From Pelagibacteraceae bacterium AG-426-G02 (GTDB lineage Bacteria > Pseudomonadota > Alphaproteobacteria > Pelagibacterales > Pelagibacteraceae): a DNA stretch of 64,000 bases. A program made the translations under genes and the position numbers. Below are positions 1 through 64,000 of the stretch, one piece after another; within the stretch, counting starts at the first letter, position 1, and each line of letters begins with the position of its first letter. The notes beneath the pieces are model-generated. The model was given only the letters and a program-made list of their open reading frames with translations. It had not been told where the DNA came from and did no database searches. The stretch is taken from positions 638-64,637 of the forward strand of contig QCNQ01000004.1 of the NCBI GenBank assembly GCA_003213155.1. The letters run 5' to 3'.

Positions 1-527
1 AAGAATTCCCCTCTTGCCTCTAATCCACCAACGTTTGGAAAAGGTGGTGTGGTAAAACCTTGTCCCGCTCCAATAATCTCTATACCACCAGAAATTTCTC
101 CTGCAGCAACGCCTAAACCTAAAGTACAAATTGCAAAATAATGTCCTCTAAGTCCTAAGATGGCGTAACCAATTAATCCTGCAACAATAGTTGGCACAAC
201 AGCAGCCACTACAAGTCCGGCTGCCATTCCTTGAAAGAACTGTGTGGGCGTATGTACAAAAGTTTTTTCTCCTCCACTTTCTGTCCACTCTGCTAAAGGG
301 AAAAACATACCAACTTGCACTGAAGCACATAAATACATTCCTAAACCATAGAATAAAATGTTCCCAAACGTATTGTATCCCATTTCACCACCCTGAATAT
401 TCCAAGTGGTGGCTAAAACAATCAATACACACAAAATAGATAATTGAACTTTAAATGCTGGAAATACAAAGGGTGCAGCGAGTCCAAATATTAAAATTGT
501 AGCATATAATATGACATTTTTATTCAT
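1..527 (-). CDS. livM: Branched-chain amino acid ABC transporter permease, LivM-like (3' end runs off the window)
   Basis: Minus-strand ATG at 527-525 overlaps the livH stop (TAATG). Hydrophobic frame with WNMFSGFT-type and SFGHAAF-like segments read from the sequence. Not in the supplied ORF track because it is truncated. Confidence 0.8.
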   Translation of the reverse strand, partial: MNKNVILYATILIFGLAAPFVFPAFKVQLSILCVLIVLATTWNIQGGEMGYNTFGNILFYGLGMYLCASVQVGMFFPLAEWTESGGEKTFVHTPTQFFQGMAAGLVVAAVVPTIVAGLIGYAILGLRGHYFAICTLGLGVAAGEISGGIEIIGAGQGFTTPPFPNVGGLEARGEF

Positions 528-1420
528 TATTTCAGATACTCTCTTTTTCTTGAAAGTTTAAATCTTCTATAAACAAGAATTAAAACTAATAATAAAAACA
601 CTGAACCTATTCTAAATTCTGTACCTAATATATAGTCAGCAAACTCTTCAAATACACCAAGACCCATACCTGACATTGCAACACCAGGTAAATTGCCAAG
701 TCCAGCAACAATCACAATCATAAATGATCTAATTGTATAGGGTAATCCCATATAAGGATGAATTGTAAAAGTTATTGAAATTAATGCTCCTGCAACACCA
801 CAAAGAGCAGCGTTTAATCCAAAAGTCGCTGCATAAACTTTTTCTGTATCTACGCCTAAAATCTTTGCAGCTCTAGCGTTTTGAGCTGTTGCTCTGATCG
901 CTCGACCGAGTTTTGATTTTTTCATATAAATTACTAAACCAATAGCAAAAACAATACTAACGAATGCCGAAAATATTTTTGAGTTTGGTAAAACCACTGC
1001 ACTATCAAATAAAAATGTTGTGCCATAACCTGAATTTGCTAAGACAACATCTGCACCAAATGCAAAGTTCATTAATTGCATAAAAAGAATACTTATGCCG
1101 AATGTAGCAAGAATTGAGATAAATAAATCTCTATCAACCACTTTATTAATTACTAATTTATAAATTCCGACACCAACAAAATACATTATTATTGGGGATA
1201 CAATTACCCCCCAGGCTGGATGGATTCCGTAAAGATACATGAAGTATGCAATATAGCCACCAAGAATAACTAGATCACCTTGTGCAATGTTTATGATATT
1301 CATCACTCCCCATTGCAAAGCCATGCCATAAGCAATTAACGCAAATAAAATTCCAAGCAGTATCCCGTCCAAGCAAGCTTGAACAGTTATCATCGGATAC
1401 TGAAAAACCATGAAATCCAT
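527..1420 (-). CDS. livH: Branched-chain amino acid ABC transporter permease LivH
   Basis: GVMNIINIAQG, GRAIRATAQN..AAKILGVD and GLGNLPG motifs; polytopic membrane protein. Confidence 0.9.
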   Translation of the reverse strand: MDFMVFQYPMITVQACLDGILLGILFALIAYGMALQWGVMNIINIAQGDLVILGGYIAYFMYLYGIHPAWGVIVSPIIMYFVGVGIYKLVINKVVDRDLFISILATFGISILFMQLMNFAFGADVVLANSGYGTTFLFDSAVVLPNSKIFSAFVSIVFAIGLVIYMKKSKLGRAIRATAQNARAAKILGVDTEKVYAATFGLNAALCGVAGALISITFTIHPYMGLPYTIRSFMIVIVAGLGNLPGVAMSGMGLGVFEEFADYILGTEFRIGSVFLLLVLILVYRRFKLSRKREYLK

Positions 1421-1430
1421 AATTTGCCTC

Positions 1431-1465
1431 TAAAAAAAATACCCCCTAGAGTTTAGGGGGTATTT
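1431..1465 (-). terminator. Intrinsic terminator or mRNA-stabilising hairpin between the binding protein and permease genes
   Basis: aaataccccctaga / tttagggggtattt inverted repeat followed on the minus strand by a T-run. Confidence 0.75.
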
Positions 1466-1477
1466 AAAGATTTGTTA

Positions 1478-2716
1478 TTATCTGTCAGACCACTTAGGAA
1501 TTGGGTGAATCAATTTAGCTGATGCCCACTTCAGTGGAGCTACAACTTTGTTTTCACATTTTCCAGCGCCATCACACATTACTTGGAAAAGTACCATCGG
1601 TTTGTCAACATTTTGACCACCCGGTGCGAACTTAATATTTCCATAGAATGTTTGCATGTTCGTAGCTGCAAGAGCATCTCTTACTTTCTTTTGATCGAAA
1701 GAATTCGCTCTTTCAAAAGCATCTTTGAACACTAACAATGCTGCAGAAGACTCTGCTGATTGATATGGCGGATCATATCCAAACTCTTTTTGGAAGTCTG
1801 CCGCATACGTCATACCATCTTTAAAGAAGTTATCTTTATAAGTCAGTGTTTTATGCCATTGAGAAGCACATAATGCATACTGAGAATTTTTACCATGTTG
1901 TTTTGATAATTTCGCAGCATCACAATGTGTCATTGCTAACATTGGAACATCAACTTTCATTTCAGCAATTTGTCTGATTGCAGTTAATGCACCTTTTGTG
2001 TGTCCTGATACCACAAGAACATCTGGCTTCATTTGTTTTACTTTAACTAATGTTGCAGCCATATCGTTAAGCTCTTTTGGCAGCTTATCGTCGATTATAA
2101 TTTCAGATCCAGTTTCTTTTGCTGCATCTAAAATACCTAATCTTACGTCTTGTGAAAAAGCATCTTGTTCAAACGCTTGTGCGATTCTTACACCTTTTCC
2201 ACCATTTAACTCAACTGCTGTTCTAATAGCTACATCAAGATATAAGTTAGCTGGAGCTAAAACTGCAAATAGATATTTGTAACCTTTAGTAAACAAAGAT
2301 CTAGACGCACCATTTGCTTCCACCATTGGTACACCATATTTTTCTGTTACAGGTGCAATTGCTTTTGTTAAACCTGAACTATAAGGCCCAAGCATAAACT
2401 CAACACCATCTTGTGAGATTAATCTTTCTGCTAATTGAGCCGCTCTTTTTGGGTTTGATTCATCATCGTAATAAATGATTTCAAACTTATAAGTTTTTCC
2501 ACCAACTTTAACACCACCCATACTATTTATTCTATCAACAGCCATGTTATAACCGTTTTGTGTATGAACACCATTAGATGAATATTTTCCAGTCAATGAA
2601 ATAGCAGCACCTAAAACAATTTTATCACCAACAACCTTTGCAAATGAAACAACTGAAGTTGAAAGTAAAATTGCTACTGCAGAAATAAAACTCAAGATTA
2701 TCTTGTTTATTTTCAT
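1478..2716 (-). CDS. Amino acid ABC transporter periplasmic binding protein (LivJ/LivK family)
   Basis: Signal peptide; SLTG, YYDDESNP and LGPYSSG motifs; upstream of livH/livM. Confidence 0.9.
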   Translation of the reverse strand: MKINKIILSFISAVAILLSTSVVSFAKVVGDKIVLGAAISLTGKYSSNGVHTQNGYNMAVDRINSMGGVKVGGKTYKFEIIYYDDESNPKRAAQLAERLISQDGVEFMLGPYSSGLTKAIAPVTEKYGVPMVEANGASRSLFTKGYKYLFAVLAPANLYLDVAIRTAVELNGGKGVRIAQAFEQDAFSQDVRLGILDAAKETGSEIIIDDKLPKELNDMAATLVKVKQMKPDVLVVSGHTKGALTAIRQIAEMKVDVPMLAMTHCDAAKLSKQHGKNSQYALCASQWHKTLTYKDNFFKDGMTYAADFQKEFGYDPPYQSAESSAALLVFKDAFERANSFDQKKVRDALAATNMQTFYGNIKFAPGGQNVDKPMVLFQVMCDGAGKCENKVVAPLKWASAKLIHPIPKWSDR

Positions 2717-2805
2717 TTTATTTCCTTCTGTTATTAATTAATTAATTCTTAATTAAATAAATAATTTTGTTTTATTGCAAGAGGCAAAAACAACTTTGGA
2801 TATGT

Positions 2806-3420
2806 TTAATATTGTTGTGTAACAATAATAATTAACGCAATTATTACTAAAACACTCGCTGAGATTGTATTAATTGTTTTTGGATTTGCTTTGATCCATG
2901 TAATTAATTTTTGTGCTAACAAAGCATAACCAATCAAAGATACAAAATCTAAAACAACATAAGTTGTTATTAAAATAAAGAATTGAACAATATAATTGTT
3001 ATTAAAGTCAATAAACTGCGGAAATATTAAAGGGAAGAACAACCATGCCTTAGGGCTTGTTCCAGCAACTAAAAAACCATCTTTGTAAAAAGAAAAAACA
3101 CTTTTGGTGCTAATTATTTTTGAATTTACATCTTTTGGTGAAGATTTGTACACATCATAAGCTAAATACATTAAATAAATAACTCCGACCCACTTAAAAA
3201 AGTTTAAAAAGTTTGGATTATCCGACAAAAAAGTTCCTATAACAAAAATTACTAAAGTTGCTTGAAATAAATTGGCGGTAACATCCCCTAAAGCTGTCCA
3301 AATACAATTTTTAACTCCATAATTCATCGAATAAGAAATAATGACTATCCGAGGGGTACCTGGTGTAATGAATAGAAAAATTATGATCTGTAAAAAAAGG
3401 ATAAAATCTAGGGGGAGCAT
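2806..3420 (-). CDS. LysE/RhtB family amino acid exporter
   Basis: N-terminal ITPGTP motif, GFLV..TSPKA motif, about 6 TM segments. Confidence 0.85.
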   Translation of the reverse strand: MLPLDFILFLQIIIFLFITPGTPRIVIISYSMNYGVKNCIWTALGDVTANLFQATLVIFVIGTFLSDNPNFLNFFKWVGVIYLMYLAYDVYKSSPKDVNSKIISTKSVFSFYKDGFLVAGTSPKAWLFFPLIFPQFIDFNNNYIVQFFILITTYVVLDFVSLIGYALLAQKLITWIKANPKTINTISASVLVIIALIIIVTQQY

Positions 3421-3480
3421 AAAAAAAAAGATAGTCCTAAAAAACCGGGAGCTAAAGATGGCTAAGTAGGACTATCAAAT
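3421..3480 (-). promoter_or_regulatory. Structured 5' leader of the rhtB/lysE gene (stem plus U-tract abutting the start codon)
   Basis: Perfect 10-bp inverted repeat gatagtccta (3430-3439) / taggactatc (3467-3476), followed on the minus strand by T9 then ATG. Probably the rhtB-associated RNA motif reported in Pelagibacter (recalled, not verified). Confidence 0.6.
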
Positions 3481-3540
3481 CACACTATAACAGATCCTAA
3501 AAAAAATGCATTATTGATTTTTTTCAAATATAAAGGATTT

Positions 3541-3837
3541 ATGAAAAAAAAAGGTCACAGGCCAATTACCCGCGTCAAAAATCCAGAGCCAAATCATGAA
3601 GATCCAGATTGGGTCATCTGGGCAGCCTGGGCCGATAGGATCACTTTTGAAGATATTGAAAAAAAAACTGGCTACCGAGAATCGGATGTTATTAAGATAA
3701 TGAGAAAATCTCTCAAACCATCCTCATTTAGATTATGGAGAAAAAGAGTTCATCAAAAAAGTATTAAACACAGAAAAAAATTTGAATATTCAAGAAAACA
3801 AATTACTAGTAAAATAAAAAAAGGTGATTATCTATAA
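3541..3837 (+). CDS. Conserved hypothetical protein, TIGR03643/DUF2805-like
   Basis: AWADRITFEDI...VIKIMRKSLKPSSFRLWRKRV signature; ATG 3541 preferred over TTG 3514. Confidence 0.7.
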   Translation: MKKKGHRPITRVKNPEPNHEDPDWVIWAAWADRITFEDIEKKTGYRESDVIKIMRKSLKPSSFRLWRKRVHQKSIKHRKKFEYSRKQITSKIKKGDYL

Positions 3838-3840
3838 CTT

Positions 3841-4095
3841 ATGAAAAAAATTACAATTTATACAGGTCCCATGTGTAATTATTGTGAAGCTGCCAAAAGA
3901 TTACTCACAAGAAACAATGCACCTTATGAAGAAATTGATGTTGCCAAAGTTGATGGGGCAAAAGATGAAATGATTCAAAAAGCAAATGGTAAAAGAACGA
4001 TTCCTCAAATATTTTTTGATGACCAACATATTGGTGGTTATGATGAGGTTAGAGCGTTAGAGAAAGAAAATAAACTTCTAGAACTTTTAAAATAA
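3841..4095 (+). CDS. grxC: Glutaredoxin 3
   Basis: CNYC active site, RTIPQIF, HIGGYD. Confidence 0.92.
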   Translation: MKKITIYTGPMCNYCEAAKRLLTRNNAPYEEIDVAKVDGAKDEMIQKANGKRTIPQIFFDDQHIGGYDEVRALEKENKLLELLK

Positions 4096-4099
4096 TATT

Positions 4100-6289
4100 T
4101 TAAAAAACTTTTCTTAAATTCAAAACGATTTCATCGAATGTTTCTGGTCTCATAGCATTATTATTTAATAAATAAAAATCAATATCCAAACCGTTAACAT
4201 TTTTACTATAAATATATTTTGATTTTAAAATGTCATCACCTTCAATTTTAAAAGCAAAATTAGTATTTTTTTGAGGTAAATAACCAATTGCCAAGTGAAT
4301 TTTTTGCGTATAGCCTTTTCCTAAAGCTTCATTAAGTTCATAAATAAAAAATAAACTAAAGTTATCATCATAAATTACATCAATACCTACTTCACCATTT
4401 ATATTATGTAACGCTCCAGAATTTAATTCGGTATCATATTTAGTTGAACTATCACTAATGTAAGAATATTTTATGTTAGATGACCGATGTAAATTAGCTC
4501 GGTACTCAATTTTACCATGTCTTTTCATTTTATATTTTTTATTGTTTAATGTTTCAACTGAGGCAATGGATAGTCTTAAATTTCTTGACTGAATACTTTG
4601 TTTATCAAATCTCATTGCAGTTTTTCCACTTTCAGAATAGCTACTTAACAATGTGTAACCTAAATCAATTTGAGCAGCAGGAATTAAGATAAGCTCATCT
4701 TTTTTAATCTCCTCTTTCAATTTTAAAGTTCCATAAATTTGTTTACCATTTCTATTTCCAGTTAATTTATTTCCATCTAAAACACTTGAGATATCTGAAT
4801 AAAGTGCACCAATACCAACAACGGCATCTAAAAATCTATTGTCATCTTTTACTGGAGTGGTTGAATAATAGGTTAAATTGTAAGTATCTGTATCTAATTT
4901 ACTTCCATCAATACCAACTTTCACGTCATTTTCACTATATCTAAACGCTAGGCCTTTTATTTCTAGATCATCAGTAAACTTATCAGCACCAATAGTAATA
5001 CCATCAGTATAGATTTTTTTCTTTGATGATGTGTCAGTTTCTCGAACTTTACCAAAAGCTAAACTTCCCTCAGCCCAATAAAAGATATCTTTATTTTTAC
5101 TTTTTTCTTTAGGCGAAGTTGAAACTTGAATAGCCTCAGCTAGAGAAGCTAACATTTGATTAGAAAAATTAAGCTTAATATTTCTAAAGCTTAAATCTTG
5201 AAGATCTTTATTTCGTCTAATCCATTTTAAACGATTAAGCGCTGTATCTGTTGAGTGTTCAATTGTTCTATTTGCAATATTAATTTGAGCTTCAGCTACT
5301 CCTTTTCTATCTCCTTCTGTAATCTCCGTACATTTTCCAGCAAAAAGATTGAATGGACAAGGCAAGTGATATTCTATAATCATTGAATTCGGACCACCAG
5401 AAATAGCAATATGTGAAACATACATTCTTAACCCAGAGGGACTAAAGGTTATACCGTTGGGGTCACCCATTTTTGAACTATCTGAAAATCTTGCTACTGT
5501 TACACCACCATCAAAAGATGCTGTCGAAATATTAAAACCCTCAGATAAAGTATATTGATTAATTTCATTTTTTTGTGATCCTACCATAAACAATCTCGTA
5601 CCACTTTGATTGAAGGCTATACTATTATTTTGAGCTTCATTTGAAGTTTGAGTTTCTAAATCAGCAGATCTGATAAAATTAGCTCCACCCGAAAGATCAA
5701 AACTTTTGTTTAATGAATATTGATGCAAGTGATCGCCTGTGCCATCCGTCAGTCCGTTAACAAACATCATTGTACCATCGGGACTAAAAACTAGACCAAA
5801 TAATTTACCATTCGCAACTTGTGTCGAAACATCAATAAAATTTCCAGTATACGTTGCTGATGATATATCAAATTTTCTAGAGAGTGAATATTCAAATACT
5901 TTTGCTTCTGCTCTTCCAGCAATAAACATTTTTGATCCATCATTGTTAAACCTAACACTAAATGGTCTACTACTACTATCTTCATTCAGTGAAAAGCTAT
6001 GGGCAAAAACAGATGTCGATATGTCGTATGGTGTTGATAGAGTATATTCAAATACATCGTCGTCAGTAGTATCAATAGTAAACATTTTTTTTCCATCATT
6101 ACTTAATGTAACTTCTCTAGCGTCATTTAATTGAGCTGAAACATCAAATGATCGTATTGCATAATTGGAGGTATCAAGATTGCCACCGCTTGTTATAAAA
6201 TTAGCATACGCGTTTTGAGAAAAAAAATAAGTTATTAGAGTCAAAAAATTAAATAAAAATATGTAGATTTTATTTTTTTTCATAATCAC
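4100..6289 (-). CDS. Autotransporter-like outer membrane protein with a beta-propeller-repeat passenger
   Basis: Signal peptide; repeated F(S/N)xDGxxMF...YxLSxxFD(I/L)S units; CP..C motif, helical linker, amphipathic beta-barrel C-terminus ending in Phe. Confidence 0.75.
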   Translation of the reverse strand: MIMKKNKIYIFLFNFLTLITYFFSQNAYANFITSGGNLDTSNYAIRSFDVSAQLNDAREVTLSNDGKKMFTIDTTDDDVFEYTLSTPYDISTSVFAHSFSLNEDSSSRPFSVRFNNDGSKMFIAGRAEAKVFEYSLSRKFDISSATYTGNFIDVSTQVANGKLFGLVFSPDGTMMFVNGLTDGTGDHLHQYSLNKSFDLSGGANFIRSADLETQTSNEAQNNSIAFNQSGTRLFMVGSQKNEINQYTLSEGFNISTASFDGGVTVARFSDSSKMGDPNGITFSPSGLRMYVSHIAISGGPNSMIIEYHLPCPFNLFAGKCTEITEGDRKGVAEAQINIANRTIEHSTDTALNRLKWIRRNKDLQDLSFRNIKLNFSNQMLASLAEAIQVSTSPKEKSKNKDIFYWAEGSLAFGKVRETDTSSKKKIYTDGITIGADKFTDDLEIKGLAFRYSENDVKVGIDGSKLDTDTYNLTYYSTTPVKDDNRFLDAVVGIGALYSDISSVLDGNKLTGNRNGKQIYGTLKLKEEIKKDELILIPAAQIDLGYTLLSSYSESGKTAMRFDKQSIQSRNLRLSIASVETLNNKKYKMKRHGKIEYRANLHRSSNIKYSYISDSSTKYDTELNSGALHNINGEVGIDVIYDDNFSLFFIYELNEALGKGYTQKIHLAIGYLPQKNTNFAFKIEGDDILKSKYIYSKNVNGLDIDFYLLNNNAMRPETFDEIVLNLRKVF

Positions 6290-6321
6290 TTTATAAAAAA
6301 TATATTTGGAATTTGAAAATA

Positions 6322-8706
6322 TTAAAAAGTACCAGAAATTTCAAGATTTGCACCATAGTCTGGGATTTTATTCATTAAACTATAGTTAGAATTTAATTTG
6401 ATATTTAAATTACCTAAATTTTTATTAAAGCTGATATTGGCATAATTTTGATTAAGGGGATCAAAATCTAGGGCAAAATTATTTCCATCCATTTCTTTTG
6501 AGCGGCTAATTTTAATTATAAATCGTTCTGTAATACCTTTGCCAAACAAACTCCGAGTTGATCCACTGTTATTTAAAGTTGGTCCTTTAAGTGCAAATGT
6601 TTTTTCATATAACGGTGATAGAGTGAGACCATTAGGATAAATCAGTTCAAAACCTAAGCTAGTTCTTAGATTTGGTCTATGATATGCTCCTTCAATTGTA
6701 TCAGTGTTTACTTGATTAGAGCCTACTAGAGAATAATTGAAGTCAATATCACGAGACATATCATAATAAAATTCTATTCCTCCCATCGGTTGAAAGGTTT
6801 TATCGTTTATTGTTATCTGATCTGCCTCAAATAAAAATCCACTGGAAATTTGTCCAGTTGTAAACGTATCTTTATCGTATCTTATGTTTTGCGTAGGTGA
6901 GTCGATTACATCACTTAAAAAATCTGTATATTCACCTAATTTTGTAATTCCAAAAGTAAATTTTGTTGTGGGAGTTAGGTTTAATTTACCATAGGAATTT
7001 TTAGTTCTAAAATCTATAGCGGTAAACAATTGTTTACCGTATCTTTGTCCTGATTTTTTTCCTAAATAATGACTATCTATTTTGAGCGCACTTAGGCCTA
7101 AAACTGCATTTAAATAATTTTCTTTATCCTTGGGCATAATGCCATATAAATTCAAAGTTAAAGAGTCCATATGAATATTTTGTTTTGTATAGACAATGTT
7201 GGATCTGCCATTACCATATCTTATTGCCCAACCAAAAAATTTATTATCACTAAATTTTCTATCAGCACCAAATGTTATTCCTTCATTTCTAATATTTTTT
7301 GCGTTTTCAAACCCTAGTTTATCAAAATGACTTAACGATAAGTCACCTAAGCTCCATGAAGACCATTTAGACTTTTTCTGATCCTTTTTTTTTGTACTTA
7401 CAAGAGTAGCTATCTTTTTTTTAGCAGCTGGCTCCAAACTCATTGCTAAACTCTTCAATAAAGGATTTGGATAATTTATGTTGATGTTATGGCTGGTGAG
7501 GTTTTCTCCGTCTCTATTTCTCTTGATCCATTCAAATCTTCTAAAAATTGAGGAAATATTTAAGTCAATATTTTGCTTTGCTAATTCAACTTGTGAACCA
7601 ATACTCGCAGTTGGATTGGATACACATTCTACAACTCCGTAAGGACATTCTAATTGATATACACTAGTCATATCAGCCGTGCCACCATCTTGAGCATCTA
7701 TTATATAAAGCAGCATACCTCCATCACCAAATTTAAAACCTGTTACTAAACCAGAATTACCATCAAAACTCACAACTGATTTACCTACCAAACTTGCAGT
7801 AGACAAATCGTAGTTTTTTTCTAAACGAAATTGAAATATTGCCGAATCGGCTCTAACTTGATCACTAATTAATATGAAAAAGGCACTACCAGTATCATTA
7901 AAATTCATATCCACAGCAAATTGATTGCCAGCAGCAGTATTTAATTCTGTGCCAGTAAGATCAAGTGTATGAACTAAAGTTATTGACGTAACATCAAATG
8001 GTGAACCTAAATCGTAGGTTTCTACTTTTGTTATATCAGCATTGCCTCCTCCTTCTAACCAATACAGCTTTGTTCCATCACGATTAAAAGCAATACTACC
8101 ATAATTTGGTTCTAAATCATGATAAAGATCAAATTTTGCAGTGCTTAAATCAAAAGGGGTAGATAATGAAAACTGCATTAAATATGATGGACCATTAACT
8201 AAAAATATTTTATCTCCGCTTGCACTAAACTCCATATCATAGATTCTGGTCCAAACTGAATTATTACCAGCACCTACTACTCCCGGAGCCCCACCATCAC
8301 CAGCTATTGTTAATAAATCAAATCTATCCTGTGAGCAATCATTTCGAATTGTATTAAGATCATATGGTTTCCTTAGTCTATACATTGTTATGTCGTATCC
8401 AGCTGGACTTTGTATCAATTCATTAGCAGTAAAATATTGTAAACCATCATTACTAAAAGCAATATCGGTTGGTCTCTCTGCACCATCTATTTGTATAGCT
8501 TTTCCGTCATGAGTTAGACATGTTAATCCTGCATTGACTGGGTTGCCAGGTATATGTCTTGATAACCATGTTACAGTCAGGGCCGCTGCAAAAGCAAGTG
8601 TAGAAAAAAAAATCCCAAAAGAGATTAGGAATATTTTTTTTTTAAGAGAATCTTTTAATAAAGATTTTAAGATCTTTTTTAATTCTAATTCTCTAAAAGT
8701 GTTCAT
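6322..8706 (-). CDS. Autotransporter-like outer membrane protein, paralog of 4100-6289
   Basis: Same repeat units (FSNDG, LSTPFDLSTA, LEKNYDLSTA), CPYGVVEC, shared WIxRNxD linker, barrel ending ISGTF. Confidence 0.75.
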   Translation of the reverse strand: MNTFRELELKKILKSLLKDSLKKKIFLISFGIFFSTLAFAAALTVTWLSRHIPGNPVNAGLTCLTHDGKAIQIDGAERPTDIAFSNDGLQYFTANELIQSPAGYDITMYRLRKPYDLNTIRNDCSQDRFDLLTIAGDGGAPGVVGAGNNSVWTRIYDMEFSASGDKIFLVNGPSYLMQFSLSTPFDLSTAKFDLYHDLEPNYGSIAFNRDGTKLYWLEGGGNADITKVETYDLGSPFDVTSITLVHTLDLTGTELNTAAGNQFAVDMNFNDTGSAFFILISDQVRADSAIFQFRLEKNYDLSTASLVGKSVVSFDGNSGLVTGFKFGDGGMLLYIIDAQDGGTADMTSVYQLECPYGVVECVSNPTASIGSQVELAKQNIDLNISSIFRRFEWIKRNRDGENLTSHNININYPNPLLKSLAMSLEPAAKKKIATLVSTKKKDQKKSKWSSWSLGDLSLSHFDKLGFENAKNIRNEGITFGADRKFSDNKFFGWAIRYGNGRSNIVYTKQNIHMDSLTLNLYGIMPKDKENYLNAVLGLSALKIDSHYLGKKSGQRYGKQLFTAIDFRTKNSYGKLNLTPTTKFTFGITKLGEYTDFLSDVIDSPTQNIRYDKDTFTTGQISSGFLFEADQITINDKTFQPMGGIEFYYDMSRDIDFNYSLVGSNQVNTDTIEGAYHRPNLRTSLGFELIYPNGLTLSPLYEKTFALKGPTLNNSGSTRSLFGKGITERFIIKISRSKEMDGNNFALDFDPLNQNYANISFNKNLGNLNIKLNSNYSLMNKIPDYGANLEISGTF

Positions 8707-8780
8707 CAGACAAATTTATAGTTTGATTGAGAAATGAGTCAAAAAAAAATTCAGTTAAAAAACTAATAAAACTAGGATAT

Positions 8781-9071
8781 TTATCGAAGGATACTAAGGG
8801 GATCGTAATAACAACCTATTTCATCTACTGTCTCAAAAAATATTTTATTAATTTCTGCAGAATGAATAGTTGGACAAATTCTTTCTGCCTCTAAATTATT
8901 TGCATATTCTTTTTTTACTTCATTGATTGCTAATGAACTTGATAAGGAAGTTGTTGCTTGAGCGAAACTTCCTGTATGCGCTAGTGTTAAAGCGGGGCTT
9001 ACCATTGCGGAGTATTGAGTACAATTACTCAACAAAGGTAATAAAAATAGTAAAAATAAGATTCGTTTCAC
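8781..9071 (-). CDS. Small hypothetical lipoprotein
   Basis: GTG start, LLSNC lipobox-like motif, two further Cys. Confidence 0.6.
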   Translation of the reverse strand: MKRILFLLFLLPLLSNCTQYSAMVSPALTLAHTGSFAQATTSLSSSLAINEVKKEYANNLEAERICPTIHSAEINKIFFETVDEIGCYYDPLSILR

Positions 9072-9134
9072 AACTGCAATCTACATAAAAATGATTAATT
9101 TTAAACAACCAATTTATTCAATTTGGGTTTCAAA

Positions 9135-11186
9135 TTATTTCTTCTTTATCAGCTCAGTATTATTAATGTTTATTGCCATACAAGTGATGTCATCTCTTAA
9201 CTTTTCTGCACCCCAGTTAAGCTCTTTTTCGATAGCTTCGACGATGGACTTTGGTGTGACCTGTGACATTTCGTTTATAATTTTTTGCACCCCTTCAGCT
9301 CCTAACTCTTCACCATTTTTCATATATCCTTCAGTTACTCCATCCGTGTAAACGACAAAAGTTTTATCTTTAAGATTAATAGTATTTGATTTCACCATCG
9401 ACTCGGTAAAATATTTAACAATACCAATGGGTGGCATGTCTGATTTGATATATTCATAATTTTTATTTTGATCAAAAGTAAGAATGCTTTCATGACCTGC
9501 ATTAATAAAAACTAGCTCGCCAGTTTTAATATTTAATTTGCCAAAAACAGCAGTAACAAACATTCCTTTAAACTTTGCTTCTACCAATTCATTATTGACA
9601 CCAAAGACAACTTTTTCTAAAGGAAATTTTAAATTAGTAAGTGTTCTAAAAATTGAGGATGCTTTTGCCATATACATTCCAGCTTTAACCCCTTTGCCAG
9701 ATACATCAGCTAAGGTGAAAAAATATTCTTCAGGTGTTGATCTGACAACGTCAAAATAATCTCCAGAAACATCTCTTGCTGGAACGTTTTTGGCAAAAAT
9801 AAAGTTTTCAAACTTTGAAATATCAGGGAATAAGCTTTTTTGAACTCCAGCAGCAAGTTCTCGTTCTTTTAAAAGTTTAGCTTCTTTTTGTAAATTAGCT
9901 AAAGCCATTTTATTTTCTTCAATAAACCTAAAATATAACCCTGTTAAAAATGTTATTGTTACAATGAAAATTGGATAACTAAAATCTACTAACTCTGATC
10001 TAAATTTATAAATTGAAAAACCAATAATGATAATTGCGAGAATATTACCAAAGAAGATTGACAAACTATATTTCGGTTTAATTTTTTGCGATAAAATAAA
10101 AGTTAATAATGCAACGATAATAGAAAATATCAATTCAAAGATATAAGTGTTTGGATTTCTTATTAAATAAGATTGATCTAAAATATTTTCAATAACATTT
10201 GCATGAACCTCTACTCCGGGAATAGTTATACCAAGTGGGGTTTTAACTAAATCGAATAAACCTTGAGCTGATGCACCAATTAAAACGTATTTATTCTCAA
10301 AAAAACTTTTTTCAAAATTACCATCATATACATCACCAGCTGAAATATATTGTTTCTTTTGTGATTTTTTATATTTAATCCAAATAATACCATTGGGATC
10401 AGACTCTACTTTATAAGGTCTAGCACTTATTCTTTGAATACCCACCTCATTTAATTCAACGTAAATGTTTTTTTGTTTTGATCCAACTCGAACCATTTCT
10501 AAGCCCATGGTTGGATATATCTTTTTATTAAACTGAACTATTAAAGGAAGGGATCTAATAATACCATCGAGTTGATCTAAAAAAGAAATGGATCCTAAAC
10601 CTTGAACATTTTTTTCTAATTTTTCTAATGAACCTATTGAATAAGGATAGGCGTAAGTGAATTCCTCTGGCTTTCCTCCTTTAGAAAGAAATCGTGCTTT
10701 TGCTTTTCGATTATAATTAGCGTGAGAAGGTACGTTACTTCCCAATACTGCAATAATTGATTTTGACTCTTTTAATTTTTCAGCGAATAAATCATCTGGA
10801 CCTTTAAGATTTTGTAATTCAGAAACATCTGATGGAATTAGATTATATGATTTGATAATTTCATCAGGAGATTGTTTATCTTTTTCAGTGAAAAATATAT
10901 CGAACCCGATTGCCTTTGGATTTGAAGTGTTTAGTTGATCTAAAATTTTTGCAAACACTGTTCTATTCCATGGAAATTGCCCAAACTTACCAAGGCTTTG
11001 TTCATCAATATCAATGATGACTACTTCACTCTCTTTTTCTTCAGCAAATATTTTTTGATACAAATCAAAACTTAAATAAGAAACTGACTTAATAAATGCT
11101 GGATTTAAAATTTTTAAAAAAATTAATAAGGTTAGTACAATTAAGAAAACAAAATAGTTTAGATTTTTTTGTACAAAAGCTTCCAC
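9135..11186 (-). CDS. CHASE2-domain PP2C/SpoIIE (RsbU-like) Ser/Thr phosphatase
   Basis: CHASE2 motifs VVIIDIDE, FPWNR, GFDIFF, DGIIR, PGVEVHA; 3 TMs; PP2C motifs VSGDYF, ADVSGKG, NAGH, TDG, DDIT. Confidence 0.9.
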   Translation of the reverse strand: MEAFVQKNLNYFVFLIVLTLLIFLKILNPAFIKSVSYLSFDLYQKIFAEEKESEVVIIDIDEQSLGKFGQFPWNRTVFAKILDQLNTSNPKAIGFDIFFTEKDKQSPDEIIKSYNLIPSDVSELQNLKGPDDLFAEKLKESKSIIAVLGSNVPSHANYNRKAKARFLSKGGKPEEFTYAYPYSIGSLEKLEKNVQGLGSISFLDQLDGIIRSLPLIVQFNKKIYPTMGLEMVRVGSKQKNIYVELNEVGIQRISARPYKVESDPNGIIWIKYKKSQKKQYISAGDVYDGNFEKSFFENKYVLIGASAQGLFDLVKTPLGITIPGVEVHANVIENILDQSYLIRNPNTYIFELIFSIIVALLTFILSQKIKPKYSLSIFFGNILAIIIIGFSIYKFRSELVDFSYPIFIVTITFLTGLYFRFIEENKMALANLQKEAKLLKERELAAGVQKSLFPDISKFENFIFAKNVPARDVSGDYFDVVRSTPEEYFFTLADVSGKGVKAGMYMAKASSIFRTLTNLKFPLEKVVFGVNNELVEAKFKGMFVTAVFGKLNIKTGELVFINAGHESILTFDQNKNYEYIKSDMPPIGIVKYFTESMVKSNTINLKDKTFVVYTDGVTEGYMKNGEELGAEGVQKIINEMSQVTPKSIVEAIEKELNWGAEKLRDDITCMAININNTELIKKK

Positions 11187-11245
11187 AAGGAGAAATTTAT
11201 ATCTAATTTAAGCAATGTAAATGAAACTTATTAAGAACTAGCTAA

Positions 11246-12484
11246 TTACTTCTTTTTTCTTCTTTTCTTCTTAGCTCTTTTCTTCTTAGCAGCTCTTTTC
11301 TTTTTAACGATCTTTCTTTTCTTCGCTACTTTTTTCTTAATCTTCTTTTTAGGTTTTTTCTTTTTGACTACTTTCTTTTTCTTCTTAACTTTTTTCTTAA
11401 CTGCTTTCTTTTTCTTTTTAGCCGGTTTTTTCTTCACTGCTTTTTTCTTTTTAGTAGCTTTTTTCTTAGTAGCTTTTTTCTTAGTAGCTTTTTTCTTTTT
11501 CGAACCTTTTTTAGTAGCTTTTTTCTTTTTCGAACCTTTTTTAGTAGCTTTTTTCTTTTTACCTTTTTTCTTATCTACTTTTTTTGCTTTTTTCTTTTTA
11601 TTCTTTTTCTTTTCTGCTTTAGCTTTTTTCTTTTTAGCTTTTTTCTTTTCAGCTCTTTCTTTTTTAATAGCTACTTTTTTCTCTTTATCTTTTTGAATAT
11701 TTTCTTTGATTATTGATTTAATTTCTTCTTTTTCAAAACCCATAGACTTAAGCTCTTTTCTTAATTGCTTTTTCATTTCTTTTCTCTTACCTTTCTTTTC
11801 TTCTGGTGAGAGCTTAGCAACTCTTAGGGCTTTCATCTTTTTGTTAAATTTCTTTAACTGGTTTTTAGTAATTTTTTTGGCTTGTCCGGGTGCTTTACCT
11901 TTCGTCATTGACGCCATGCTGTATGGATTATCAAGTAAAGTTGAACCTAAATTGTTTCCAACTAAAACTGCCCCTGGTCTCATTCCTAAAGTATTATTTT
12001 TTCCTGGGCCGATTAATAAAGTATCAGTTTTACCTTTTGATACAATTGTTTGAAATTCTGTTCCTCGTGATCCAAGTGTTCCTTCTGGCACTTCTACTGT
12101 TAAACTATCAGGATTTTTTTTACTAATTAAACCAGAGATAACTTTTAAACTTCCTTGTTTAACACTTGCAACTATTTTTCCATCATTTGTTGCAGGATCA
12201 AATATAAATGTATCCATCACAACTTCTGAGTCTTCACCGATAGTAAATGTTGATTGATCTAAAAGTAAAATTTGTGTTCCAGATCCTGCACCAGCAACAA
12301 TTGTTTCGTTTAAATAAATTTTGTCACCAGCTTTTAATTCTCTTGTTTCAGTTTTAACAGTTCCTGAAATTGCACCAACAATTCCAACTAATTGTTTTTC
12401 AATGGTTAATTTTTCCTCAGCAAAAACACTTGTGCTGATCATTAAAATTAGACCTGTTACAACTGACAAAAATTTTTTCATCAA
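11246..12484 (-). CDS. Exported FecR-domain protein with a long Lys-rich (histone H1-like) C-terminal tail
   Basis: Signal peptide; FecR-like LLDQSTFTIGEDS...GTLGSRGTEF; last ~190 aa dominated by Lys/Ala/Arg. Confidence 0.8.
   Translation of the reverse strand: MMKKFLSVVTGLILMISTSVFAEEKLTIEKQLVGIVGAISGTVKTETRELKAGDKIYLNETIVAGAGSGTQILLLDQSTFTIGEDSEVVMDTFIFDPATNDGKIVASVKQGSLKVISGLISKKNPDSLTVEVPEGTLGSRGTEFQTIVSKGKTDTLLIGPGKNNTLGMRPGAVLVGNNLGSTLLDNPYSMASMTKGKAPGQAKKITKNQLKKFNKKMKALRVAKLSPEEKKGKRKEMKKQLRKELKSMGFEKEEIKSIIKENIQKDKEKKVAIKKERAEKKKAKKKKAKAEKKKNKKKKAKKVDKKKGKKKKATKKGSKKKKATKKGSKKKKATKKKATKKKATKKKKAVKKKPAKKKKKAVKKKVKKKKKVVKKKKPKKKIKKKVAKKRKIVKKKRAAKKKRAKKKRRKKK
11451..11560. repeat. In-frame tandem repeats: 3x15 bp (ttagtagcttttttc) and 2x30 bp, encoding KKATK and KKGSKKKKAT units
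   Basis: 15-mers at 11451, 11466 and 11481; identical 30-mers at 11491-11520 and 11521-11550. Confidence 0.85.
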
Positions 12485-12579
12485 CGTAAAACTAACAAAA
12501 ATATAAAAAAAATAAACTTTAAAAGCTCAAATTGGACGTCAAAAAAATCAATTAATAAGCGATTTTCGAAAAAAATTAA

Positions 12580-13884
12580 TTAATTAAGTTTTAAACCCTT
12601 GGAAAAACTTAATGCGAAGGAATCGGCTAAATAATCATAGTTCATTATATTAGCTTCAGAGAAAGTTTTTTCATAAGACAAGTTAATAAACAACGATCTG
12701 TTTGGATCAATTATTGGAAAGATATCTCCAATAGCTTTAGTAATCATTATATCTGTTGTTGTTGCGTGATCAGATCTTAACTTTGTAGAGTCGACTGAAG
12801 TATCCGCAGCTTTGTAATCATTAAAACTAGTTGAGGCACTCCATGCAATGTATGCCCATGGAAATGCAAAATTTAAACCCAAACCAAATTCATATGTTTC
12901 GTAATCATTTCCAGCATCAACTTTTGCATCACTATCGCTGTAACCTAAACTTAGTGAGCTAGAAATTATTGGAGTTAAAATTAAATCATAACCAAAAGTA
13001 TAACCATGTCCTATTGCATTAGTTTCATCGGCTGTTGTGTCTTCTGAATTTTGATTTGCCTTAGAGTCTGAATAAGAATACCCATAACTAAAGGAATGTC
13101 TTTCTCCAACTGTAAAAAATCCTCCTACTCCTAACATCAATGAAAAACTGTCTGCATCGTGCTGTGCATCAGTTTTACTCATGATTATATAAGGACTCAA
13201 ACTTTGATTACCTAAAGTGGTATCCAAACCAATTGTTAAACCATAGCTTTGAAAATCATCATCAGCTTCTTGATATTGATTAGATGTTGTATGACCAAAA
13301 TTTAATAATAATGACGACTCTTCACCAACAGGTCTTGTTGCTGTAATACCAATCGAGGCACTTTCAGTTCTATCATGTTTTGGCGATGTAAAAGCTGCGA
13401 TTGAACCTGAATCATATTTTAATCTTGTTTTAGATACACTATTTACGTTATTAGAAAACGTTGCACCAAAACCAACATCGGCTGTAAAATTCCACAAACT
13501 TGGTTCACGATCTCTTAACTCTTCTTCAATTTCTTGTAATGTTTCTAAGTCTTCTGCTGAAAGATCTCTTCTTAATTTCATATCTTCAATAATAGTGTTA
13601 GCTTTTTCTGGAGAGTCGACTTGGACTAAAACAGATAATAAATATAATTTAATTTCAACATTGTCTGGATAAAGCATATTCAATCTTTCAAGTGTTGAGA
13701 TTGTTTGTTTAAAGTTACCAACTTTCCCTTGTTGTTGTGCGTACTTTAAATTTAAATCTAAGTTATTTGGATCTTGTAAGATTTGCATGTAAGTAATATT
13801 TTTTTCTGATGAAAAAACAGATGTCGAAATCAACAGAATTATTGATATCAAAAATAATTTAAATTTTACGAAATACAAAAACAT
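12580..13884 (-). CDS. TPR-containing outer membrane beta-barrel protein
   Basis: Signal peptide; N-terminal helical TPR-like segment (DPNNLDLNLKYA...YPDNVEIKLYL); C-terminal alternating aromatic beta strands. Confidence 0.7.
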   Translation of the reverse strand: MFLYFVKFKLFLISIILLISTSVFSSEKNITYMQILQDPNNLDLNLKYAQQQGKVGNFKQTISTLERLNMLYPDNVEIKLYLLSVLVQVDSPEKANTIIEDMKLRRDLSAEDLETLQEIEEELRDREPSLWNFTADVGFGATFSNNVNSVSKTRLKYDSGSIAAFTSPKHDRTESASIGITATRPVGEESSLLLNFGHTTSNQYQEADDDFQSYGLTIGLDTTLGNQSLSPYIIMSKTDAQHDADSFSLMLGVGGFFTVGERHSFSYGYSYSDSKANQNSEDTTADETNAIGHGYTFGYDLILTPIISSSLSLGYSDSDAKVDAGNDYETYEFGLGLNFAFPWAYIAWSASTSFNDYKAADTSVDSTKLRSDHATTTDIMITKAIGDIFPIIDPNRSLFINLSYEKTFSEANIMNYDYLADSFALSFSKGLKLN

Positions 13885-13944
13885 AAAAATGAAAAGATAT
13901 TAAGTCTATATTTTTTTTCAATTAATTAATTTTAGAAATTACTC

Positions 13945-16107
13945 TTATTTTCCAATACTTATTAAAGTTAAGTCATCAGATAATTTTTTATTTTGGCTAG
14001 ACCCTATTACAGATTGAGTAATGCTATCTAATTGCTTAATAGTATCTTTATTATAATTTTGCTCGATGATACCAATTGAACCATCAATCCCTACTTCTTC
14101 TCCTTTATCGTTTAAACTTTCTGACAATCCATCAGTAAAAGCATAAAACCTTGAACCATTTAATTTTGTTTTATGAATGTTGTAAACACTTTTATCTTTT
14201 TGTTTAATCACACCCAATGGTGGCGCTGAACTTTCAAACTGATCATATTTACCTTGTCCGTTTCTTAAAATTGCAGGTTGATGACCTGCATTCACCCACC
14301 TGATTTCATCTGTAATTAAATTATACTCGCCAACAATTGAAGTTACAAACATACCAGCAGTTTTAGTATTATTTAAATCATTGTTCATATGAAAAACCAT
14401 TTCATCAGGATCTACTTTTGATTGTGCTAAAACCTCAAACAAAGTGGATGCTTTAGCCATGACCATACCCGCATGGATTCCCTTACCAGCAACATCTGCA
14501 ATTATAAAATAAATGCTATCGTTGTGAGGATAAAAACTAAAAAAATCACCTGACACTTCTCTTGCTGCAATATTAATTCCATGGACAGGATAATTTTTTA
14601 AATTTCTTTTTGGTAAAAAGTTTTCTTGAACTTTAACTGCAAGTTTTACTTCTTTTGAAATTCTCTCACGCCACTTATTTTTTTCATCTTCACTAGTCTC
14701 AAGTTTGCTCATAAGTTTATTATAATAAAGACCAATCACGCCCCCTGCTGTAAAAGGATCTTGTGGGCCTCTGATTTTAAGATCACCAGACTCTGATTGT
14801 TTATCTAAAATAGAAATTAAATCATGCTCAATAGAGACAGCATTATGTTCTGCAATATTTAAACCTAATTCTTCTTGAACAGGACTAACTCTTAATGGAT
14901 AAAATTTGTTAAAAAGACTTAAAATTATAAATGAAGATATAAATGTAAATGCACCAATCGAAATGATACCAATTAATTGAATTTTAATTTGAGAAAATCT
15001 ATCAAGACCCGTATCTAAAATACTTAAATCACTAAATAAACCAACTGCTAATGTTCCCCAAACTCCCGCAGCCAAGTGAACTGGCACCGCTCCAACAACA
15101 TCATCAATTTCAAATTTATTTAATACTTCGTTTATGATAATTGCGATAATTGCGCCAACGATCCCAACAAAAATTGAGGTAACTGAAGTCATTGAATTAC
15201 ATCCGGCAGTAATTGCAACTAAACCTGCTAGTGGACCTAAAATGATATAAAATGGATCTGGCTTTTTGAATCTTAAATATGAAATACCTAATCCGGTTAA
15301 CAAACCAAAAGCTGCCGCTAAAAAGGTATTGATTAAAATTAATGGAACTGCTTCATCCATAGCACCATTACTTCCACCATTAAAACCAAACCAACCAAAC
15401 CACAAAATAAGTGTACCTAGCACTGCTAAAGGAAAACTTGAGCCAGTAAACTTTCCTTTATTTGCATCTGAATACTTACCAATTCTTGGGCCTAAAATAA
15501 TAACTGCTGCTAACGCAATCCATCCACCCACAGAGTGAACAATAGTGCTTCCAGCAAAATCAACAAAACCTAAATCGGATAACCAGCCAGTTGTTTTAAC
15601 GGTTCCTGTTATTGCTAAAAGTTGATCAACAGTATCATACTTTGAAAGATAACTTGAAGACCAAGCCCAGTGACCAACAATTGGATAAATAATTCCAGTC
15701 GCTAAAACTGTCATGATTAAATAACCATTAAATTTCATTCTCTCCGCCACTGCACCTGAGATAATTGTTGCCGCTGTTGCAACAAACATTGCTTGAAAGA
15801 CAAAGTAAGTCATGTACTCCGCTTTATCTGTTTTAAAGAAAAATAAATCGGTACCAAAAAATCCATTGTAGGAAGTACCAAACATCAAACCAAAACCAAA
15901 AATCCAAAAGATAACAACCGAAACCCCAAAGTCTGCAGCATTCTTTAATGCAACGTTAATGCTATTTTTGTGTCTAGATAAACCTGTTTCCATACACATA
16001 AAACCTGCTTGCATGATGAAAACTAAAATTGCGCAATCAATCACCCATAAGGTGTCGATATTACTCGTTAAAACATCTATTACTTCTTGAGCCATATCTT
16101 TATCCAT
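13945..16107 (-). CDS. Ammonium transporter (Amt) fused to a PP2C/SpoIIE phosphatase
   Basis: Amt motifs FQAMF, DFAGSTIVH, WFGWFGFNGGS, DDVVGAVPVH; HAMP-like linker; PP2C motifs VSGDFF, ADVAGKG, NAGH, TDG, DDLT. Confidence 0.92.
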   Translation of the reverse strand: MDKDMAQEVIDVLTSNIDTLWVIDCAILVFIMQAGFMCMETGLSRHKNSINVALKNAADFGVSVVIFWIFGFGLMFGTSYNGFFGTDLFFFKTDKAEYMTYFVFQAMFVATAATIISGAVAERMKFNGYLIMTVLATGIIYPIVGHWAWSSSYLSKYDTVDQLLAITGTVKTTGWLSDLGFVDFAGSTIVHSVGGWIALAAVIILGPRIGKYSDANKGKFTGSSFPLAVLGTLILWFGWFGFNGGSNGAMDEAVPLILINTFLAAAFGLLTGLGISYLRFKKPDPFYIILGPLAGLVAITAGCNSMTSVTSIFVGIVGAIIAIIINEVLNKFEIDDVVGAVPVHLAAGVWGTLAVGLFSDLSILDTGLDRFSQIKIQLIGIISIGAFTFISSFIILSLFNKFYPLRVSPVQEELGLNIAEHNAVSIEHDLISILDKQSESGDLKIRGPQDPFTAGGVIGLYYNKLMSKLETSEDEKNKWRERISKEVKLAVKVQENFLPKRNLKNYPVHGINIAAREVSGDFFSFYPHNDSIYFIIADVAGKGIHAGMVMAKASTLFEVLAQSKVDPDEMVFHMNNDLNNTKTAGMFVTSIVGEYNLITDEIRWVNAGHQPAILRNGQGKYDQFESSAPPLGVIKQKDKSVYNIHKTKLNGSRFYAFTDGLSESLNDKGEEVGIDGSIGIIEQNYNKDTIKQLDSITQSVIGSSQNKKLSDDLTLISIGK

Positions 16108-16191
16108 GATTTTAATTAACTACCAAAACAAATTCAACTAGCAATTGGTAAAGTGCTCAAAATGATTTTTTTATAATTGATCGTTATTAAA

Positions 16192-16644
16192 TTAACATCC
16201 CTCAGATGGTTGAACACCACCTCTTCTTCTAACTTCAAGAGTGCATAGAGTGGAAGCACCACCGACAAACTCTTGAGCTATTACAAGAAAATTATTTGAG
16301 TCAGTTCCTCCAATACAATATCCATAACCACCGTCCCTTGGTATTGTTCGATCACCATCAAATAAGGCTATTTCAATCTGTACAATAGTTTCCACGCCGT
16401 CATCGCTACTAGGGGACCGAGGAGCACATACTTCAGAAGAATCTGTTTTAAAGTAACTTCCTGAATTAGCATATTGTTCGGATTGAGCTAAAGCAATCTG
16501 TGCCATAAGATTTTTGGCTGCACTTGCTTTAGCGCTTTGGATATAACCTGAGTAAAGAACCATCCCAGTTGCTGAGAGAATTCCTATTATAGCTACAACC
16601 ACCAAAAGCTCAATTAAACTAAAACCTGAGCTTCTGGTGATCAT
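16192..16644 (-). CDS. Type IV pilin, PilE-like minor pilin
   Basis: G|FSLIELLVVVAIIGIL class III signal; C-terminal Cys pairs. Confidence 0.85.
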   Translation of the reverse strand: MITRSSGFSLIELLVVVAIIGILSATGMVLYSGYIQSAKASAAKNLMAQIALAQSEQYANSGSYFKTDSSEVCAPRSPSSDDGVETIVQIEIALFDGDRTIPRDGGYGYCIGGTDSNNFLVIAQEFVGGASTLCTLEVRRRGGVQPSEGC

Positions 16645-16665
16645 AAGTTTTCTTATCTAAAAATG

Positions 16666-17178
16666 TTATTCCGCAACATCAATTTCATTTGCAACTCTGT
16701 CAGCTGCGACTGCACATGCCTTTGGTCCATCGGCATCTTCTGTAGTTGCATCAAAGCAAGTTGTGACTGTTATAGTATTACTAGAAGCTACTACGTTTAC
16801 GTAACCTCTGTCTGCTTTTTGATCGTGAGAAGTATTCTCTGATCTAACAGCACCTACAGATGTTGCATACGGATTTTTGAAATCTGTAAGTGCAGAAACA
16901 GCAGCAGCAGCAATCGTGCCACCAGTTCTGTTTTCACAATCAAATTCACCAGCTGCTGTTCCAACATCTAGACCAAAAGCTTTTTTGGCACCGACGTTAC
17001 ATTTTTGATCTTCAGCAGCAATATATTTAACCACAGAAGCGTGATTTGATTTAGCTGATGATTTTTTGGCACCTTCAGTGTATCCAGTATAAGCAACAGT
17101 TCCAACTGCAGCCAAAATACCAATAATCGCAACTACGACTAGTAGTTCGATAAGCGTAAAACCTTTATTATTTCTCAT
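16666..17178 (-). CDS. pilA: Type IVa pilin, probable major pilin
   Basis: KG|FTLIELLVVVAIIGILAA; strong RBS (agagga); own upstream intergenic region. Confidence 0.85.
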   Translation of the reverse strand: MRNNKGFTLIELLVVVAIIGILAAVGTVAYTGYTEGAKKSSAKSNHASVVKYIAAEDQKCNVGAKKAFGLDVGTAAGEFDCENRTGGTIAAAAVSALTDFKNPYATSVGAVRSENTSHDQKADRGYVNVVASSNTITVTTCFDATTEDADGPKACAVAADRVANEIDVAE

Positions 17179-17327
17179 GGTTCCTCTTTGTATTAATTAA
17201 ATTAATTTAATAATATGATTTTTAAATATTTTTTTCTAATATGTAAATAAATTAAAGTAGCATTAATAAGCTTTTTTTTTGTGGAAAATAAATAATATCT
17301 GCTCATAATGAGCTAATTTAACAATTT

Positions 17328-17612
17328 ATGACATATAAAATAGAGGAAATTGATACAAAACGAATAGTTCACTTAAATGGTGAAATTGATATGGACGTTG
17401 CTGATAAAGCTAGACAGACAATATTACCTTTGATCGAAGCAGGTCACGAAGTTCATTTAAATTTAAGTAAAGTTGAATATATGGACTCCTCAGGAATTTC
17501 AGTGCTCATTGAAAGTAAAAAATTATCAGAACAAAAAAATACAAAATTTGAATTGGTTGAAGTCAGTAAACCGGTTGAAAAAGTTTTAGCAATGGCGAGG
17601 AAATTTTTATGA
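17328..17612 (+). CDS. STAS-domain anti-anti-sigma factor (SpoIIAA/RsbV-like), copy 1
   Basis: LNGEID and LNLSKVEYMDSSG with the conserved phospho-acceptor Ser. Confidence 0.9.
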   Translation: MTYKIEEIDTKRIVHLNGEIDMDVADKARQTILPLIEAGHEVHLNLSKVEYMDSSGISVLIESKKLSEQKNTKFELVEVSKPVEKVLAMARKFL

Positions 17613-17908
17613 GTTACAAAGTGACTGAAGAAGGAAATGTAGCAACAGTTCATCTTGATGGTGAAATTGATATGGACGTTACTGAAAAAGCAAAAGAAGT
17701 TATTTTCCCACATATTGATGCTGGAAAAGAAGTTCATCTAAATTTAAGTAATGTTCAATATATGGACTCGTCTGGAATTTCAGTATTAATTGAAAGTCAC
17801 CAAAAAGCTTTAGAAAAAAATACAAAAGTAATCATAAAAGAAGTAAGTAAATCTGTTTTAAAAGTCATCATGATGGCAAAATTAGAACAAATATTAAATT
17901 TGGAATAA
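17609..17908 (+). CDS. STAS-domain anti-anti-sigma factor (SpoIIAA/RsbV-like), copy 2
   Basis: LDGEID and LNLSNVQYMDSSG; ATGA overlap with copy 1. Confidence 0.9.
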   Translation: MSYKVTEEGNVATVHLDGEIDMDVTEKAKEVIFPHIDAGKEVHLNLSNVQYMDSSGISVLIESHQKALEKNTKVIIKEVSKSVLKVIMMAKLEQILNLE

Positions 17909-17914
17909 TTACTA

Positions 17915-18346
17915 ATGAGTGAATTAGCTCACACAAATCATACCGAAAAAAAAGATTTCTTAGTACGATCATCAAGTTTAAAAGATGTCAGAAGTTTTTG
18001 CAGGGAAGTTTTTGAAAAACTTCATATTGACCAAAGTTTAAAAGATGAATTAGTTTTAGCAATTGCCGAAGCAGCACAAAATATAGTTAAACATGCTTAC
18101 AAAGACTCACCTGATACAGAAGATAAAATGGTTGTACAAATAAGTTGTAAAGAAAACAAATTACAAATTGGTTTTTATGATATGGGTACACCAGTGGATC
18201 CTGGAAAAGTTAAACACAGAGAAATTGACAATGTTAAACCGGGTGGTTTAGGAACTTTTTTTATTCAACAAATAATGGATGCAGTTGAATTTAAAGATGG
18301 AAAAAAACCTTGGATCAATCACTTAGTTTTAACTAAGCAATTATAA
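17915..18346 (+). CDS. RsbW/SpoIIAB-like Ser kinase (HATPase fold)
   Basis: N box EAAQNIVKHAY, G1 box DMG, G2 box GGLG, IMD. Confidence 0.88.
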   Translation: MSELAHTNHTEKKDFLVRSSSLKDVRSFCREVFEKLHIDQSLKDELVLAIAEAAQNIVKHAYKDSPDTEDKMVVQISCKENKLQIGFYDMGTPVDPGKVKHREIDNVKPGGLGTFFIQQIMDAVEFKDGKKPWINHLVLTKQL

Positions 18347-18350
18347 ATTT

Positions 18351-19592
18351 TTAGCCAATTAAAGCTCCAACATTGAAAATTGGAGAGTACATCGCGATCA
18401 TTAATCCTCCAATCATGATACCCATAAAAACAATCATAATTGGTTCAATTAATGATGAAAGGTTATCAACAGTTGTGTCAAATTCAGCTTCATAATATTT
18501 TGCAACTGATCCAAACATTTCATCGAGTTGTCCAGTTTGTTCCCCTACTGAAATAAGCTGAGAAAAAGTTGGAGGAAATAAAGGATCTTTTAAAAATAAT
18601 TTTGTTAATGTGTCTCCAGAAAAAACCCCTTTTTTTACATTTTCTAAAGACTCTAAAACTACCACATTGGTACTAACTGATTTAGAAATTTCTAAACTTT
18701 CAAGAAGGTTAACACCTGCAGCACTTAAGTTTCCCATGATCAATGAAATTCTAGCTAGCATAGATTTTAATATCATGTCACCGAAAATTGGTAGTTTTAA
18801 AACTTGTTTATGCCAAGCGTATTTCATTTTTTCATTCTTGGAGGTAATATATCTAAAACCTAAAACAAAACCGATTAAACCAAACAGTAAAACTTTTCCA
18901 CCAGTGCCTCTTAAAAAGTCACTCATAGCCATTATAGTTGCTGTTGCAGTGGGTAATTCTATACCCATTCCATCATACATTTTAGCAAATACCGGAACAA
19001 CTTTAACTAACATGAATGCACTAACTGTTACAGCAACTGTAAACATAATACTTGGATACATTAAAGCTGATTTAATCTTCTTTTTAATATTCTCCTTTTT
19101 CTCAAGAGACTCGACAATTTTGAGCAAAAATACATCTAATTTACCACTGGCTTCCCCAGCTTTGATTAAGTTAATGTAGACATTATCGAAAAGCTCAGGA
19201 TATTTTTCAAAACACTTTGATAAAGTAACTCCACCTTCTAAGCTTTTTCTAATATCTTCGATAATGTCTTTCATAGCGGGACTTTCAATTTGATCTCTTA
19301 ACATTCCCAAAACCTGTAAAATCGGCAAACCTGCTTTGACCATAGTTGCAAATTGTTTTGAAAATATTAGAACATCCTCGACTTTTGCCTTCTTTTTTCC
19401 AAAAAGGCTAAATCCTTTACCTTTTTTCTTCTCTTTTACCTCTGTTTTTCTCTTTTTTGACGAACGAACTATATTCGTTATGATAATTTTTTGTTCTTTA
19501 AGCTTATGAGATGCCTCATCTAAATTAAGCGCTTCAATTTCTCCATCTACATATTTGCCTTCAGATATGCCTTTGTAAGTAAATGCTTCCAT
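18351..19592 (-). CDS. pilC: Type IV pilus platform protein PilC (T2SS F family)
   Basis: QFATMVKAGLP, AGEASGKLD, SALMYP, VGEQTGQLD, LIEP. Confidence 0.93.
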   Translation of the reverse strand: MEAFTYKGISEGKYVDGEIEALNLDEASHKLKEQKIIITNIVRSSKKRKTEVKEKKKGKGFSLFGKKKAKVEDVLIFSKQFATMVKAGLPILQVLGMLRDQIESPAMKDIIEDIRKSLEGGVTLSKCFEKYPELFDNVYINLIKAGEASGKLDVFLLKIVESLEKKENIKKKIKSALMYPSIMFTVAVTVSAFMLVKVVPVFAKMYDGMGIELPTATATIMAMSDFLRGTGGKVLLFGLIGFVLGFRYITSKNEKMKYAWHKQVLKLPIFGDMILKSMLARISLIMGNLSAAGVNLLESLEISKSVSTNVVVLESLENVKKGVFSGDTLTKLFLKDPLFPPTFSQLISVGEQTGQLDEMFGSVAKYYEAEFDTTVDNLSSLIEPIMIVFMGIMIGGLMIAMYSPIFNVGALIG

Positions 19593-19606
19593 AAATTAAC
19601 AATTAT

Positions 19607-21358
19607 TTATCCCTCAGACAAAACTCTTTCAAATTCTCTAAAATTTAGTTCACCTGATGCAATTAATCTTCTACCCATATCTTGCATTGTTTGAAAACCT
19701 TCTTTAACTGCAATTTCTCTTAATTCAGGAGTTGTGGCCTGTCTTAGAATTGCTTCTTTAAGAGGCTTAGAAACCGATAGTATTTCATAAATACCTTGTC
19801 TGCCTTTATATCCTGTGTCTTTACACTTTGGACACCCTTTACCTTTAATTGCTTTTACCCTTGATGCAACTTCAGCAGTAAAACCCAAATCTTGTAGAAC
19901 TTTTGGAGTTACATCATCATCAGGAACTTTACAATCTTTGCAATTTTTTCTTGCAAGTCTTTGGGCTACAACAAGTTGACAAGCAGCGCTGATTAAATAA
20001 TCAGGCGTTCCCATATTCTGTAATCTAGTAATTGTACTTGGTGCATCATTAGTGTGCAACGTACTAAATACTAAGTGACCCGTTAAAGCAGCTTTCAAAC
20101 CGATATCAACAGTTTCTTTATCCCTCATCTCTCCAACTAGAATAATTTCAGGATCTTGTCTTAAAAAAGATCTAAGAGCTTTAGCAAAAGTAAAACCAAT
20201 ATCATCTTTTATTTGAACTTGTCCTACACCATCTAATTCATATTCAACAGGATCTTCAGCAGTTAAAATATTTAAATGAGGTTTACTTACTTCCTTCAAG
20301 ATACTGTATAAAGTAGTTGATTTACCAGAACCTGTGGGACCTGTTACAAGAATTAGACCTTGAGTACTATGAATTGACTTTCTTAAACTTTTTAAATCTT
20401 GCTCTTCAAAGTTAAGTTGCTCTAAAGTTATATCTCCCGCATCCTTGTTAAGAACCCGCATTACAATTCTCTCATTATTTGCTGTAGGTAAAATTGAAAG
20501 CCTAAGGTCAACTACCTTGCCTTCAATTTTAAAGTTTATTGCACCATCTTGGGGTAATCTTCTTTCAGCAATATCAAGTTTACCCATAATTTTAAAACGT
20601 GTTACTACCGCGCCGTAATTATCATGAAGAAATTTTCGATACTGTTCTTGCTCAGTAAGCATACCATCAAGTCTATATCTTACTCTTGATGTGAACCTAT
20701 AAGGTTCAATGTGAATATCACTGACACCGCTTTTAATTGCATCTGCAACAACAGCAGTACTGAATTTTATAACTTCAGATTCATTTTCGATTGCCTCAAT
20801 ATCCTCTTCTGGCGTATTTTCTAACACCTCTCCCGCTTCACCTAGATCAGAATCAAAAGTTTTTTGTTTTTCTTTATTTTCTTCTCTAATGGTTGCAGCA
20901 GTCACCTCTCCACTTTCATTTGAAATTTTTTCTATGTACTGAGAAATCTGCGTTAAGGGTGCCGCATGTAACTCAATATTTTTTTTTGTTATTGCTTTTA
21001 AATTTCTCATTAAATTTAGTTTAGAGCTATCAGGAATAGCTATGTGTAAAGTTTTGCCATCAATTTTAAAAGGTGCAACGAAATTTACTTTTATATAATT
21101 AGATGGAAGAACAGTTTTGATCTCTTCAGAAACTTCTTGTTTGGCAAGATCAACAATTTCAAGATTTTGCTCTTTAACTAAAATATCAAGAATTTTTTTT
21201 TCATCAGTTAACTTAAGGTCAAATACAGCCTCAATTTGAGATTTATTTCCCTCAGTACTAGTCTTCTTTATATTTATTAAATCTTTTCCAGAAATTACAT
21301 CATTATCAATTAAAACATTGATTAAATTAATTTCACTTTCTCTGCTTATCTTTAACAT
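19607..21358 (-). CDS. pilB: Type IV pilus extension ATPase PilB
   Basis: DIAERRLPQDG, Walker A GPTGSGKST, LRQDPEIILVGEMRD, STLHTN, CxxC..CxxC Zn motif. Confidence 0.95.
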   Translation of the reverse strand: MLKISRESEINLINVLIDNDVISGKDLINIKKTSTEGNKSQIEAVFDLKLTDEKKILDILVKEQNLEIVDLAKQEVSEEIKTVLPSNYIKVNFVAPFKIDGKTLHIAIPDSSKLNLMRNLKAITKKNIELHAAPLTQISQYIEKISNESGEVTAATIREENKEKQKTFDSDLGEAGEVLENTPEEDIEAIENESEVIKFSTAVVADAIKSGVSDIHIEPYRFTSRVRYRLDGMLTEQEQYRKFLHDNYGAVVTRFKIMGKLDIAERRLPQDGAINFKIEGKVVDLRLSILPTANNERIVMRVLNKDAGDITLEQLNFEEQDLKSLRKSIHSTQGLILVTGPTGSGKSTTLYSILKEVSKPHLNILTAEDPVEYELDGVGQVQIKDDIGFTFAKALRSFLRQDPEIILVGEMRDKETVDIGLKAALTGHLVFSTLHTNDAPSTITRLQNMGTPDYLISAACQLVVAQRLARKNCKDCKVPDDDVTPKVLQDLGFTAEVASRVKAIKGKGCPKCKDTGYKGRQGIYEILSVSKPLKEAILRQATTPELREIAVKEGFQTMQDMGRRLIASGELNFREFERVLSEG

Positions 21359-21362
21359 ATTA

Positions 21363-22919
21363 TTATAAAATTCTTGGAGCGATAAACACCAATAAGTCAG
21401 TTAATTTATCAGATTTACTTGTCCCTTTAAACATTTTTCCAACGATAGGAAGATTTGCTGCGCCTGGGACTTGACCTGCTTTATCAGAAACAGTATTTTT
21501 CTTTATTCCACCAATTACAACGATATCGCCGTCAGCAACTAGTAATTTTGTAGCAATTTCCATGGTGTTTATTCCAACGCTACCAGCATTCTGTCTGTTT
21601 GGAGAGTCATTGTTTACTTTTACATCTAGAAGCACATTTCCATCTCCAATGATACTAGGTGTTACTGTCATAACCAATGCTGCATCAGTAAATGTGTCAG
21701 CGCCATCACCTCCCGCTACAGGAATTTGTTCACCTTGTTTGATTGTTGCAGTTTGATTATCTAAAGAAAATATTTTTGGATTAGAGATTATTTTGGATAT
21801 ACCTTTTTTCTCCATTGCTTCCAATTCTACTTTTAACACCGCTGAACCTGTTTTTTTTAATATTCCTATACCTGAAGTAGCCCCAGCAGCGGGTAAATTC
21901 ATTAATGTATCTTTTCCATCACCAAGGTTTGAAGTGTCATCGGATATAGAAGAGTCTGTCCCAGATGGCGCACCTACGGAAGTACCACCAAGAGTACCTC
22001 CTGCTCTCATATCTTGTCTTGCAAAAGCACCTCCTAATTTTTTACCAAGCTCTTGCTCAAAAGAAGACTCGGCCTCTACTATGTATACCTCCATTAAAAC
22101 TTGTTTAGTTCTAACATCAATTTCTCTTAAAACTTTATCGACTACATCTAAATCTTTTTCTTTACCTCTAACAATAATAGAACGAGTAGTTTTTTCCTCT
22201 GTAACTTGTATAGGCATAAATGAACCTGCACCACCGCTAGAAGTAAATAGTTCAGTTATTGTAGCTTTGGCTTCTGCTGGAGAAATATAGTATAGTCTAA
22301 ATATTTCTGAAATAATTGGTTCAACTGAGTCCTCTAATTCAACTTTCTTTTTAACAGCTTGAGCTCTTGCAGATTTATAACTTTCTTGAGAAGTTAATGT
22401 TGCCGGAGTAGCTACTCTTATAATGTTACTAGCAACATCAATGTCTGCTGCATAATTTTTCATATCCAATAAAGCATTAAAAGCTTTATCCCAAGGTACA
22501 TCTGTCAATGAAGCTGTAACTGACCCAGCAACATCCTCACCCACAAGAATGTTCACATTACCGATTTCTCCCATTAATCTCATGGTTTCACCGTAGTCCA
22601 TATTTTGAAAATTAAATGTTACGTTTTGTTTTAAACTTACATATTCCTCGGGAATTAAAAGATAATTTTTTTCTTTAACTGCAGATAGTTTTTTTCTTTT
22701 TTTAAGTTTTACAACATCTCCTTCTACTGGAGTTGGGCCCATCTCCGCCATTTTATCAATTTCTGCTTTACCCATTTCTTTAACATCAGTCTTAATAAGT
22801 GGAGTATTGTGCTTAAAAATTTTGCTAGATTTTTTCTTACCCGTAGCGGTACAGCCTGCAACTAATAATCCTACAACAATAAAGCTTGTAAATATTTTTA
22901 AAAAAGATTTTTTCATCAA
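21363..22919 (-). CDS. pilQ: Type IV pilus secretin PilQ (lipoprotein-type N-terminus)
   Basis: VPWDKAFNALL, secretin core (VTPSII, IVVIGG, VPGAANLPIVGKMF, LLVFIAPRIL); LVAGC lipobox. Confidence 0.92.
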   Translation of the reverse strand: MMKKSFLKIFTSFIVVGLLVAGCTATGKKKSSKIFKHNTPLIKTDVKEMGKAEIDKMAEMGPTPVEGDVVKLKKRKKLSAVKEKNYLLIPEEYVSLKQNVTFNFQNMDYGETMRLMGEIGNVNILVGEDVAGSVTASLTDVPWDKAFNALLDMKNYAADIDVASNIIRVATPATLTSQESYKSARAQAVKKKVELEDSVEPIISEIFRLYYISPAEAKATITELFTSSGGAGSFMPIQVTEEKTTRSIIVRGKEKDLDVVDKVLREIDVRTKQVLMEVYIVEAESSFEQELGKKLGGAFARQDMRAGGTLGGTSVGAPSGTDSSISDDTSNLGDGKDTLMNLPAAGATSGIGILKKTGSAVLKVELEAMEKKGISKIISNPKIFSLDNQTATIKQGEQIPVAGGDGADTFTDAALVMTVTPSIIGDGNVLLDVKVNNDSPNRQNAGSVGINTMEIATKLLVADGDIVVIGGIKKNTVSDKAGQVPGAANLPIVGKMFKGTSKSDKLTDLLVFIAPRIL

Positions 22920-23425
22920 TTGTTTCTCTCTATAATTTGATTTTTGAAATTAATTACAACTAAGGAATCCTCACCATTTTCAAAAATAACTTCTTTTTTA
23001 CTAATACCTATCAATCTTACTCCTGGAGATAGCTCATCATTAAAAGCAACATTTATTATGTCACCATTTTCATCTACCAAAGATGCGAAACCTACGCCTT
23101 CACCTTCAATTATTCCTACTAATTTGTAATTGAACACACTCAATTTTTTCTTTTTCTCCTCAGTTTCTGCAATTAGTTTTACACCTGCGCTAGAACCTCC
23201 AAGAGTACCATCACCGACAAAAGGATCATTTAATGGGAGTGGCTCTTCTTTACTAATCTCTGAACTGATATTCGATTTTTTCTGTGCTTGCTGTTCTTTT
23301 ATTTTTTGGTTTACTTCTTTTGCTCGCTCAACAATATTCTGCTCTTTATCATGGTTATCAGCTTTTCCCGCGAATGCAAAAAACAACATGAAAATGATAT
23401 ATGTTATTTTCCTAAAAAAATTCAT
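22916..23425 (-). CDS. pilP: PilP-like pilus alignment protein
   Basis: DPF motif, YKLVGII beta domain, position between pilO and pilQ. Confidence 0.7.
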   Translation of the reverse strand: MNFFRKITYIIFMLFFAFAGKADNHDKEQNIVERAKEVNQKIKEQQAQKKSNISSEISKEEPLPLNDPFVGDGTLGGSSAGVKLIAETEEKKKKLSVFNYKLVGIIEGEGVGFASLVDENGDIINVAFNDELSPGVRLIGISKKEVIFENGEDSLVVINFKNQIIERNN

Positions 23426-24110
23426 CTGCCAAACCTACAATAGTTAATGTTCCATTCACTTTTATCGCTCCAGTTGAATCTCCCTGTTTTACCACTTTGA
23501 TAGACTCATTGTCAAAGTTTAACGTCTTTTGCGATAGAGATAATTGCCTTTTAAACTTAATATATCCTAAAAAATTTCCAGTTATCTCAAAATCTACTGG
23601 GATTTTATAATAAGCTATATTTTTTACTTCTCGTTTCTGTTTCTTTTTCTTTTTCTTTTTCTTTTTTTTACTAACTGAAGCTATTGCATCAGCTTTAGTG
23701 ACCTCTGCTATTTTTTTCTTTTCAATTTTAGAAATTACTAAATTATTCATTGCAGCAAATTCACTCAAGGTTTGATACAAGCCCTCAACTTCAGCTTTGG
23801 TGTGAAATAGAGTTGAATATTGCTCATATTGAGGTCTCTTTAGTTTTATTTTTTTATTTTTAGATTTTATGTCGCTTACAAATTTTGCTGTTTCTTCTTT
23901 TTTCTTATTCATGTCGTCGAGTTGTGCTTTTTTCTTATTAACAATGGGATTTAAAACTGCATAGAAAATAACTAAAAAGAAAACTACTGCTCCCACAGAT
24001 ACTCCTAATTTAATCCAAGTTTTTTTATCAACGTTTTTTAGTTTTGCTTGAATATCTTCGAGAGATATATTTTTTAAGTCAATATTTTTTAAATCAATTT
24101 TGAAGTTCAT
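23412..24110 (-). CDS. pilO: PilO pilus alignment protein
   Basis: Single TM, coiled coil, YYKIPVDFEITGNF motif; contains a K10 tract. Confidence 0.82.
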   Translation of the reverse strand: MNFKIDLKNIDLKNISLEDIQAKLKNVDKKTWIKLGVSVGAVVFFLVIFYAVLNPIVNKKKAQLDDMNKKKEETAKFVSDIKSKNKKIKLKRPQYEQYSTLFHTKAEVEGLYQTLSEFAAMNNLVISKIEKKKIAEVTKADAIASVSKKKKKKKKKKQKREVKNIAYYKIPVDFEITGNFLGYIKFKRQLSLSQKTLNFDNESIKVVKQGDSTGAIKVNGTLTIVGLADEFF

Positions 24111-26518
24111 AATTTTACTTTTTTAATTTTTACAAAAACTCTAAACCCTTTCATTGTTACTCCACCTTGTGTTGATCGAGGAAGTCTCATTGAAGACAAA
24201 GATGCTTGCTCAACTAATTCCTGTTTTCCCAAGTTATCAATAAACTTTAAAATATCTTGATCGCTTGCTGCAATACCCTGTATGGTAATCATACGTCCAC
24301 CATTATAATCAACTTGATCAAATTTTAATCTTGCTGGGACACTTGATGCAATCTGGGCTAATATTCTATAAGTTAATTCTTTGTTAGATTTTAAAGTTGA
24401 ACTTAATTTTAATGTAGTTTCAATTAATTGTAATTCTTTTGAGACTTTTTTTAACTCTGCAGATTTTTCTTTATGAACTTTAACGACATTAGAATAGTCT
24501 TTTAATTTTTTATTGTAGGAATGAATATTCCAAAAAGATAATGAAAATAAAATTAAATATAATGCTGCTATACCGCCAGCTAATCCTTTAAATGCAAAAC
24601 TTGAAATTGCTTTCATTTTCTTTTGCTGAAACATACTTTTTCTATTAGGAAGTAAGTTTATGTTTTTTGCAGCAGTTACAAATTTATAATATCCAAATAC
24701 ATCAAGTTTTCTAAACGCTAATCCTACAGGTGTAGCTAAGTAAGATCTATTTTCTAAATTGATTTGCTGTTCAAATTGTTGTGGTACTTTTAAACCTTCA
24801 ATTGGGTCAAATAAATTAAAGCCAACATTCATTAATACTTTTCTAAAAAATGATAAATATTCCTCAACATTTTTAAGATCTGAAACAACTTTAATATTTC
24901 TAATTCTTTTTTCATATTTTGTTTCAAAATCTTGAACTGCTTGTTTAACTTGTGTGACGTACCTTCTAACTAGTGCTTCTTTTTCCTCTACATCCTCAGA
25001 CTCTAATAAAATTTTTCTATCCTGCCCTCTTAAAAAAATATCAGTAATTATTGGGTTATTATCATACAAAATCATTAAATAGTTTTCATCTAAACCAAAT
25101 TCTAACACCGCTGTTAAATTTGCGTCTTCAGTTTTATTAGTGATTTGATTAATTTGGTCGACAGCAGATTTTAGAGCAAAACATTTAACATCAATAATTA
25201 CAGGGTTTAACCCACTATTTTTTACGATTGATACGTAGCTATTTATATCTGCCAATTTAGATGCAACAAAAAGAATATCCATTGTATTATCTTTTTCATT
25301 TCGATTAATCACTTGATGAAAAATTGAATAATCATCTAAGTTATCTGTTAGTTGAACTAAATTCTCCCACAATGAGTTCGTTTCAATTGCTTTTTGCAAT
25401 TCCTCTTCTTTCATAAGTGGAGAAGTAACCACTCTTATGATTGCACTAGTAACTGGTATTGAGATCGCAACATTATTTACATCTATTTTAGACTTTTGTA
25501 ACGCTAAACTTAGTTCTGTTGTAACTTTTTCAGCATTTTCAAGAACACTACTTTCATCAGGAATTTCTATTGGATGAGAATAAAATTTATCTAACACCCA
25601 TTGATTTGACTTGTTTGTATTTATTTGCGCAAGTCTTATCTCTTTATTAGTTAACTCAACACCAATAACCTCTTCTCCTTGAACAGAAGATTTACTAATT
25701 TTTGATTTAAAAAATTCTAATGCTTTGTTAAAAGGATTGTTTCGTTTCTTTTCTGGTGACTTGGGTAGTTTAATTCCTTTTAGTGAAGGTTTTTTAAATT
25801 TTAAATTTTTTAATTTACCAAAAATATTTGAAACTTTACTTTTTGATTTTTCTTCAGTTGTTTCCTCAACTTTTGTTGCGACTTCATTGTTAATAGTAAT
25901 ATTGTTTTCAACTATACTCTCATCTTTTGAAGGAACAATTTTTTGCTCATCAGTTTTAATTTCTGAAGTTTCATCTTTAACATCTGGGGTTTCAACAGGA
26001 ATTATTTTTTCTTCTACGTTTGTATTTGTTTCCGGTTGATTTTGCACTGGAGCTGGGGTTTGTTCTCCCGCTTCAGCAATTTTTTTTAGTTTTTCACTTT
26101 CTGCTTGAACATCATCAAACCATTTTTCTAAAATTGGTATTGCCTCATCTAGATTTGTTGTTCCTGAAGACGAGATTTTTTGTTTTCCATCAATATAAAG
26201 TCTTCCAACCCAATTTTTAGATTTAAGTTCGCCTTTGTATTTGTCTTGTCTAACGTAAATATGAAGTCTTCCATCCTTTTTGTGAATAACTTGGTGAGTA
26301 GATCCCTCATTCTCATCTTTTTTTTCAACTAACGCATCAGAGACCTTAGTTTCGTCAGTATTTTGATCAATATTTTCATTTGCACTCTGAATTTTTTCAT
26401 TATCTAGATTTTGTACACCTTCAGGTTGATTTTTATCTTCAATTTCAGATTGATTTTCAGATCCAGATTGATTTGGATCATCATTTAAAATTTTTTTATC
26501 TTCGTCTTGATCACTCAT
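24107..26518 (-). CDS. pilM: PilM-PilN fusion with an N-terminal acidic linker and a putative arm-type DNA-binding domain
   Basis: aa ~283-610 PilM-like (VIGVEL, VAISIP, GLNPVIIDV, VGLAFR); INLLP PilN motif at ~aa 620; TM; PilN periplasmic domain (ITIQGIA). Confidence 0.85.
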   Translation of the reverse strand: MSDQDEDKKILNDDPNQSGSENQSEIEDKNQPEGVQNLDNEKIQSANENIDQNTDETKVSDALVEKKDENEGSTHQVIHKKDGRLHIYVRQDKYKGELKSKNWVGRLYIDGKQKISSSGTTNLDEAIPILEKWFDDVQAESEKLKKIAEAGEQTPAPVQNQPETNTNVEEKIIPVETPDVKDETSEIKTDEQKIVPSKDESIVENNITINNEVATKVEETTEEKSKSKVSNIFGKLKNLKFKKPSLKGIKLPKSPEKKRNNPFNKALEFFKSKISKSSVQGEEVIGVELTNKEIRLAQINTNKSNQWVLDKFYSHPIEIPDESSVLENAEKVTTELSLALQKSKIDVNNVAISIPVTSAIIRVVTSPLMKEEELQKAIETNSLWENLVQLTDNLDDYSIFHQVINRNEKDNTMDILFVASKLADINSYVSIVKNSGLNPVIIDVKCFALKSAVDQINQITNKTEDANLTAVLEFGLDENYLMILYDNNPIITDIFLRGQDRKILLESEDVEEKEALVRRYVTQVKQAVQDFETKYEKRIRNIKVVSDLKNVEEYLSFFRKVLMNVGFNLFDPIEGLKVPQQFEQQINLENRSYLATPVGLAFRKLDVFGYYKFVTAAKNINLLPNRKSMFQQKKMKAISSFAFKGLAGGIAALYLILFSLSFWNIHSYNKKLKDYSNVVKVHKEKSAELKKVSKELQLIETTLKLSSTLKSNKELTYRILAQIASSVPARLKFDQVDYNGGRMITIQGIAASDQDILKFIDNLGKQELVEQASLSSMRLPRSTQGGVTMKGFRVFVKIKKVKL

Positions 26519-26537
26519 ATTAAAAAATAAATATTTT

Positions 26538-26860
26538 CTCTAACACAATTTACGAATCTCTAACACAAAAATCATTTTTAGTCTAACACAAAATTAAATA
26601 TTATATGTTCAAAATGAGTTTTTTATTAAAAAAGTAAGGAAAATCGGGATTTTTAAGCTAATTCTATTTTTTTTTAAAATTTATTAAAATATATAAACTC
26701 TAACACAATTAAATTTTTTAGATTGTGTTAGAGTAATTTACGATTGTGTTAGAGTTAAATTTTTTTCAGAAATTTAAAAAAACCTAATAAAATCAACAAT
26801 TTTTGTTTTTTTAAAAATTTAGAGCAATTTGTGTTAGAGTTTTAAATTTTTGTGTTAGAG
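26538..26860. repeat. Array of eight 11-bp CTCTAACACAA motifs (4 direct, then 4 inverted) upstream of pilM
   Basis: Forward copies at 26538, 26558, 26581 (G for first C) and 26698; reverse copies (TTGTGTTAGAG) at 26723, 26744, 26829 and 26850. Confidence 0.95.
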
Positions 26861-27048
26861 GAAAGAAAAAAACATTAACTTTAATCTGGGTTATCCAATT
26901 ATTAGTGTAAAAATATTAATAAATGAGTTTTTTTTATATTTTCAACTTAAAATTGATTAGTTTTACTAAAAATATTTTATTTTTTTCTATTAAAAATTGT
27001 ATTTTCTAAAAAAATTAATTTTTATCTAAAAATTTTTTGTATTAAATC

Positions 27049-27351
27049 CTAATTAGGGTTTCCTTTGATGTCTGTTGTCAATTCTTGATAGATCATAACA
27101 GAAATTGTATTTAAATTACTTATAACTCTTTCATAATCCCATGAAAGATCAATATTATTACAATTTAGTTCTTTAAAATAATAAACTTCACCTAATTTAA
27201 TTTCTGGTTTTATTTCTGCAGCAATAATATTCATTTCATTTGTTTTTTTTTCAATGACAAAATTATATCTACATACATTAGTTGTAGCCCAATATAAGAC
27301 AGAAGTAATAACTATTCCAATTAGTATCATTATTTTTCCAATGCTAAACAT
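27049..27351 (-). CDS. Hypothetical membrane-anchored protein
   Basis: N-terminal hydrophobic helix, two Cys; directly downstream of the GAF-PP2C gene. Confidence 0.6.
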   Translation of the reverse strand: MFSIGKIMILIGIVITSVLYWATTNVCRYNFVIEKKTNEMNIIAAEIKPEIKLGEVYYFKELNCNNIDLSWDYERVISNLNTISVMIYQELTTDIKGNPN

Positions 27352-27364
27352 TTATTGATGTACA

Positions 27365-28648
27365 CTATAGCCCGTCAACTACAACAATAGTTAAATCATC
27401 TTTTTGTATTCGACCAGATTTAATAATATCTTCGACAATCTTGTTTAATCTTTCATAATTAGGAACAGGTTGATATTTTTTTATATAATTTTTGAATCCA
27501 TCTGACTCTAACATGTTTCCTTTTGTATCTTTTATTTCGGTAATACCATCGGTAAAAATATACATTGAACTATTTGAAAAATTAATTTTTGTTTCTTTAA
27601 ATTTAAACTTTGGAGCAATACCTAACGGTGGACCAGCTTCATCAAAATTAGAAAAATTTCCTTCATTGTCATATATTAAAGGTGGTTCGTGTCCAGCATT
27701 AGCTAAAGTAAGTTCTTTTTTATTACTATCATAAATTCCAATCAACATTGTAACAAACATTCCTCTTGATGTTGTTTCACATATTTCAGAATTCAAAATA
27801 TTTAAAAGTTCTGCTGCAGAAAAATTTGTTTTGCTTAAACATCTATAAAGACTTGATGCCTTTGACATAAGTAAAGAAGATTTTATTCCTTTACCAGACA
27901 CATCCGCAACACCAAAACCATAAACTCCTTCTGTAAGCTCTGCAAAATTATAAAAATCTCCCGAGACTACCTTAGCTGGAATATTTATTCCTGCTATTGG
28001 AAATTTTTCTTTTTGGTTTTGAGATAGTAAAGTTTTTTGTATCTCTCCAACAATTTCTATTTCTTTCTGCATTCTATTTTTATCAACAAGATCTTTTGCC
28101 ATTCTTGCATTTCTAATTGCTAATGCGGCAGGTCCAGATAAAGTTTCCAAAAGTTTTCTATCGTTCTCTTCAAATAATTTATTATTTGTCTTTTTATTTA
28201 AACAATGAATAACTCCTATACACTCATCTGATACTATTAAAGGAGAACATAAAACAGAATACGTAGTAAAATTTGTTTTATTATCTAGGTCAAAATAAAA
28301 TTCAGCAATTTCTCTAACGTCTTTTCTTACATCGCCTACCCTTATACATTTTTTTAATACTACTGCTTTACCCATTACACCTTGCGTAATAGGAATTTCA
28401 AAATCTTCTAGATATGCTTGATGTTTGGATGCAATACACTGAAAAGACTGGTTCTTATCATCAATTAAAAAAATATTAGCAGCTTGTGCATTTATTCTTT
28501 TAATAATTAATTCTAGAGAATTACTTAAAGTTTCTTTTAGATCTAACGACTTAGCTAGATCATGATTCATTTTTGTAACTAATTCTAGATCTTTACTGGT
28601 AGTATCGTCCACATTAGTTGTTTCTTTTTTTTTCGCGCTAAAAAACAT
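27365..28648 (-). CDS. GAF-domain PP2C/SpoIIE phosphatase (RsbU/RsbP-like)
   Basis: GAF domain (TNFTTYSVLCSPL...GVIHCLNKK...FEENDRKLL); PP2C motifs VSGDFY, ADVSGKG, NAGH, TDG, DDLT; ATG 28648 preferred over TTG 28798. Confidence 0.88.
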   Translation of the reverse strand: MFFSAKKKETTNVDDTTSKDLELVTKMNHDLAKSLDLKETLSNSLELIIKRINAQAANIFLIDDKNQSFQCIASKHQAYLEDFEIPITQGVMGKAVVLKKCIRVGDVRKDVREIAEFYFDLDNKTNFTTYSVLCSPLIVSDECIGVIHCLNKKTNNKLFEENDRKLLETLSGPAALAIRNARMAKDLVDKNRMQKEIEIVGEIQKTLLSQNQKEKFPIAGINIPAKVVSGDFYNFAELTEGVYGFGVADVSGKGIKSSLLMSKASSLYRCLSKTNFSAAELLNILNSEICETTSRGMFVTMLIGIYDSNKKELTLANAGHEPPLIYDNEGNFSNFDEAGPPLGIAPKFKFKETKINFSNSSMYIFTDGITEIKDTKGNMLESDGFKNYIKKYQPVPNYERLNKIVEDIIKSGRIQKDDLTIVVVDGL

Positions 28649-28813
28649 GTTATTTATAAATTGATATTCATTAATTTTTTGATAATTTTGATTATGATGG
28701 AAATCATGATTCATGCGCCAAATTTCTATTTGCACATAGCTGATGCGATGTTGTTTATACAATATTGCATCGATGGACTCATAGAATTTTCCTCCCAAAT
28801 TAAACTATAAATT

Positions 28814-29578
28814 GTGTCCTATATTATAGTATTTATCCTCGGAAGTATATGGGGGAGTTTTAGTAACGTATGTATTCATAGATTGCCCGATAATAAGGGT
28901 GTTGTCAGAGGTAGATCGTATTGCCCAAGCTGCAAAAAACAAATCAGATGGTATGATAACATTCCAATATTCTCATATGTGCTCTTAAAAGCTAAATGTA
29001 GAGACTGCTCAGCCAAAATAAATGTTAAATATCTTTTGGTAGAACTTGTTTGTGCATTGAGCTTTGTATGGTTTTTTTATTTATTTGGTTTGTCACTTAC
29101 CACCCTTCTTTTTTTTATCTTGAGTATTTTCTTTGTCATCATATTTTTTATTGATCTTAAACATTTTATAATTCCAAATGAGCTTACTTTTCCATTAATG
29201 GCCATAGGGTTGTTTAAAAGTTTCAATCCAAATTTAAATCAGTATCTATTTCCAAATTTTTTAAATTCAGTAATAGGGGGTGTTGCTGGTTATTTAATTA
29301 TATGGATGATAATTTTTATTTATAAAAGATTAAGAAATAAGGAAGGTATGGGTTTGGGAGATGCTAAACTTTTGTCAGCAATTGGTTTTTGGTTTGGTTG
29401 GATATCAATTCCTTTCATATTATTTTTTTCATCCTTTATAGCTTTAGTATTGGCGATACCAAGTTTGATAAATAAATCCAAAAATTTATCCACACAAATT
29501 CCTTTTGGACCTTATCTAATATTAGGATGTGTATTATATTTATTGTTGCTTGATAAAATTATTTTATACCTAAATTAA
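28814..29578 (+). CDS. pilD: Prepilin peptidase / N-methyltransferase PilD
   Basis: GSFSNVCIHRLP, RSYCPSC, CRDC, FIDLKH, GMGLGDAKL, IPFGPYL. Confidence 0.95.
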   Translation: MSYIIVFILGSIWGSFSNVCIHRLPDNKGVVRGRSYCPSCKKQIRWYDNIPIFSYVLLKAKCRDCSAKINVKYLLVELVCALSFVWFFYLFGLSLTTLLFFILSIFFVIIFFIDLKHFIIPNELTFPLMAIGLFKSFNPNLNQYLFPNFLNSVIGGVAGYLIIWMIIFIYKRLRNKEGMGLGDAKLLSAIGFWFGWISIPFILFFSSFIALVLAIPSLINKSKNLSTQIPFGPYLILGCVLYLLLLDKIILYLN

Positions 29579-29609
29579 TAATAAAGGATTATTTCTATCC
29601 GAAGTTATT

Positions 29610-32600
29610 TTAAAAACCGCTATCTCTCCATCCGCCTTTGTTACGTAAAATTTCTCCTGGTACTGAGAAAACAGAGAATAAAGTACTTTCATCTTCAGAA
29701 GGACCAGCAACATTGGCAAAGAGTTTATCACCAAACACAACTAATTCAGACAGCACACCTTCACTCACATAAGCGCATGCGTTCTTACCAGGATTGTTTA
29801 CATCTCCTGGAGTTTCAAGCTTTAATAATTCCGAGCTATTAGTTCCACATTCATCATCAGCAGCACAAATGAATGAATGCCCTTGAGCACATGGAGCAGA
29901 GCCTGGTGGTGGCTGGTATATAGGATAATAAACTATTCCTTTAAATAAAGTTGGTGGCGCTGATGATTTTCTAAAAGTTCTTGGGGATAAGAAAGAATTA
30001 TTTTGATTTTTTTCCAAATGTATTACCCAAGCGTCAGCTGTATCTGGTATTGGACAATTATCTCCATCTGTATCTCCAGAAACGTTAACACAATTAAATG
30101 CATTCCCCACGTTACTTGCTTTGTCAGCTCCTTCATGCGCCAATCGTAAAAAATCAGGATTTATTTCCATTGGATCACTTCCAGGATTCATAACAATCTT
30201 TGGAACTGTTACTCCATTTAAATGCTTCCAATAAGGAAAATGTTTATCTTGGACGCCATATAAAATATTATCTAATTCAGAACTTTTTCCTCCTAGGTCG
30301 ATAAAATTTCCTGTTGAGCCAAATAACCAAAATGATTTGTCAGTTACTCCTAATCCAGCTTCCATTGAAAAAAATGAGTATCTTGCATTTTCTCTTGTAG
30401 AACCCAACCTAAAAAGGGTTGTTTGATCATATAACTCTGTTACACCAGATGATAAAGTTCCAAGATCGTTCAATCCTTTTGTATTGTTGGTTAAATTTAT
30501 TTTTGTAATTTTACCTTCAAGATCATTTACATAAACTAATGCACCTCTCCAAGGAACTCCTGGTGCGGTATCGGGGGTAATTACCACTGGGGCAGCAGGT
30601 ATAGCGTTTGGAATATTACTTCCGTTATTAGTTTCAACCAATACATCCCCTGATAAAATACCGTTAGGTGTTGTATCTACTATATTTATTGGACCTCCAT
30701 TGATTTCAGAACCATATATTCTACCAGGCATACCATCCATATGACCTTCTAAATCGATCACAAATAAAGCTGATCCAGCACAAGCATCTCCTTTAGACAT
30801 ACCAGCACCCATAATCGCAACATATCTATCTGTTCCAATATTTGATGAACCAGAACTCGATGGCATTCTAACAATTTTTGGAGTAGACCAAGTTTCTCCT
30901 AACCTAGAATAATCGTAAGCTGGGTCTATACCTGACCCTCCAATGCACGCTCTAACACTTATATCATCTGATAATGTAGGCTCTTCATCAGATGGATTAG
31001 CATTAAAAACTTGTTCATTTTTAAACACAACTTTTAAAACAGACCCTCCAGAACCATCATCAGACATTTGTGCACTTGTAATACTGATAGGTTCAGGGAC
31101 ACCATTGTTTAATTTTACTGCCCCTAAAACTGTTTGTGGAATTTCTTCACCAGTTGGATAATCTAAAACAAGATCAGGGAAATAAAAAGTGTTACCTCTA
31201 TAACAAGATGCTGTTCCAGTAGTTCTAAAATCAGTTGCTGTACTACATACTGCTATATCTGTAAGCGCATTAGCATCATAGTCAGCATCATTAGGATCTA
31301 ATTCTGTTTTTTCTCTAGCGTCATTATAATTATCTGTAGCCACCTCTCCCTCAGAAGAATTCATTAAACTAGATGAGGTAGAATTATATTCAATAGCAGA
31401 AATTCTTCCAAGCACATCGGCAACTAACACTCTATTATTTATTCTATCATTAAACACTGAAAACATATGTATCGGACCTCTAGTTCCTGATGGGATCGGA
31501 TCTGTTACATCAAGTAAAGTAAAGCCTGCGCCACCTCTTCCATAAGGAATAAATAATAAAGTACGCCAACTTCTACTACCTTCTAATTCTCCTCTAAAAT
31601 TATATCCCCTTATAAATGCATCGTGTATCACAGGAGAGCCATCAACTCCAAAAATTGGGTTAGTTCCACCCCCAGAAGATTTATCATATTCTGAATTTAT
31701 TATTTGTGGAAGTTTTGCTGCAACAAAAGGAGGTATAAAGCCCCATATCTCTTCACCACCTTGATACCCATTTCCACTTTTAGCTGCAATTGCATGAAGT
31801 ATTCCCGAGTTTGCACCCGCATAAATTACATTTTGTCTTTTTGCTTGTTCCACTTTAAAACGTGCATAACCTCTTGTTGACCTATGATACGCCTCCTCAT
31901 TAAAAGATGAAAAATTTAAATTCATTTCTGGCGGACCTACCTCTACAAGTTGCGAGTGATATACGTCACCCATTACATGGTTTCTGACTTCAGCAACATC
32001 ACAATCACCATCATAATCAAAATAATCATTACCTTTCATAAAATTAATCAATCCTATAGTTTCATCACCCTCAGTGGCGTCACTACCAACATCAGAACAA
32101 TTTGACGTACTAGTATGATAATCATCAATTTCATATCCCAATAAATTGAATAAATTTGTTATTGCTGTTGATTGATCTTGAGAAAAATTATCCCAGTTTC
32201 CAAGATAAGAAGCTCCTGGCATAGCTGTCCAAATATTTCTACCATCATCTGCGCCACCTGGTGTTGATTGTCTTCTGATCATTAATGATGAGTCCCAATT
32301 CTTATGTGGATTTCCTGGTGCAGTATTATGCTCAACACAATCTTCATTAGTATCAGGACAATCAGCAGGGCTAAGAAGTTTTTTACGTAAAATTCTACCT
32401 TGCCATTCACCAAATTGTTCGTATCCAAATTGTGCTTGATATAAAGATCCACCTTCTTCGATAGTTGCTGTAATTGACGGCGCAGTGAACGCTAGTTTAT
32501 CAGCAATAATTTGTCTTATCTTAGAAGTTAAAACAGTTTTTAATCTTTCAGGTGTTCTGGCTATAATTGCTCTTTCACAATCCTCATCATCAATACATGC

Positions 32601-34460
32601 TTGTGCAGTTGTTCCAGCTGGTAATGTACTAGTGCCTATTCTTGAAAGTTCATGAAATCTATTTAAACTTGTACCATTAATTCCACCTCCATAAGCTACA
32701 TAAAGAGATTTTACCCCTTGTTCTCTTAATCGTGCCATTCTTTCAGCAGCAAAACCCCTTTGATTATCACCGAGCAGCCCAGTGTTCCTCATGGCCCCAT
32801 CTCCAATTACAATTACATAATTTATCTGACAATCAGCATCTGGATTTAAGATTTTTCCTCCAGCATTTTGATCCATAAAATAATCTTCAGCAATTTGAGA
32901 AAAAGCATTTGCATCCGTACCCCAGGCCATTCCTAAAGGAGCCATTACATCCATAATTTGATCAGATCCCCTTGGGCTTACGGCTACATTTAAACATGAG
33001 TCCCGATTACATTGTATACTTGTCCCCTCTGGATGATCTCCATTCCAGCCTTGATAGTAAGTACAATCATTAGTTCTATGACAATGACGCCCTCCCATAG
33101 CAGCAGTTCTTGAACGACCATGTTCACCAGCGTTCCAATGACCAAAGCCAAAATAAGCACCTGTTGTTAATGTAGTGTCGTTAACGATTGCGTTAATTGC
33201 AGATTTAACTCCATCCCATCTTCTAATTCTTGGTCCCCCCATTTGTTGAACCCAAGTTGTATTTCGAGCAATAGCGGTGAATTTATCTTCATGAAATTCG
33301 TCTATGTAACCCCTAGCGGTTCCTGTTAGCAACAGGTATCTATCATCAGCTGCATTATAACCTATGCCAAGAGCATGTGGTTGATTAAAACCCACATTAT
33401 CAGCATCCAAAGCATTTGCACTTCCCTCATTAGACAGATTTGTTCTTGAACCTGAACCTACTCCAGTGATGATTGTACAAGAATTGGTCGTAGAGTTTGA
33501 TATTTGAATTTTTTGTATTGCGTGAGAAAAAACGGAAGTAGTATAAACGATGCTACTATCTGCTGGTGAAACTTCCACACCAAAAGGAATTGCTAATTCA
33601 GAAGTTAAATTTGGAGCATTTGATGCAGTACATTGTCTTTGTCGAGTTCCTAGGGTAAATTCATCGGCATTTCGAGTTAAAGAATATCCTTCAAGATTAT
33701 TTTGTAATCTATTTGAAAAATAAACCATGTTACCTTCATTATTAACACTAAGTCTTCCTGCCCATCTTACAACACTTCTTGTGTCGGTTATATTTTGTTC
33801 TCTACATACAAAAGTTTCAAGATTACATGACATAAAGAAACCAAAAGCTCTTCGACCACCGCCTGCTGCAAATAAGTAAGGAACACCTCCAACCTCCTGT
33901 ATGTCAAAGCCGTTGTAACTCATGCCACCAGGTGCTCTTAAGGCAATTAAACATCTTCTACCATCTTCTGAAAAGCCAAATATATAACCTCTGGTATTTC
34001 TCTCCTGACTATGAAAAAAAATTACGCTCTCATTAAAACTGACAGAATCTAGGTTTTCTACAAACTCTACATGAGCAGCTTTTCTCTGTCTTTGAAGACG
34101 ACGCCCGGTATGGGCACCATTATCATTGAATTGTGTACATCCTGCTCTTGGGATTGCCCTGATAGGTCTAAATGAATTATCTCTTCTCCCATTAGCATTG
34201 TACCTTATAATTGCACCTGCAGTCCGTCGTGAATATTGTGAAAATAGAATTCTATTTTGTGAGTCGTAAGCAACCCCTGCAACTGGGCCAATACCATCAC
34301 CTCCTATCCACCTCCCCATACTGGCAGAACTATCGACTAAAAATAATATATTAGCAGCAACGTCACCACCGCCTGCACCGGGTGGCACAGGTTTTGCATT
34401 CACATTGCTACTAAACGATAATAAAAATAACAAAGATAAAATTTTAAAAAGTTTCATCAT
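29610..34460 (-). CDS. pilY1: PilY1/PilC-type pilus tip adhesin
   Basis: Signal peptide; vWA MIDAS DSSAS; MGDVYHS, YAGANSGILHA, EIWGFIP, GVDGSP, LGETWSTP PilY1 propeller motifs. Confidence 0.88.
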   Translation of the reverse strand: MMKLFKILSLLFLLSFSSNVNAKPVPPGAGGGDVAANILFLVDSSASMGRWIGGDGIGPVAGVAYDSQNRILFSQYSRRTAGAIIRYNANGRRDNSFRPIRAIPRAGCTQFNDNGAHTGRRLQRQRKAAHVEFVENLDSVSFNESVIFFHSQERNTRGYIFGFSEDGRRCLIALRAPGGMSYNGFDIQEVGGVPYLFAAGGGRRAFGFFMSCNLETFVCREQNITDTRSVVRWAGRLSVNNEGNMVYFSNRLQNNLEGYSLTRNADEFTLGTRQRQCTASNAPNLTSELAIPFGVEVSPADSSIVYTTSVFSHAIQKIQISNSTTNSCTIITGVGSGSRTNLSNEGSANALDADNVGFNQPHALGIGYNAADDRYLLLTGTARGYIDEFHEDKFTAIARNTTWVQQMGGPRIRRWDGVKSAINAIVNDTTLTTGAYFGFGHWNAGEHGRSRTAAMGGRHCHRTNDCTYYQGWNGDHPEGTSIQCNRDSCLNVAVSPRGSDQIMDVMAPLGMAWGTDANAFSQIAEDYFMDQNAGGKILNPDADCQINYVIVIGDGAMRNTGLLGDNQRGFAAERMARLREQGVKSLYVAYGGGINGTSLNRFHELSRIGTSTLPAGTTAQACIDDEDCERAIIARTPERLKTVLTSKIRQIIADKLAFTAPSITATIEEGGSLYQAQFGYEQFGEWQGRILRKKLLSPADCPDTNEDCVEHNTAPGNPHKNWDSSLMIRRQSTPGGADDGRNIWTAMPGASYLGNWDNFSQDQSTAITNLFNLLGYEIDDYHTSTSNCSDVGSDATEGDETIGLINFMKGNDYFDYDGDCDVAEVRNHVMGDVYHSQLVEVGPPEMNLNFSSFNEEAYHRSTRGYARFKVEQAKRQNVIYAGANSGILHAIAAKSGNGYQGGEEIWGFIPPFVAAKLPQIINSEYDKSSGGGTNPIFGVDGSPVIHDAFIRGYNFRGELEGSRSWRTLLFIPYGRGGAGFTLLDVTDPIPSGTRGPIHMFSVFNDRINNRVLVADVLGRISAIEYNSTSSSLMNSSEGEVATDNYNDAREKTELDPNDADYDANALTDIAVCSTATDFRTTGTASCYRGNTFYFPDLVLDYPTGEEIPQTVLGAVKLNNGVPEPISITSAQMSDDGSGGSVLKVVFKNEQVFNANPSDEEPTLSDDISVRACIGGSGIDPAYDYSRLGETWSTPKIVRMPSSSGSSNIGTDRYVAIMGAGMSKGDACAGSALFVIDLEGHMDGMPGRIYGSEINGGPINIVDTTPNGILSGDVLVETNNGSNIPNAIPAAPVVITPDTAPGVPWRGALVYVNDLEGKITKINLTNNTKGLNDLGTLSSGVTELYDQTTLFRLGSTRENARYSFFSMEAGLGVTDKSFWLFGSTGNFIDLGGKSSELDNILYGVQDKHFPYWKHLNGVTVPKIVMNPGSDPMEINPDFLRLAHEGADKASNVGNAFNCVNVSGDTDGDNCPIPDTADAWVIHLEKNQNNSFLSPRTFRKSSAPPTLFKGIVYYPIYQPPPGSAPCAQGHSFICAADDECGTNSSELLKLETPGDVNNPGKNACAYVSEGVLSELVVFGDKLFANVAGPSEDESTLFSVFSVPGEILRNKGGWRDSGF

Positions 34461-34463
34461 TTT

Positions 34464-35015
34464 CTATCCCATGACCTCAATTACTTCCTCACCTGTAGTA
34501 TAATCCATCATTTGTGGATTAGTAATTTCAAGAACCTCAAAAATTTCATCTCTAATATTTATTTTGCTATACATTATTACCAGATTACCCAAACTTAAAT
34601 CTTTGTAACCTACCCAATTTTCTCTCTCAGCTTCGCTGCCAGGATCACTAATATTATTTTTTACAAAGTTATAAATTTCATTTTTTATTTCACTATCTGT
34701 TGAAATTAAATTTATACCCGCAACTTTAGAGTCGTAGATTATCACTTCCAAATCAGTATTTTCTAAATTTGAGTTTTCACAATAATCTGCTGCATAAGCT
34801 TGGTATTTTGCAGAATGACCTTTTTCAAAAAGCTCAGATTTGTATAACATCAAAAATTCAAATGTATTTTGTGCATCTCGCACGGGTGTGCCTATATCGA
34901 CCGATAATAAAGGACAAGCAATAGAGGAGCTTGAAAAAAATATTAAAAATGAAATTTTTAAAAAAAATTTTTTCACGACAAAAATTATAAATTTATATAA
35001 ATATTTTTTCAACAT
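34464..35015 (-). CDS. Hypothetical exported protein in the minor pilin operon (start uncertain)
   Basis: Open frame between pilX and pilY1 with a signal-like segment ending SSIA-C. Confidence 0.6.
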   Translation of the reverse strand: MLKKYLYKFIIFVVKKFFLKISFLIFFSSSSIACPLLSVDIGTPVRDAQNTFEFLMLYKSELFEKGHSAKYQAYAADYCENSNLENTDLEVIIYDSKVAGINLISTDSEIKNEIYNFVKNNISDPGSEAERENWVGYKDLSLGNLVIMYSKINIRDEIFEVLEITNPQMMDYTTGEEVIEVMG

Positions 35016-35049
35016 TCATACCTGCTCATTTTAAGCTTTTAATTCATTA

Positions 35050-35733
35050 TTAATGAGACAAAACTATAAGTGTTTCCAGAGGTACTATTATTTCTGGATT
35101 GTTTGGGTTACCCATCATGCCGCATCCATAAATTTTATAAGCTGTGCCTTTCCTTTGAGACGTACCTGATCCTTTTTTCAAACTTACACCAGTGCCCTTA
35201 TACTCAGAGGTACCAGAACTGACTGAGAAAAATTCATAATAATACTTTCCAATATTTTCCTCTTCTTGACTGAGTGCAGTTGAATTATCAATTGAAGAGT
35301 TTATTGCTAATCCAGCATTACCATCGTTAAAAATTGGGAATAATAAATCTAAAAAACTTTGTTCTCTTACATGCTCAACTGCTCTAAAATTACTATCTCT
35401 ACTCAAGTTTCTAAAACTTTTATAGCAAGGGGTATCTTGATCTAAAAGATTGGGTTCGGTCGATAGCTGGTTTGTGGGATATATTCTTCCATCATAGTCT
35501 CTGCCTCCAGTATCAACTCTGATTGGACCTAGCATTTTATTGATTAAACTTTTCTGAGCTTGCAATAAAGCGGTTTCAGCAACATAGAAAGTTTGCTGGT
35601 ACTCATCACTACTATTATTACTTTGATGATCAGATGAAGCTATCACAATTAAAGCACCTCCCATTAACGACATAGCTAATAATAAAACTAAAGATAAAAC
35701 CATCGCAAATCCTTTTTGTTTATTATTTTTCAT
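35050..35733 (-). CDS. pilX: Minor pilin PilX-like
   Basis: KG|FAMVLSLVLL lacking Glu5; FYVAETAL motif. Confidence 0.8.
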   Translation of the reverse strand: MKNNKQKGFAMVLSLVLLLAMSLMGGALIVIASSDHQSNNSSDEYQQTFYVAETALLQAQKSLINKMLGPIRVDTGGRDYDGRIYPTNQLSTEPNLLDQDTPCYKSFRNLSRDSNFRAVEHVREQSFLDLLFPIFNDGNAGLAINSSIDNSTALSQEEENIGKYYYEFFSVSSGTSEYKGTGVSLKKGSGTSQRKGTAYKIYGCGMMGNPNNPEIIVPLETLIVLSH

Positions 35734-36914
35734 TAAAAAGTTTCTCCAATATTTCTCGTATGAACTGTAACAACAACTGAGTCTCTTAATTTTTTATCTT
35801 TTCCATCAGCAATTAAATTATTTCTATCTTCACCACCCAATCCTAAAATTGTTCTAGGCTTATCTGTTGTAGCTGCTTCTCTGTAAAAATCCTCTTTTGA
35901 TACCCAAGTAAGTCGTATATCTACACCTCTGATATCTAAAAGCCTATCTCTAATTCCACTATGTTCTGGAGCTGGAAATCTACCAGCAGAGTCTTGTATT
36001 ATCTTTCCATCTTTATCAAAAGGTATAAACTCCATGTCATCGATATAATTTCTTACCATCACTCCAGGGGTACACTCATTGCAATTAGTAAGCCATAATC
36101 CTTTATTAATCGAATTTATATCTGCAGAGTCATCACTGACCCCACTCCCAACTATACCACCGGCACTTTGATCTCTATTAACTCCAAATTGATTTTCTAA
36201 ATTAAACAGGTTACCAACCCCAAGAGAATCATTTCCACTGTCATCTTGTGGAGGTGGAGTTGCTTGTTCGAATAATTCACATCCACTTCTTGGTTGGAAA
36301 TAATGTTCTACTCTTTTATAAGCGGCAAAACCACCTGAGTCGTTAGGCAATGCATAATAAGTTATTCTATATCTTTTATAAGCTTGTTCTCCGTCACCAT
36401 GGTCATTTTGATTAAAATCTTCATATACAATTTGAATTTGATCACAGCAGTTACTCCCGGTGCTTGCAGTAGATCCAGTTACATTAGTATTGTTGGTCGA
36501 TACTGAAGTAGTAGCGTCTGAGACAATTCCAAAACCCAAAGTATTTTTTCTTATCACTAACGGATTATGACTGTCTTGAGGATTGTTGAATCCATTATCA
36601 AAATATAAGTAACTATTTTTTGGTAAAGCAATCCCAGTACCGTTATTACATGTTGATGTATTAGATGCATATTGAGCTATTTCATGTGACCCAGCATAAT
36701 ATTTAAATCCTGCCATACGCACATCTCTCATTAACATTGTAACTATATCTCTGCTTGCTCTACTAATTTTGGCTTTATCAGTGACTTGTGAGTATGATTG
36801 ATTAACAACAGAATATGATGTGTACACGGCAGCCATCATGATTGTAGTAATAACGATTCCAATCATGATTTCGATCAGAGTAAGACCCGCTATATACTTA
36901 ATTCGATTTTTCAT
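35733..36914 (-). CDS. pilW: Minor pilin PilW-like
   Basis: G|LTLIEIMIGI; RDVRMAGF motif. Confidence 0.82.
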   Translation of the reverse strand: MKNRIKYIAGLTLIEIMIGIVITTIMMAAVYTSYSVVNQSYSQVTDKAKISRASRDIVTMLMRDVRMAGFKYYAGSHEIAQYASNTSTCNNGTGIALPKNSYLYFDNGFNNPQDSHNPLVIRKNTLGFGIVSDATTSVSTNNTNVTGSTASTGSNCCDQIQIVYEDFNQNDHGDGEQAYKRYRITYYALPNDSGGFAAYKRVEHYFQPRSGCELFEQATPPPQDDSGNDSLGVGNLFNLENQFGVNRDQSAGGIVGSGVSDDSADINSINKGLWLTNCNECTPGVMVRNYIDDMEFIPFDKDGKIIQDSAGRFPAPEHSGIRDRLLDIRGVDIRLTWVSKEDFYREAATTDKPRTILGLGGEDRNNLIADGKDKKLRDSVVVTVHTRNIGETF

Positions 36915-37528
36915 TGTTTTAACTCAAAATCACTTTGAAAATATAAAAATTTTCTTTTTTTTCCATTATTCAAATTAAATTGTACTCTTCCGATATACAT
37001 GACTTCATCCATGACATAAGGCTCATCTGGACTACCATTATTATCAATATCAGTCTGTTGTGGATTGATTAAACCATCTACCTGACTCCACCTACTGACT
37101 ACTTTAAACACTCTGAAATTTCTTGTTTCATTACGGCCTGCACAATTTAAATAATCTTTATTGTTTAATAGAGCGTTCCACTTATTGGTTTTTATTTCAA
37201 CATTAGTTGTATTATTTGTTGTTCCAGAGTAAATTTCACCACTATTATTAGTTCCTCCAGAATTGTTTTGACAAAAATTTGAATTAAACTCTCTTTGAGA
37301 TAGTAAATTCGAAAAATTATTATCACCAGTAGTATTTATATCTTGATTACCAATAACATCTTCTGCAATTACATTTGTTAAATAATTGGCTTTGGTTCTT
37401 TCACCTGAAATGTAAATAGACTGAATTGAATAATTTGTCATTTGTAATATGGCAACGAAACCAATTCCAACGATTGCAGTTGATATCAAAGCCTCTAAAA
37501 GAGATAATCCAGATATTTTTTTATTCAT
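36911..37528 (-). CDS. pilV: Minor pilin PilV-like
   Basis: SG|LSLLEALIS class III signal; start 37528 or 37543 more plausible than 37591. Confidence 0.75.
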   Translation of the reverse strand: MNKKISGLSLLEALISTAIVGIGFVAILQMTNYSIQSIYISGERTKANYLTNVIAEDVIGNQDINTTGDNNFSNLLSQREFNSNFCQNNSGGTNNSGEIYSGTTNNTTNVEIKTNKWNALLNNKDYLNCAGRNETRNFRVFKVVSRWSQVDGLINPQQTDIDNNGSPDEPYVMDEVMYIGRVQFNLNNGKKRKFLYFQSDFELKQ

Positions 37529-37535
37529 CTTTTTT

Positions 37536-38363
37536 TTAATCATAAACATATTTTGGTGCTTCATCATCACACGCCCATTTCTTATCACCATTACCTGCGT
37601 CTATCTCGTATTCATTAACATATCTGCTGGTGACAACATTTCCAAATCTATTCCAATGAACTCTACTCACTATTACTTCACCATCATCTATTACCTTACC
37701 TTCTGAATTTACAGGTTTTTCTGGACAAATATCACCGTCAACATCACTCGGCATAGCTATTCCACAAACTGGATTAAAACTTTCTCGCCTACAAATATTT
37801 ATAAAATTGAAAGGAACACCTGTAGATTCGTCAAAAGCAAGAGACGCAGATCCTTCATAAAATTTGCCATTTTTTGCAAAACAAACTGCTGCTGCTCTTT
37901 CCCCAAAAAAATTTGTAGACACATCCTTTAGTTCAATAGCATAAACAGCATTTTTTATCTCATTACTTGTGCTTTTATTATCAGTGTCCCAATAATTATT
38001 ATCCTCTTCAAAATCTCCAGCATCCGTTTTACATCTTTTGTTTTTTTCTTTATTCCAGGGGCTCTCGCCATTATTCATTCGAGTTATTAAACTTGCCAAA
38101 GTCATGCCTCGTGATTCTATTTTTAAATGGTTCGCCGTATTTGAAAAAAGTACTTGGACATAAGCAAAAGTACCTCTTTCTGTTTGAACTATAGCGTTTC
38201 TTATCATTGCTTCAACCTCTTTAACTGCAGCTCTGGTTTTTCTTTCTTTATTCCATGAAGAAAAATTTGGATATGAAATTGCAGATATAAATCCAACAAT
38301 TGCAATGACAACAATTAATTCTAAAAGATTAAATCCTTTATTGTTCTTTACCTGCCCCAGCAT
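37536..38363 (-). CDS. Minor pilin FimT/FimU-like
   Basis: KG|FNLLELIVVIAIVG..SYPNF; first gene of the minor pilin run. Confidence 0.78.
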   Translation of the reverse strand: MLGQVKNNKGFNLLELIVVIAIVGFISAISYPNFSSWNKERKTRAAVKEVEAMIRNAIVQTERGTFAYVQVLFSNTANHLKIESRGMTLASLITRMNNGESPWNKEKNKRCKTDAGDFEEDNNYWDTDNKSTSNEIKNAVYAIELKDVSTNFFGERAAAVCFAKNGKFYEGSASLAFDESTGVPFNFINICRRESFNPVCGIAMPSDVDGDICPEKPVNSEGKVIDDGEVIVSRVHWNRFGNVVTSRYVNEYEIDAGNGDKKWACDDEAPKYVYD

Positions 38364-39351
38364 CTATCTTTCCAGCTTTAACTAATTCTTCTAATGATTT
38401 TGCCATTGTAATCATTCCATCTTTTACTGCTGTTTGCATGATGCTTGGGATTTGATGAATTTTCGCTTCTCGGATTAAGTTTTGAATTGGGGCTGTACAC
38501 TTCATCACTTCGAAAGCACCACAACGGCCTTGACCATCTTTAGTTTTAAGAAGTCTTTGCGTGACTACCATTTTTAAAGATGTCGAAATTTGAGCTCTGA
38601 TCTGTGCCTGTTGCTCAGGCGGGAATACATCGATAATTCTATTAATTGTATTTGGTGCGCCACTGGTATGTAGTGTACCAAATACTAAGTGACCTGTTTC
38701 CGCTGCTGTTAATGCAAGAGAAACTGTTTCTAAATCTCTCATCTCTCCTACCAGAATAACATCAGGATCCTCTCGCAGTGCCGCTTTTAAAGCACTCGCA
38801 AAAGTTTGTGTTTGTTTTCCAACCTCTCGATGAGAGACAATGCTTTTTGCATCCTTGTGAATAAATTCAACTGGATCCTCTACAGTAATAATATTTGCAG
38901 TTCGGGTCTTATTAATTTCATTAACAATTGCAGCAAGCGTAGTTGATTTTCCTGATCCTGTTGGTCCTGTAACCAACACAAGTCCTTTGTGCATATCAAT
39001 AATATCATAAAGAACTGGTGGTAAATCAAATTGTCCCATCTCTGGGATGACACTTTCAACTCTTCTGAGTACTGCTGCCGGTCCATTAATAGTTTTGTAA
39101 AAATTTGCCCTAAATCTTAAACCACTAAGTGTAACTGACGAGTCAAGTTCATGAGTGTCATTAAATCTTTTCATTTCAACTTCATTACAATTGGTCGATA
39201 TTAAATCTTGGAGATCTTGTGCTTTAACCATCACCTCTGGAACTTTGTGAATTTCTCCTGTTTGTCTAAATGCTAACGGCCAACCACTTCTAATGTGGAA
39301 ATCTGATATTTTTTTATTATTTTTTGCTAATTCTTCTAATTTTTCAAACAT
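38338..39351 (-). CDS. pilT: Type IV pilus retraction ATPase PilT
   Basis: GPTGSGKSTTLAA, ALREDPDVILVGEMRD, AAETGHLVFGTLHT, PIQNLIRE. Confidence 0.95.
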   Translation of the reverse strand: MFEKLEELAKNNKKISDFHIRSGWPLAFRQTGEIHKVPEVMVKAQDLQDLISTNCNEVEMKRFNDTHELDSSVTLSGLRFRANFYKTINGPAAVLRRVESVIPEMGQFDLPPVLYDIIDMHKGLVLVTGPTGSGKSTTLAAIVNEINKTRTANIITVEDPVEFIHKDAKSIVSHREVGKQTQTFASALKAALREDPDVILVGEMRDLETVSLALTAAETGHLVFGTLHTSGAPNTINRIIDVFPPEQQAQIRAQISTSLKMVVTQRLLKTKDGQGRCGAFEVMKCTAPIQNLIREAKIHQIPSIMQTAVKDGMITMAKSLEELVKAGKIDAGAGKEQ

Positions 39352-39423
39352 ACTAAATTTTATCTATAATTTTTAAAAAAAACAATATTTACTTATCCGA
39401 TAGCGACCAAAATAGGTAATTAT

Positions 39424-39765
39424 CTAGTATATAAAGTAATATATTATCCAAACAATTAAGGAATATTCAAAAAAGTTTTTAGAAAAAATTAATTGTTTGT
39501 CAGTAAATTTTGACTTTAAAAATTTACTAAGAAACATAAATCCTAGATGTACAATTACAACGGAAACCACAACACCAACTAAAGTCGATTGAAGAGAAAA
39601 ATTTTTAAATCCAAAGTAAATTGCTACTAAAAAAGTCAGCCAAGAAACTTTGGAAATAAATATTTTAAAAATTAAGCCTGTTTTTTTACTAAAAATAGAT
39701 TGTGTTTTAATTAAAGAATATGACCATGTAAGACCAATTAAAAAACTTATATACTTTAAAATCAT
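39424..39765 (-). CDS. Hypothetical membrane protein
   Basis: About 4 hydrophobic helices; ATGA overlap with msrB. Confidence 0.65.
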   Translation of the reverse strand: MILKYISFLIGLTWSYSLIKTQSIFSKKTGLIFKIFISKVSWLTFLVAIYFGFKNFSLQSTLVGVVVSVVIVHLGFMFLSKFLKSKFTDKQLIFSKNFFEYSLIVWIIYYFIY

Positions 39766-40139
39766 TGGTTTTCTTTTTCATGAAAAACTAAACAAACACC
39801 GTTATTGCAATACCTTTTGCCCGTAGGTTGAGGACCATCATCAAAAATATGACCATGGTGAGCATTACAATTTTTACAATGATACTCTGTTCTAGCATAA
39901 CCAATTAAGTGATCGGTTTTAGTCTCAAACACATCTGGTAAGGATTGAAAAAACGAAGGCCAGCCTGATCCACTTTCATATTTTGCTTTTGACTCAAATA
40001 GCTTAATGCCACAATTGGCACAATGATAACTCCCCTCTCGTTTTTCATTGTTTAATTCACTACTGCCTGCACGTTCTGTACCATCCTCAAACATTATCAA
40101 TTTTTGTTCAGCAGTAAGATTTGGGTTCTTTTTTGTCAT
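39762..40139 (-). CDS. msrB: Peptide-methionine (R)-S-oxide reductase
   Basis: GTER, SGSGWPSF, HHGHIFDDGP, RYCNN. Confidence 0.95.
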   Translation of the reverse strand: MTKKNPNLTAEQKLIMFEDGTERAGSSELNNEKREGSYHCANCGIKLFESKAKYESGSGWPSFFQSLPDVFETKTDHLIGYARTEYHCKNCNAHHGHIFDDGPQPTGKRYCNNGVCLVFHEKENQ

Positions 40140-41032
40140 TTAAGTAATTTAGCACAAGATTGATGTAAAATAGAATGTAATTCTACAAGTTTTTTAAAAT
40201 CTTTATTATAACCACCACCAAGTACACCACACAGAGGTACTCCTTGTGAAAAGAAATTTTGAGTAACCATTTCATCTCTTTTTTTAATACCTTTATCTGA
40301 AATTTTTAATTTACCTAGACGATCGTTATGGTGAATATCAACTCCAGCAATATAAAAAACAAAATCAAAATTTTCATCGTTCAACTGATTTAAATAGAAA
40401 TCAAGTATCTTTATATATTGAGCATCCTCCATATTATCATCAAGCTCAACATCAAGATCACTGATAGATTTTTTAGCTGGATAATTTGATTTTGAATGCA
40501 TACTAAAAGTAAATACATTTTTATTATTTGCAAAAATATCAGCGTTACCATTGCCTTGGTGAACGTCTAAATCAACTATTAAAATTCTTCCAGCTAAACC
40601 ACGATCCAATAAGTATTGAGCTGCAACTGCTACGTCATTGAACACGCAATAACCTGCGCCCCCATCGTAATTCGCATGATGACTGCCACCAGCCGTATTA
40701 CAGGCAACACCATTTTTAATTGCAAGCTTTGTGGCTAACACTGTTCCACCAGTTGCAATCAATGACCTTTGGATAACACTATCCACTAAAGGAAATCCAA
40801 TTTTTTTAATTATCTTTTGATCTAATGTTTTATTTTTAACGTCCTTGATATATTTTTCTGAATGAGCTCTTTTTAAAGTTTCTTCAGAGCATGCATATGG
40901 TTGATGAAATTTTTTAACTATTTTTTTATCAATTAAATATTTTGCAAGTTCTCCAAATTTATTAATCGGAAATTTATGGTCATCACCAATTTTAGCAAAA
41001 TAATCCTCGTGATTAACAACTGATAAATCCAT
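40136..41032 (-). CDS. Histone deacetylase family (Zn-dependent) protein
   Basis: HKFP, GGSHHA, GYCVFND, DLDVHQGNG, GGGY; ATG 41032 preferred. Confidence 0.9.
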   Translation of the reverse strand: MDLSVVNHEDYFAKIGDDHKFPINKFGELAKYLIDKKIVKKFHQPYACSEETLKRAHSEKYIKDVKNKTLDQKIIKKIGFPLVDSVIQRSLIATGGTVLATKLAIKNGVACNTAGGSHHANYDGGAGYCVFNDVAVAAQYLLDRGLAGRILIVDLDVHQGNGNADIFANNKNVFTFSMHSKSNYPAKKSISDLDVELDDNMEDAQYIKILDFYLNQLNDENFDFVFYIAGVDIHHNDRLGKLKISDKGIKKRDEMVTQNFFSQGVPLCGVLGGGYNKDFKKLVELHSILHQSCAKLLK

Positions 41033-41034
41033 AA

Positions 41035-41985
41035 CTATTCTATTACACGAATAGGTTTCCCACTTGCACAAGCTTCAAGTGACTCTATCATTTGACTATA
41101 ATAGACATTATAATTTTCCGCAGTCACATATCCTAAGTGAGGTGTTAATAAAGCATTAGGTAAAAATCTTAGTTTATTATTCTCTGGCAAAGGTTCTTTT
41201 TCATAAACATCTAATCCTGCACCTGCGATTACATTTGTAGATAAAGCAATAATTAAATCATCTTCATTAATTATTGGACCTCTCGAGGTGTTGATCAAAA
41301 AAGCAGTTTTTTTCATTTTATCTAGTTCTTTTAAGGTAATACAATCTTTATATCTTTCACCGCCTTGGACATGAATAGATAAGAAATCAGAATTTTTAAT
41401 TAAATCTTCTTTGGTGCAAGGTAAAACATCTAGCTCTTTACATTTATCAAGACTAAGATTTTCACTCCAAGCCATTACTTGCATACCAAAAGCTTTCCCT
41501 ATCTTTGCAACTTGAGAACCTACTTTCCCAAGTCCAATTAATCCTAAAATTTTTCCTTTGAGCTCAACACCAACTGTGGTTTGCCAATAACCCTGATACA
41601 TATTATCTATTTCTTCTTTAATATTTCTGGCTAATCCAAGAATTAAAGTCCAAGTTAACTCTGGAGTTGGATTTAAATTACTTTCTGTTCCACTTACTAT
41701 AATTTTTCTTTTTTTGGCAGCATCCAAGTCTATTGATTTGTTTCTTAATCCACTGGTAATTATAAATTTTAGCTTAGACAAATTTTCTATTATGTTTTTG
41801 GTTATGGGAGTTCGTTCTCTCATCACTAATAATGCCTCAAAATCAGCCAATTTATCTATGACATCAGCCTCATCCTCAAATGGCTGACTAAAAATTTTGA
41901 TTTCATATTTTCCTGCAAGTTTTTCAAGATCTACAAATTGTTGAGAAACATTTTGATAATCATCTAATATTGCAACCTTAAGCAT
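41035..41985 (-). CDS. D-2-hydroxyacid dehydrogenase family protein
   Basis: AILDDYQ, GLIGLGKVG, INTSRG, LDVYEKEP, TPHLG. Confidence 0.9.
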   Translation of the reverse strand: MLKVAILDDYQNVSQQFVDLEKLAGKYEIKIFSQPFEDEADVIDKLADFEALLVMRERTPITKNIIENLSKLKFIITSGLRNKSIDLDAAKKRKIIVSGTESNLNPTPELTWTLILGLARNIKEEIDNMYQGYWQTTVGVELKGKILGLIGLGKVGSQVAKIGKAFGMQVMAWSENLSLDKCKELDVLPCTKEDLIKNSDFLSIHVQGGERYKDCITLKELDKMKKTAFLINTSRGPIINEDDLIIALSTNVIAGAGLDVYEKEPLPENNKLRFLPNALLTPHLGYVTAENYNVYYSQMIESLEACASGKPIRVIE

Positions 41986-42871
41986 TTTTAATTTCCTTAT
42001 TGGATAAAAATAAACCTAATATAATTAAAATTGCTCCAATCAAGTGAAAAAATTGGAATTGTTCATTATAAAAGAATATCGCCATCAAAGTGCTAAATAA
42101 TGGAATTAAAGATAAAAATATACCAGCTCGATTTGCCCCAATGATTGAAACAGCGCCAGCCCAACAATAGTAAGAGCCAATACTTGGGAATATTGCAACA
42201 TAAGCTAAAATATAAAAAAAATTACTGCTCATCTCAATAATTTTGCCCTGTGTCATATCTAAAATAAATAGAGGCAAAAGAAAAATTAATCCAAATGTGC
42301 AAATTATATGGACAAGAGCAAGTAAAGATACTTCAAAGGTTCTTTTTCTCAAATATGCAGAATATATTCCCCAAGCAATAATTGCTCCGACCATAAATAA
42401 ATCGCCTTTATTAAAATTTAAGGTAAGTAAAATATTTAGATCAAGTTTAGTAATAATAGCTAAAATTCCTAAAACTGAAATGACTAATCCAGATATTTGA
42501 AAAATATTTGTTTTTTCAATTTTTAATAAAAAACAAACTAAAATTATTGTTACAGGTATTGCGGTATTAAAAAGTGATGCATTAATTACTTGCGTGTAAT
42601 TTAAAGCGTTATAAGTAAAAGAAGTAAATATACATACACTGGTAGAACCTAGAATAAGAAATAATGATAAATTTCCTTTAATTTGATTTTTTAATTTTAA
42701 TATCTCTTTATAAGTGAAGGGAAGTAATATTATCCATACTAGGCACCACCTTAAAAATGCGAGTGAGTTGGGAGGTATATTTTCTAAATAAGCAAGCTTT
42801 GCTAATGTAAAGTTTCCTGCCCAAAATAATGTTGCACATACTAGCATTATGTATGCCTTAGTATTTTGCAT
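41978..42871 (-). CDS. DMT/EamA family transporter
   Basis: FWAGNF, about 10 TMs, two EamA repeats. Confidence 0.88.
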   Translation of the reverse strand: MQNTKAYIMLVCATLFWAGNFTLAKLAYLENIPPNSLAFLRWCLVWIILLPFTYKEILKLKNQIKGNLSLFLILGSTSVCIFTSFTYNALNYTQVINASLFNTAIPVTIILVCFLLKIEKTNIFQISGLVISVLGILAIITKLDLNILLTLNFNKGDLFMVGAIIAWGIYSAYLRKRTFEVSLLALVHIICTFGLIFLLPLFILDMTQGKIIEMSSNFFYILAYVAIFPSIGSYYCWAGAVSIIGANRAGIFLSLIPLFSTLMAIFFYNEQFQFFHLIGAILIILGLFLSNKEIKNA

Positions 42872-42875
42872 TTGA

Positions 42876-44117
42876 TTAACTAAATCTTACTGAGCTATAA
42901 GGGTCTAAATTTAGATTTGTGTTTTCTTTAGCTATCATTCCGGAAACAATCTTTCCAGAAATCGGACCTAATGTCCATCCTAAATGATGATGCCCAAAAC
43001 AATAAAATACATTTTTATAATTCTTAGAAGGACCCATCACTGGTAAAAAATCAGGTAGCGTAGGTCTAAAACCTAACCATTCATCTTCATGTTCTGGAAG
43101 ATCTCCTAACATATACTTAGCATTACTAATTAAATTTTTAATTCTAGATTTTGAGAGGGGATTGTCTAATCCACCAAACTCGACTGTGCCAACCACTCTT
43201 AATCCCTGTTCCATAGGGGTGATACCGAATCCTCTATTAGAAAAAATAACGGGTCTACTTAAAAGATGATCACAATCTTTGAAATGAACATGGTAACCTC
43301 TTTCAGTATCAAGAGGAATTCGTTCACCTAAATTATCTGTTAATTTTTTTGAGAAAGCTCCACATGCAATTACAATTTTATCAAAAATATATCTTTCACC
43401 ATCAGTTACAAAAACTGGTTTTTCTGTATCAAACTCAATATCATTAATATTCCTCTTTTCAAACTTTCCACCTTTTTTTAAAAATAATTCAAATAATTTA
43501 AGTAAGATTTTTTTAGGGTTTCGGGCATGTCGTGCATATGGATAATAAACTCCTGCATGATAAAAGGGTTTTATATTCGGTTCTAGATCGTGAATTTCAG
43601 ATTTATTGACCAGTTGTTGTTTTACACCAAGTTCATCTCTTACTTTAATTTCTAATTCTCTACTCTTTAAATCTTTATCATTCCAAATGTAGAGAATTCC
43701 TTTATTTTCAACGAGACCATCTAAATTAATTTCATCAAAAAGTTCATCGTATGCAGGTAATGCTAAATCTAAAATTTGATGCATATTTCTTGCGGTATGC
43801 ATCATTTTGTTTTTTGTTGTATTCAAAATAAACTTGAAAAACCAAGGCAACATTTTTGGCACATAATTCCATTTCAAAGCAAGTGGCCCTGTTGAACTTA
43901 ATAACATTGCTGGTACATCAGCAAGTACATCCGTTCTATTTAAAGATAGTGAGGCATAAGGTGAAAAGTGGCCAGCATTTCCATATGAAGCTGCTGGACT
44001 GCCAGGGTTATCTCTATCAAATATGGTTACCTGAAAACCTTTTTTTTGAAGAAATAAAGCGTTTGAAACTCCTTGAATTCCTGAGCCAACAATCCCTACA
44101 TGTAAATTTTTACTCAT
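42876..44117 (-). CDS. FAD-dependent D-amino acid dehydrogenase-like oxidoreductase (DadA family)
   Basis: VGSGIQG, ASYGNAG, ERGYH, WLGFRP, GHHHLGWTLG; ATG 44117 preferred. Confidence 0.88.
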   Translation of the reverse strand: MSKNLHVGIVGSGIQGVSNALFLQKKGFQVTIFDRDNPGSPAASYGNAGHFSPYASLSLNRTDVLADVPAMLLSSTGPLALKWNYVPKMLPWFFKFILNTTKNKMMHTARNMHQILDLALPAYDELFDEINLDGLVENKGILYIWNDKDLKSRELEIKVRDELGVKQQLVNKSEIHDLEPNIKPFYHAGVYYPYARHARNPKKILLKLFELFLKKGGKFEKRNINDIEFDTEKPVFVTDGERYIFDKIVIACGAFSKKLTDNLGERIPLDTERGYHVHFKDCDHLLSRPVIFSNRGFGITPMEQGLRVVGTVEFGGLDNPLSKSRIKNLISNAKYMLGDLPEHEDEWLGFRPTLPDFLPVMGPSKNYKNVFYCFGHHHLGWTLGPISGKIVSGMIAKENTNLNLDPYSSVRFS

Positions 44118-44167
44118 AAAAAAAATATACAATCTATCTGTCAAATAAGTTAAGCGACAAATTATAC

Positions 44168-45295
44168 TTAGGCAATCAATTGTTGATTGTGAACTCTGGC
44201 ACTCATGACTATTCCAAAACCAATCATGGTTGCTAGCATAGATGATCCACCATAGGACATAATTGGTAAAGGAGAACCTACTATAGGTAGTAAACCTAAA
44301 ACCATACTCATATTTATAGTGATGAATACAAAAATGGCTGCACCAAAACTATAACAAAAAATCTTTGCAAAATAACTTCTGGAACTAGCTCCTATTGCAA
44401 CAATTCTATAAATAATAATTGCATAAATTACTAAAAGTATTGCTGAGCCCACAAAACCAAATTCCTCTGAGAAAAGTGTAAAAATAAAATCAGTATGTTT
44501 TTCTGGTAAAAACTCGAGATAACTTTGAGTGCCTTTTAAAAAACCTTTACCAAATATTCCACCAGATCCGACAGCTATTTTAGATTGGATAATCTGATAA
44601 CCAGCACCCAGCGGATCCTTATCAGGATTAAGAAATGTCAACACTCTCAATTTCTGATAGGGCTTCAAGAAAGCTATAACGAAAGGTAAAGAGATTATAA
44701 ATCCAAGAATAGTATAAATAAAATACTTATAATTAATACCTGCAAACCATAATACAGCTATTCCGCTTATAGCAATAAGAACTGCAGTTCCAAGATCTGG
44801 TTGTACAATAACTAACCCCATTGGTAAAAGTATTATTATTAAAGAAGTTAAAATTGTATAAATTGAATTGACATTTTCTAACTTCATTCGATGAAAAAAT
44901 TTAGCCAAACAAACAATAATAAATATTTTCATCAATTCAGACGGTTGTAAATTTATGAAATATAAATTAATCCATCTTTGTGAGCCTGATGAAGTAATTC
45001 CAAATAAATAGGTCCCAATTAACAAACCTACTACCACTACATAAGCTAAGTAACCTATTGAGAACCAATACTTGATATTGATAAATGACATTATTAACAT
45101 CATTAAAGTAAATACTGCTAATTTTGTAAAATGGCTTTTGGTATGAAATTTAATCTCACCACCATCAGTAGAATACATTGTTGCTAAACTAATAAAGCCA
45201 AGTAACAATATACAAACCAGAAGTATATAATCAAAGTTTCTAAATTTTTGAAAAAAACCAAGTCTATTTGTTGTTAATCTTGTATGTTGATACAT
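44168..45295 (-). CDS. rodA: Rod shape-determining protein RodA
   Basis: QPSELMK, QPDLGT, GYQIIQS, PEKHTDFIF, SYGGSS. Confidence 0.95.
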   Translation of the reverse strand: MYQHTRLTTNRLGFFQKFRNFDYILLVCILLLGFISLATMYSTDGGEIKFHTKSHFTKLAVFTLMMLIMSFINIKYWFSIGYLAYVVVVGLLIGTYLFGITSSGSQRWINLYFINLQPSELMKIFIIVCLAKFFHRMKLENVNSIYTILTSLIIILLPMGLVIVQPDLGTAVLIAISGIAVLWFAGINYKYFIYTILGFIISLPFVIAFLKPYQKLRVLTFLNPDKDPLGAGYQIIQSKIAVGSGGIFGKGFLKGTQSYLEFLPEKHTDFIFTLFSEEFGFVGSAILLVIYAIIIYRIVAIGASSRSYFAKIFCYSFGAAIFVFITINMSMVLGLLPIVGSPLPIMSYGGSSMLATMIGFGIVMSARVHNQQLIA

Positions 45296-47170
45296 CTATA
45301 TCTCCAAATACTTTTTATTCCTCAATGACTCTCTGATCTTGTGTCGGTCAATAATCAATTTAAATAATTTTGTTGCCATGGGAGCGGCAGTTGTACTTCC
45401 GTTTCCTCCGTGTTCTACAATGACACTTAATGCGTATCTAGGATTTTTATATGGACCAAAGGCTACATATAAAGCATGATCTCTTTGCTCGTATGGAATC
45501 TGGAATGTTTTAAGATCCAATTCTCTTTCTTCCTCAGTAATTTTTTTAACCTGCGCAGTACCAGTTTTACCAGCAAACTGATATTTGGGGTTATCAATTC
45601 TTGAACGATAAGATGTGCCCATTACTTCATTAGTTGAGCCAAAAATAGCATCTTGGACAATTTTAATATTTTTTGAATTTTTATAGAGCGGTGTAAATTT
45701 ATCTATAGGTTGATCTTTAACTTTGTCATCTACAACAAGATGAGGATAAATTTTATAACCACCATTTGCAATTTGTGCTGTCATTAAACATAATTGAATA
45801 GGTGTGGTTTGAATGTAGCCTTGTCCAATTCCTGTTATTATTGTTTCACCTAATAACCATCCTTTACCCAGAGCATTCTTTTTCCATTGAGTATTTGGAA
45901 TTAATCCTTTTTTTTCAATGTCAAATAAATTACCAAAAACTTTTTCTCCAAGGCCAAATTTTTTTGCAGTTTCGCTCAATTTATCAACACCAAGTTTACG
46001 GGCAACTTCATAAAAATAGGTGTCACAAGATTGCTTCATGGCATTTCTTAAACTTACATAACCATGACCTTTTTTCTTCCAGCAATGGTAAGTTTGGCCA
46101 TACATTTCTGTTTTACCAGTACATCTAACTGTAAAACTTGTGTTAACTATTCCATTCTCAAGTGCAGATAAGGCAACAATCGGTTTAATCGTTGAACCTG
46201 GTGAGTAATTCCCTTGTAAAGTTTTATTAACTAATGGTTTCATTGGATCATTTCGAATTAATTGCCAATCATCTTGACTAATACCAAATACAAATAAATT
46301 TGGATCAAACGATGGTGAAGAATGCATTGCAATTACTGCACCTGTATAAATATCCATTACACAGATAGAACCTGCTTGATCTTTTAATAATTCATTAGCT
46401 AACTTTTGTACTTCAGTATCTATAGTCAGTCTTAAAGTTTTACCTTTTTCACCTTTTTGAAATTCCAATTGACTTATTCTTCTGCCATAAGCATTCACTT
46501 CATATCTCTCAATATCATTGGTTCCTATTAGTTTTTCCTCAAATGTCTTTTCTAAACCTACTTTTCCAACTTTTAATCCTGGGACAAAATTCTTTTTTAT
46601 GGCTTGAGTTGACTCAATATCATCTTGGTTTGCTTGACTGACATAACCAACTAAGTGTGTGAAATTTTCTTTAAAAGGATAGTTTCTTGAAATTGATATA
46701 ACCGGTTTTACACCATTTAAATCATACAAATGATTATTAATCTTTGAAAACTTTTGCCAACTTAAATTATCAGAAACAATTAAAGTTTCCCAAGGCTTTA
46801 TTTCATTTTTCTTTTTTAATACTTTTTTAAATTCTAAATCTGATAATTCTAGTAAATCTTTCAAACGATAAATAACATACCTAAAATCCTCAACTTGTTC
46901 TGGTATTACATGAAGTTGATAAGCTTCAAAATTTCCTGCAATGACATTACCAAAATAATCATGAAACTCCCCTCTAACAGGAGCTAATTTCCATTCTCTA
47001 ATTCTATTTTTATCAGATAGGGTTAAGTACTTTTTGTTTTCTTTAACTTGTAAAAAAAATAATCTACTGACTATTCCTATCATTACAAAAAATTTTAATG
47101 AACCTGTAATGAACATTCTTCTATTAATAGAATTAAGTTTCTTTACATTGTCACTTGAAGAATTAATCAT
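45296..47170 (-). CDS. mrdA: Penicillin-binding protein 2
   Basis: PGSTIK (SxxK), SCD, GKTGTAQ. Confidence 0.95.
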   Translation of the reverse strand: MINSSSDNVKKLNSINRRMFITGSLKFFVMIGIVSRLFFLQVKENKKYLTLSDKNRIREWKLAPVRGEFHDYFGNVIAGNFEAYQLHVIPEQVEDFRYVIYRLKDLLELSDLEFKKVLKKKNEIKPWETLIVSDNLSWQKFSKINNHLYDLNGVKPVISISRNYPFKENFTHLVGYVSQANQDDIESTQAIKKNFVPGLKVGKVGLEKTFEEKLIGTNDIERYEVNAYGRRISQLEFQKGEKGKTLRLTIDTEVQKLANELLKDQAGSICVMDIYTGAVIAMHSSPSFDPNLFVFGISQDDWQLIRNDPMKPLVNKTLQGNYSPGSTIKPIVALSALENGIVNTSFTVRCTGKTEMYGQTYHCWKKKGHGYVSLRNAMKQSCDTYFYEVARKLGVDKLSETAKKFGLGEKVFGNLFDIEKKGLIPNTQWKKNALGKGWLLGETIITGIGQGYIQTTPIQLCLMTAQIANGGYKIYPHLVVDDKVKDQPIDKFTPLYKNSKNIKIVQDAIFGSTNEVMGTSYRSRIDNPKYQFAGKTGTAQVKKITEEERELDLKTFQIPYEQRDHALYVAFGPYKNPRYALSVIVEHGGNGSTTAAPMATKLFKLIIDRHKIRESLRNKKYLEI

Positions 47171-47684
47171 TAATTCCTTTCATGTAATATTTAAATATTG
47201 ATACAAAAATTATATAAAGTAAAAATGTACAAGTCGTGTTGACTAGATAACTCGTTAAAACCAAATCGTACGAAAAGAATAAACTTAAAACTGAGTAATT
47301 TAAAGAGTTAATCAAACTTATTATAAATAAAAAATAGAACCAATCTTTCATGGGACTTGGCCTAATTGTTATATTTCTAATATATGCCGTAGCAATACAA
47401 ATTAGTGTATAAGACAAGCTGCTAATACCCAGGGGCAAACCTATAACAGTGTCGTTAAGCAAACCGGCAAAAAATACAAAAAGATAATCAAAATGTTTAA
47501 AATCTTTTAAGGTAAAGAAAAAGATCAAAATAAACGGGAAATTAAAAGAAAAATACTCAAGTTTTAAATAATTAAAATCAAACTCATTGAGCACTGAGAC
47601 AAATAAGAAAATTATTGGTAACCAGGTATATAATTTAGAAAATGTTCCCTTTGTCTTTAAGTTAGCCACCTGTTCTACCTCCAT
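47163..47684 (-). CDS. mreD: Rod shape-determining protein MreD
   Basis: Polytopic, GLLND...LG motif, between mreC and mrdA; start may be slightly downstream. Confidence 0.8.
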   Translation of the reverse strand: MEVEQVANLKTKGTFSKLYTWLPIIFLFVSVLNEFDFNYLKLEYFSFNFPFILIFFFTLKDFKHFDYLFVFFAGLLNDTVIGLPLGISSLSYTLICIATAYIRNITIRPSPMKDWFYFLFIISLINSLNYSVLSLFFSYDLVLTSYLVNTTCTFLLYIIFVSIFKYYMKGIND

Positions 47685-48891
47685 TTAAAACACAACTCTT
47701 ATACTCTTCAGTTCCAACATTAAAACCATCAGCATTAAAAAAAGATTTTCGACATTTATGACCATGTTCTAAGTTTAATTTTAAAAATTCTAATTCTTGA
47801 GTATCAATATTGAATTGATTGATTTTTTGCTTTTGTAAAAAAATTTCATTATTTAAAACTGAAATTTGATTGTTTAAATCATTAATTTCACTAGTTAAAT
47901 TTTCATTTTCTTCTATAAATTTTGAATTAGTCTCCTCAATAATTTTAAGCTCATCTTCTAAAATCTTTAATTTTGACTCTTCAAGTTCCTCACTTTTATC
48001 TTCAATTGGAACTATTTCTGGTTCAACTTGAGGAATTTCAATTTGAGTAATTGTTTCTGCAAAAACATATTTTAATTGTGTAAAGTCGCTGTAGAATTCA
48101 ACGTTGTATCTATTAGAAGAACCATTTTTTTTAGATCTTAATTTGCCAATTGGTACTCCACTTTTAAATATTGCTCCAGTACCTGAGGTGTAAACTATAC
48201 TTTCATCGACTAACTCCTCTGACAAACCCGCTTTAATATATTTAATTTGTCCAAAATTGTCTCCACTCCCAGTGACTATTGCTTGGATATTTTGAGGGGC
48301 AATTGTTACTGGAACATTAGAATTTAAATCTGATAACAATAATACCCTTGATGTTTTATAATTCACCTCAATTACCCGACCAACTAAATAAGATTGATCA
48401 TAAATATTTGTACCAATTTTTATATCGTCTTTACTTCCTTTATTTATGATTATGCTCTTTAGAAAGGGACTATCATGATCAACAATTATTTTTGCTAAAA
48501 TTTTATTTGAACTTGAAATATAATCATCAATTAGTACTTTCAGTTCTTGATTTTCATACTGAATAATTTCATTGGACACAAAATCAGATTTAAGTTTATC
48601 CAATTCATCTCTATTATTTTGATATCTATTAAAAAATGTTGTGTATTCAATTATATTAATAAATGAATTCCTGACAAAGTTTTCAGGTATAGAGACAATA
48701 AAAGATGATCGATAAACCACCTCACTTAATCCAGCCTTCAGATATCTCACTGCCTTAAAGTCTAGGCTCGATAGAAGGATTATAAATATAGAAATAAATA
48801 CTAAAGTAAGTAGAGAAAATTTTTGTTGAGTGCTTTTTTTTAAAAAAGCAGAACGAATTGCTATTATAAAATCATCTCTGCTAGAGGCCAT
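47662..48891 (-). CDS. mreC: Rod shape-determining protein MreC with a C-terminal coiled-coil extension
   Basis: LVGRVIEV, SRVLLLSD, YTSG..F..GVPIG. Confidence 0.9.
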   Translation of the reverse strand: MASSRDDFIIAIRSAFLKKSTQQKFSLLTLVFISIFIILLSSLDFKAVRYLKAGLSEVVYRSSFIVSIPENFVRNSFINIIEYTTFFNRYQNNRDELDKLKSDFVSNEIIQYENQELKVLIDDYISSSNKILAKIIVDHDSPFLKSIIINKGSKDDIKIGTNIYDQSYLVGRVIEVNYKTSRVLLLSDLNSNVPVTIAPQNIQAIVTGSGDNFGQIKYIKAGLSEELVDESIVYTSGTGAIFKSGVPIGKLRSKKNGSSNRYNVEFYSDFTQLKYVFAETITQIEIPQVEPEIVPIEDKSEELEESKLKILEDELKIIEETNSKFIEENENLTSEINDLNNQISVLNNEIFLQKQKINQFNIDTQELEFLKLNLEHGHKCRKSFFNADGFNVGTEEYKSCVLNGGRTGG

Positions 48892-48896
48892 TACTC

Positions 48897-51508
<2,612 letters not shown>

Positions 51509-51596
51509 ATCAAATATTTTTGTTTTTGAAATATACAACCTCTCGTTTAGATTGCAAAAATAAAATACTGAATTTGTCCCAATTTGGAACTAAATT

Positions 51597-53185
<1,589 letters not shown>

Positions 53186-53187
53186 AC

Positions 53188-54954
53188 TTAAACTAAAGCT
53201 TTACCTTTACCGGTAATTTTATTTTCTTCTTTTTCACTTGGCCCTAATATCATTTGGTTATGAGGTTTTCCTGAAGGGATCATTGGAAAACAATTTTCAT
53301 TTGGATCGACTCGACAATCAAAAATAACAGGTCCATCAAACTCAACCATTTCTCTAATTTTTTCATCCAATTCATCTGGTTTTTCAGCCATTATACCCTT
53401 ACAACCATAAGCCTCTGCCATTTTTATAAAATCAGGTAAAGCCTCAGTATAACTTTCAGAATAATTTTTCTCATGTAACAATTCTTGCCATTGTCTCACC
53501 ATTCCCATGTATTGATTATTTAAAATAAAAATTTTTATAGGTAGATTATATTGAACTGCAGTAGACATCTCTTGCATTGTCATTAAAACTGAAGCTTCAC
53601 CTGCAATATCAATTACTAATTTTTTTGGATGGGCTATTTGGACACCCACAGCAGCAGGTAATCCATATCCCATTGTTCCAAGTCCTCCGGAGGTCATCCA
53701 ACGATTCGGTTTATTAAATTTATAATGTTGAGCTGCCCACATTTGATGTTGACCCACCTCAGTCGTGATATAAGTATCTTTGTGTTTTGTAAACTCGTAC
53801 AATCTCTGAACTGCATGTTGAGGTTTTATAGTTTCATCACTGTTTTTAAAATGAAGTGAATTTTTTGTTCGCCATTTTTGTATCTGTTCCCACCATTTAG
53901 CAATTTGTTGCTTGTTTGATTTTTTCAAATCTAAGTTTTTTTTCTTTAGAGTTTTTGTAATTCCTTTTAAAACCTCTTTAACATCACCAACTAATGCTAA
54001 ATCAACTTTAATGATTTTATTTATTGATGAAGGATCAATATCGATATGAACTTTTTTGGATTTTGGAGAGAACTCGTCAATTTTACCAGTTATTCTATCA
54101 TCAAATCTAGCACCAATATTTATTAATAAATCACAATCATGCATTGCGTTATTAGCCTCGTAAGTTCCATGCATACCAAGCATGCCTAAAAATTGATTAT
54201 CATCTCCTGGATACGCACCTAAACCTTGCAATGTTGAAGTAATTGGAAAACCTGTAAGCTCTACAAGTTCTCTTAAAACGTTGCTCGCCTCAGGTCCAGA
54301 GTTTATAACTCCACCACCAGAATAAATAATAGGTTTTTTTGATTTATTCATTAAACCAATCAAACTATCGATGTCCTTTTGTAAAAAATGATTTAATGAT
54401 TTTCCATTAAGTTTTTTTTCAACTTTAGGTTTTGAATAACTCATTTTAGCAAACTGGATATCTTTAGGTATATCAACTAAAACTGGCCCCGGTCTTCCTG
54501 TTGTTGCAACTCTAAAAGCCTCATGAAGAGTTTTTGATAAATCTTTAATATCTTTGACTAGCCAATTGTGTTTTGTGCATGGTCTTGTAATACCTGTTGT
54601 ATCACATTCTTGAAATGCATCTGTTCCGATTAAATGTGTTGGCACTTGTCCTGATATACAAACTAGTGGAACAGAATCCATATAAGCATCTGTTAATGCA
54701 GTAACAACATTAGTTGCTCCAGGTCCAGAAGTTACAAGGACAACACCTGGTTTGCCAGATGATCTTGCATAACCTTCTGCAGCATGACCTGCACCTTGTT
54801 CATGTCTAACTAGAATATGCTTGATTGTGTTATGATTTTTTAACTCATCATAAATCGGTAATACCGCACCACCTGGATAACCAAAAATAAATTCAACATC
54901 TTGGTCCTTTAGACATTTGAATACAATTTCAGCACCTGTATATAATTTAGACAT
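53188..54954 (-). CDS. ilvI: Acetolactate synthase large subunit
   Basis: FGYPGGA, RHEQ, TSGPGATN, SGGLGTMG. Confidence 0.95.
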   Translation of the reverse strand: MSKLYTGAEIVFKCLKDQDVEFIFGYPGGAVLPIYDELKNHNTIKHILVRHEQGAGHAAEGYARSSGKPGVVLVTSGPGATNVVTALTDAYMDSVPLVCISGQVPTHLIGTDAFQECDTTGITRPCTKHNWLVKDIKDLSKTLHEAFRVATTGRPGPVLVDIPKDIQFAKMSYSKPKVEKKLNGKSLNHFLQKDIDSLIGLMNKSKKPIIYSGGGVINSGPEASNVLRELVELTGFPITSTLQGLGAYPGDDNQFLGMLGMHGTYEANNAMHDCDLLINIGARFDDRITGKIDEFSPKSKKVHIDIDPSSINKIIKVDLALVGDVKEVLKGITKTLKKKNLDLKKSNKQQIAKWWEQIQKWRTKNSLHFKNSDETIKPQHAVQRLYEFTKHKDTYITTEVGQHQMWAAQHYKFNKPNRWMTSGGLGTMGYGLPAAVGVQIAHPKKLVIDIAGEASVLMTMQEMSTAVQYNLPIKIFILNNQYMGMVRQWQELLHEKNYSESYTEALPDFIKMAEAYGCKGIMAEKPDELDEKIREMVEFDGPVIFDCRVDPNENCFPMIPSGKPHNQMILGPSEKEENKITGKGKALV

Positions 54955-55007
54955 CCATCCAATCTAGCTGAAGTTGTGCTTATTGGTCAAGAATTACTAC
55001 GTGATAT

Positions 55008-55916
55008 CTAAATTTTTTTTAAAAATTTATTTAGGTCCTCTGACTTTATTTTGTTCCAGTCCATCATATTGCCTCTGCCCCAAGTAGATTGTCTCTTTGC
55101 ATATTGCCTAGTCTTTATTGATATTTTCTCAATTACCTCAGATATCTCAATTTTTTTCTCAAGATATTGTCTAATTTCTGCAATTCCGATCGCCTTTGAG
55201 GCAGTTTTGACTCTTGGAACTTTTAATCTTATAAATTTTTTTACCTCTGAAATTGCTCCATTTTTAATCATATCTTTTGTACGATCACTAATTCTCTCAA
55301 TTAACTCAACTCTTGGATAATCAATACAAATCTTAAAAAAATCGTCCTTTTCATAATCTGATCGCGTACTTTTGAACCAATCATAAATTGATCTTTTTGT
55401 AAATAATTTAACTTCATAAGCTCGAATTACTCTTTGAGAGTCTGTAGGTTTAACAAAGTTTTTTGATATAGGATCTAGCTTAACTAATTCTGAAAAAAAC
55501 TTCTTTGTTCCAATTTTTTTATGTAACAACCTTATTTTTGATCTAAAACGAATTGGAATATTTGGAATATTTACTAAACCCTCTGTTATTGCTTTAAAGT
55601 ACAATCCGGTACCACCCACAAGAATAGGTATTTTTTTTCTCTTTTTTATATCTAAAATTTTTTTTTTAACTAATTTTAACCAATCTCCTGAAGAAAAGTT
55701 TTTTTTTACACTTTGAAAACCATATAAATGATGTTTAATATTCTTGTAATTTTTTGGAATAGGTCTCGCAGATAAAATCTTTAATTCTTTATATACCTGC
55801 ATGCTATCGGCATTAATGATCTCACCTCTTATTTTTTTAGCAAGTTTAATTGCAAAATTTGACTTTCCTGATGCGGTTGGACCATAAATTAAAATAATTT
55901 TGGATTTTAAATCCAT
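55008..55916 (-). CDS. miaA: tRNA dimethylallyltransferase
   Basis: GPTASGKS, DSMQVY, GGTGLY, TRQYAKRQ. Confidence 0.96.
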   Translation of the reverse strand: MDLKSKIILIYGPTASGKSNFAIKLAKKIRGEIINADSMQVYKELKILSARPIPKNYKNIKHHLYGFQSVKKNFSSGDWLKLVKKKILDIKKRKKIPILVGGTGLYFKAITEGLVNIPNIPIRFRSKIRLLHKKIGTKKFFSELVKLDPISKNFVKPTDSQRVIRAYEVKLFTKRSIYDWFKSTRSDYEKDDFFKICIDYPRVELIERISDRTKDMIKNGAISEVKKFIRLKVPRVKTASKAIGIAEIRQYLEKKIEISEVIEKISIKTRQYAKRQSTWGRGNMMDWNKIKSEDLNKFLKKI

Positions 55917-55919
55917 TAA

Positions 55920-57323
55920 TTAATCTAATTTAACACCAATATATCGTCTTTGATTTTGGCTATTATATATAACTAATAAAATAGTTTTTTGATTACTATT
56001 TAAGACTTGTTTAACTATTTGGTTTAAATCATTTACACTTCTTATTTTTTTCTTTTGCGCTTCTAAAATTATACTATTCACTTCAACAGAGCTTATTAAA
56101 GGACTATCGTTTGCTATTTTAGTGATAACCAATCCAGTAGTTTGATTAGGTAACTTTCTTGATCTTATATCATCTTTAGTAATTTGTCTTACAGTCACTT
56201 TTAAATCTTTTATCTCAATTTTTTTTGGACTTTCCGTTTTTTCTGAGACTTTAAAATCTTCTGAGGTTTCTAATCTTCCAAGTGTAACAATTTTAACAAT
56301 TTCTTTTTTATCTCTCCAAATTTTTACTTCAACCCGTTTTCCGACCTCAGTTCTTGCTACAATCATGGGAAGTTCTTTCATCTGATTTATTTTTTCACCA
56401 TTAAATTCTAAAATGATATCACCAGATTTTACTCCAGCTTTAGCGGATGGACTATTCTCTGCAACACTTGCAACTAGGGCTCCACGCGGTTTATCTAATT
56501 TTTCAACTTCAGCAATTTCTTTTGTAACATCTTGAATTCTTACACCTAACCAACCACGTTTTGTTTCTCCAAATTTTATTAATTGATCAATTACTATCTT
56601 TGCACTATTCGAAGGAATTGAAAAACCAATTCCAATTGAACCATTTCTGCCGAGGATAGCAGTATTGATTCCAATCACATCTCCATTCATATCAAATAAG
56701 GGACCACCAGAGTTCCCTTGATTAATTGATGCATCAGTCTGAATATAATCTTCATACCTGGATAAACCTATTGATCTATTTCTTGCAGAAATAATTCCTG
56801 AAGTTACAGTTCCACCAAGACCAAAGGGATTACCAATTGCTATAACCCAGTCACCAATTCTAGCTTTGTCGGAATCACCAAATTTAACAGGTTTAAACTT
56901 TTCATTTGTCTCTAGTTGAAGAACTGCAATGTCAGACAATGGATCTGCACCGAGGACTTTAGCTTTAATTTCTTTGTCACCTACTCTAATGATAATATCA
57001 TCTGCATCTTGAATGACGTGATTGTTTGTAACAACAATACCTTTTTCATCTATAATAAATCCTGATCCTAAAGCTGCTGATGGTCTCTCTTGTGGTGTTC
57101 CAAATTCTTTAAACATATCCTCAAATGGTGAACCCGGAGGAAATTGAAAAGGGAAAGGGTTAGTTTGTGTTTTTACCATTGTAGTTGTTGAAATATTAAC
57201 CACAGATGGCATTAACTTTTCTGCCAAATCGGCAAAAGAACTAGGATGATTTTGTGCAAACGATTTTAATTGAGTGCCTATAATTAAAATAATCGCTATA
57301 AATAGTGTATTTATTCTACTCAT
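55920..57323 (-). CDS. degP: Do/DegP family periplasmic serine protease
   Basis: TNNHV, DASINQGNSGGPL, two PDZ domains. Confidence 0.92.
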   Translation of the reverse strand: MSRINTLFIAIILIIGTQLKSFAQNHPSSFADLAEKLMPSVVNISTTTMVKTQTNPFPFQFPPGSPFEDMFKEFGTPQERPSAALGSGFIIDEKGIVVTNNHVIQDADDIIIRVGDKEIKAKVLGADPLSDIAVLQLETNEKFKPVKFGDSDKARIGDWVIAIGNPFGLGGTVTSGIISARNRSIGLSRYEDYIQTDASINQGNSGGPLFDMNGDVIGINTAILGRNGSIGIGFSIPSNSAKIVIDQLIKFGETKRGWLGVRIQDVTKEIAEVEKLDKPRGALVASVAENSPSAKAGVKSGDIILEFNGEKINQMKELPMIVARTEVGKRVEVKIWRDKKEIVKIVTLGRLETSEDFKVSEKTESPKKIEIKDLKVTVRQITKDDIRSRKLPNQTTGLVITKIANDSPLISSVEVNSIILEAQKKKIRSVNDLNQIVKQVLNSNQKTILLVIYNSQNQRRYIGVKLD

Positions 57324-57324
57324 T

Positions 57325-57510
57325 TTAGTTCTTCATATAATAAATAATTATAAAGCCTATAACTGCAAAGATTAATCCACCTGATCTTAACTGGCTATCT
57401 TTTATAAGTTCTAATTTTTTTAACATACTTTTCATTTTTGCTGGAAATATGGCATATAAAATTCCCTCGATAAACAAGAATAGACCAAAAGCAATGATCA
57501 ATTCTTTCAT
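57325..57510 (-). CDS. DUF2065 family small membrane protein
   Basis: LFIEGI..A.FP...LRSGG pattern; typical position after hflC. Confidence 0.8.
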   Translation of the reverse strand: MKELIIAFGLFLFIEGILYAIFPAKMKSMLKKLELIKDSQLRSGGLIFAVIGFIIIYYMKN

Positions 57511-57516
57511 GAAAGT

Positions 57517-58386
57517 TTATTGTGAATTTGGTTTTATATTTCCAAAAAATTTAAAGAACTCACTATCAGGAGATAATATTAAAGAAGTTTCTCCACCAAT
57601 TAATGCTTTTTCATAAGCCTGCATAGCTCTGTAAAAAGCAAAGAATTCTGGATCTTGGCCAAAAGCGTTAGCGAAAATATTATTTCTTTTACCATCACCT
57701 TCTCCTTTCATAATCTCAGATTTTTTTTGCGCATCTGCTAAAATAACAGTTACTTCTTTATCAGCAGTCGATGTTATCGTTACAGCCATTTCAGCACCTT
57801 TTGCTCTAAACTCTTTTGCTTCTCTCTCCCTTTCTGTTTGCATTCTCCTAAAGATTGCATCACTATTTGCTTGAGGAAGATCAGCACGTTTAATTCTTAC
57901 ATCTACAATTTCTATACCAAAGTTTTGTGCTTCGTTGTTTACACCCTCTTGAATTAAAGCCATTTGTTTTGTTCTATCTTCTGATAAAAGTGTCTGTAAT
58001 TCTTGTTGACCTAATACGTTCCTGATTCTTGAATTGATAATTGTTGCCAATCTAGATCTTGCAACTCTTTCATTTCCAACTGAGATATAAAATTTTAACG
58101 GATCGACAATTTGAAATCTTGCAAAAGCATCAACAATTAGTCTTTTTTGATCCGATGCAATTACCTCTTCAGGTGGTGTATCTAAATTTAAAATTCGCTT
58201 ATCCAAAAATACGACGTTTTGGATAAATGGTAATTTAAAGTTTAATCCTGGTTTTAAAATTATTCTTTTTGGATCACCAAACTGAAGTACAATCGCTTGA
58301 TTAACTTCTTTAACAATAAATATTGAAAAAAATAATGTCGCTGCAATAAAAACTGCTAATCCTGCTATAATTTTTCCTGCTTTCAT
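57517..58386 (-). CDS. hflC: FtsH modulator HflC
   Basis: SPFH domain, RMQTERER, DPEFFAFYR. Confidence 0.95.
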   Translation of the reverse strand: MKAGKIIAGLAVFIAATLFFSIFIVKEVNQAIVLQFGDPKRIILKPGLNFKLPFIQNVVFLDKRILNLDTPPEEVIASDQKRLIVDAFARFQIVDPLKFYISVGNERVARSRLATIINSRIRNVLGQQELQTLLSEDRTKQMALIQEGVNNEAQNFGIEIVDVRIKRADLPQANSDAIFRRMQTEREREAKEFRAKGAEMAVTITSTADKEVTVILADAQKKSEIMKGEGDGKRNNIFANAFGQDPEFFAFYRAMQAYEKALIGGETSLILSPDSEFFKFFGNIKPNSQ

Positions 58387-58387
58387 T

Positions 58388-59497
58388 TTAATTAGTCACT
58401 TTCTTTTTTAATTCTGGTAATGGTAAATATGGAACTACACCTGATCCAGCATTTTTCTCAATGATTACTTTATCAATATCAGCTAAAACTTTTTCCATCG
58501 TTTCTAAATACATTCTTTCTTGTGTTACCGATTTTGCTTTTTTATACTCATTGTAAATAGCTAAGAACCTACTTGCTTCACCCTCTGCTTTAGCTACCAC
58601 TTCTTTTTTATAAGCTTCTGCGGCTTGTAAAATTTTTGCAGCTTCCCCTCGTGCTCTTGGGATTACATCATTAGCATATGCCTCAGCTTCATTTTTTGAT
58701 CTTTCCATATCAGCTCTGGCGGCTTGCACGTCACGAAACGCATCAATTACTTGATCTGGTGGATCTGCTTTTTGAGTTTGAACTTGTGTAATTTGAATTC
58801 CTGATGTGTATTCATCTAAAATTTTTTGGATTATTTCTTGTGTATCTGTTTCAATTAATGATCTTCCTTCTGTCAAAATTGGCTGGATATCAGATCTTGC
58901 AATTACTTCTCTCATTGCTGTTTCCGCAGCAGCTTTAACAGTCCCTTCTGGATCCTGGATTTTAAATAAAAAATTACCTGCATCTTTAATTACCCAAAAG
59001 ACAGAAAAATCTATATTCACAATATTTTCATCACCAGTAAGCATTAAACTTTCTTGCGGTACATCTGCTACACCTCCTGCCGCTGAAGAAAAACCACTAT
59101 CTCTTTCTGACCTAAAACCAATATCTATCCTGTTAACTTTTGTTACTTTTGGTGTTAAAACATTTTCAACCGGGAAAGGGATATGATAATTCAAACCTGG
59201 TTGAGTTGTTTTTACAAACTTTCCAAATCTTAAAACAACACCTTGTTCGTCAGGAAGCACTCTATAAAGACCACTTGCTAACCAAACAAAACCTAAAATA
59301 ATTAAAACTAAAATAGCTTGTTTTCCTCCAGAAGAACTTCCGCCTGGTAAAAGTTTTTTAATTTTTTCTTGAAACTCTCTAATAATTTTATCTACATCGG
59401 GCGGTCTTGGGCCTCTTCCAGAGCCATTACCGCTTCCTCCTCCACCTGGGGGTGATCCCCAAGGACTACCACCTCTTTGTTGAAAATCATCCGACAT
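58388..59497 (-). CDS. hflK: FtsH modulator HflK
   Basis: PWG N-terminus, MLTGDENIV, ERMYLETME. Confidence 0.95.
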   Translation of the reverse strand: MSDDFQQRGGSPWGSPPGGGGSGNGSGRGPRPPDVDKIIREFQEKIKKLLPGGSSSGGKQAILVLIILGFVWLASGLYRVLPDEQGVVLRFGKFVKTTQPGLNYHIPFPVENVLTPKVTKVNRIDIGFRSERDSGFSSAAGGVADVPQESLMLTGDENIVNIDFSVFWVIKDAGNFLFKIQDPEGTVKAAAETAMREVIARSDIQPILTEGRSLIETDTQEIIQKILDEYTSGIQITQVQTQKADPPDQVIDAFRDVQAARADMERSKNEAEAYANDVIPRARGEAAKILQAAEAYKKEVVAKAEGEASRFLAIYNEYKKAKSVTQERMYLETMEKVLADIDKVIIEKNAGSGVVPYLPLPELKKKVTN

Positions 59498-59547
59498 ACA
59501 CTATCTATATAGTGTCTAATTTAACAAAAACAAGCTAAGATCAAATA

Positions 59548-60378
59548 ATGTCAGATAAAAAGCCAGAACTAAGTGCCGCAACGAGCAAACATAGTGGGCA
59601 AAAGGTTTTTACAAAAAATCCAATTATTGGAACGAGATTCACTATAGCTATTTCAAGTGCCAAAGGAGGTGTTGGAAAGTCAACTTTCGCATCCAACCTT
59701 GCGATAGCATTAAAACATGTAGGCTGTAAAGTTGGTTTGCTAGATGCAGATATTTATGGACCTTCAATTCCAAAAATGTTTGGGATAGAGGAAAAACCAA
59801 AAAGTGACGGCCAAAAACTAGATCCTATTATAAAATACAATATTCAATGTATGTCTATTGGTTTTCTTACTGATCAGCAAACTCCAATGATTTGGAGAGG
59901 TCCAATGGTGACTAGTGCAATAAGGACTTTTACCCAAAAAGTAAATTGGAAAGACTTGGACTTCATAATTGTAGATATGCCTCCTGGTACAGGAGATACA
60001 CAATTGACTTTCTCACAAGAAATTAAAATGGACGGAGCAATAATAGTTTCAACACCTCAAGAAGTGGCTTTGTTAGATGTAAAAAGAGGAATTAAAATGT
60101 TTGATAAACTGGGAGTAAAAATTTTAGGACTTGTAGAAAATATGAGTTACTTCGTTGGAGATGATAATAAAAAATATAAGATATTTGGTGAGGGTGGAGT
60201 TCGTAAAACTTCAGAAGAATTCAATAAAGAATTTTTAGGTGAAATACCAATTAAACCTGAAGTAGGAATGAAAAGTGATAATGGAAAACCAATAGTTGAA
60301 GAAGATCCAAATAACGAAATTTCAAAAATTTATATTAATTTTGCTAATAAAATTAAATCAACTTATCTTTTAGGTTAA
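59548..60378 (+). CDS. mrp: Mrp/ApbC/NBP35 Fe-S cluster carrier ATPase
   Basis: [33 protein letters not shown]. Confidence 0.92.
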
Positions 60379-61300
60379 AAGCTTCCATTAATTCATTCCA
60401 TTCTCTTTTTGACAATCCAGAACTTTCTAAAGTGACATCTTCCCTTTTAATTAATTTTTGAATTACAACATTTCCTTTAGCAGAAACTTCTGTACCACCC
60501 ACTCTATAATCCATAAAAGCTTCATGAGTTATTGGTACCCACCTTTTTAATGTGTCCAACATGATATCAGCAAAAACTCTAATTTCATATTGAGCGTGAT
60601 GATCTGCTCTTAGTCTTAAAAAATTCATTAAATTTAAAAGATCTGTTTTCCAATACCACTGAGTATAGGTATTTAATGTTAAATTCATTCTAGCAAGTTC
60701 CCTAGCTAAACCTTTTTTATTGTTATCGATAGTTGATCCATCATATCTTTCATTTAGCATGGTTTCATAATTAGAATAAGTTCTTTCAGCATCATTTTTT
60801 AAAAGTTCTAAAACCTCTTTTGCTTGACTTCCCTCAAGGACATCTCCCCTTCCTTGTCTATTGCTTGTTGATTGAGCTGCTAAATTTTCAGAGGTTGGTA
60901 AGTAGAATTCTTTATCTAAAATAGAATATCTTGCAGAATATTCATTAACATTTGCGGTTCTATGTCTTATCCATTGACGTGCTATAAAAATTGGTAATTT
61001 GATATGATATTTAATTTCACACATTTCAAATGGTGTACTGTGCCAATGACGCATCAAATATTTAATCAACCCAGCATCGGTTGATACCTGTTTGGTTCCT
61101 TTTCCATAAGAAACTCTTGCAGCTTGAACAATAGATGTATCATCACCCATATAATCGACTACCCTTACAAAACCATGATCTAAAGCTGGAATTGCCTCAT
61201 AAAGAATATTTTCCAACTCTGATACTACCACCCTTTTTGTTTTATTATTTTGAGATTGCTGATTCTTAATTTCTGCAGATTGTTCTTTAGTTAATTTCAT
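60353..61300 (-). CDS. thyX: FAD-dependent thymidylate synthase
   Basis: [26 protein letters not shown]; start set at ATG 61300 (MKLTKEQ) to avoid overlapping tmRNA. Confidence 0.93.
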
Positions 61301-61343
61301 GATTGTTATTGAATCTCTTGCGATTCCTTTTATATTAATAAAG

Positions 61344-61601
61344 TTGGTTTTCCAACTATGACGATAAACGAATTTCGTAATAACCATTGCGGACGTGGGG
61401 GCAGTACCCACCACCTCCACCAATTACAACTTATGGGGGTGAACTAGATTCGACGAGTGACTAAAGGCTATTCTTTCGTTCGGAATTGTTCCTCCGTAAA
61501 GGGCTAATTTATAAATGCTAACGAAAGTTACGCAATTGCTGCTTAATTAATTTTGTTAATTAAGTAAACGGGGTTCGGGGCACCTGGCAACAGAACGCCC
61601 C
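61344..61601 (+). ncRNA. ssrA: Circularly permuted (two-piece) tmRNA
   Basis: Acceptor piece ends ...gtggg-ggcagta-cccac-cacctccACCA at 61422; 12-nt spacer; coding piece starts GGGGGTGAA at 61435; tag frame 61517-61546 = ANESYAIAA*; 3' hairpin to ~61601. Ends are approximate. Confidence 0.92.
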
Positions 61602-61675
61602 TTTAAATATAATGATGCTTTAGGGTCAATATATTTCTTTAAAAAAAATAAATAAATATTTATAAAAATTAATTA

Positions 61676-63046
61676 ATGAAGTCTTTAAAAAAATATATCT
61701 ATCAAATTTTAATAATTTTTTTAATGGTCTTGCTTGTCAGTGGATATATTCTTAATAAAAAAAGTTCAGCTTCAAAAAAAAATGAAATCTCTAATATTCT
61801 TAAACAATTAAATACTAGGAATACTCAAATAGCAAAAATACAAAAAAATTTGTTTAAAGATGGAAAAAATATAAATGACATAATTAATAAAAATGAAATC
61901 CAATTTAAGAAAATTCCGCGAGATGAAATTTTAAATGAATTTGGAACTTATTCTTTGTCAAAATATAAAACAAATGACATTTTATTTAATGGCAATAGAG
62001 GAGCAATTGGAACTGGTTTTATTGATTTCTATAATAATGAAAAAAATTTATTTCTTGCTACATATGATGGTATTTTCGCATATGCAAAACTAGATAATTT
62101 GGAAAGGTTTAAAAAAATCAAGTCAAATATTAATACAATAATCAATTATGAAAAATTCTACTTTCACGATCAGTATGGTATAAAAGATATTTTTATAGAT
62201 AATGATAATTTGTATGTTTCTTATATTGGAAAAAGAAAAGAAAATTGTTACGATTTAAAAATTATAACTACAAAATTAAATGAGGAATATTTAAATTTTC
62301 AAAATTTTTATCAAACTCTTAATTGTGTAAATGTAAATAATAGCCATGGATTTTATCCTGCACAAGGTGCAGGTGGGAGAATTATTAAGTTTGATGAAAT
62401 GAATCTTTTATTTACAACTGGCGATTTTAGAAATAGACCCCTCGCACAAAACCCTCAGAGCGATTTTGGTAAAATTTTGAGTATAAGCACTGCAGGTAAA
62501 AATACTAGAGTTGTTTCTCTTGGCCACAGGAATCCTCAGGGGCTTTACTATAGTAAAAAAAATAATTTTATTATCTCAACCGAACATGGGCCAAAAGGAG
62601 GTGATGAAATAAATATTAATCACAACCCTACATCAAATATTAAAAATTTTGGTTGGCCTATATCCTCATATGGTGAACATTATTATAAAAATTACTCGGA
62701 GAAAATATTGTCTGAAGCACCTTTGAAAAAATCACATAAAAAATATGGTTTTGAAGAACCTTTAAAATATTTTGATCCATCAATAGGAATAAGTCAAATA
62801 ATTCCGTTAAACGATGATGAGACAGAATTTCTTGTTGGTGCAATGGGAAATGAAATTAAAGATCAGGATTTAGGTATTCACTACATTAAGCTTGATGAAA
62901 AAAGAAAAAAAGTTATTAAAAATAAATATACTCTTCTTAATGAAAGAGTGAGAGATATGATAATATCTCTTGACAAAAAAATCATAATAATTTTTTTAGA
63001 AACCTCTAGCACACTAGCGGTCTTAAAAAAACAAACTATAAATTAA
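61676..63046 (+). CDS. PQQ-dependent sugar dehydrogenase (GSDH) family protein
   Basis: GGRI, GKILSI, SLGHRNPQGL, TEHGPKGGDEIN, NFGWP, ERVRDM. Confidence 0.82.
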   Translation: MKSLKKYIYQILIIFLMVLLVSGYILNKKSSASKKNEISNILKQLNTRNTQIAKIQKNLFKDGKNINDIINKNEIQFKKIPRDEILNEFGTYSLSKYKTNDILFNGNRGAIGTGFIDFYNNEKNLFLATYDGIFAYAKLDNLERFKKIKSNINTIINYEKFYFHDQYGIKDIFIDNDNLYVSYIGKRKENCYDLKIITTKLNEEYLNFQNFYQTLNCVNVNNSHGFYPAQGAGGRIIKFDEMNLLFTTGDFRNRPLAQNPQSDFGKILSISTAGKNTRVVSLGHRNPQGLYYSKKNNFIISTEHGPKGGDEININHNPTSNIKNFGWPISSYGEHYYKNYSEKILSEAPLKKSHKKYGFEEPLKYFDPSIGISQIIPLNDDETEFLVGAMGNEIKDQDLGIHYIKLDEKRKKVIKNKYTLLNERVRDMIISLDKKIIIIFLETSSTLAVLKKQTIN

Positions 63047-63070
63047 AATATAAATTGTATAAATAAATCA

Positions 63071-63784
63071 GTGATTAATGATTATTTAAGAAAAATAAAT
63101 AGTTTTTTTAAATACTATTTTTACTTTTTTAAAAATTATAAATTAATTAAAAATTCTAAAAGTTTCTCTCAAGAGGGGGAAGATAAATTTTTATTAGAAT
63201 ATTTTAAGGATCGAATTAATGGATTTTATATTGATGTTGGAGCTTTTCATCCTTACAGAATTAATAATACCTATTTACTTTATAAAAAAGGATTTAGGGG
63301 TATCAATATTGATATAAGTGCTACATCAATAGATTTTTTCGATATTGCTAGACCTGATGATATAAATCTAAATGTTGGAGCATCAGATAAGTTTGAGAAA
63401 AAAATTTTTTTTTCTAAGAAAAATTTGTCTTTTCATAATACTTTATCAAAATCTTTAGCTGAATCTGAAATGCAAACAGAACCCTTTAAAAAAAAATATT
63501 CTATTTCATGTAAACGATTAGATGAGATTATTGAGGAAACAAAATTTTCAAATAAAACAATAGATTTTTTAAATATTGATGCTGAAGGTTATGATTATCA
63601 AGTTTTATTAGGTTTAGATTTAAAGAGATATAACCCTGAAGTTATTTGTATTGAAATTTCACCATTGGTAAACAAGAAAAATGAGCACTATAAGGACACG
63701 AGAATTTATGAACATCTTTTGAAACATGGATACAAATTATCTTGGAAGGGTTTTAATTCATTTATTTTTACTTATCAAAAGTAA
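63071..63784 (+). CDS. FkbM family methyltransferase
   Basis: SQEGED, GFYIDVGAFHP, IDFLNIDAEG. Confidence 0.88.
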   Translation: MINDYLRKINSFFKYYFYFFKNYKLIKNSKSFSQEGEDKFLLEYFKDRINGFYIDVGAFHPYRINNTYLLYKKGFRGINIDISATSIDFFDIARPDDINLNVGASDKFEKKIFFSKKNLSFHNTLSKSLAESEMQTEPFKKKYSISCKRLDEIIEETKFSNKTIDFLNIDAEGYDYQVLLGLDLKRYNPEVICIEISPLVNKKNEHYKDTRIYEHLLKHGYKLSWKGFNSFIFTYQK

Positions 63785-64000
63785 TTTGGATTTCCTTTCC
63801 TCTTTTACGATTTTTGAAATCTAACCCTTTTATTGGATATTTTCTTCTAGCTTTTTTATTTTTTATCTTAAATTTGTTTGGATTTATTAATGTCATTTCA
63901 ATTACTTGTGGAATACCAAATTCATCAACCATTCCAAAATTATTGGCATTAATATGAATATTTTTTAATTTTGTTTGACTGATGAAATTTTTAATTTTTT
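63768..64000 (-). CDS. 3' end of a probable FkbM-like methyltransferase (partial)
   Basis: Manual translation ...NIHINANNFG...PQVIEMTLIN...YPIKGLD...ITFDK*; start lies beyond the window. Confidence 0.55.
   Translation of the reverse strand, partial: KIKNFISQTKLKNIHINANNFGMVDEFGIPQVIEMTLINPNKFKIKNKKARRKYPIKGLDFKNRKRGKEIQITFDK

Follow-up and report, generated by a model that had tools for sequence, protein, structure and literature searches.

A pilus-base protein of Pelagibacter carries a captured integrase arm-type domain and probably reads the repeat array before its own gene

Why does a structural protein of a type IV pilus carry an additional globular domain, and why is its gene preceded by an array of short repeats? 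Both features meet at the pilMN fusion gene (24107..26518, minus strand) of the window, by which we mean the whole 64-kb stretch of DNA that was analyzed. The gene encodes 803 residues that comprise, in order, an acidic linker, an arm-type domain, a second linker, PilM, a transmembrane stretch and PilN. Pfam places PilM_2 (aa 286–490, E 9.6e-18) and PilN (aa 719–781, E 5e-8) in this single chain, with one hydrophobic stretch near aa 640–663 between them (Kyte–Doolittle 19-mer peak 1.79). The preliminary description of the locus had noted an island of ~68 aa flanked by two acidic linkers in PilM, and composition and conservation both bear this out. Residues 1–72 contain 22 D/E versus 7 K/R, and residues 141–228 contain 21 versus 12; among 12 close relatives these segments retain 23–48% identity, as opposed to 87–96% for aa 75–137. 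The domain is also better conserved than the PilM core, at 87–96% versus 75–91% identity in 12 loci and 68–84% versus 51–54% in six distant loci, and these comparisons show, at the level of sequence, that purifying selection acts on it.

The surroundings are those of a type IVa pilus. The presumed operon continues downstream (18351..24110, minus strand) with a pilO-like gene (23412–24110; Pfam match under the cut-off, E 0.0019), a 169-aa gene at the pilP position that has no Pfam match, the pilQ secretin, the pilB ATPase and the pilC platform gene, and the locus also includes a prepilin peptidase and pilins. The same island encodes an ATPase (38338..39351, minus strand; PF00437, E 1.5e-50) whose PilT label is inferred from size and context, so the pilus is likely retractile. 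A PilM–PilN fusion within a Pelagibacter pilus island that also holds pilQ, pilB, pilC, pilT, pilD and pilY1 has been reported (bioRxiv 10.64898/2026.10.07.757358). The parts of that account compared here mention neither a DNA-binding domain nor a repeat array; its Table S5F may bear on prior description. Our literature search found no description of a type IV pilus with a captured integrase arm domain and its sites.

The additional domain (aa 73–140; 26099..26302, minus strand) is homologous to integrase N termini. Its only non-PilM relatives that we found are the N termini of 410–436-aa tyrosine integrases and a short phage protein, and identity between PilM-type domains and integrase N termini reaches 69–72% (69% between the window domain and integrase L114, 72% between the domain of genome G270 and integrase L095). 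A domain search of 301 genomes likewise matched four open frames of 425–445 aa, which are integrases beside tRNA-Leu. PF00589 is present in the full-length homologs; its curated cut-off was passed by one of the seven integrase-type proteins scanned, with the others below it (E 4e-6 to 8e-3), and the R, K, R and Y at the catalytic positions are invariant in 10 of 10. An AlphaFold2 model of the domain (pLDDT 88.4) has the order strand–strand–strand–helix, forming a three-stranded sheet plus a C-terminal helix. VIA-align of this model against 3jtz gave a Z of 5.0 with an rmsd of 2.9 over 60 aligned residues, a score that unrelated folds tie, and Foldseek returned nothing at E≤0.001 (3rmp at rank 2, E 0.78). 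ESM features reached 0.92 to the Arm-DNA-bind_1, Integrase_DNA and Arm-DNA-bind_2 clusters; when the window domain or its alignment was searched by sequence against Pfam, PHROG and the PDB, the domain remained unmatched. A single-sequence fold (pLDDT 70.5), for which Foldseek gave unrelated matches only, was set aside.

The domain resembles known integrase arm domains (lambda Int; the P4-like/HPI integrases 3rmp and 3jtz; the AB-domain class, PMC8138268) in its homology to the N termini of integrases with core-binding and catalytic domains, in its predicted three strands plus helix, and in the presence, close to att ends, of short repeats in direct and inverted orientation. It differs from them in being fused to a pilus protein that lacks core-binding and catalytic domains, as Pfam shows PilM_2 and PilN alone. 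In addition, pilMN sites lie 21 bp apart versus 11 bp in the donor integrase elements, and the domain sequence matches none of the Pfam arm families. The genome's sole PF00589 match is a 325-aa frame on a different contig from pilMN, and a second copy of the arm domain is absent from this genome.

At up to one mismatch, CTCTAACACAA occurs eight times in the 64-kb window, all inside 26538–26860, against a chance expectation of 1.59 ± 1.25; eight copies were reached in 0 of 100 shuffles. Seven copies are exact and one (26581) carries one mismatch, with four on each strand, and the seven exact copies are the only ones in the 1,039,357-bp assembly. The count of eight given in the preliminary description therefore stands, and its distance of 20 bp before pilM is corrected to 19 bp between the first copy and the ATG. 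The sites form a proximal triple at 26538, 26558 and 26581 (26538..26591, plus strand), whose position is kept in relatives; a middle group (26698..26754) made up of an inverted pair 25 bp apart (26698, plus; 26723, minus) and a further site at 26744 (minus); and a distal pair 21 bp apart (26829..26860, minus strand). Same-strand neighbors are spaced by 19–23 bp in 104 of 166 cases, and common long spacings among arrays are 85–87, 116–118 and 127–128 bp. A phasing test over 12 spacing classes picked by hand, with the period chosen after looking, gave p 0.013, which is weak support. Spacers and flanks diverge around an invariant motif, even where the domain is only 68–73% identical and the array re-arranged.

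Do the domain and the array travel together? Among 301 sampled genomes, which are related so that counts overstate independence, the PilM-type domain was found in 57 and the paired motif in 55 of these, versus 0 of the remaining 244 (two weak domain matches, G149 and G234, were left out). The co-occurrence raised in the preliminary description is thus upheld. The PilM core is present in 113 genomes, and the 57 of these in which the domain is unmatched are among the 244 without the motif; none of the 301 genomes has an array without the domain, and each locus of domain plus array is single in its genome. Domain-bearing PilM cores do not form one clade (AU p 0.000245; quick version of a 43-row core tree), so the joint change occurred at least twice, and one origin of all PilM domains appeared in 66% of 200 bootstrap trees built from 64 columns only. 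A cognate full integrase is absent from all five complete domain-bearing genomes, and the array is therefore not maintained on behalf of such an enzyme.

The donor integrases sit in ~5-kb elements at tRNA-Leu. Repeats of the form CTCT[AT]ACAC, near-identical to the pilMN sites, lie at their att ends and before the start codon, and the far att end has the leader repeat pairs again, so that both element ends carry repeats. TCT[AT]ACAC occurs within 130 bp of the start in 58 of 81 integrase loci, at 10.5 per kb versus 0.09 per kb in their coding sequence, and exact TCTAACACA occurs in 25 of 81 (four of 85 loci without an N terminus and four weak loci, L068–L071, were left out). The arms of cognate tRNA-Leu elements read CTCTTACAC. 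There is no code at fine scale: pairs of TCAAACAC accompany L095, the nearest integrase to the G270 domain, and TCTTACAC accompanies L114, the nearest to the window domain. A search of the integrase against GenBank phages gave no match. As ~5-kb integrase-bearing elements in Pelagibacter, with a tandem three-copy form (L062), the donors resemble marine phage satellites or VEIMEs (PMC9618062) and are candidate members of this class. Integrase homology, shared repeats and co-occurrence across the 301 genomes together provide good support for the proposal, made in the preliminary description, that an integrase arm domain was captured together with its sites and without the catalytic domain.

What might the captured pair do? 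The arm domain very probably binds the array, and we consider it likely that in many Pelagibacter strains the pilus base grips its own operon and switches it down. Among the roles proposed earlier, autoregulation fits the site placement best. A TATAAT −10-like hexamer, a putative promoter element, lies directly upstream of the proximal triple (26600..26605, minus strand). Promoter-like sites in this very AT-rich leader number 6 versus 8.4 expected by chance from the consensus, which makes the hexamer weak evidence alone. In 20 of 32 close leaders, the 18 bp before the proximal sites on their upstream side hold a TATAAT-like hexamer, compared with 1–10 of 27–31 leaders in 13 control windows. 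A site also falls inside the spacer of TTGACA-17-TATTGT in G270, G297 and G249, and many free integrases have an inverted leader site that overlaps TGnTATAAT. IntS, the KplE1 integrase, acts as a repressor of its own promoter, and the site closest to the −10 box has been implicated (PMC2951348). As there, the protein's sites would overlap its own promoter region, and the donor elements share the attL-then-integrase layout; here, unlike there, the target is a type IV pilus operon, the binder is membrane-anchored and repression is inferred. Because the sites lie on or immediately downstream of promoter-like elements, an arrangement shared with self-repressing integrases, we favor autorepression over pure tethering.

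In the reading that we prefer, an integrative element would have contributed its 5′ end, comprising att arm, promoter and first ~65 codons, to an in-frame fusion with pilMN. The cytoplasmic domain, on a ~140-aa flexible linker, would read CTCTAACACAA; single arm domains would bind weakly, so that a hold on the array, with its 21-bp and roughly in-phase spacing, would depend mainly on several copies of PilMN acting together, as in the assembled pilus base. Occupied promoter sites would block pilMN–pilC transcription, so that negative feedback would limit how many pilus machines are made, and holding the locus at the membrane would be a by-product of PilMN occupancy. That autorepression by membrane-bound PilMN is the selected function of domain and array we regard as an even call: eight sites over 320 bp exceed the needs of simple repression, the promoters are guessed from consensus, and in KplE1 single arm-site mutations gave no derepression (PMC2951348). 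More tentatively, the pilus may count itself, in that only an assembled, multi-copy PilMN base would have the avidity to clamp the phased array, pinning and silencing the operon. Since satellite-like elements and T4-like phages have the same reader, free on an integrase or on a membrane tail, host pilus, satellite and phage would use a common DNA code and could influence one another's sites.

The membrane anchor and long linker of PilMN, array spacings that suit a multivalent partner, the single locus per genome and the phages that also place the arm domain on a hydrophobic tail would all agree with a domain that holds the locus at the pilus base, either for local synthesis of pilus parts or to anchor the chromosome, while transcription would be little affected. 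We consider this unlikely, given that sites lie on promoter-like elements and that 57 of 113 PilM-core genomes have no domain match. Moreover, pilMN lies 97–331 kb from dnaA in seven complete genomes, which excludes a fixed ori or ter anchor and disfavors the anchoring or segregation role suggested earlier; the locus lacks the fixed position near the origin of a parS-like site.

An improbable alternative is conflict with mobile elements, in which the domain would bind the att arms of the cognate tRNA-Leu elements and thereby block their integrase promoter or retain element DNA at the membrane, while the array would titrate the domain or let elements and phages act on pilus expression. Element sites are indeed the same as pilMN sites or one base away, and contigs of T4-like marine phages, newly recognized in this analysis, carry the arm domain on a hydrophobic tail in one gene, captured independently of PilM's; the lack of an array near this gene points to targets in trans. 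One gene of these phages also shows similarity to a cargo lipoprotein of the elements (27% identity, pairwise E 2e-8). Against this, G167 has an apparently intact element as well as a domain-bearing PilM, such integrase matches occur in only 4 of 301 genomes, and defense needs no conserved phased array before its own gene. The paired motif has 15 scattered matches in viral contigs, with neither domain nor PilM near any, and the phage arm protein matched nothing among GenBank phages.

Binding might instead raise expression, giving positive feedback or on/off piliation, for example through looping by IHF to a host regulator site. The IHF consensus is WATCAANNNNTTR, and one site in the leader matches it with one mismatch (26791..26803, plus strand); 33 arrays hold 27 such sites versus a shuffled mean of 14.75 (maximum 26), a modest enrichment, and the genome has three HU/IHF-family genes. 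Adjacent to the proximal sites is a 13-bp palindrome, RCYCA-WWW-TGRRY (26607..26619), present in 30 domain-bearing leaders; similar matches are found upstream of other genes of the island and in the majority of sister leaders that lack the domain, and the palindrome is likely a host regulator site older than the array. With distal sites 190–340 bp upstream, this layout is enhancer-like, but proximal sites in the −35/−10 spacer, over the −10 or just downstream occupy typical repressor positions, and activation is very improbable. CATTTTG/CAAAATG variants are accounted for by a host palindrome whose center is free; an invertible switch, suggested by these variants and by '++-' versus '+--' middle groups, is disfavored, with no strand-change joint among the 15 listed of 27 joints from four metagenome contig sets.

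It is also very doubtful that the domain no longer reads the array and binds some protein, with another protein bound to the array. Physical linkage alone yields joint inheritance, but the motif stays invariant despite diverging spacers, flanks and domain, the genome has no second domain copy and no array stands without the domain. DNA uptake has been proposed for SAR11 pili (PMC12789548), and a tether that places the chromosome beside incoming DNA during natural transformation, as the preliminary description suggested, would suit the PilT-type ATPase and one island pilin with a sub-threshold ComP_DUS match (E 2.6e-5); we hold it to be extremely remote because ComEC and DprA were each matched in 0 of 6 genomes, namely the window's genome (83% complete) and five complete domain-bearing genomes, in searches whose controls were positive in 10–11 of 14 and which could miss divergent homologs.

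ToxR/CadC and PutA are membrane-bound proteins that control transcription. TnpB-derived repressors are reported to have lost catalysis and kept DNA recognition (PMC10705468), as would PilMN. What sets PilMN apart from all of these is that it forms a structural part of the very machine whose operon it would regulate, and that its domain came with its own sites. If binding holds, a type IV pilus structural subunit also serves as a sequence-specific binder of the chromosome, one that arose by capture of an integrase domain plus its sites, and it would illustrate how feedback control can be acquired by a streamlined genome that adds no dedicated regulator. For SAR11, whose pilus role has been called unclear (PMC12789548), binding would also offer a direct test of pilus control and link the pilus to conflict with satellites and phages. 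Array variants among relatives resemble gain or loss of single sites, and short stand-alone proteins with the PilM-type domain look like contig or frameshift fragments.

The pilMN fusion gene (24107..26518, minus strand) encodes an 803-aa protein with PilM_2 and PilN domains and a single hydrophobic stretch near residues 640–663. Genes for a pilO-like protein, an unnamed product, PilQ, PilB and PilC follow in the same run, and pilD, pilY1, minor pilins and a PilT-type ATPase lie close by. The 68-residue island in PilMN (residues 73–140) has no match in Pfam. Among 301 genomes of the order, we found 63 matches to this domain across 62 genomes: 57 of the PilM type, a class defined by identity (68–100%) and position beside PilM core matches, four in 425–445-aa frames that are integrases adjoining tRNA-Leu, and two weak ones. 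A search of 1.84 billion proteins returned 127 matches, including 411–436-aa proteins matched at the N terminus; PF00589 is matched by seven proteins of this type, in one case above the curated cut-off, and an alignment of ten integrases shows R, K, R and Y retained at the catalytic positions. The named records among the integrase relatives are mostly Pelagibacteraceae or Pelagibacterales, which, with a gene content to match, points to Pelagibacter as the source of the window. The integrase-arm-like domain proposed in the preliminary description is borne out by these N-terminal matches, with PilM-domain identities of up to 69% (window versus integrase locus L114) and 72% (the domain-bearing genome G270 versus L095). 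A model built from the alignment is predicted to fold as strand-strand-strand-helix (pLDDT 88.4). In fold searches, solved arm domains rank high, but within noise (3rmp at rank 2, E 0.78; 3jtz at Z 5.0 among ties), and in ESM features three arm/integrase DNA-binding families score 0.92 behind unnamed clusters. The assignment as an integrase N-terminal domain is well supported because of sequence homology and the place of the domain within integrases, and not because of the fold search. AB-domain recombinases have been defined elsewhere (PMC8138268).

We examined 85 integrase loci, 81 of them with the N terminus and many of them near-duplicates. The elements interrupt tRNA-Leu(CAA) at a core of CTCAAAA, usually with a replacement tRNA; the core lies upstream in 74 of the 81 loci and the 5′ tRNA half in 38, and nine of the 11 elements that could be sized span 4.8–5.2 kb. 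The integrase start is preceded at ~65 bp by a direct pair of repeats with 11-bp spacing, which recurs at the far end of the element, and at ~20 bp by an inverted copy. In 58 of 81 loci, TCT[AT]ACAC is found no more than 130 bp ahead of the integrase start, at a density of 10.5 per kb upstream versus 0.09 per kb in integrase coding sequences. Exact TCTAACACA is present in 25 of 81, and other integrase clades carry TTTGACAC, TCGTACAC, TCTGACAC, TCAAACAC or TCATACAC. The resemblance of the pilMN array to att repeats, suggested earlier, holds at the level of the family, with nearly the same repeats at integrase leaders and element ends, whereas the exact PilM pair is absent from the integrases nearest the PilM domains. 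The elements are similar to the marine phage satellites of PMC9618062. The family comprises L051, L052, L061–L067 and L072–L149, with the tRNA split at the anticodon loop; L051 and L052 also encode a serine recombinase as well as a lipoprotein with a relative among the genes of the T4-like phage contigs described below, and L062 is a tandem run. In genome G084, tRNA-Leu is immediately followed by another recombinase-like gene, a short one (L053:15833–16411), which suggests stacked elements at this site.

The eight-copy array described upstream of pilM is confirmed: the window holds eight copies of CTCTAACACAA (seven exact) against 1.59 expected, four on each strand and all at 26538–26860, and all seven exact copies in the 1.04-Mb assembly lie within it. 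Across 33 non-identical arrays, same-strand neighbors are 19–23 bp apart in 104 of 166 cases, and the commonest long gaps (85–87, 116–118 and 127–128 bp) fall near whole helical turns (p 0.013, a weak test). IHF-like sites are modestly enriched (27 versus 14.75, maximum 26 in 100 shuffles). Expanded arrays spanning at least 750 bp, with up to 11 copies, occur in G150, G125, G203 and G081 (L041, L042, L045 and L047).

Domain and array co-occur closely, as had been predicted. The paired pattern TCTAACACA-N10-14-TCTAACACA was found in 55 of 301 genomes (its reversed control in one), all within the 57 domain genomes. The remaining 244 genomes all lack it, among them 57 that have a PilM core but no domain match; in one of these, G159, the contig ends 58 bp upstream. 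The exceptions are G249, with four single copies upstream, and G308, whose contig starts inside the domain (C6:1–117, L166); this 105-aa frame is 94–95% identical to the PilM type and lacks a PilM core in the 3 kb around it, so that the contig may be chimeric. Domain-bearing cores form two groups, a domain-less clade being sister to the window's group, and an AU test on a quick LG+G4 tree of 20 rows rejects uniting them (p 0.000245). Domain-bearing cores are therefore not one clade, and the history is either one gain followed by joint loss or movement of the module from one pilus system to another. What looks like the capture state is seen in G270, G297 and G249, where the protein begins with the domain and the array occupies the interval separating the divergent pilT and pilMN genes. 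In 18 of 18 loci compared, conservation of the domain exceeds that of PilM and synonymous changes are numerous, and five complete domain-bearing genomes contain no full integrase of its family. The feature is real, and its origin by capture is well supported.

The sites lie on promoter-like elements. Many free integrases have a site over TGnTATAAT, G270, G297 and G249 have one in the spacer of TTGACA-17-TATTGT, and 20 of the 32 leaders in the window's group show a TATAAT-like hexamer with sites immediately downstream of it. A 13-bp palindrome kept in this group also occurs in the leaders of domain-less sisters and upstream of other genes of the island, and the arms therefore appear to have been placed around a pre-existing promoter. 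Because integrases whose promoter overlaps attL are self-repressing in the system of PMC2951348, we favor autoregulation, as proposed earlier, and infer at roughly even odds that membrane-bound PilMN, probably bound at its own leader sites, would repress the operon, although single arm-site mutations gave no derepression in that precedent. This repression would probably depend on avidity. Tethering of the locus would then be a by-product. Pure tethering fits the site phasing and the membrane anchor but is unlikely, the distance of the locus from dnaA in seven complete genomes being 97, 171, 173, 179, 321, 324 and 331 kb; these distances also speak against a role of the suggested anchoring or segregation kind at the origin or terminus. 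A role in conflict with mobile elements, to which a second capture on viral contigs would lend some weight, is less probable still; G167, which carries an element together with a domain-bearing PilM, speaks against it. Positioning of the chromosome by incoming DNA, as in transformation, is scarcely credible, with ComEC and DprA found in none of six genomes searched.

That second, independent capture is in five marine viral contigs with T4-like genes (IMG/VR; L189:3983–4330, L190, L191:1828–2178, L192:3983–4333 and L193:1078–1416), each encoding a 112–116-aa protein that joins the domain, 66–81% identical to free integrases, to a hydrophobic tail. The ~40-aa tail ends in a hydrophobic helix, there is no catalytic domain, and two other contigs (L199 and L200) encode the tail as a gene by itself. 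The array was not seen in these partial genomes (8–37% complete). An anti-satellite or pilus shut-off role is possible.

Each part is known individually, but we found no system that unites a pilus structural subunit with a putative captured sequence-specific DNA reader and the reader's own site array. Full-text literature, in which subscription journals are little covered, yielded no description of this array or of an integrase domain in PilM. The PilM-PilN fusion is noted in bioRxiv 10.64898/2026.10.07.757358, as are two versions of the pilus; the text of 10.64898/2026.04.03.716430 has no occurrence of 'pil', and in PMC12789548 the role of these pili in SAR11 is described as unclear.

The pilMN gene appears split or interrupted in G154 (L055:7276–7758), G125 (L042) and G030 (L009/L020), through assembly error or a real split; G154 has the domain in an ORF of its own, 160 aa long. 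A 476-aa database protein (P0143) joining a PilM-type domain to a DegT aminotransferase is probably a misassembly. The pilus island also carries a partner-switching set (9135–18346 and 27365–28798) with three SpoIIE phosphatases (CHASE2, ammonium-transporter and GAF inputs), an RsbW-type kinase and two short anti-sigma-antagonist-like ORFs (~17330–17910). The palindrome, RCYCA-WWW-TGRRY, lies upstream of several island genes (17301–17313, 12525, 16155, 35024, 9116 and 26607) and is likely the site of a host regulator. Eight of its 25 best genome matches are in the 64-kb window, one of them from the training set, and a perfect copy occurs at G000 C19:13253.
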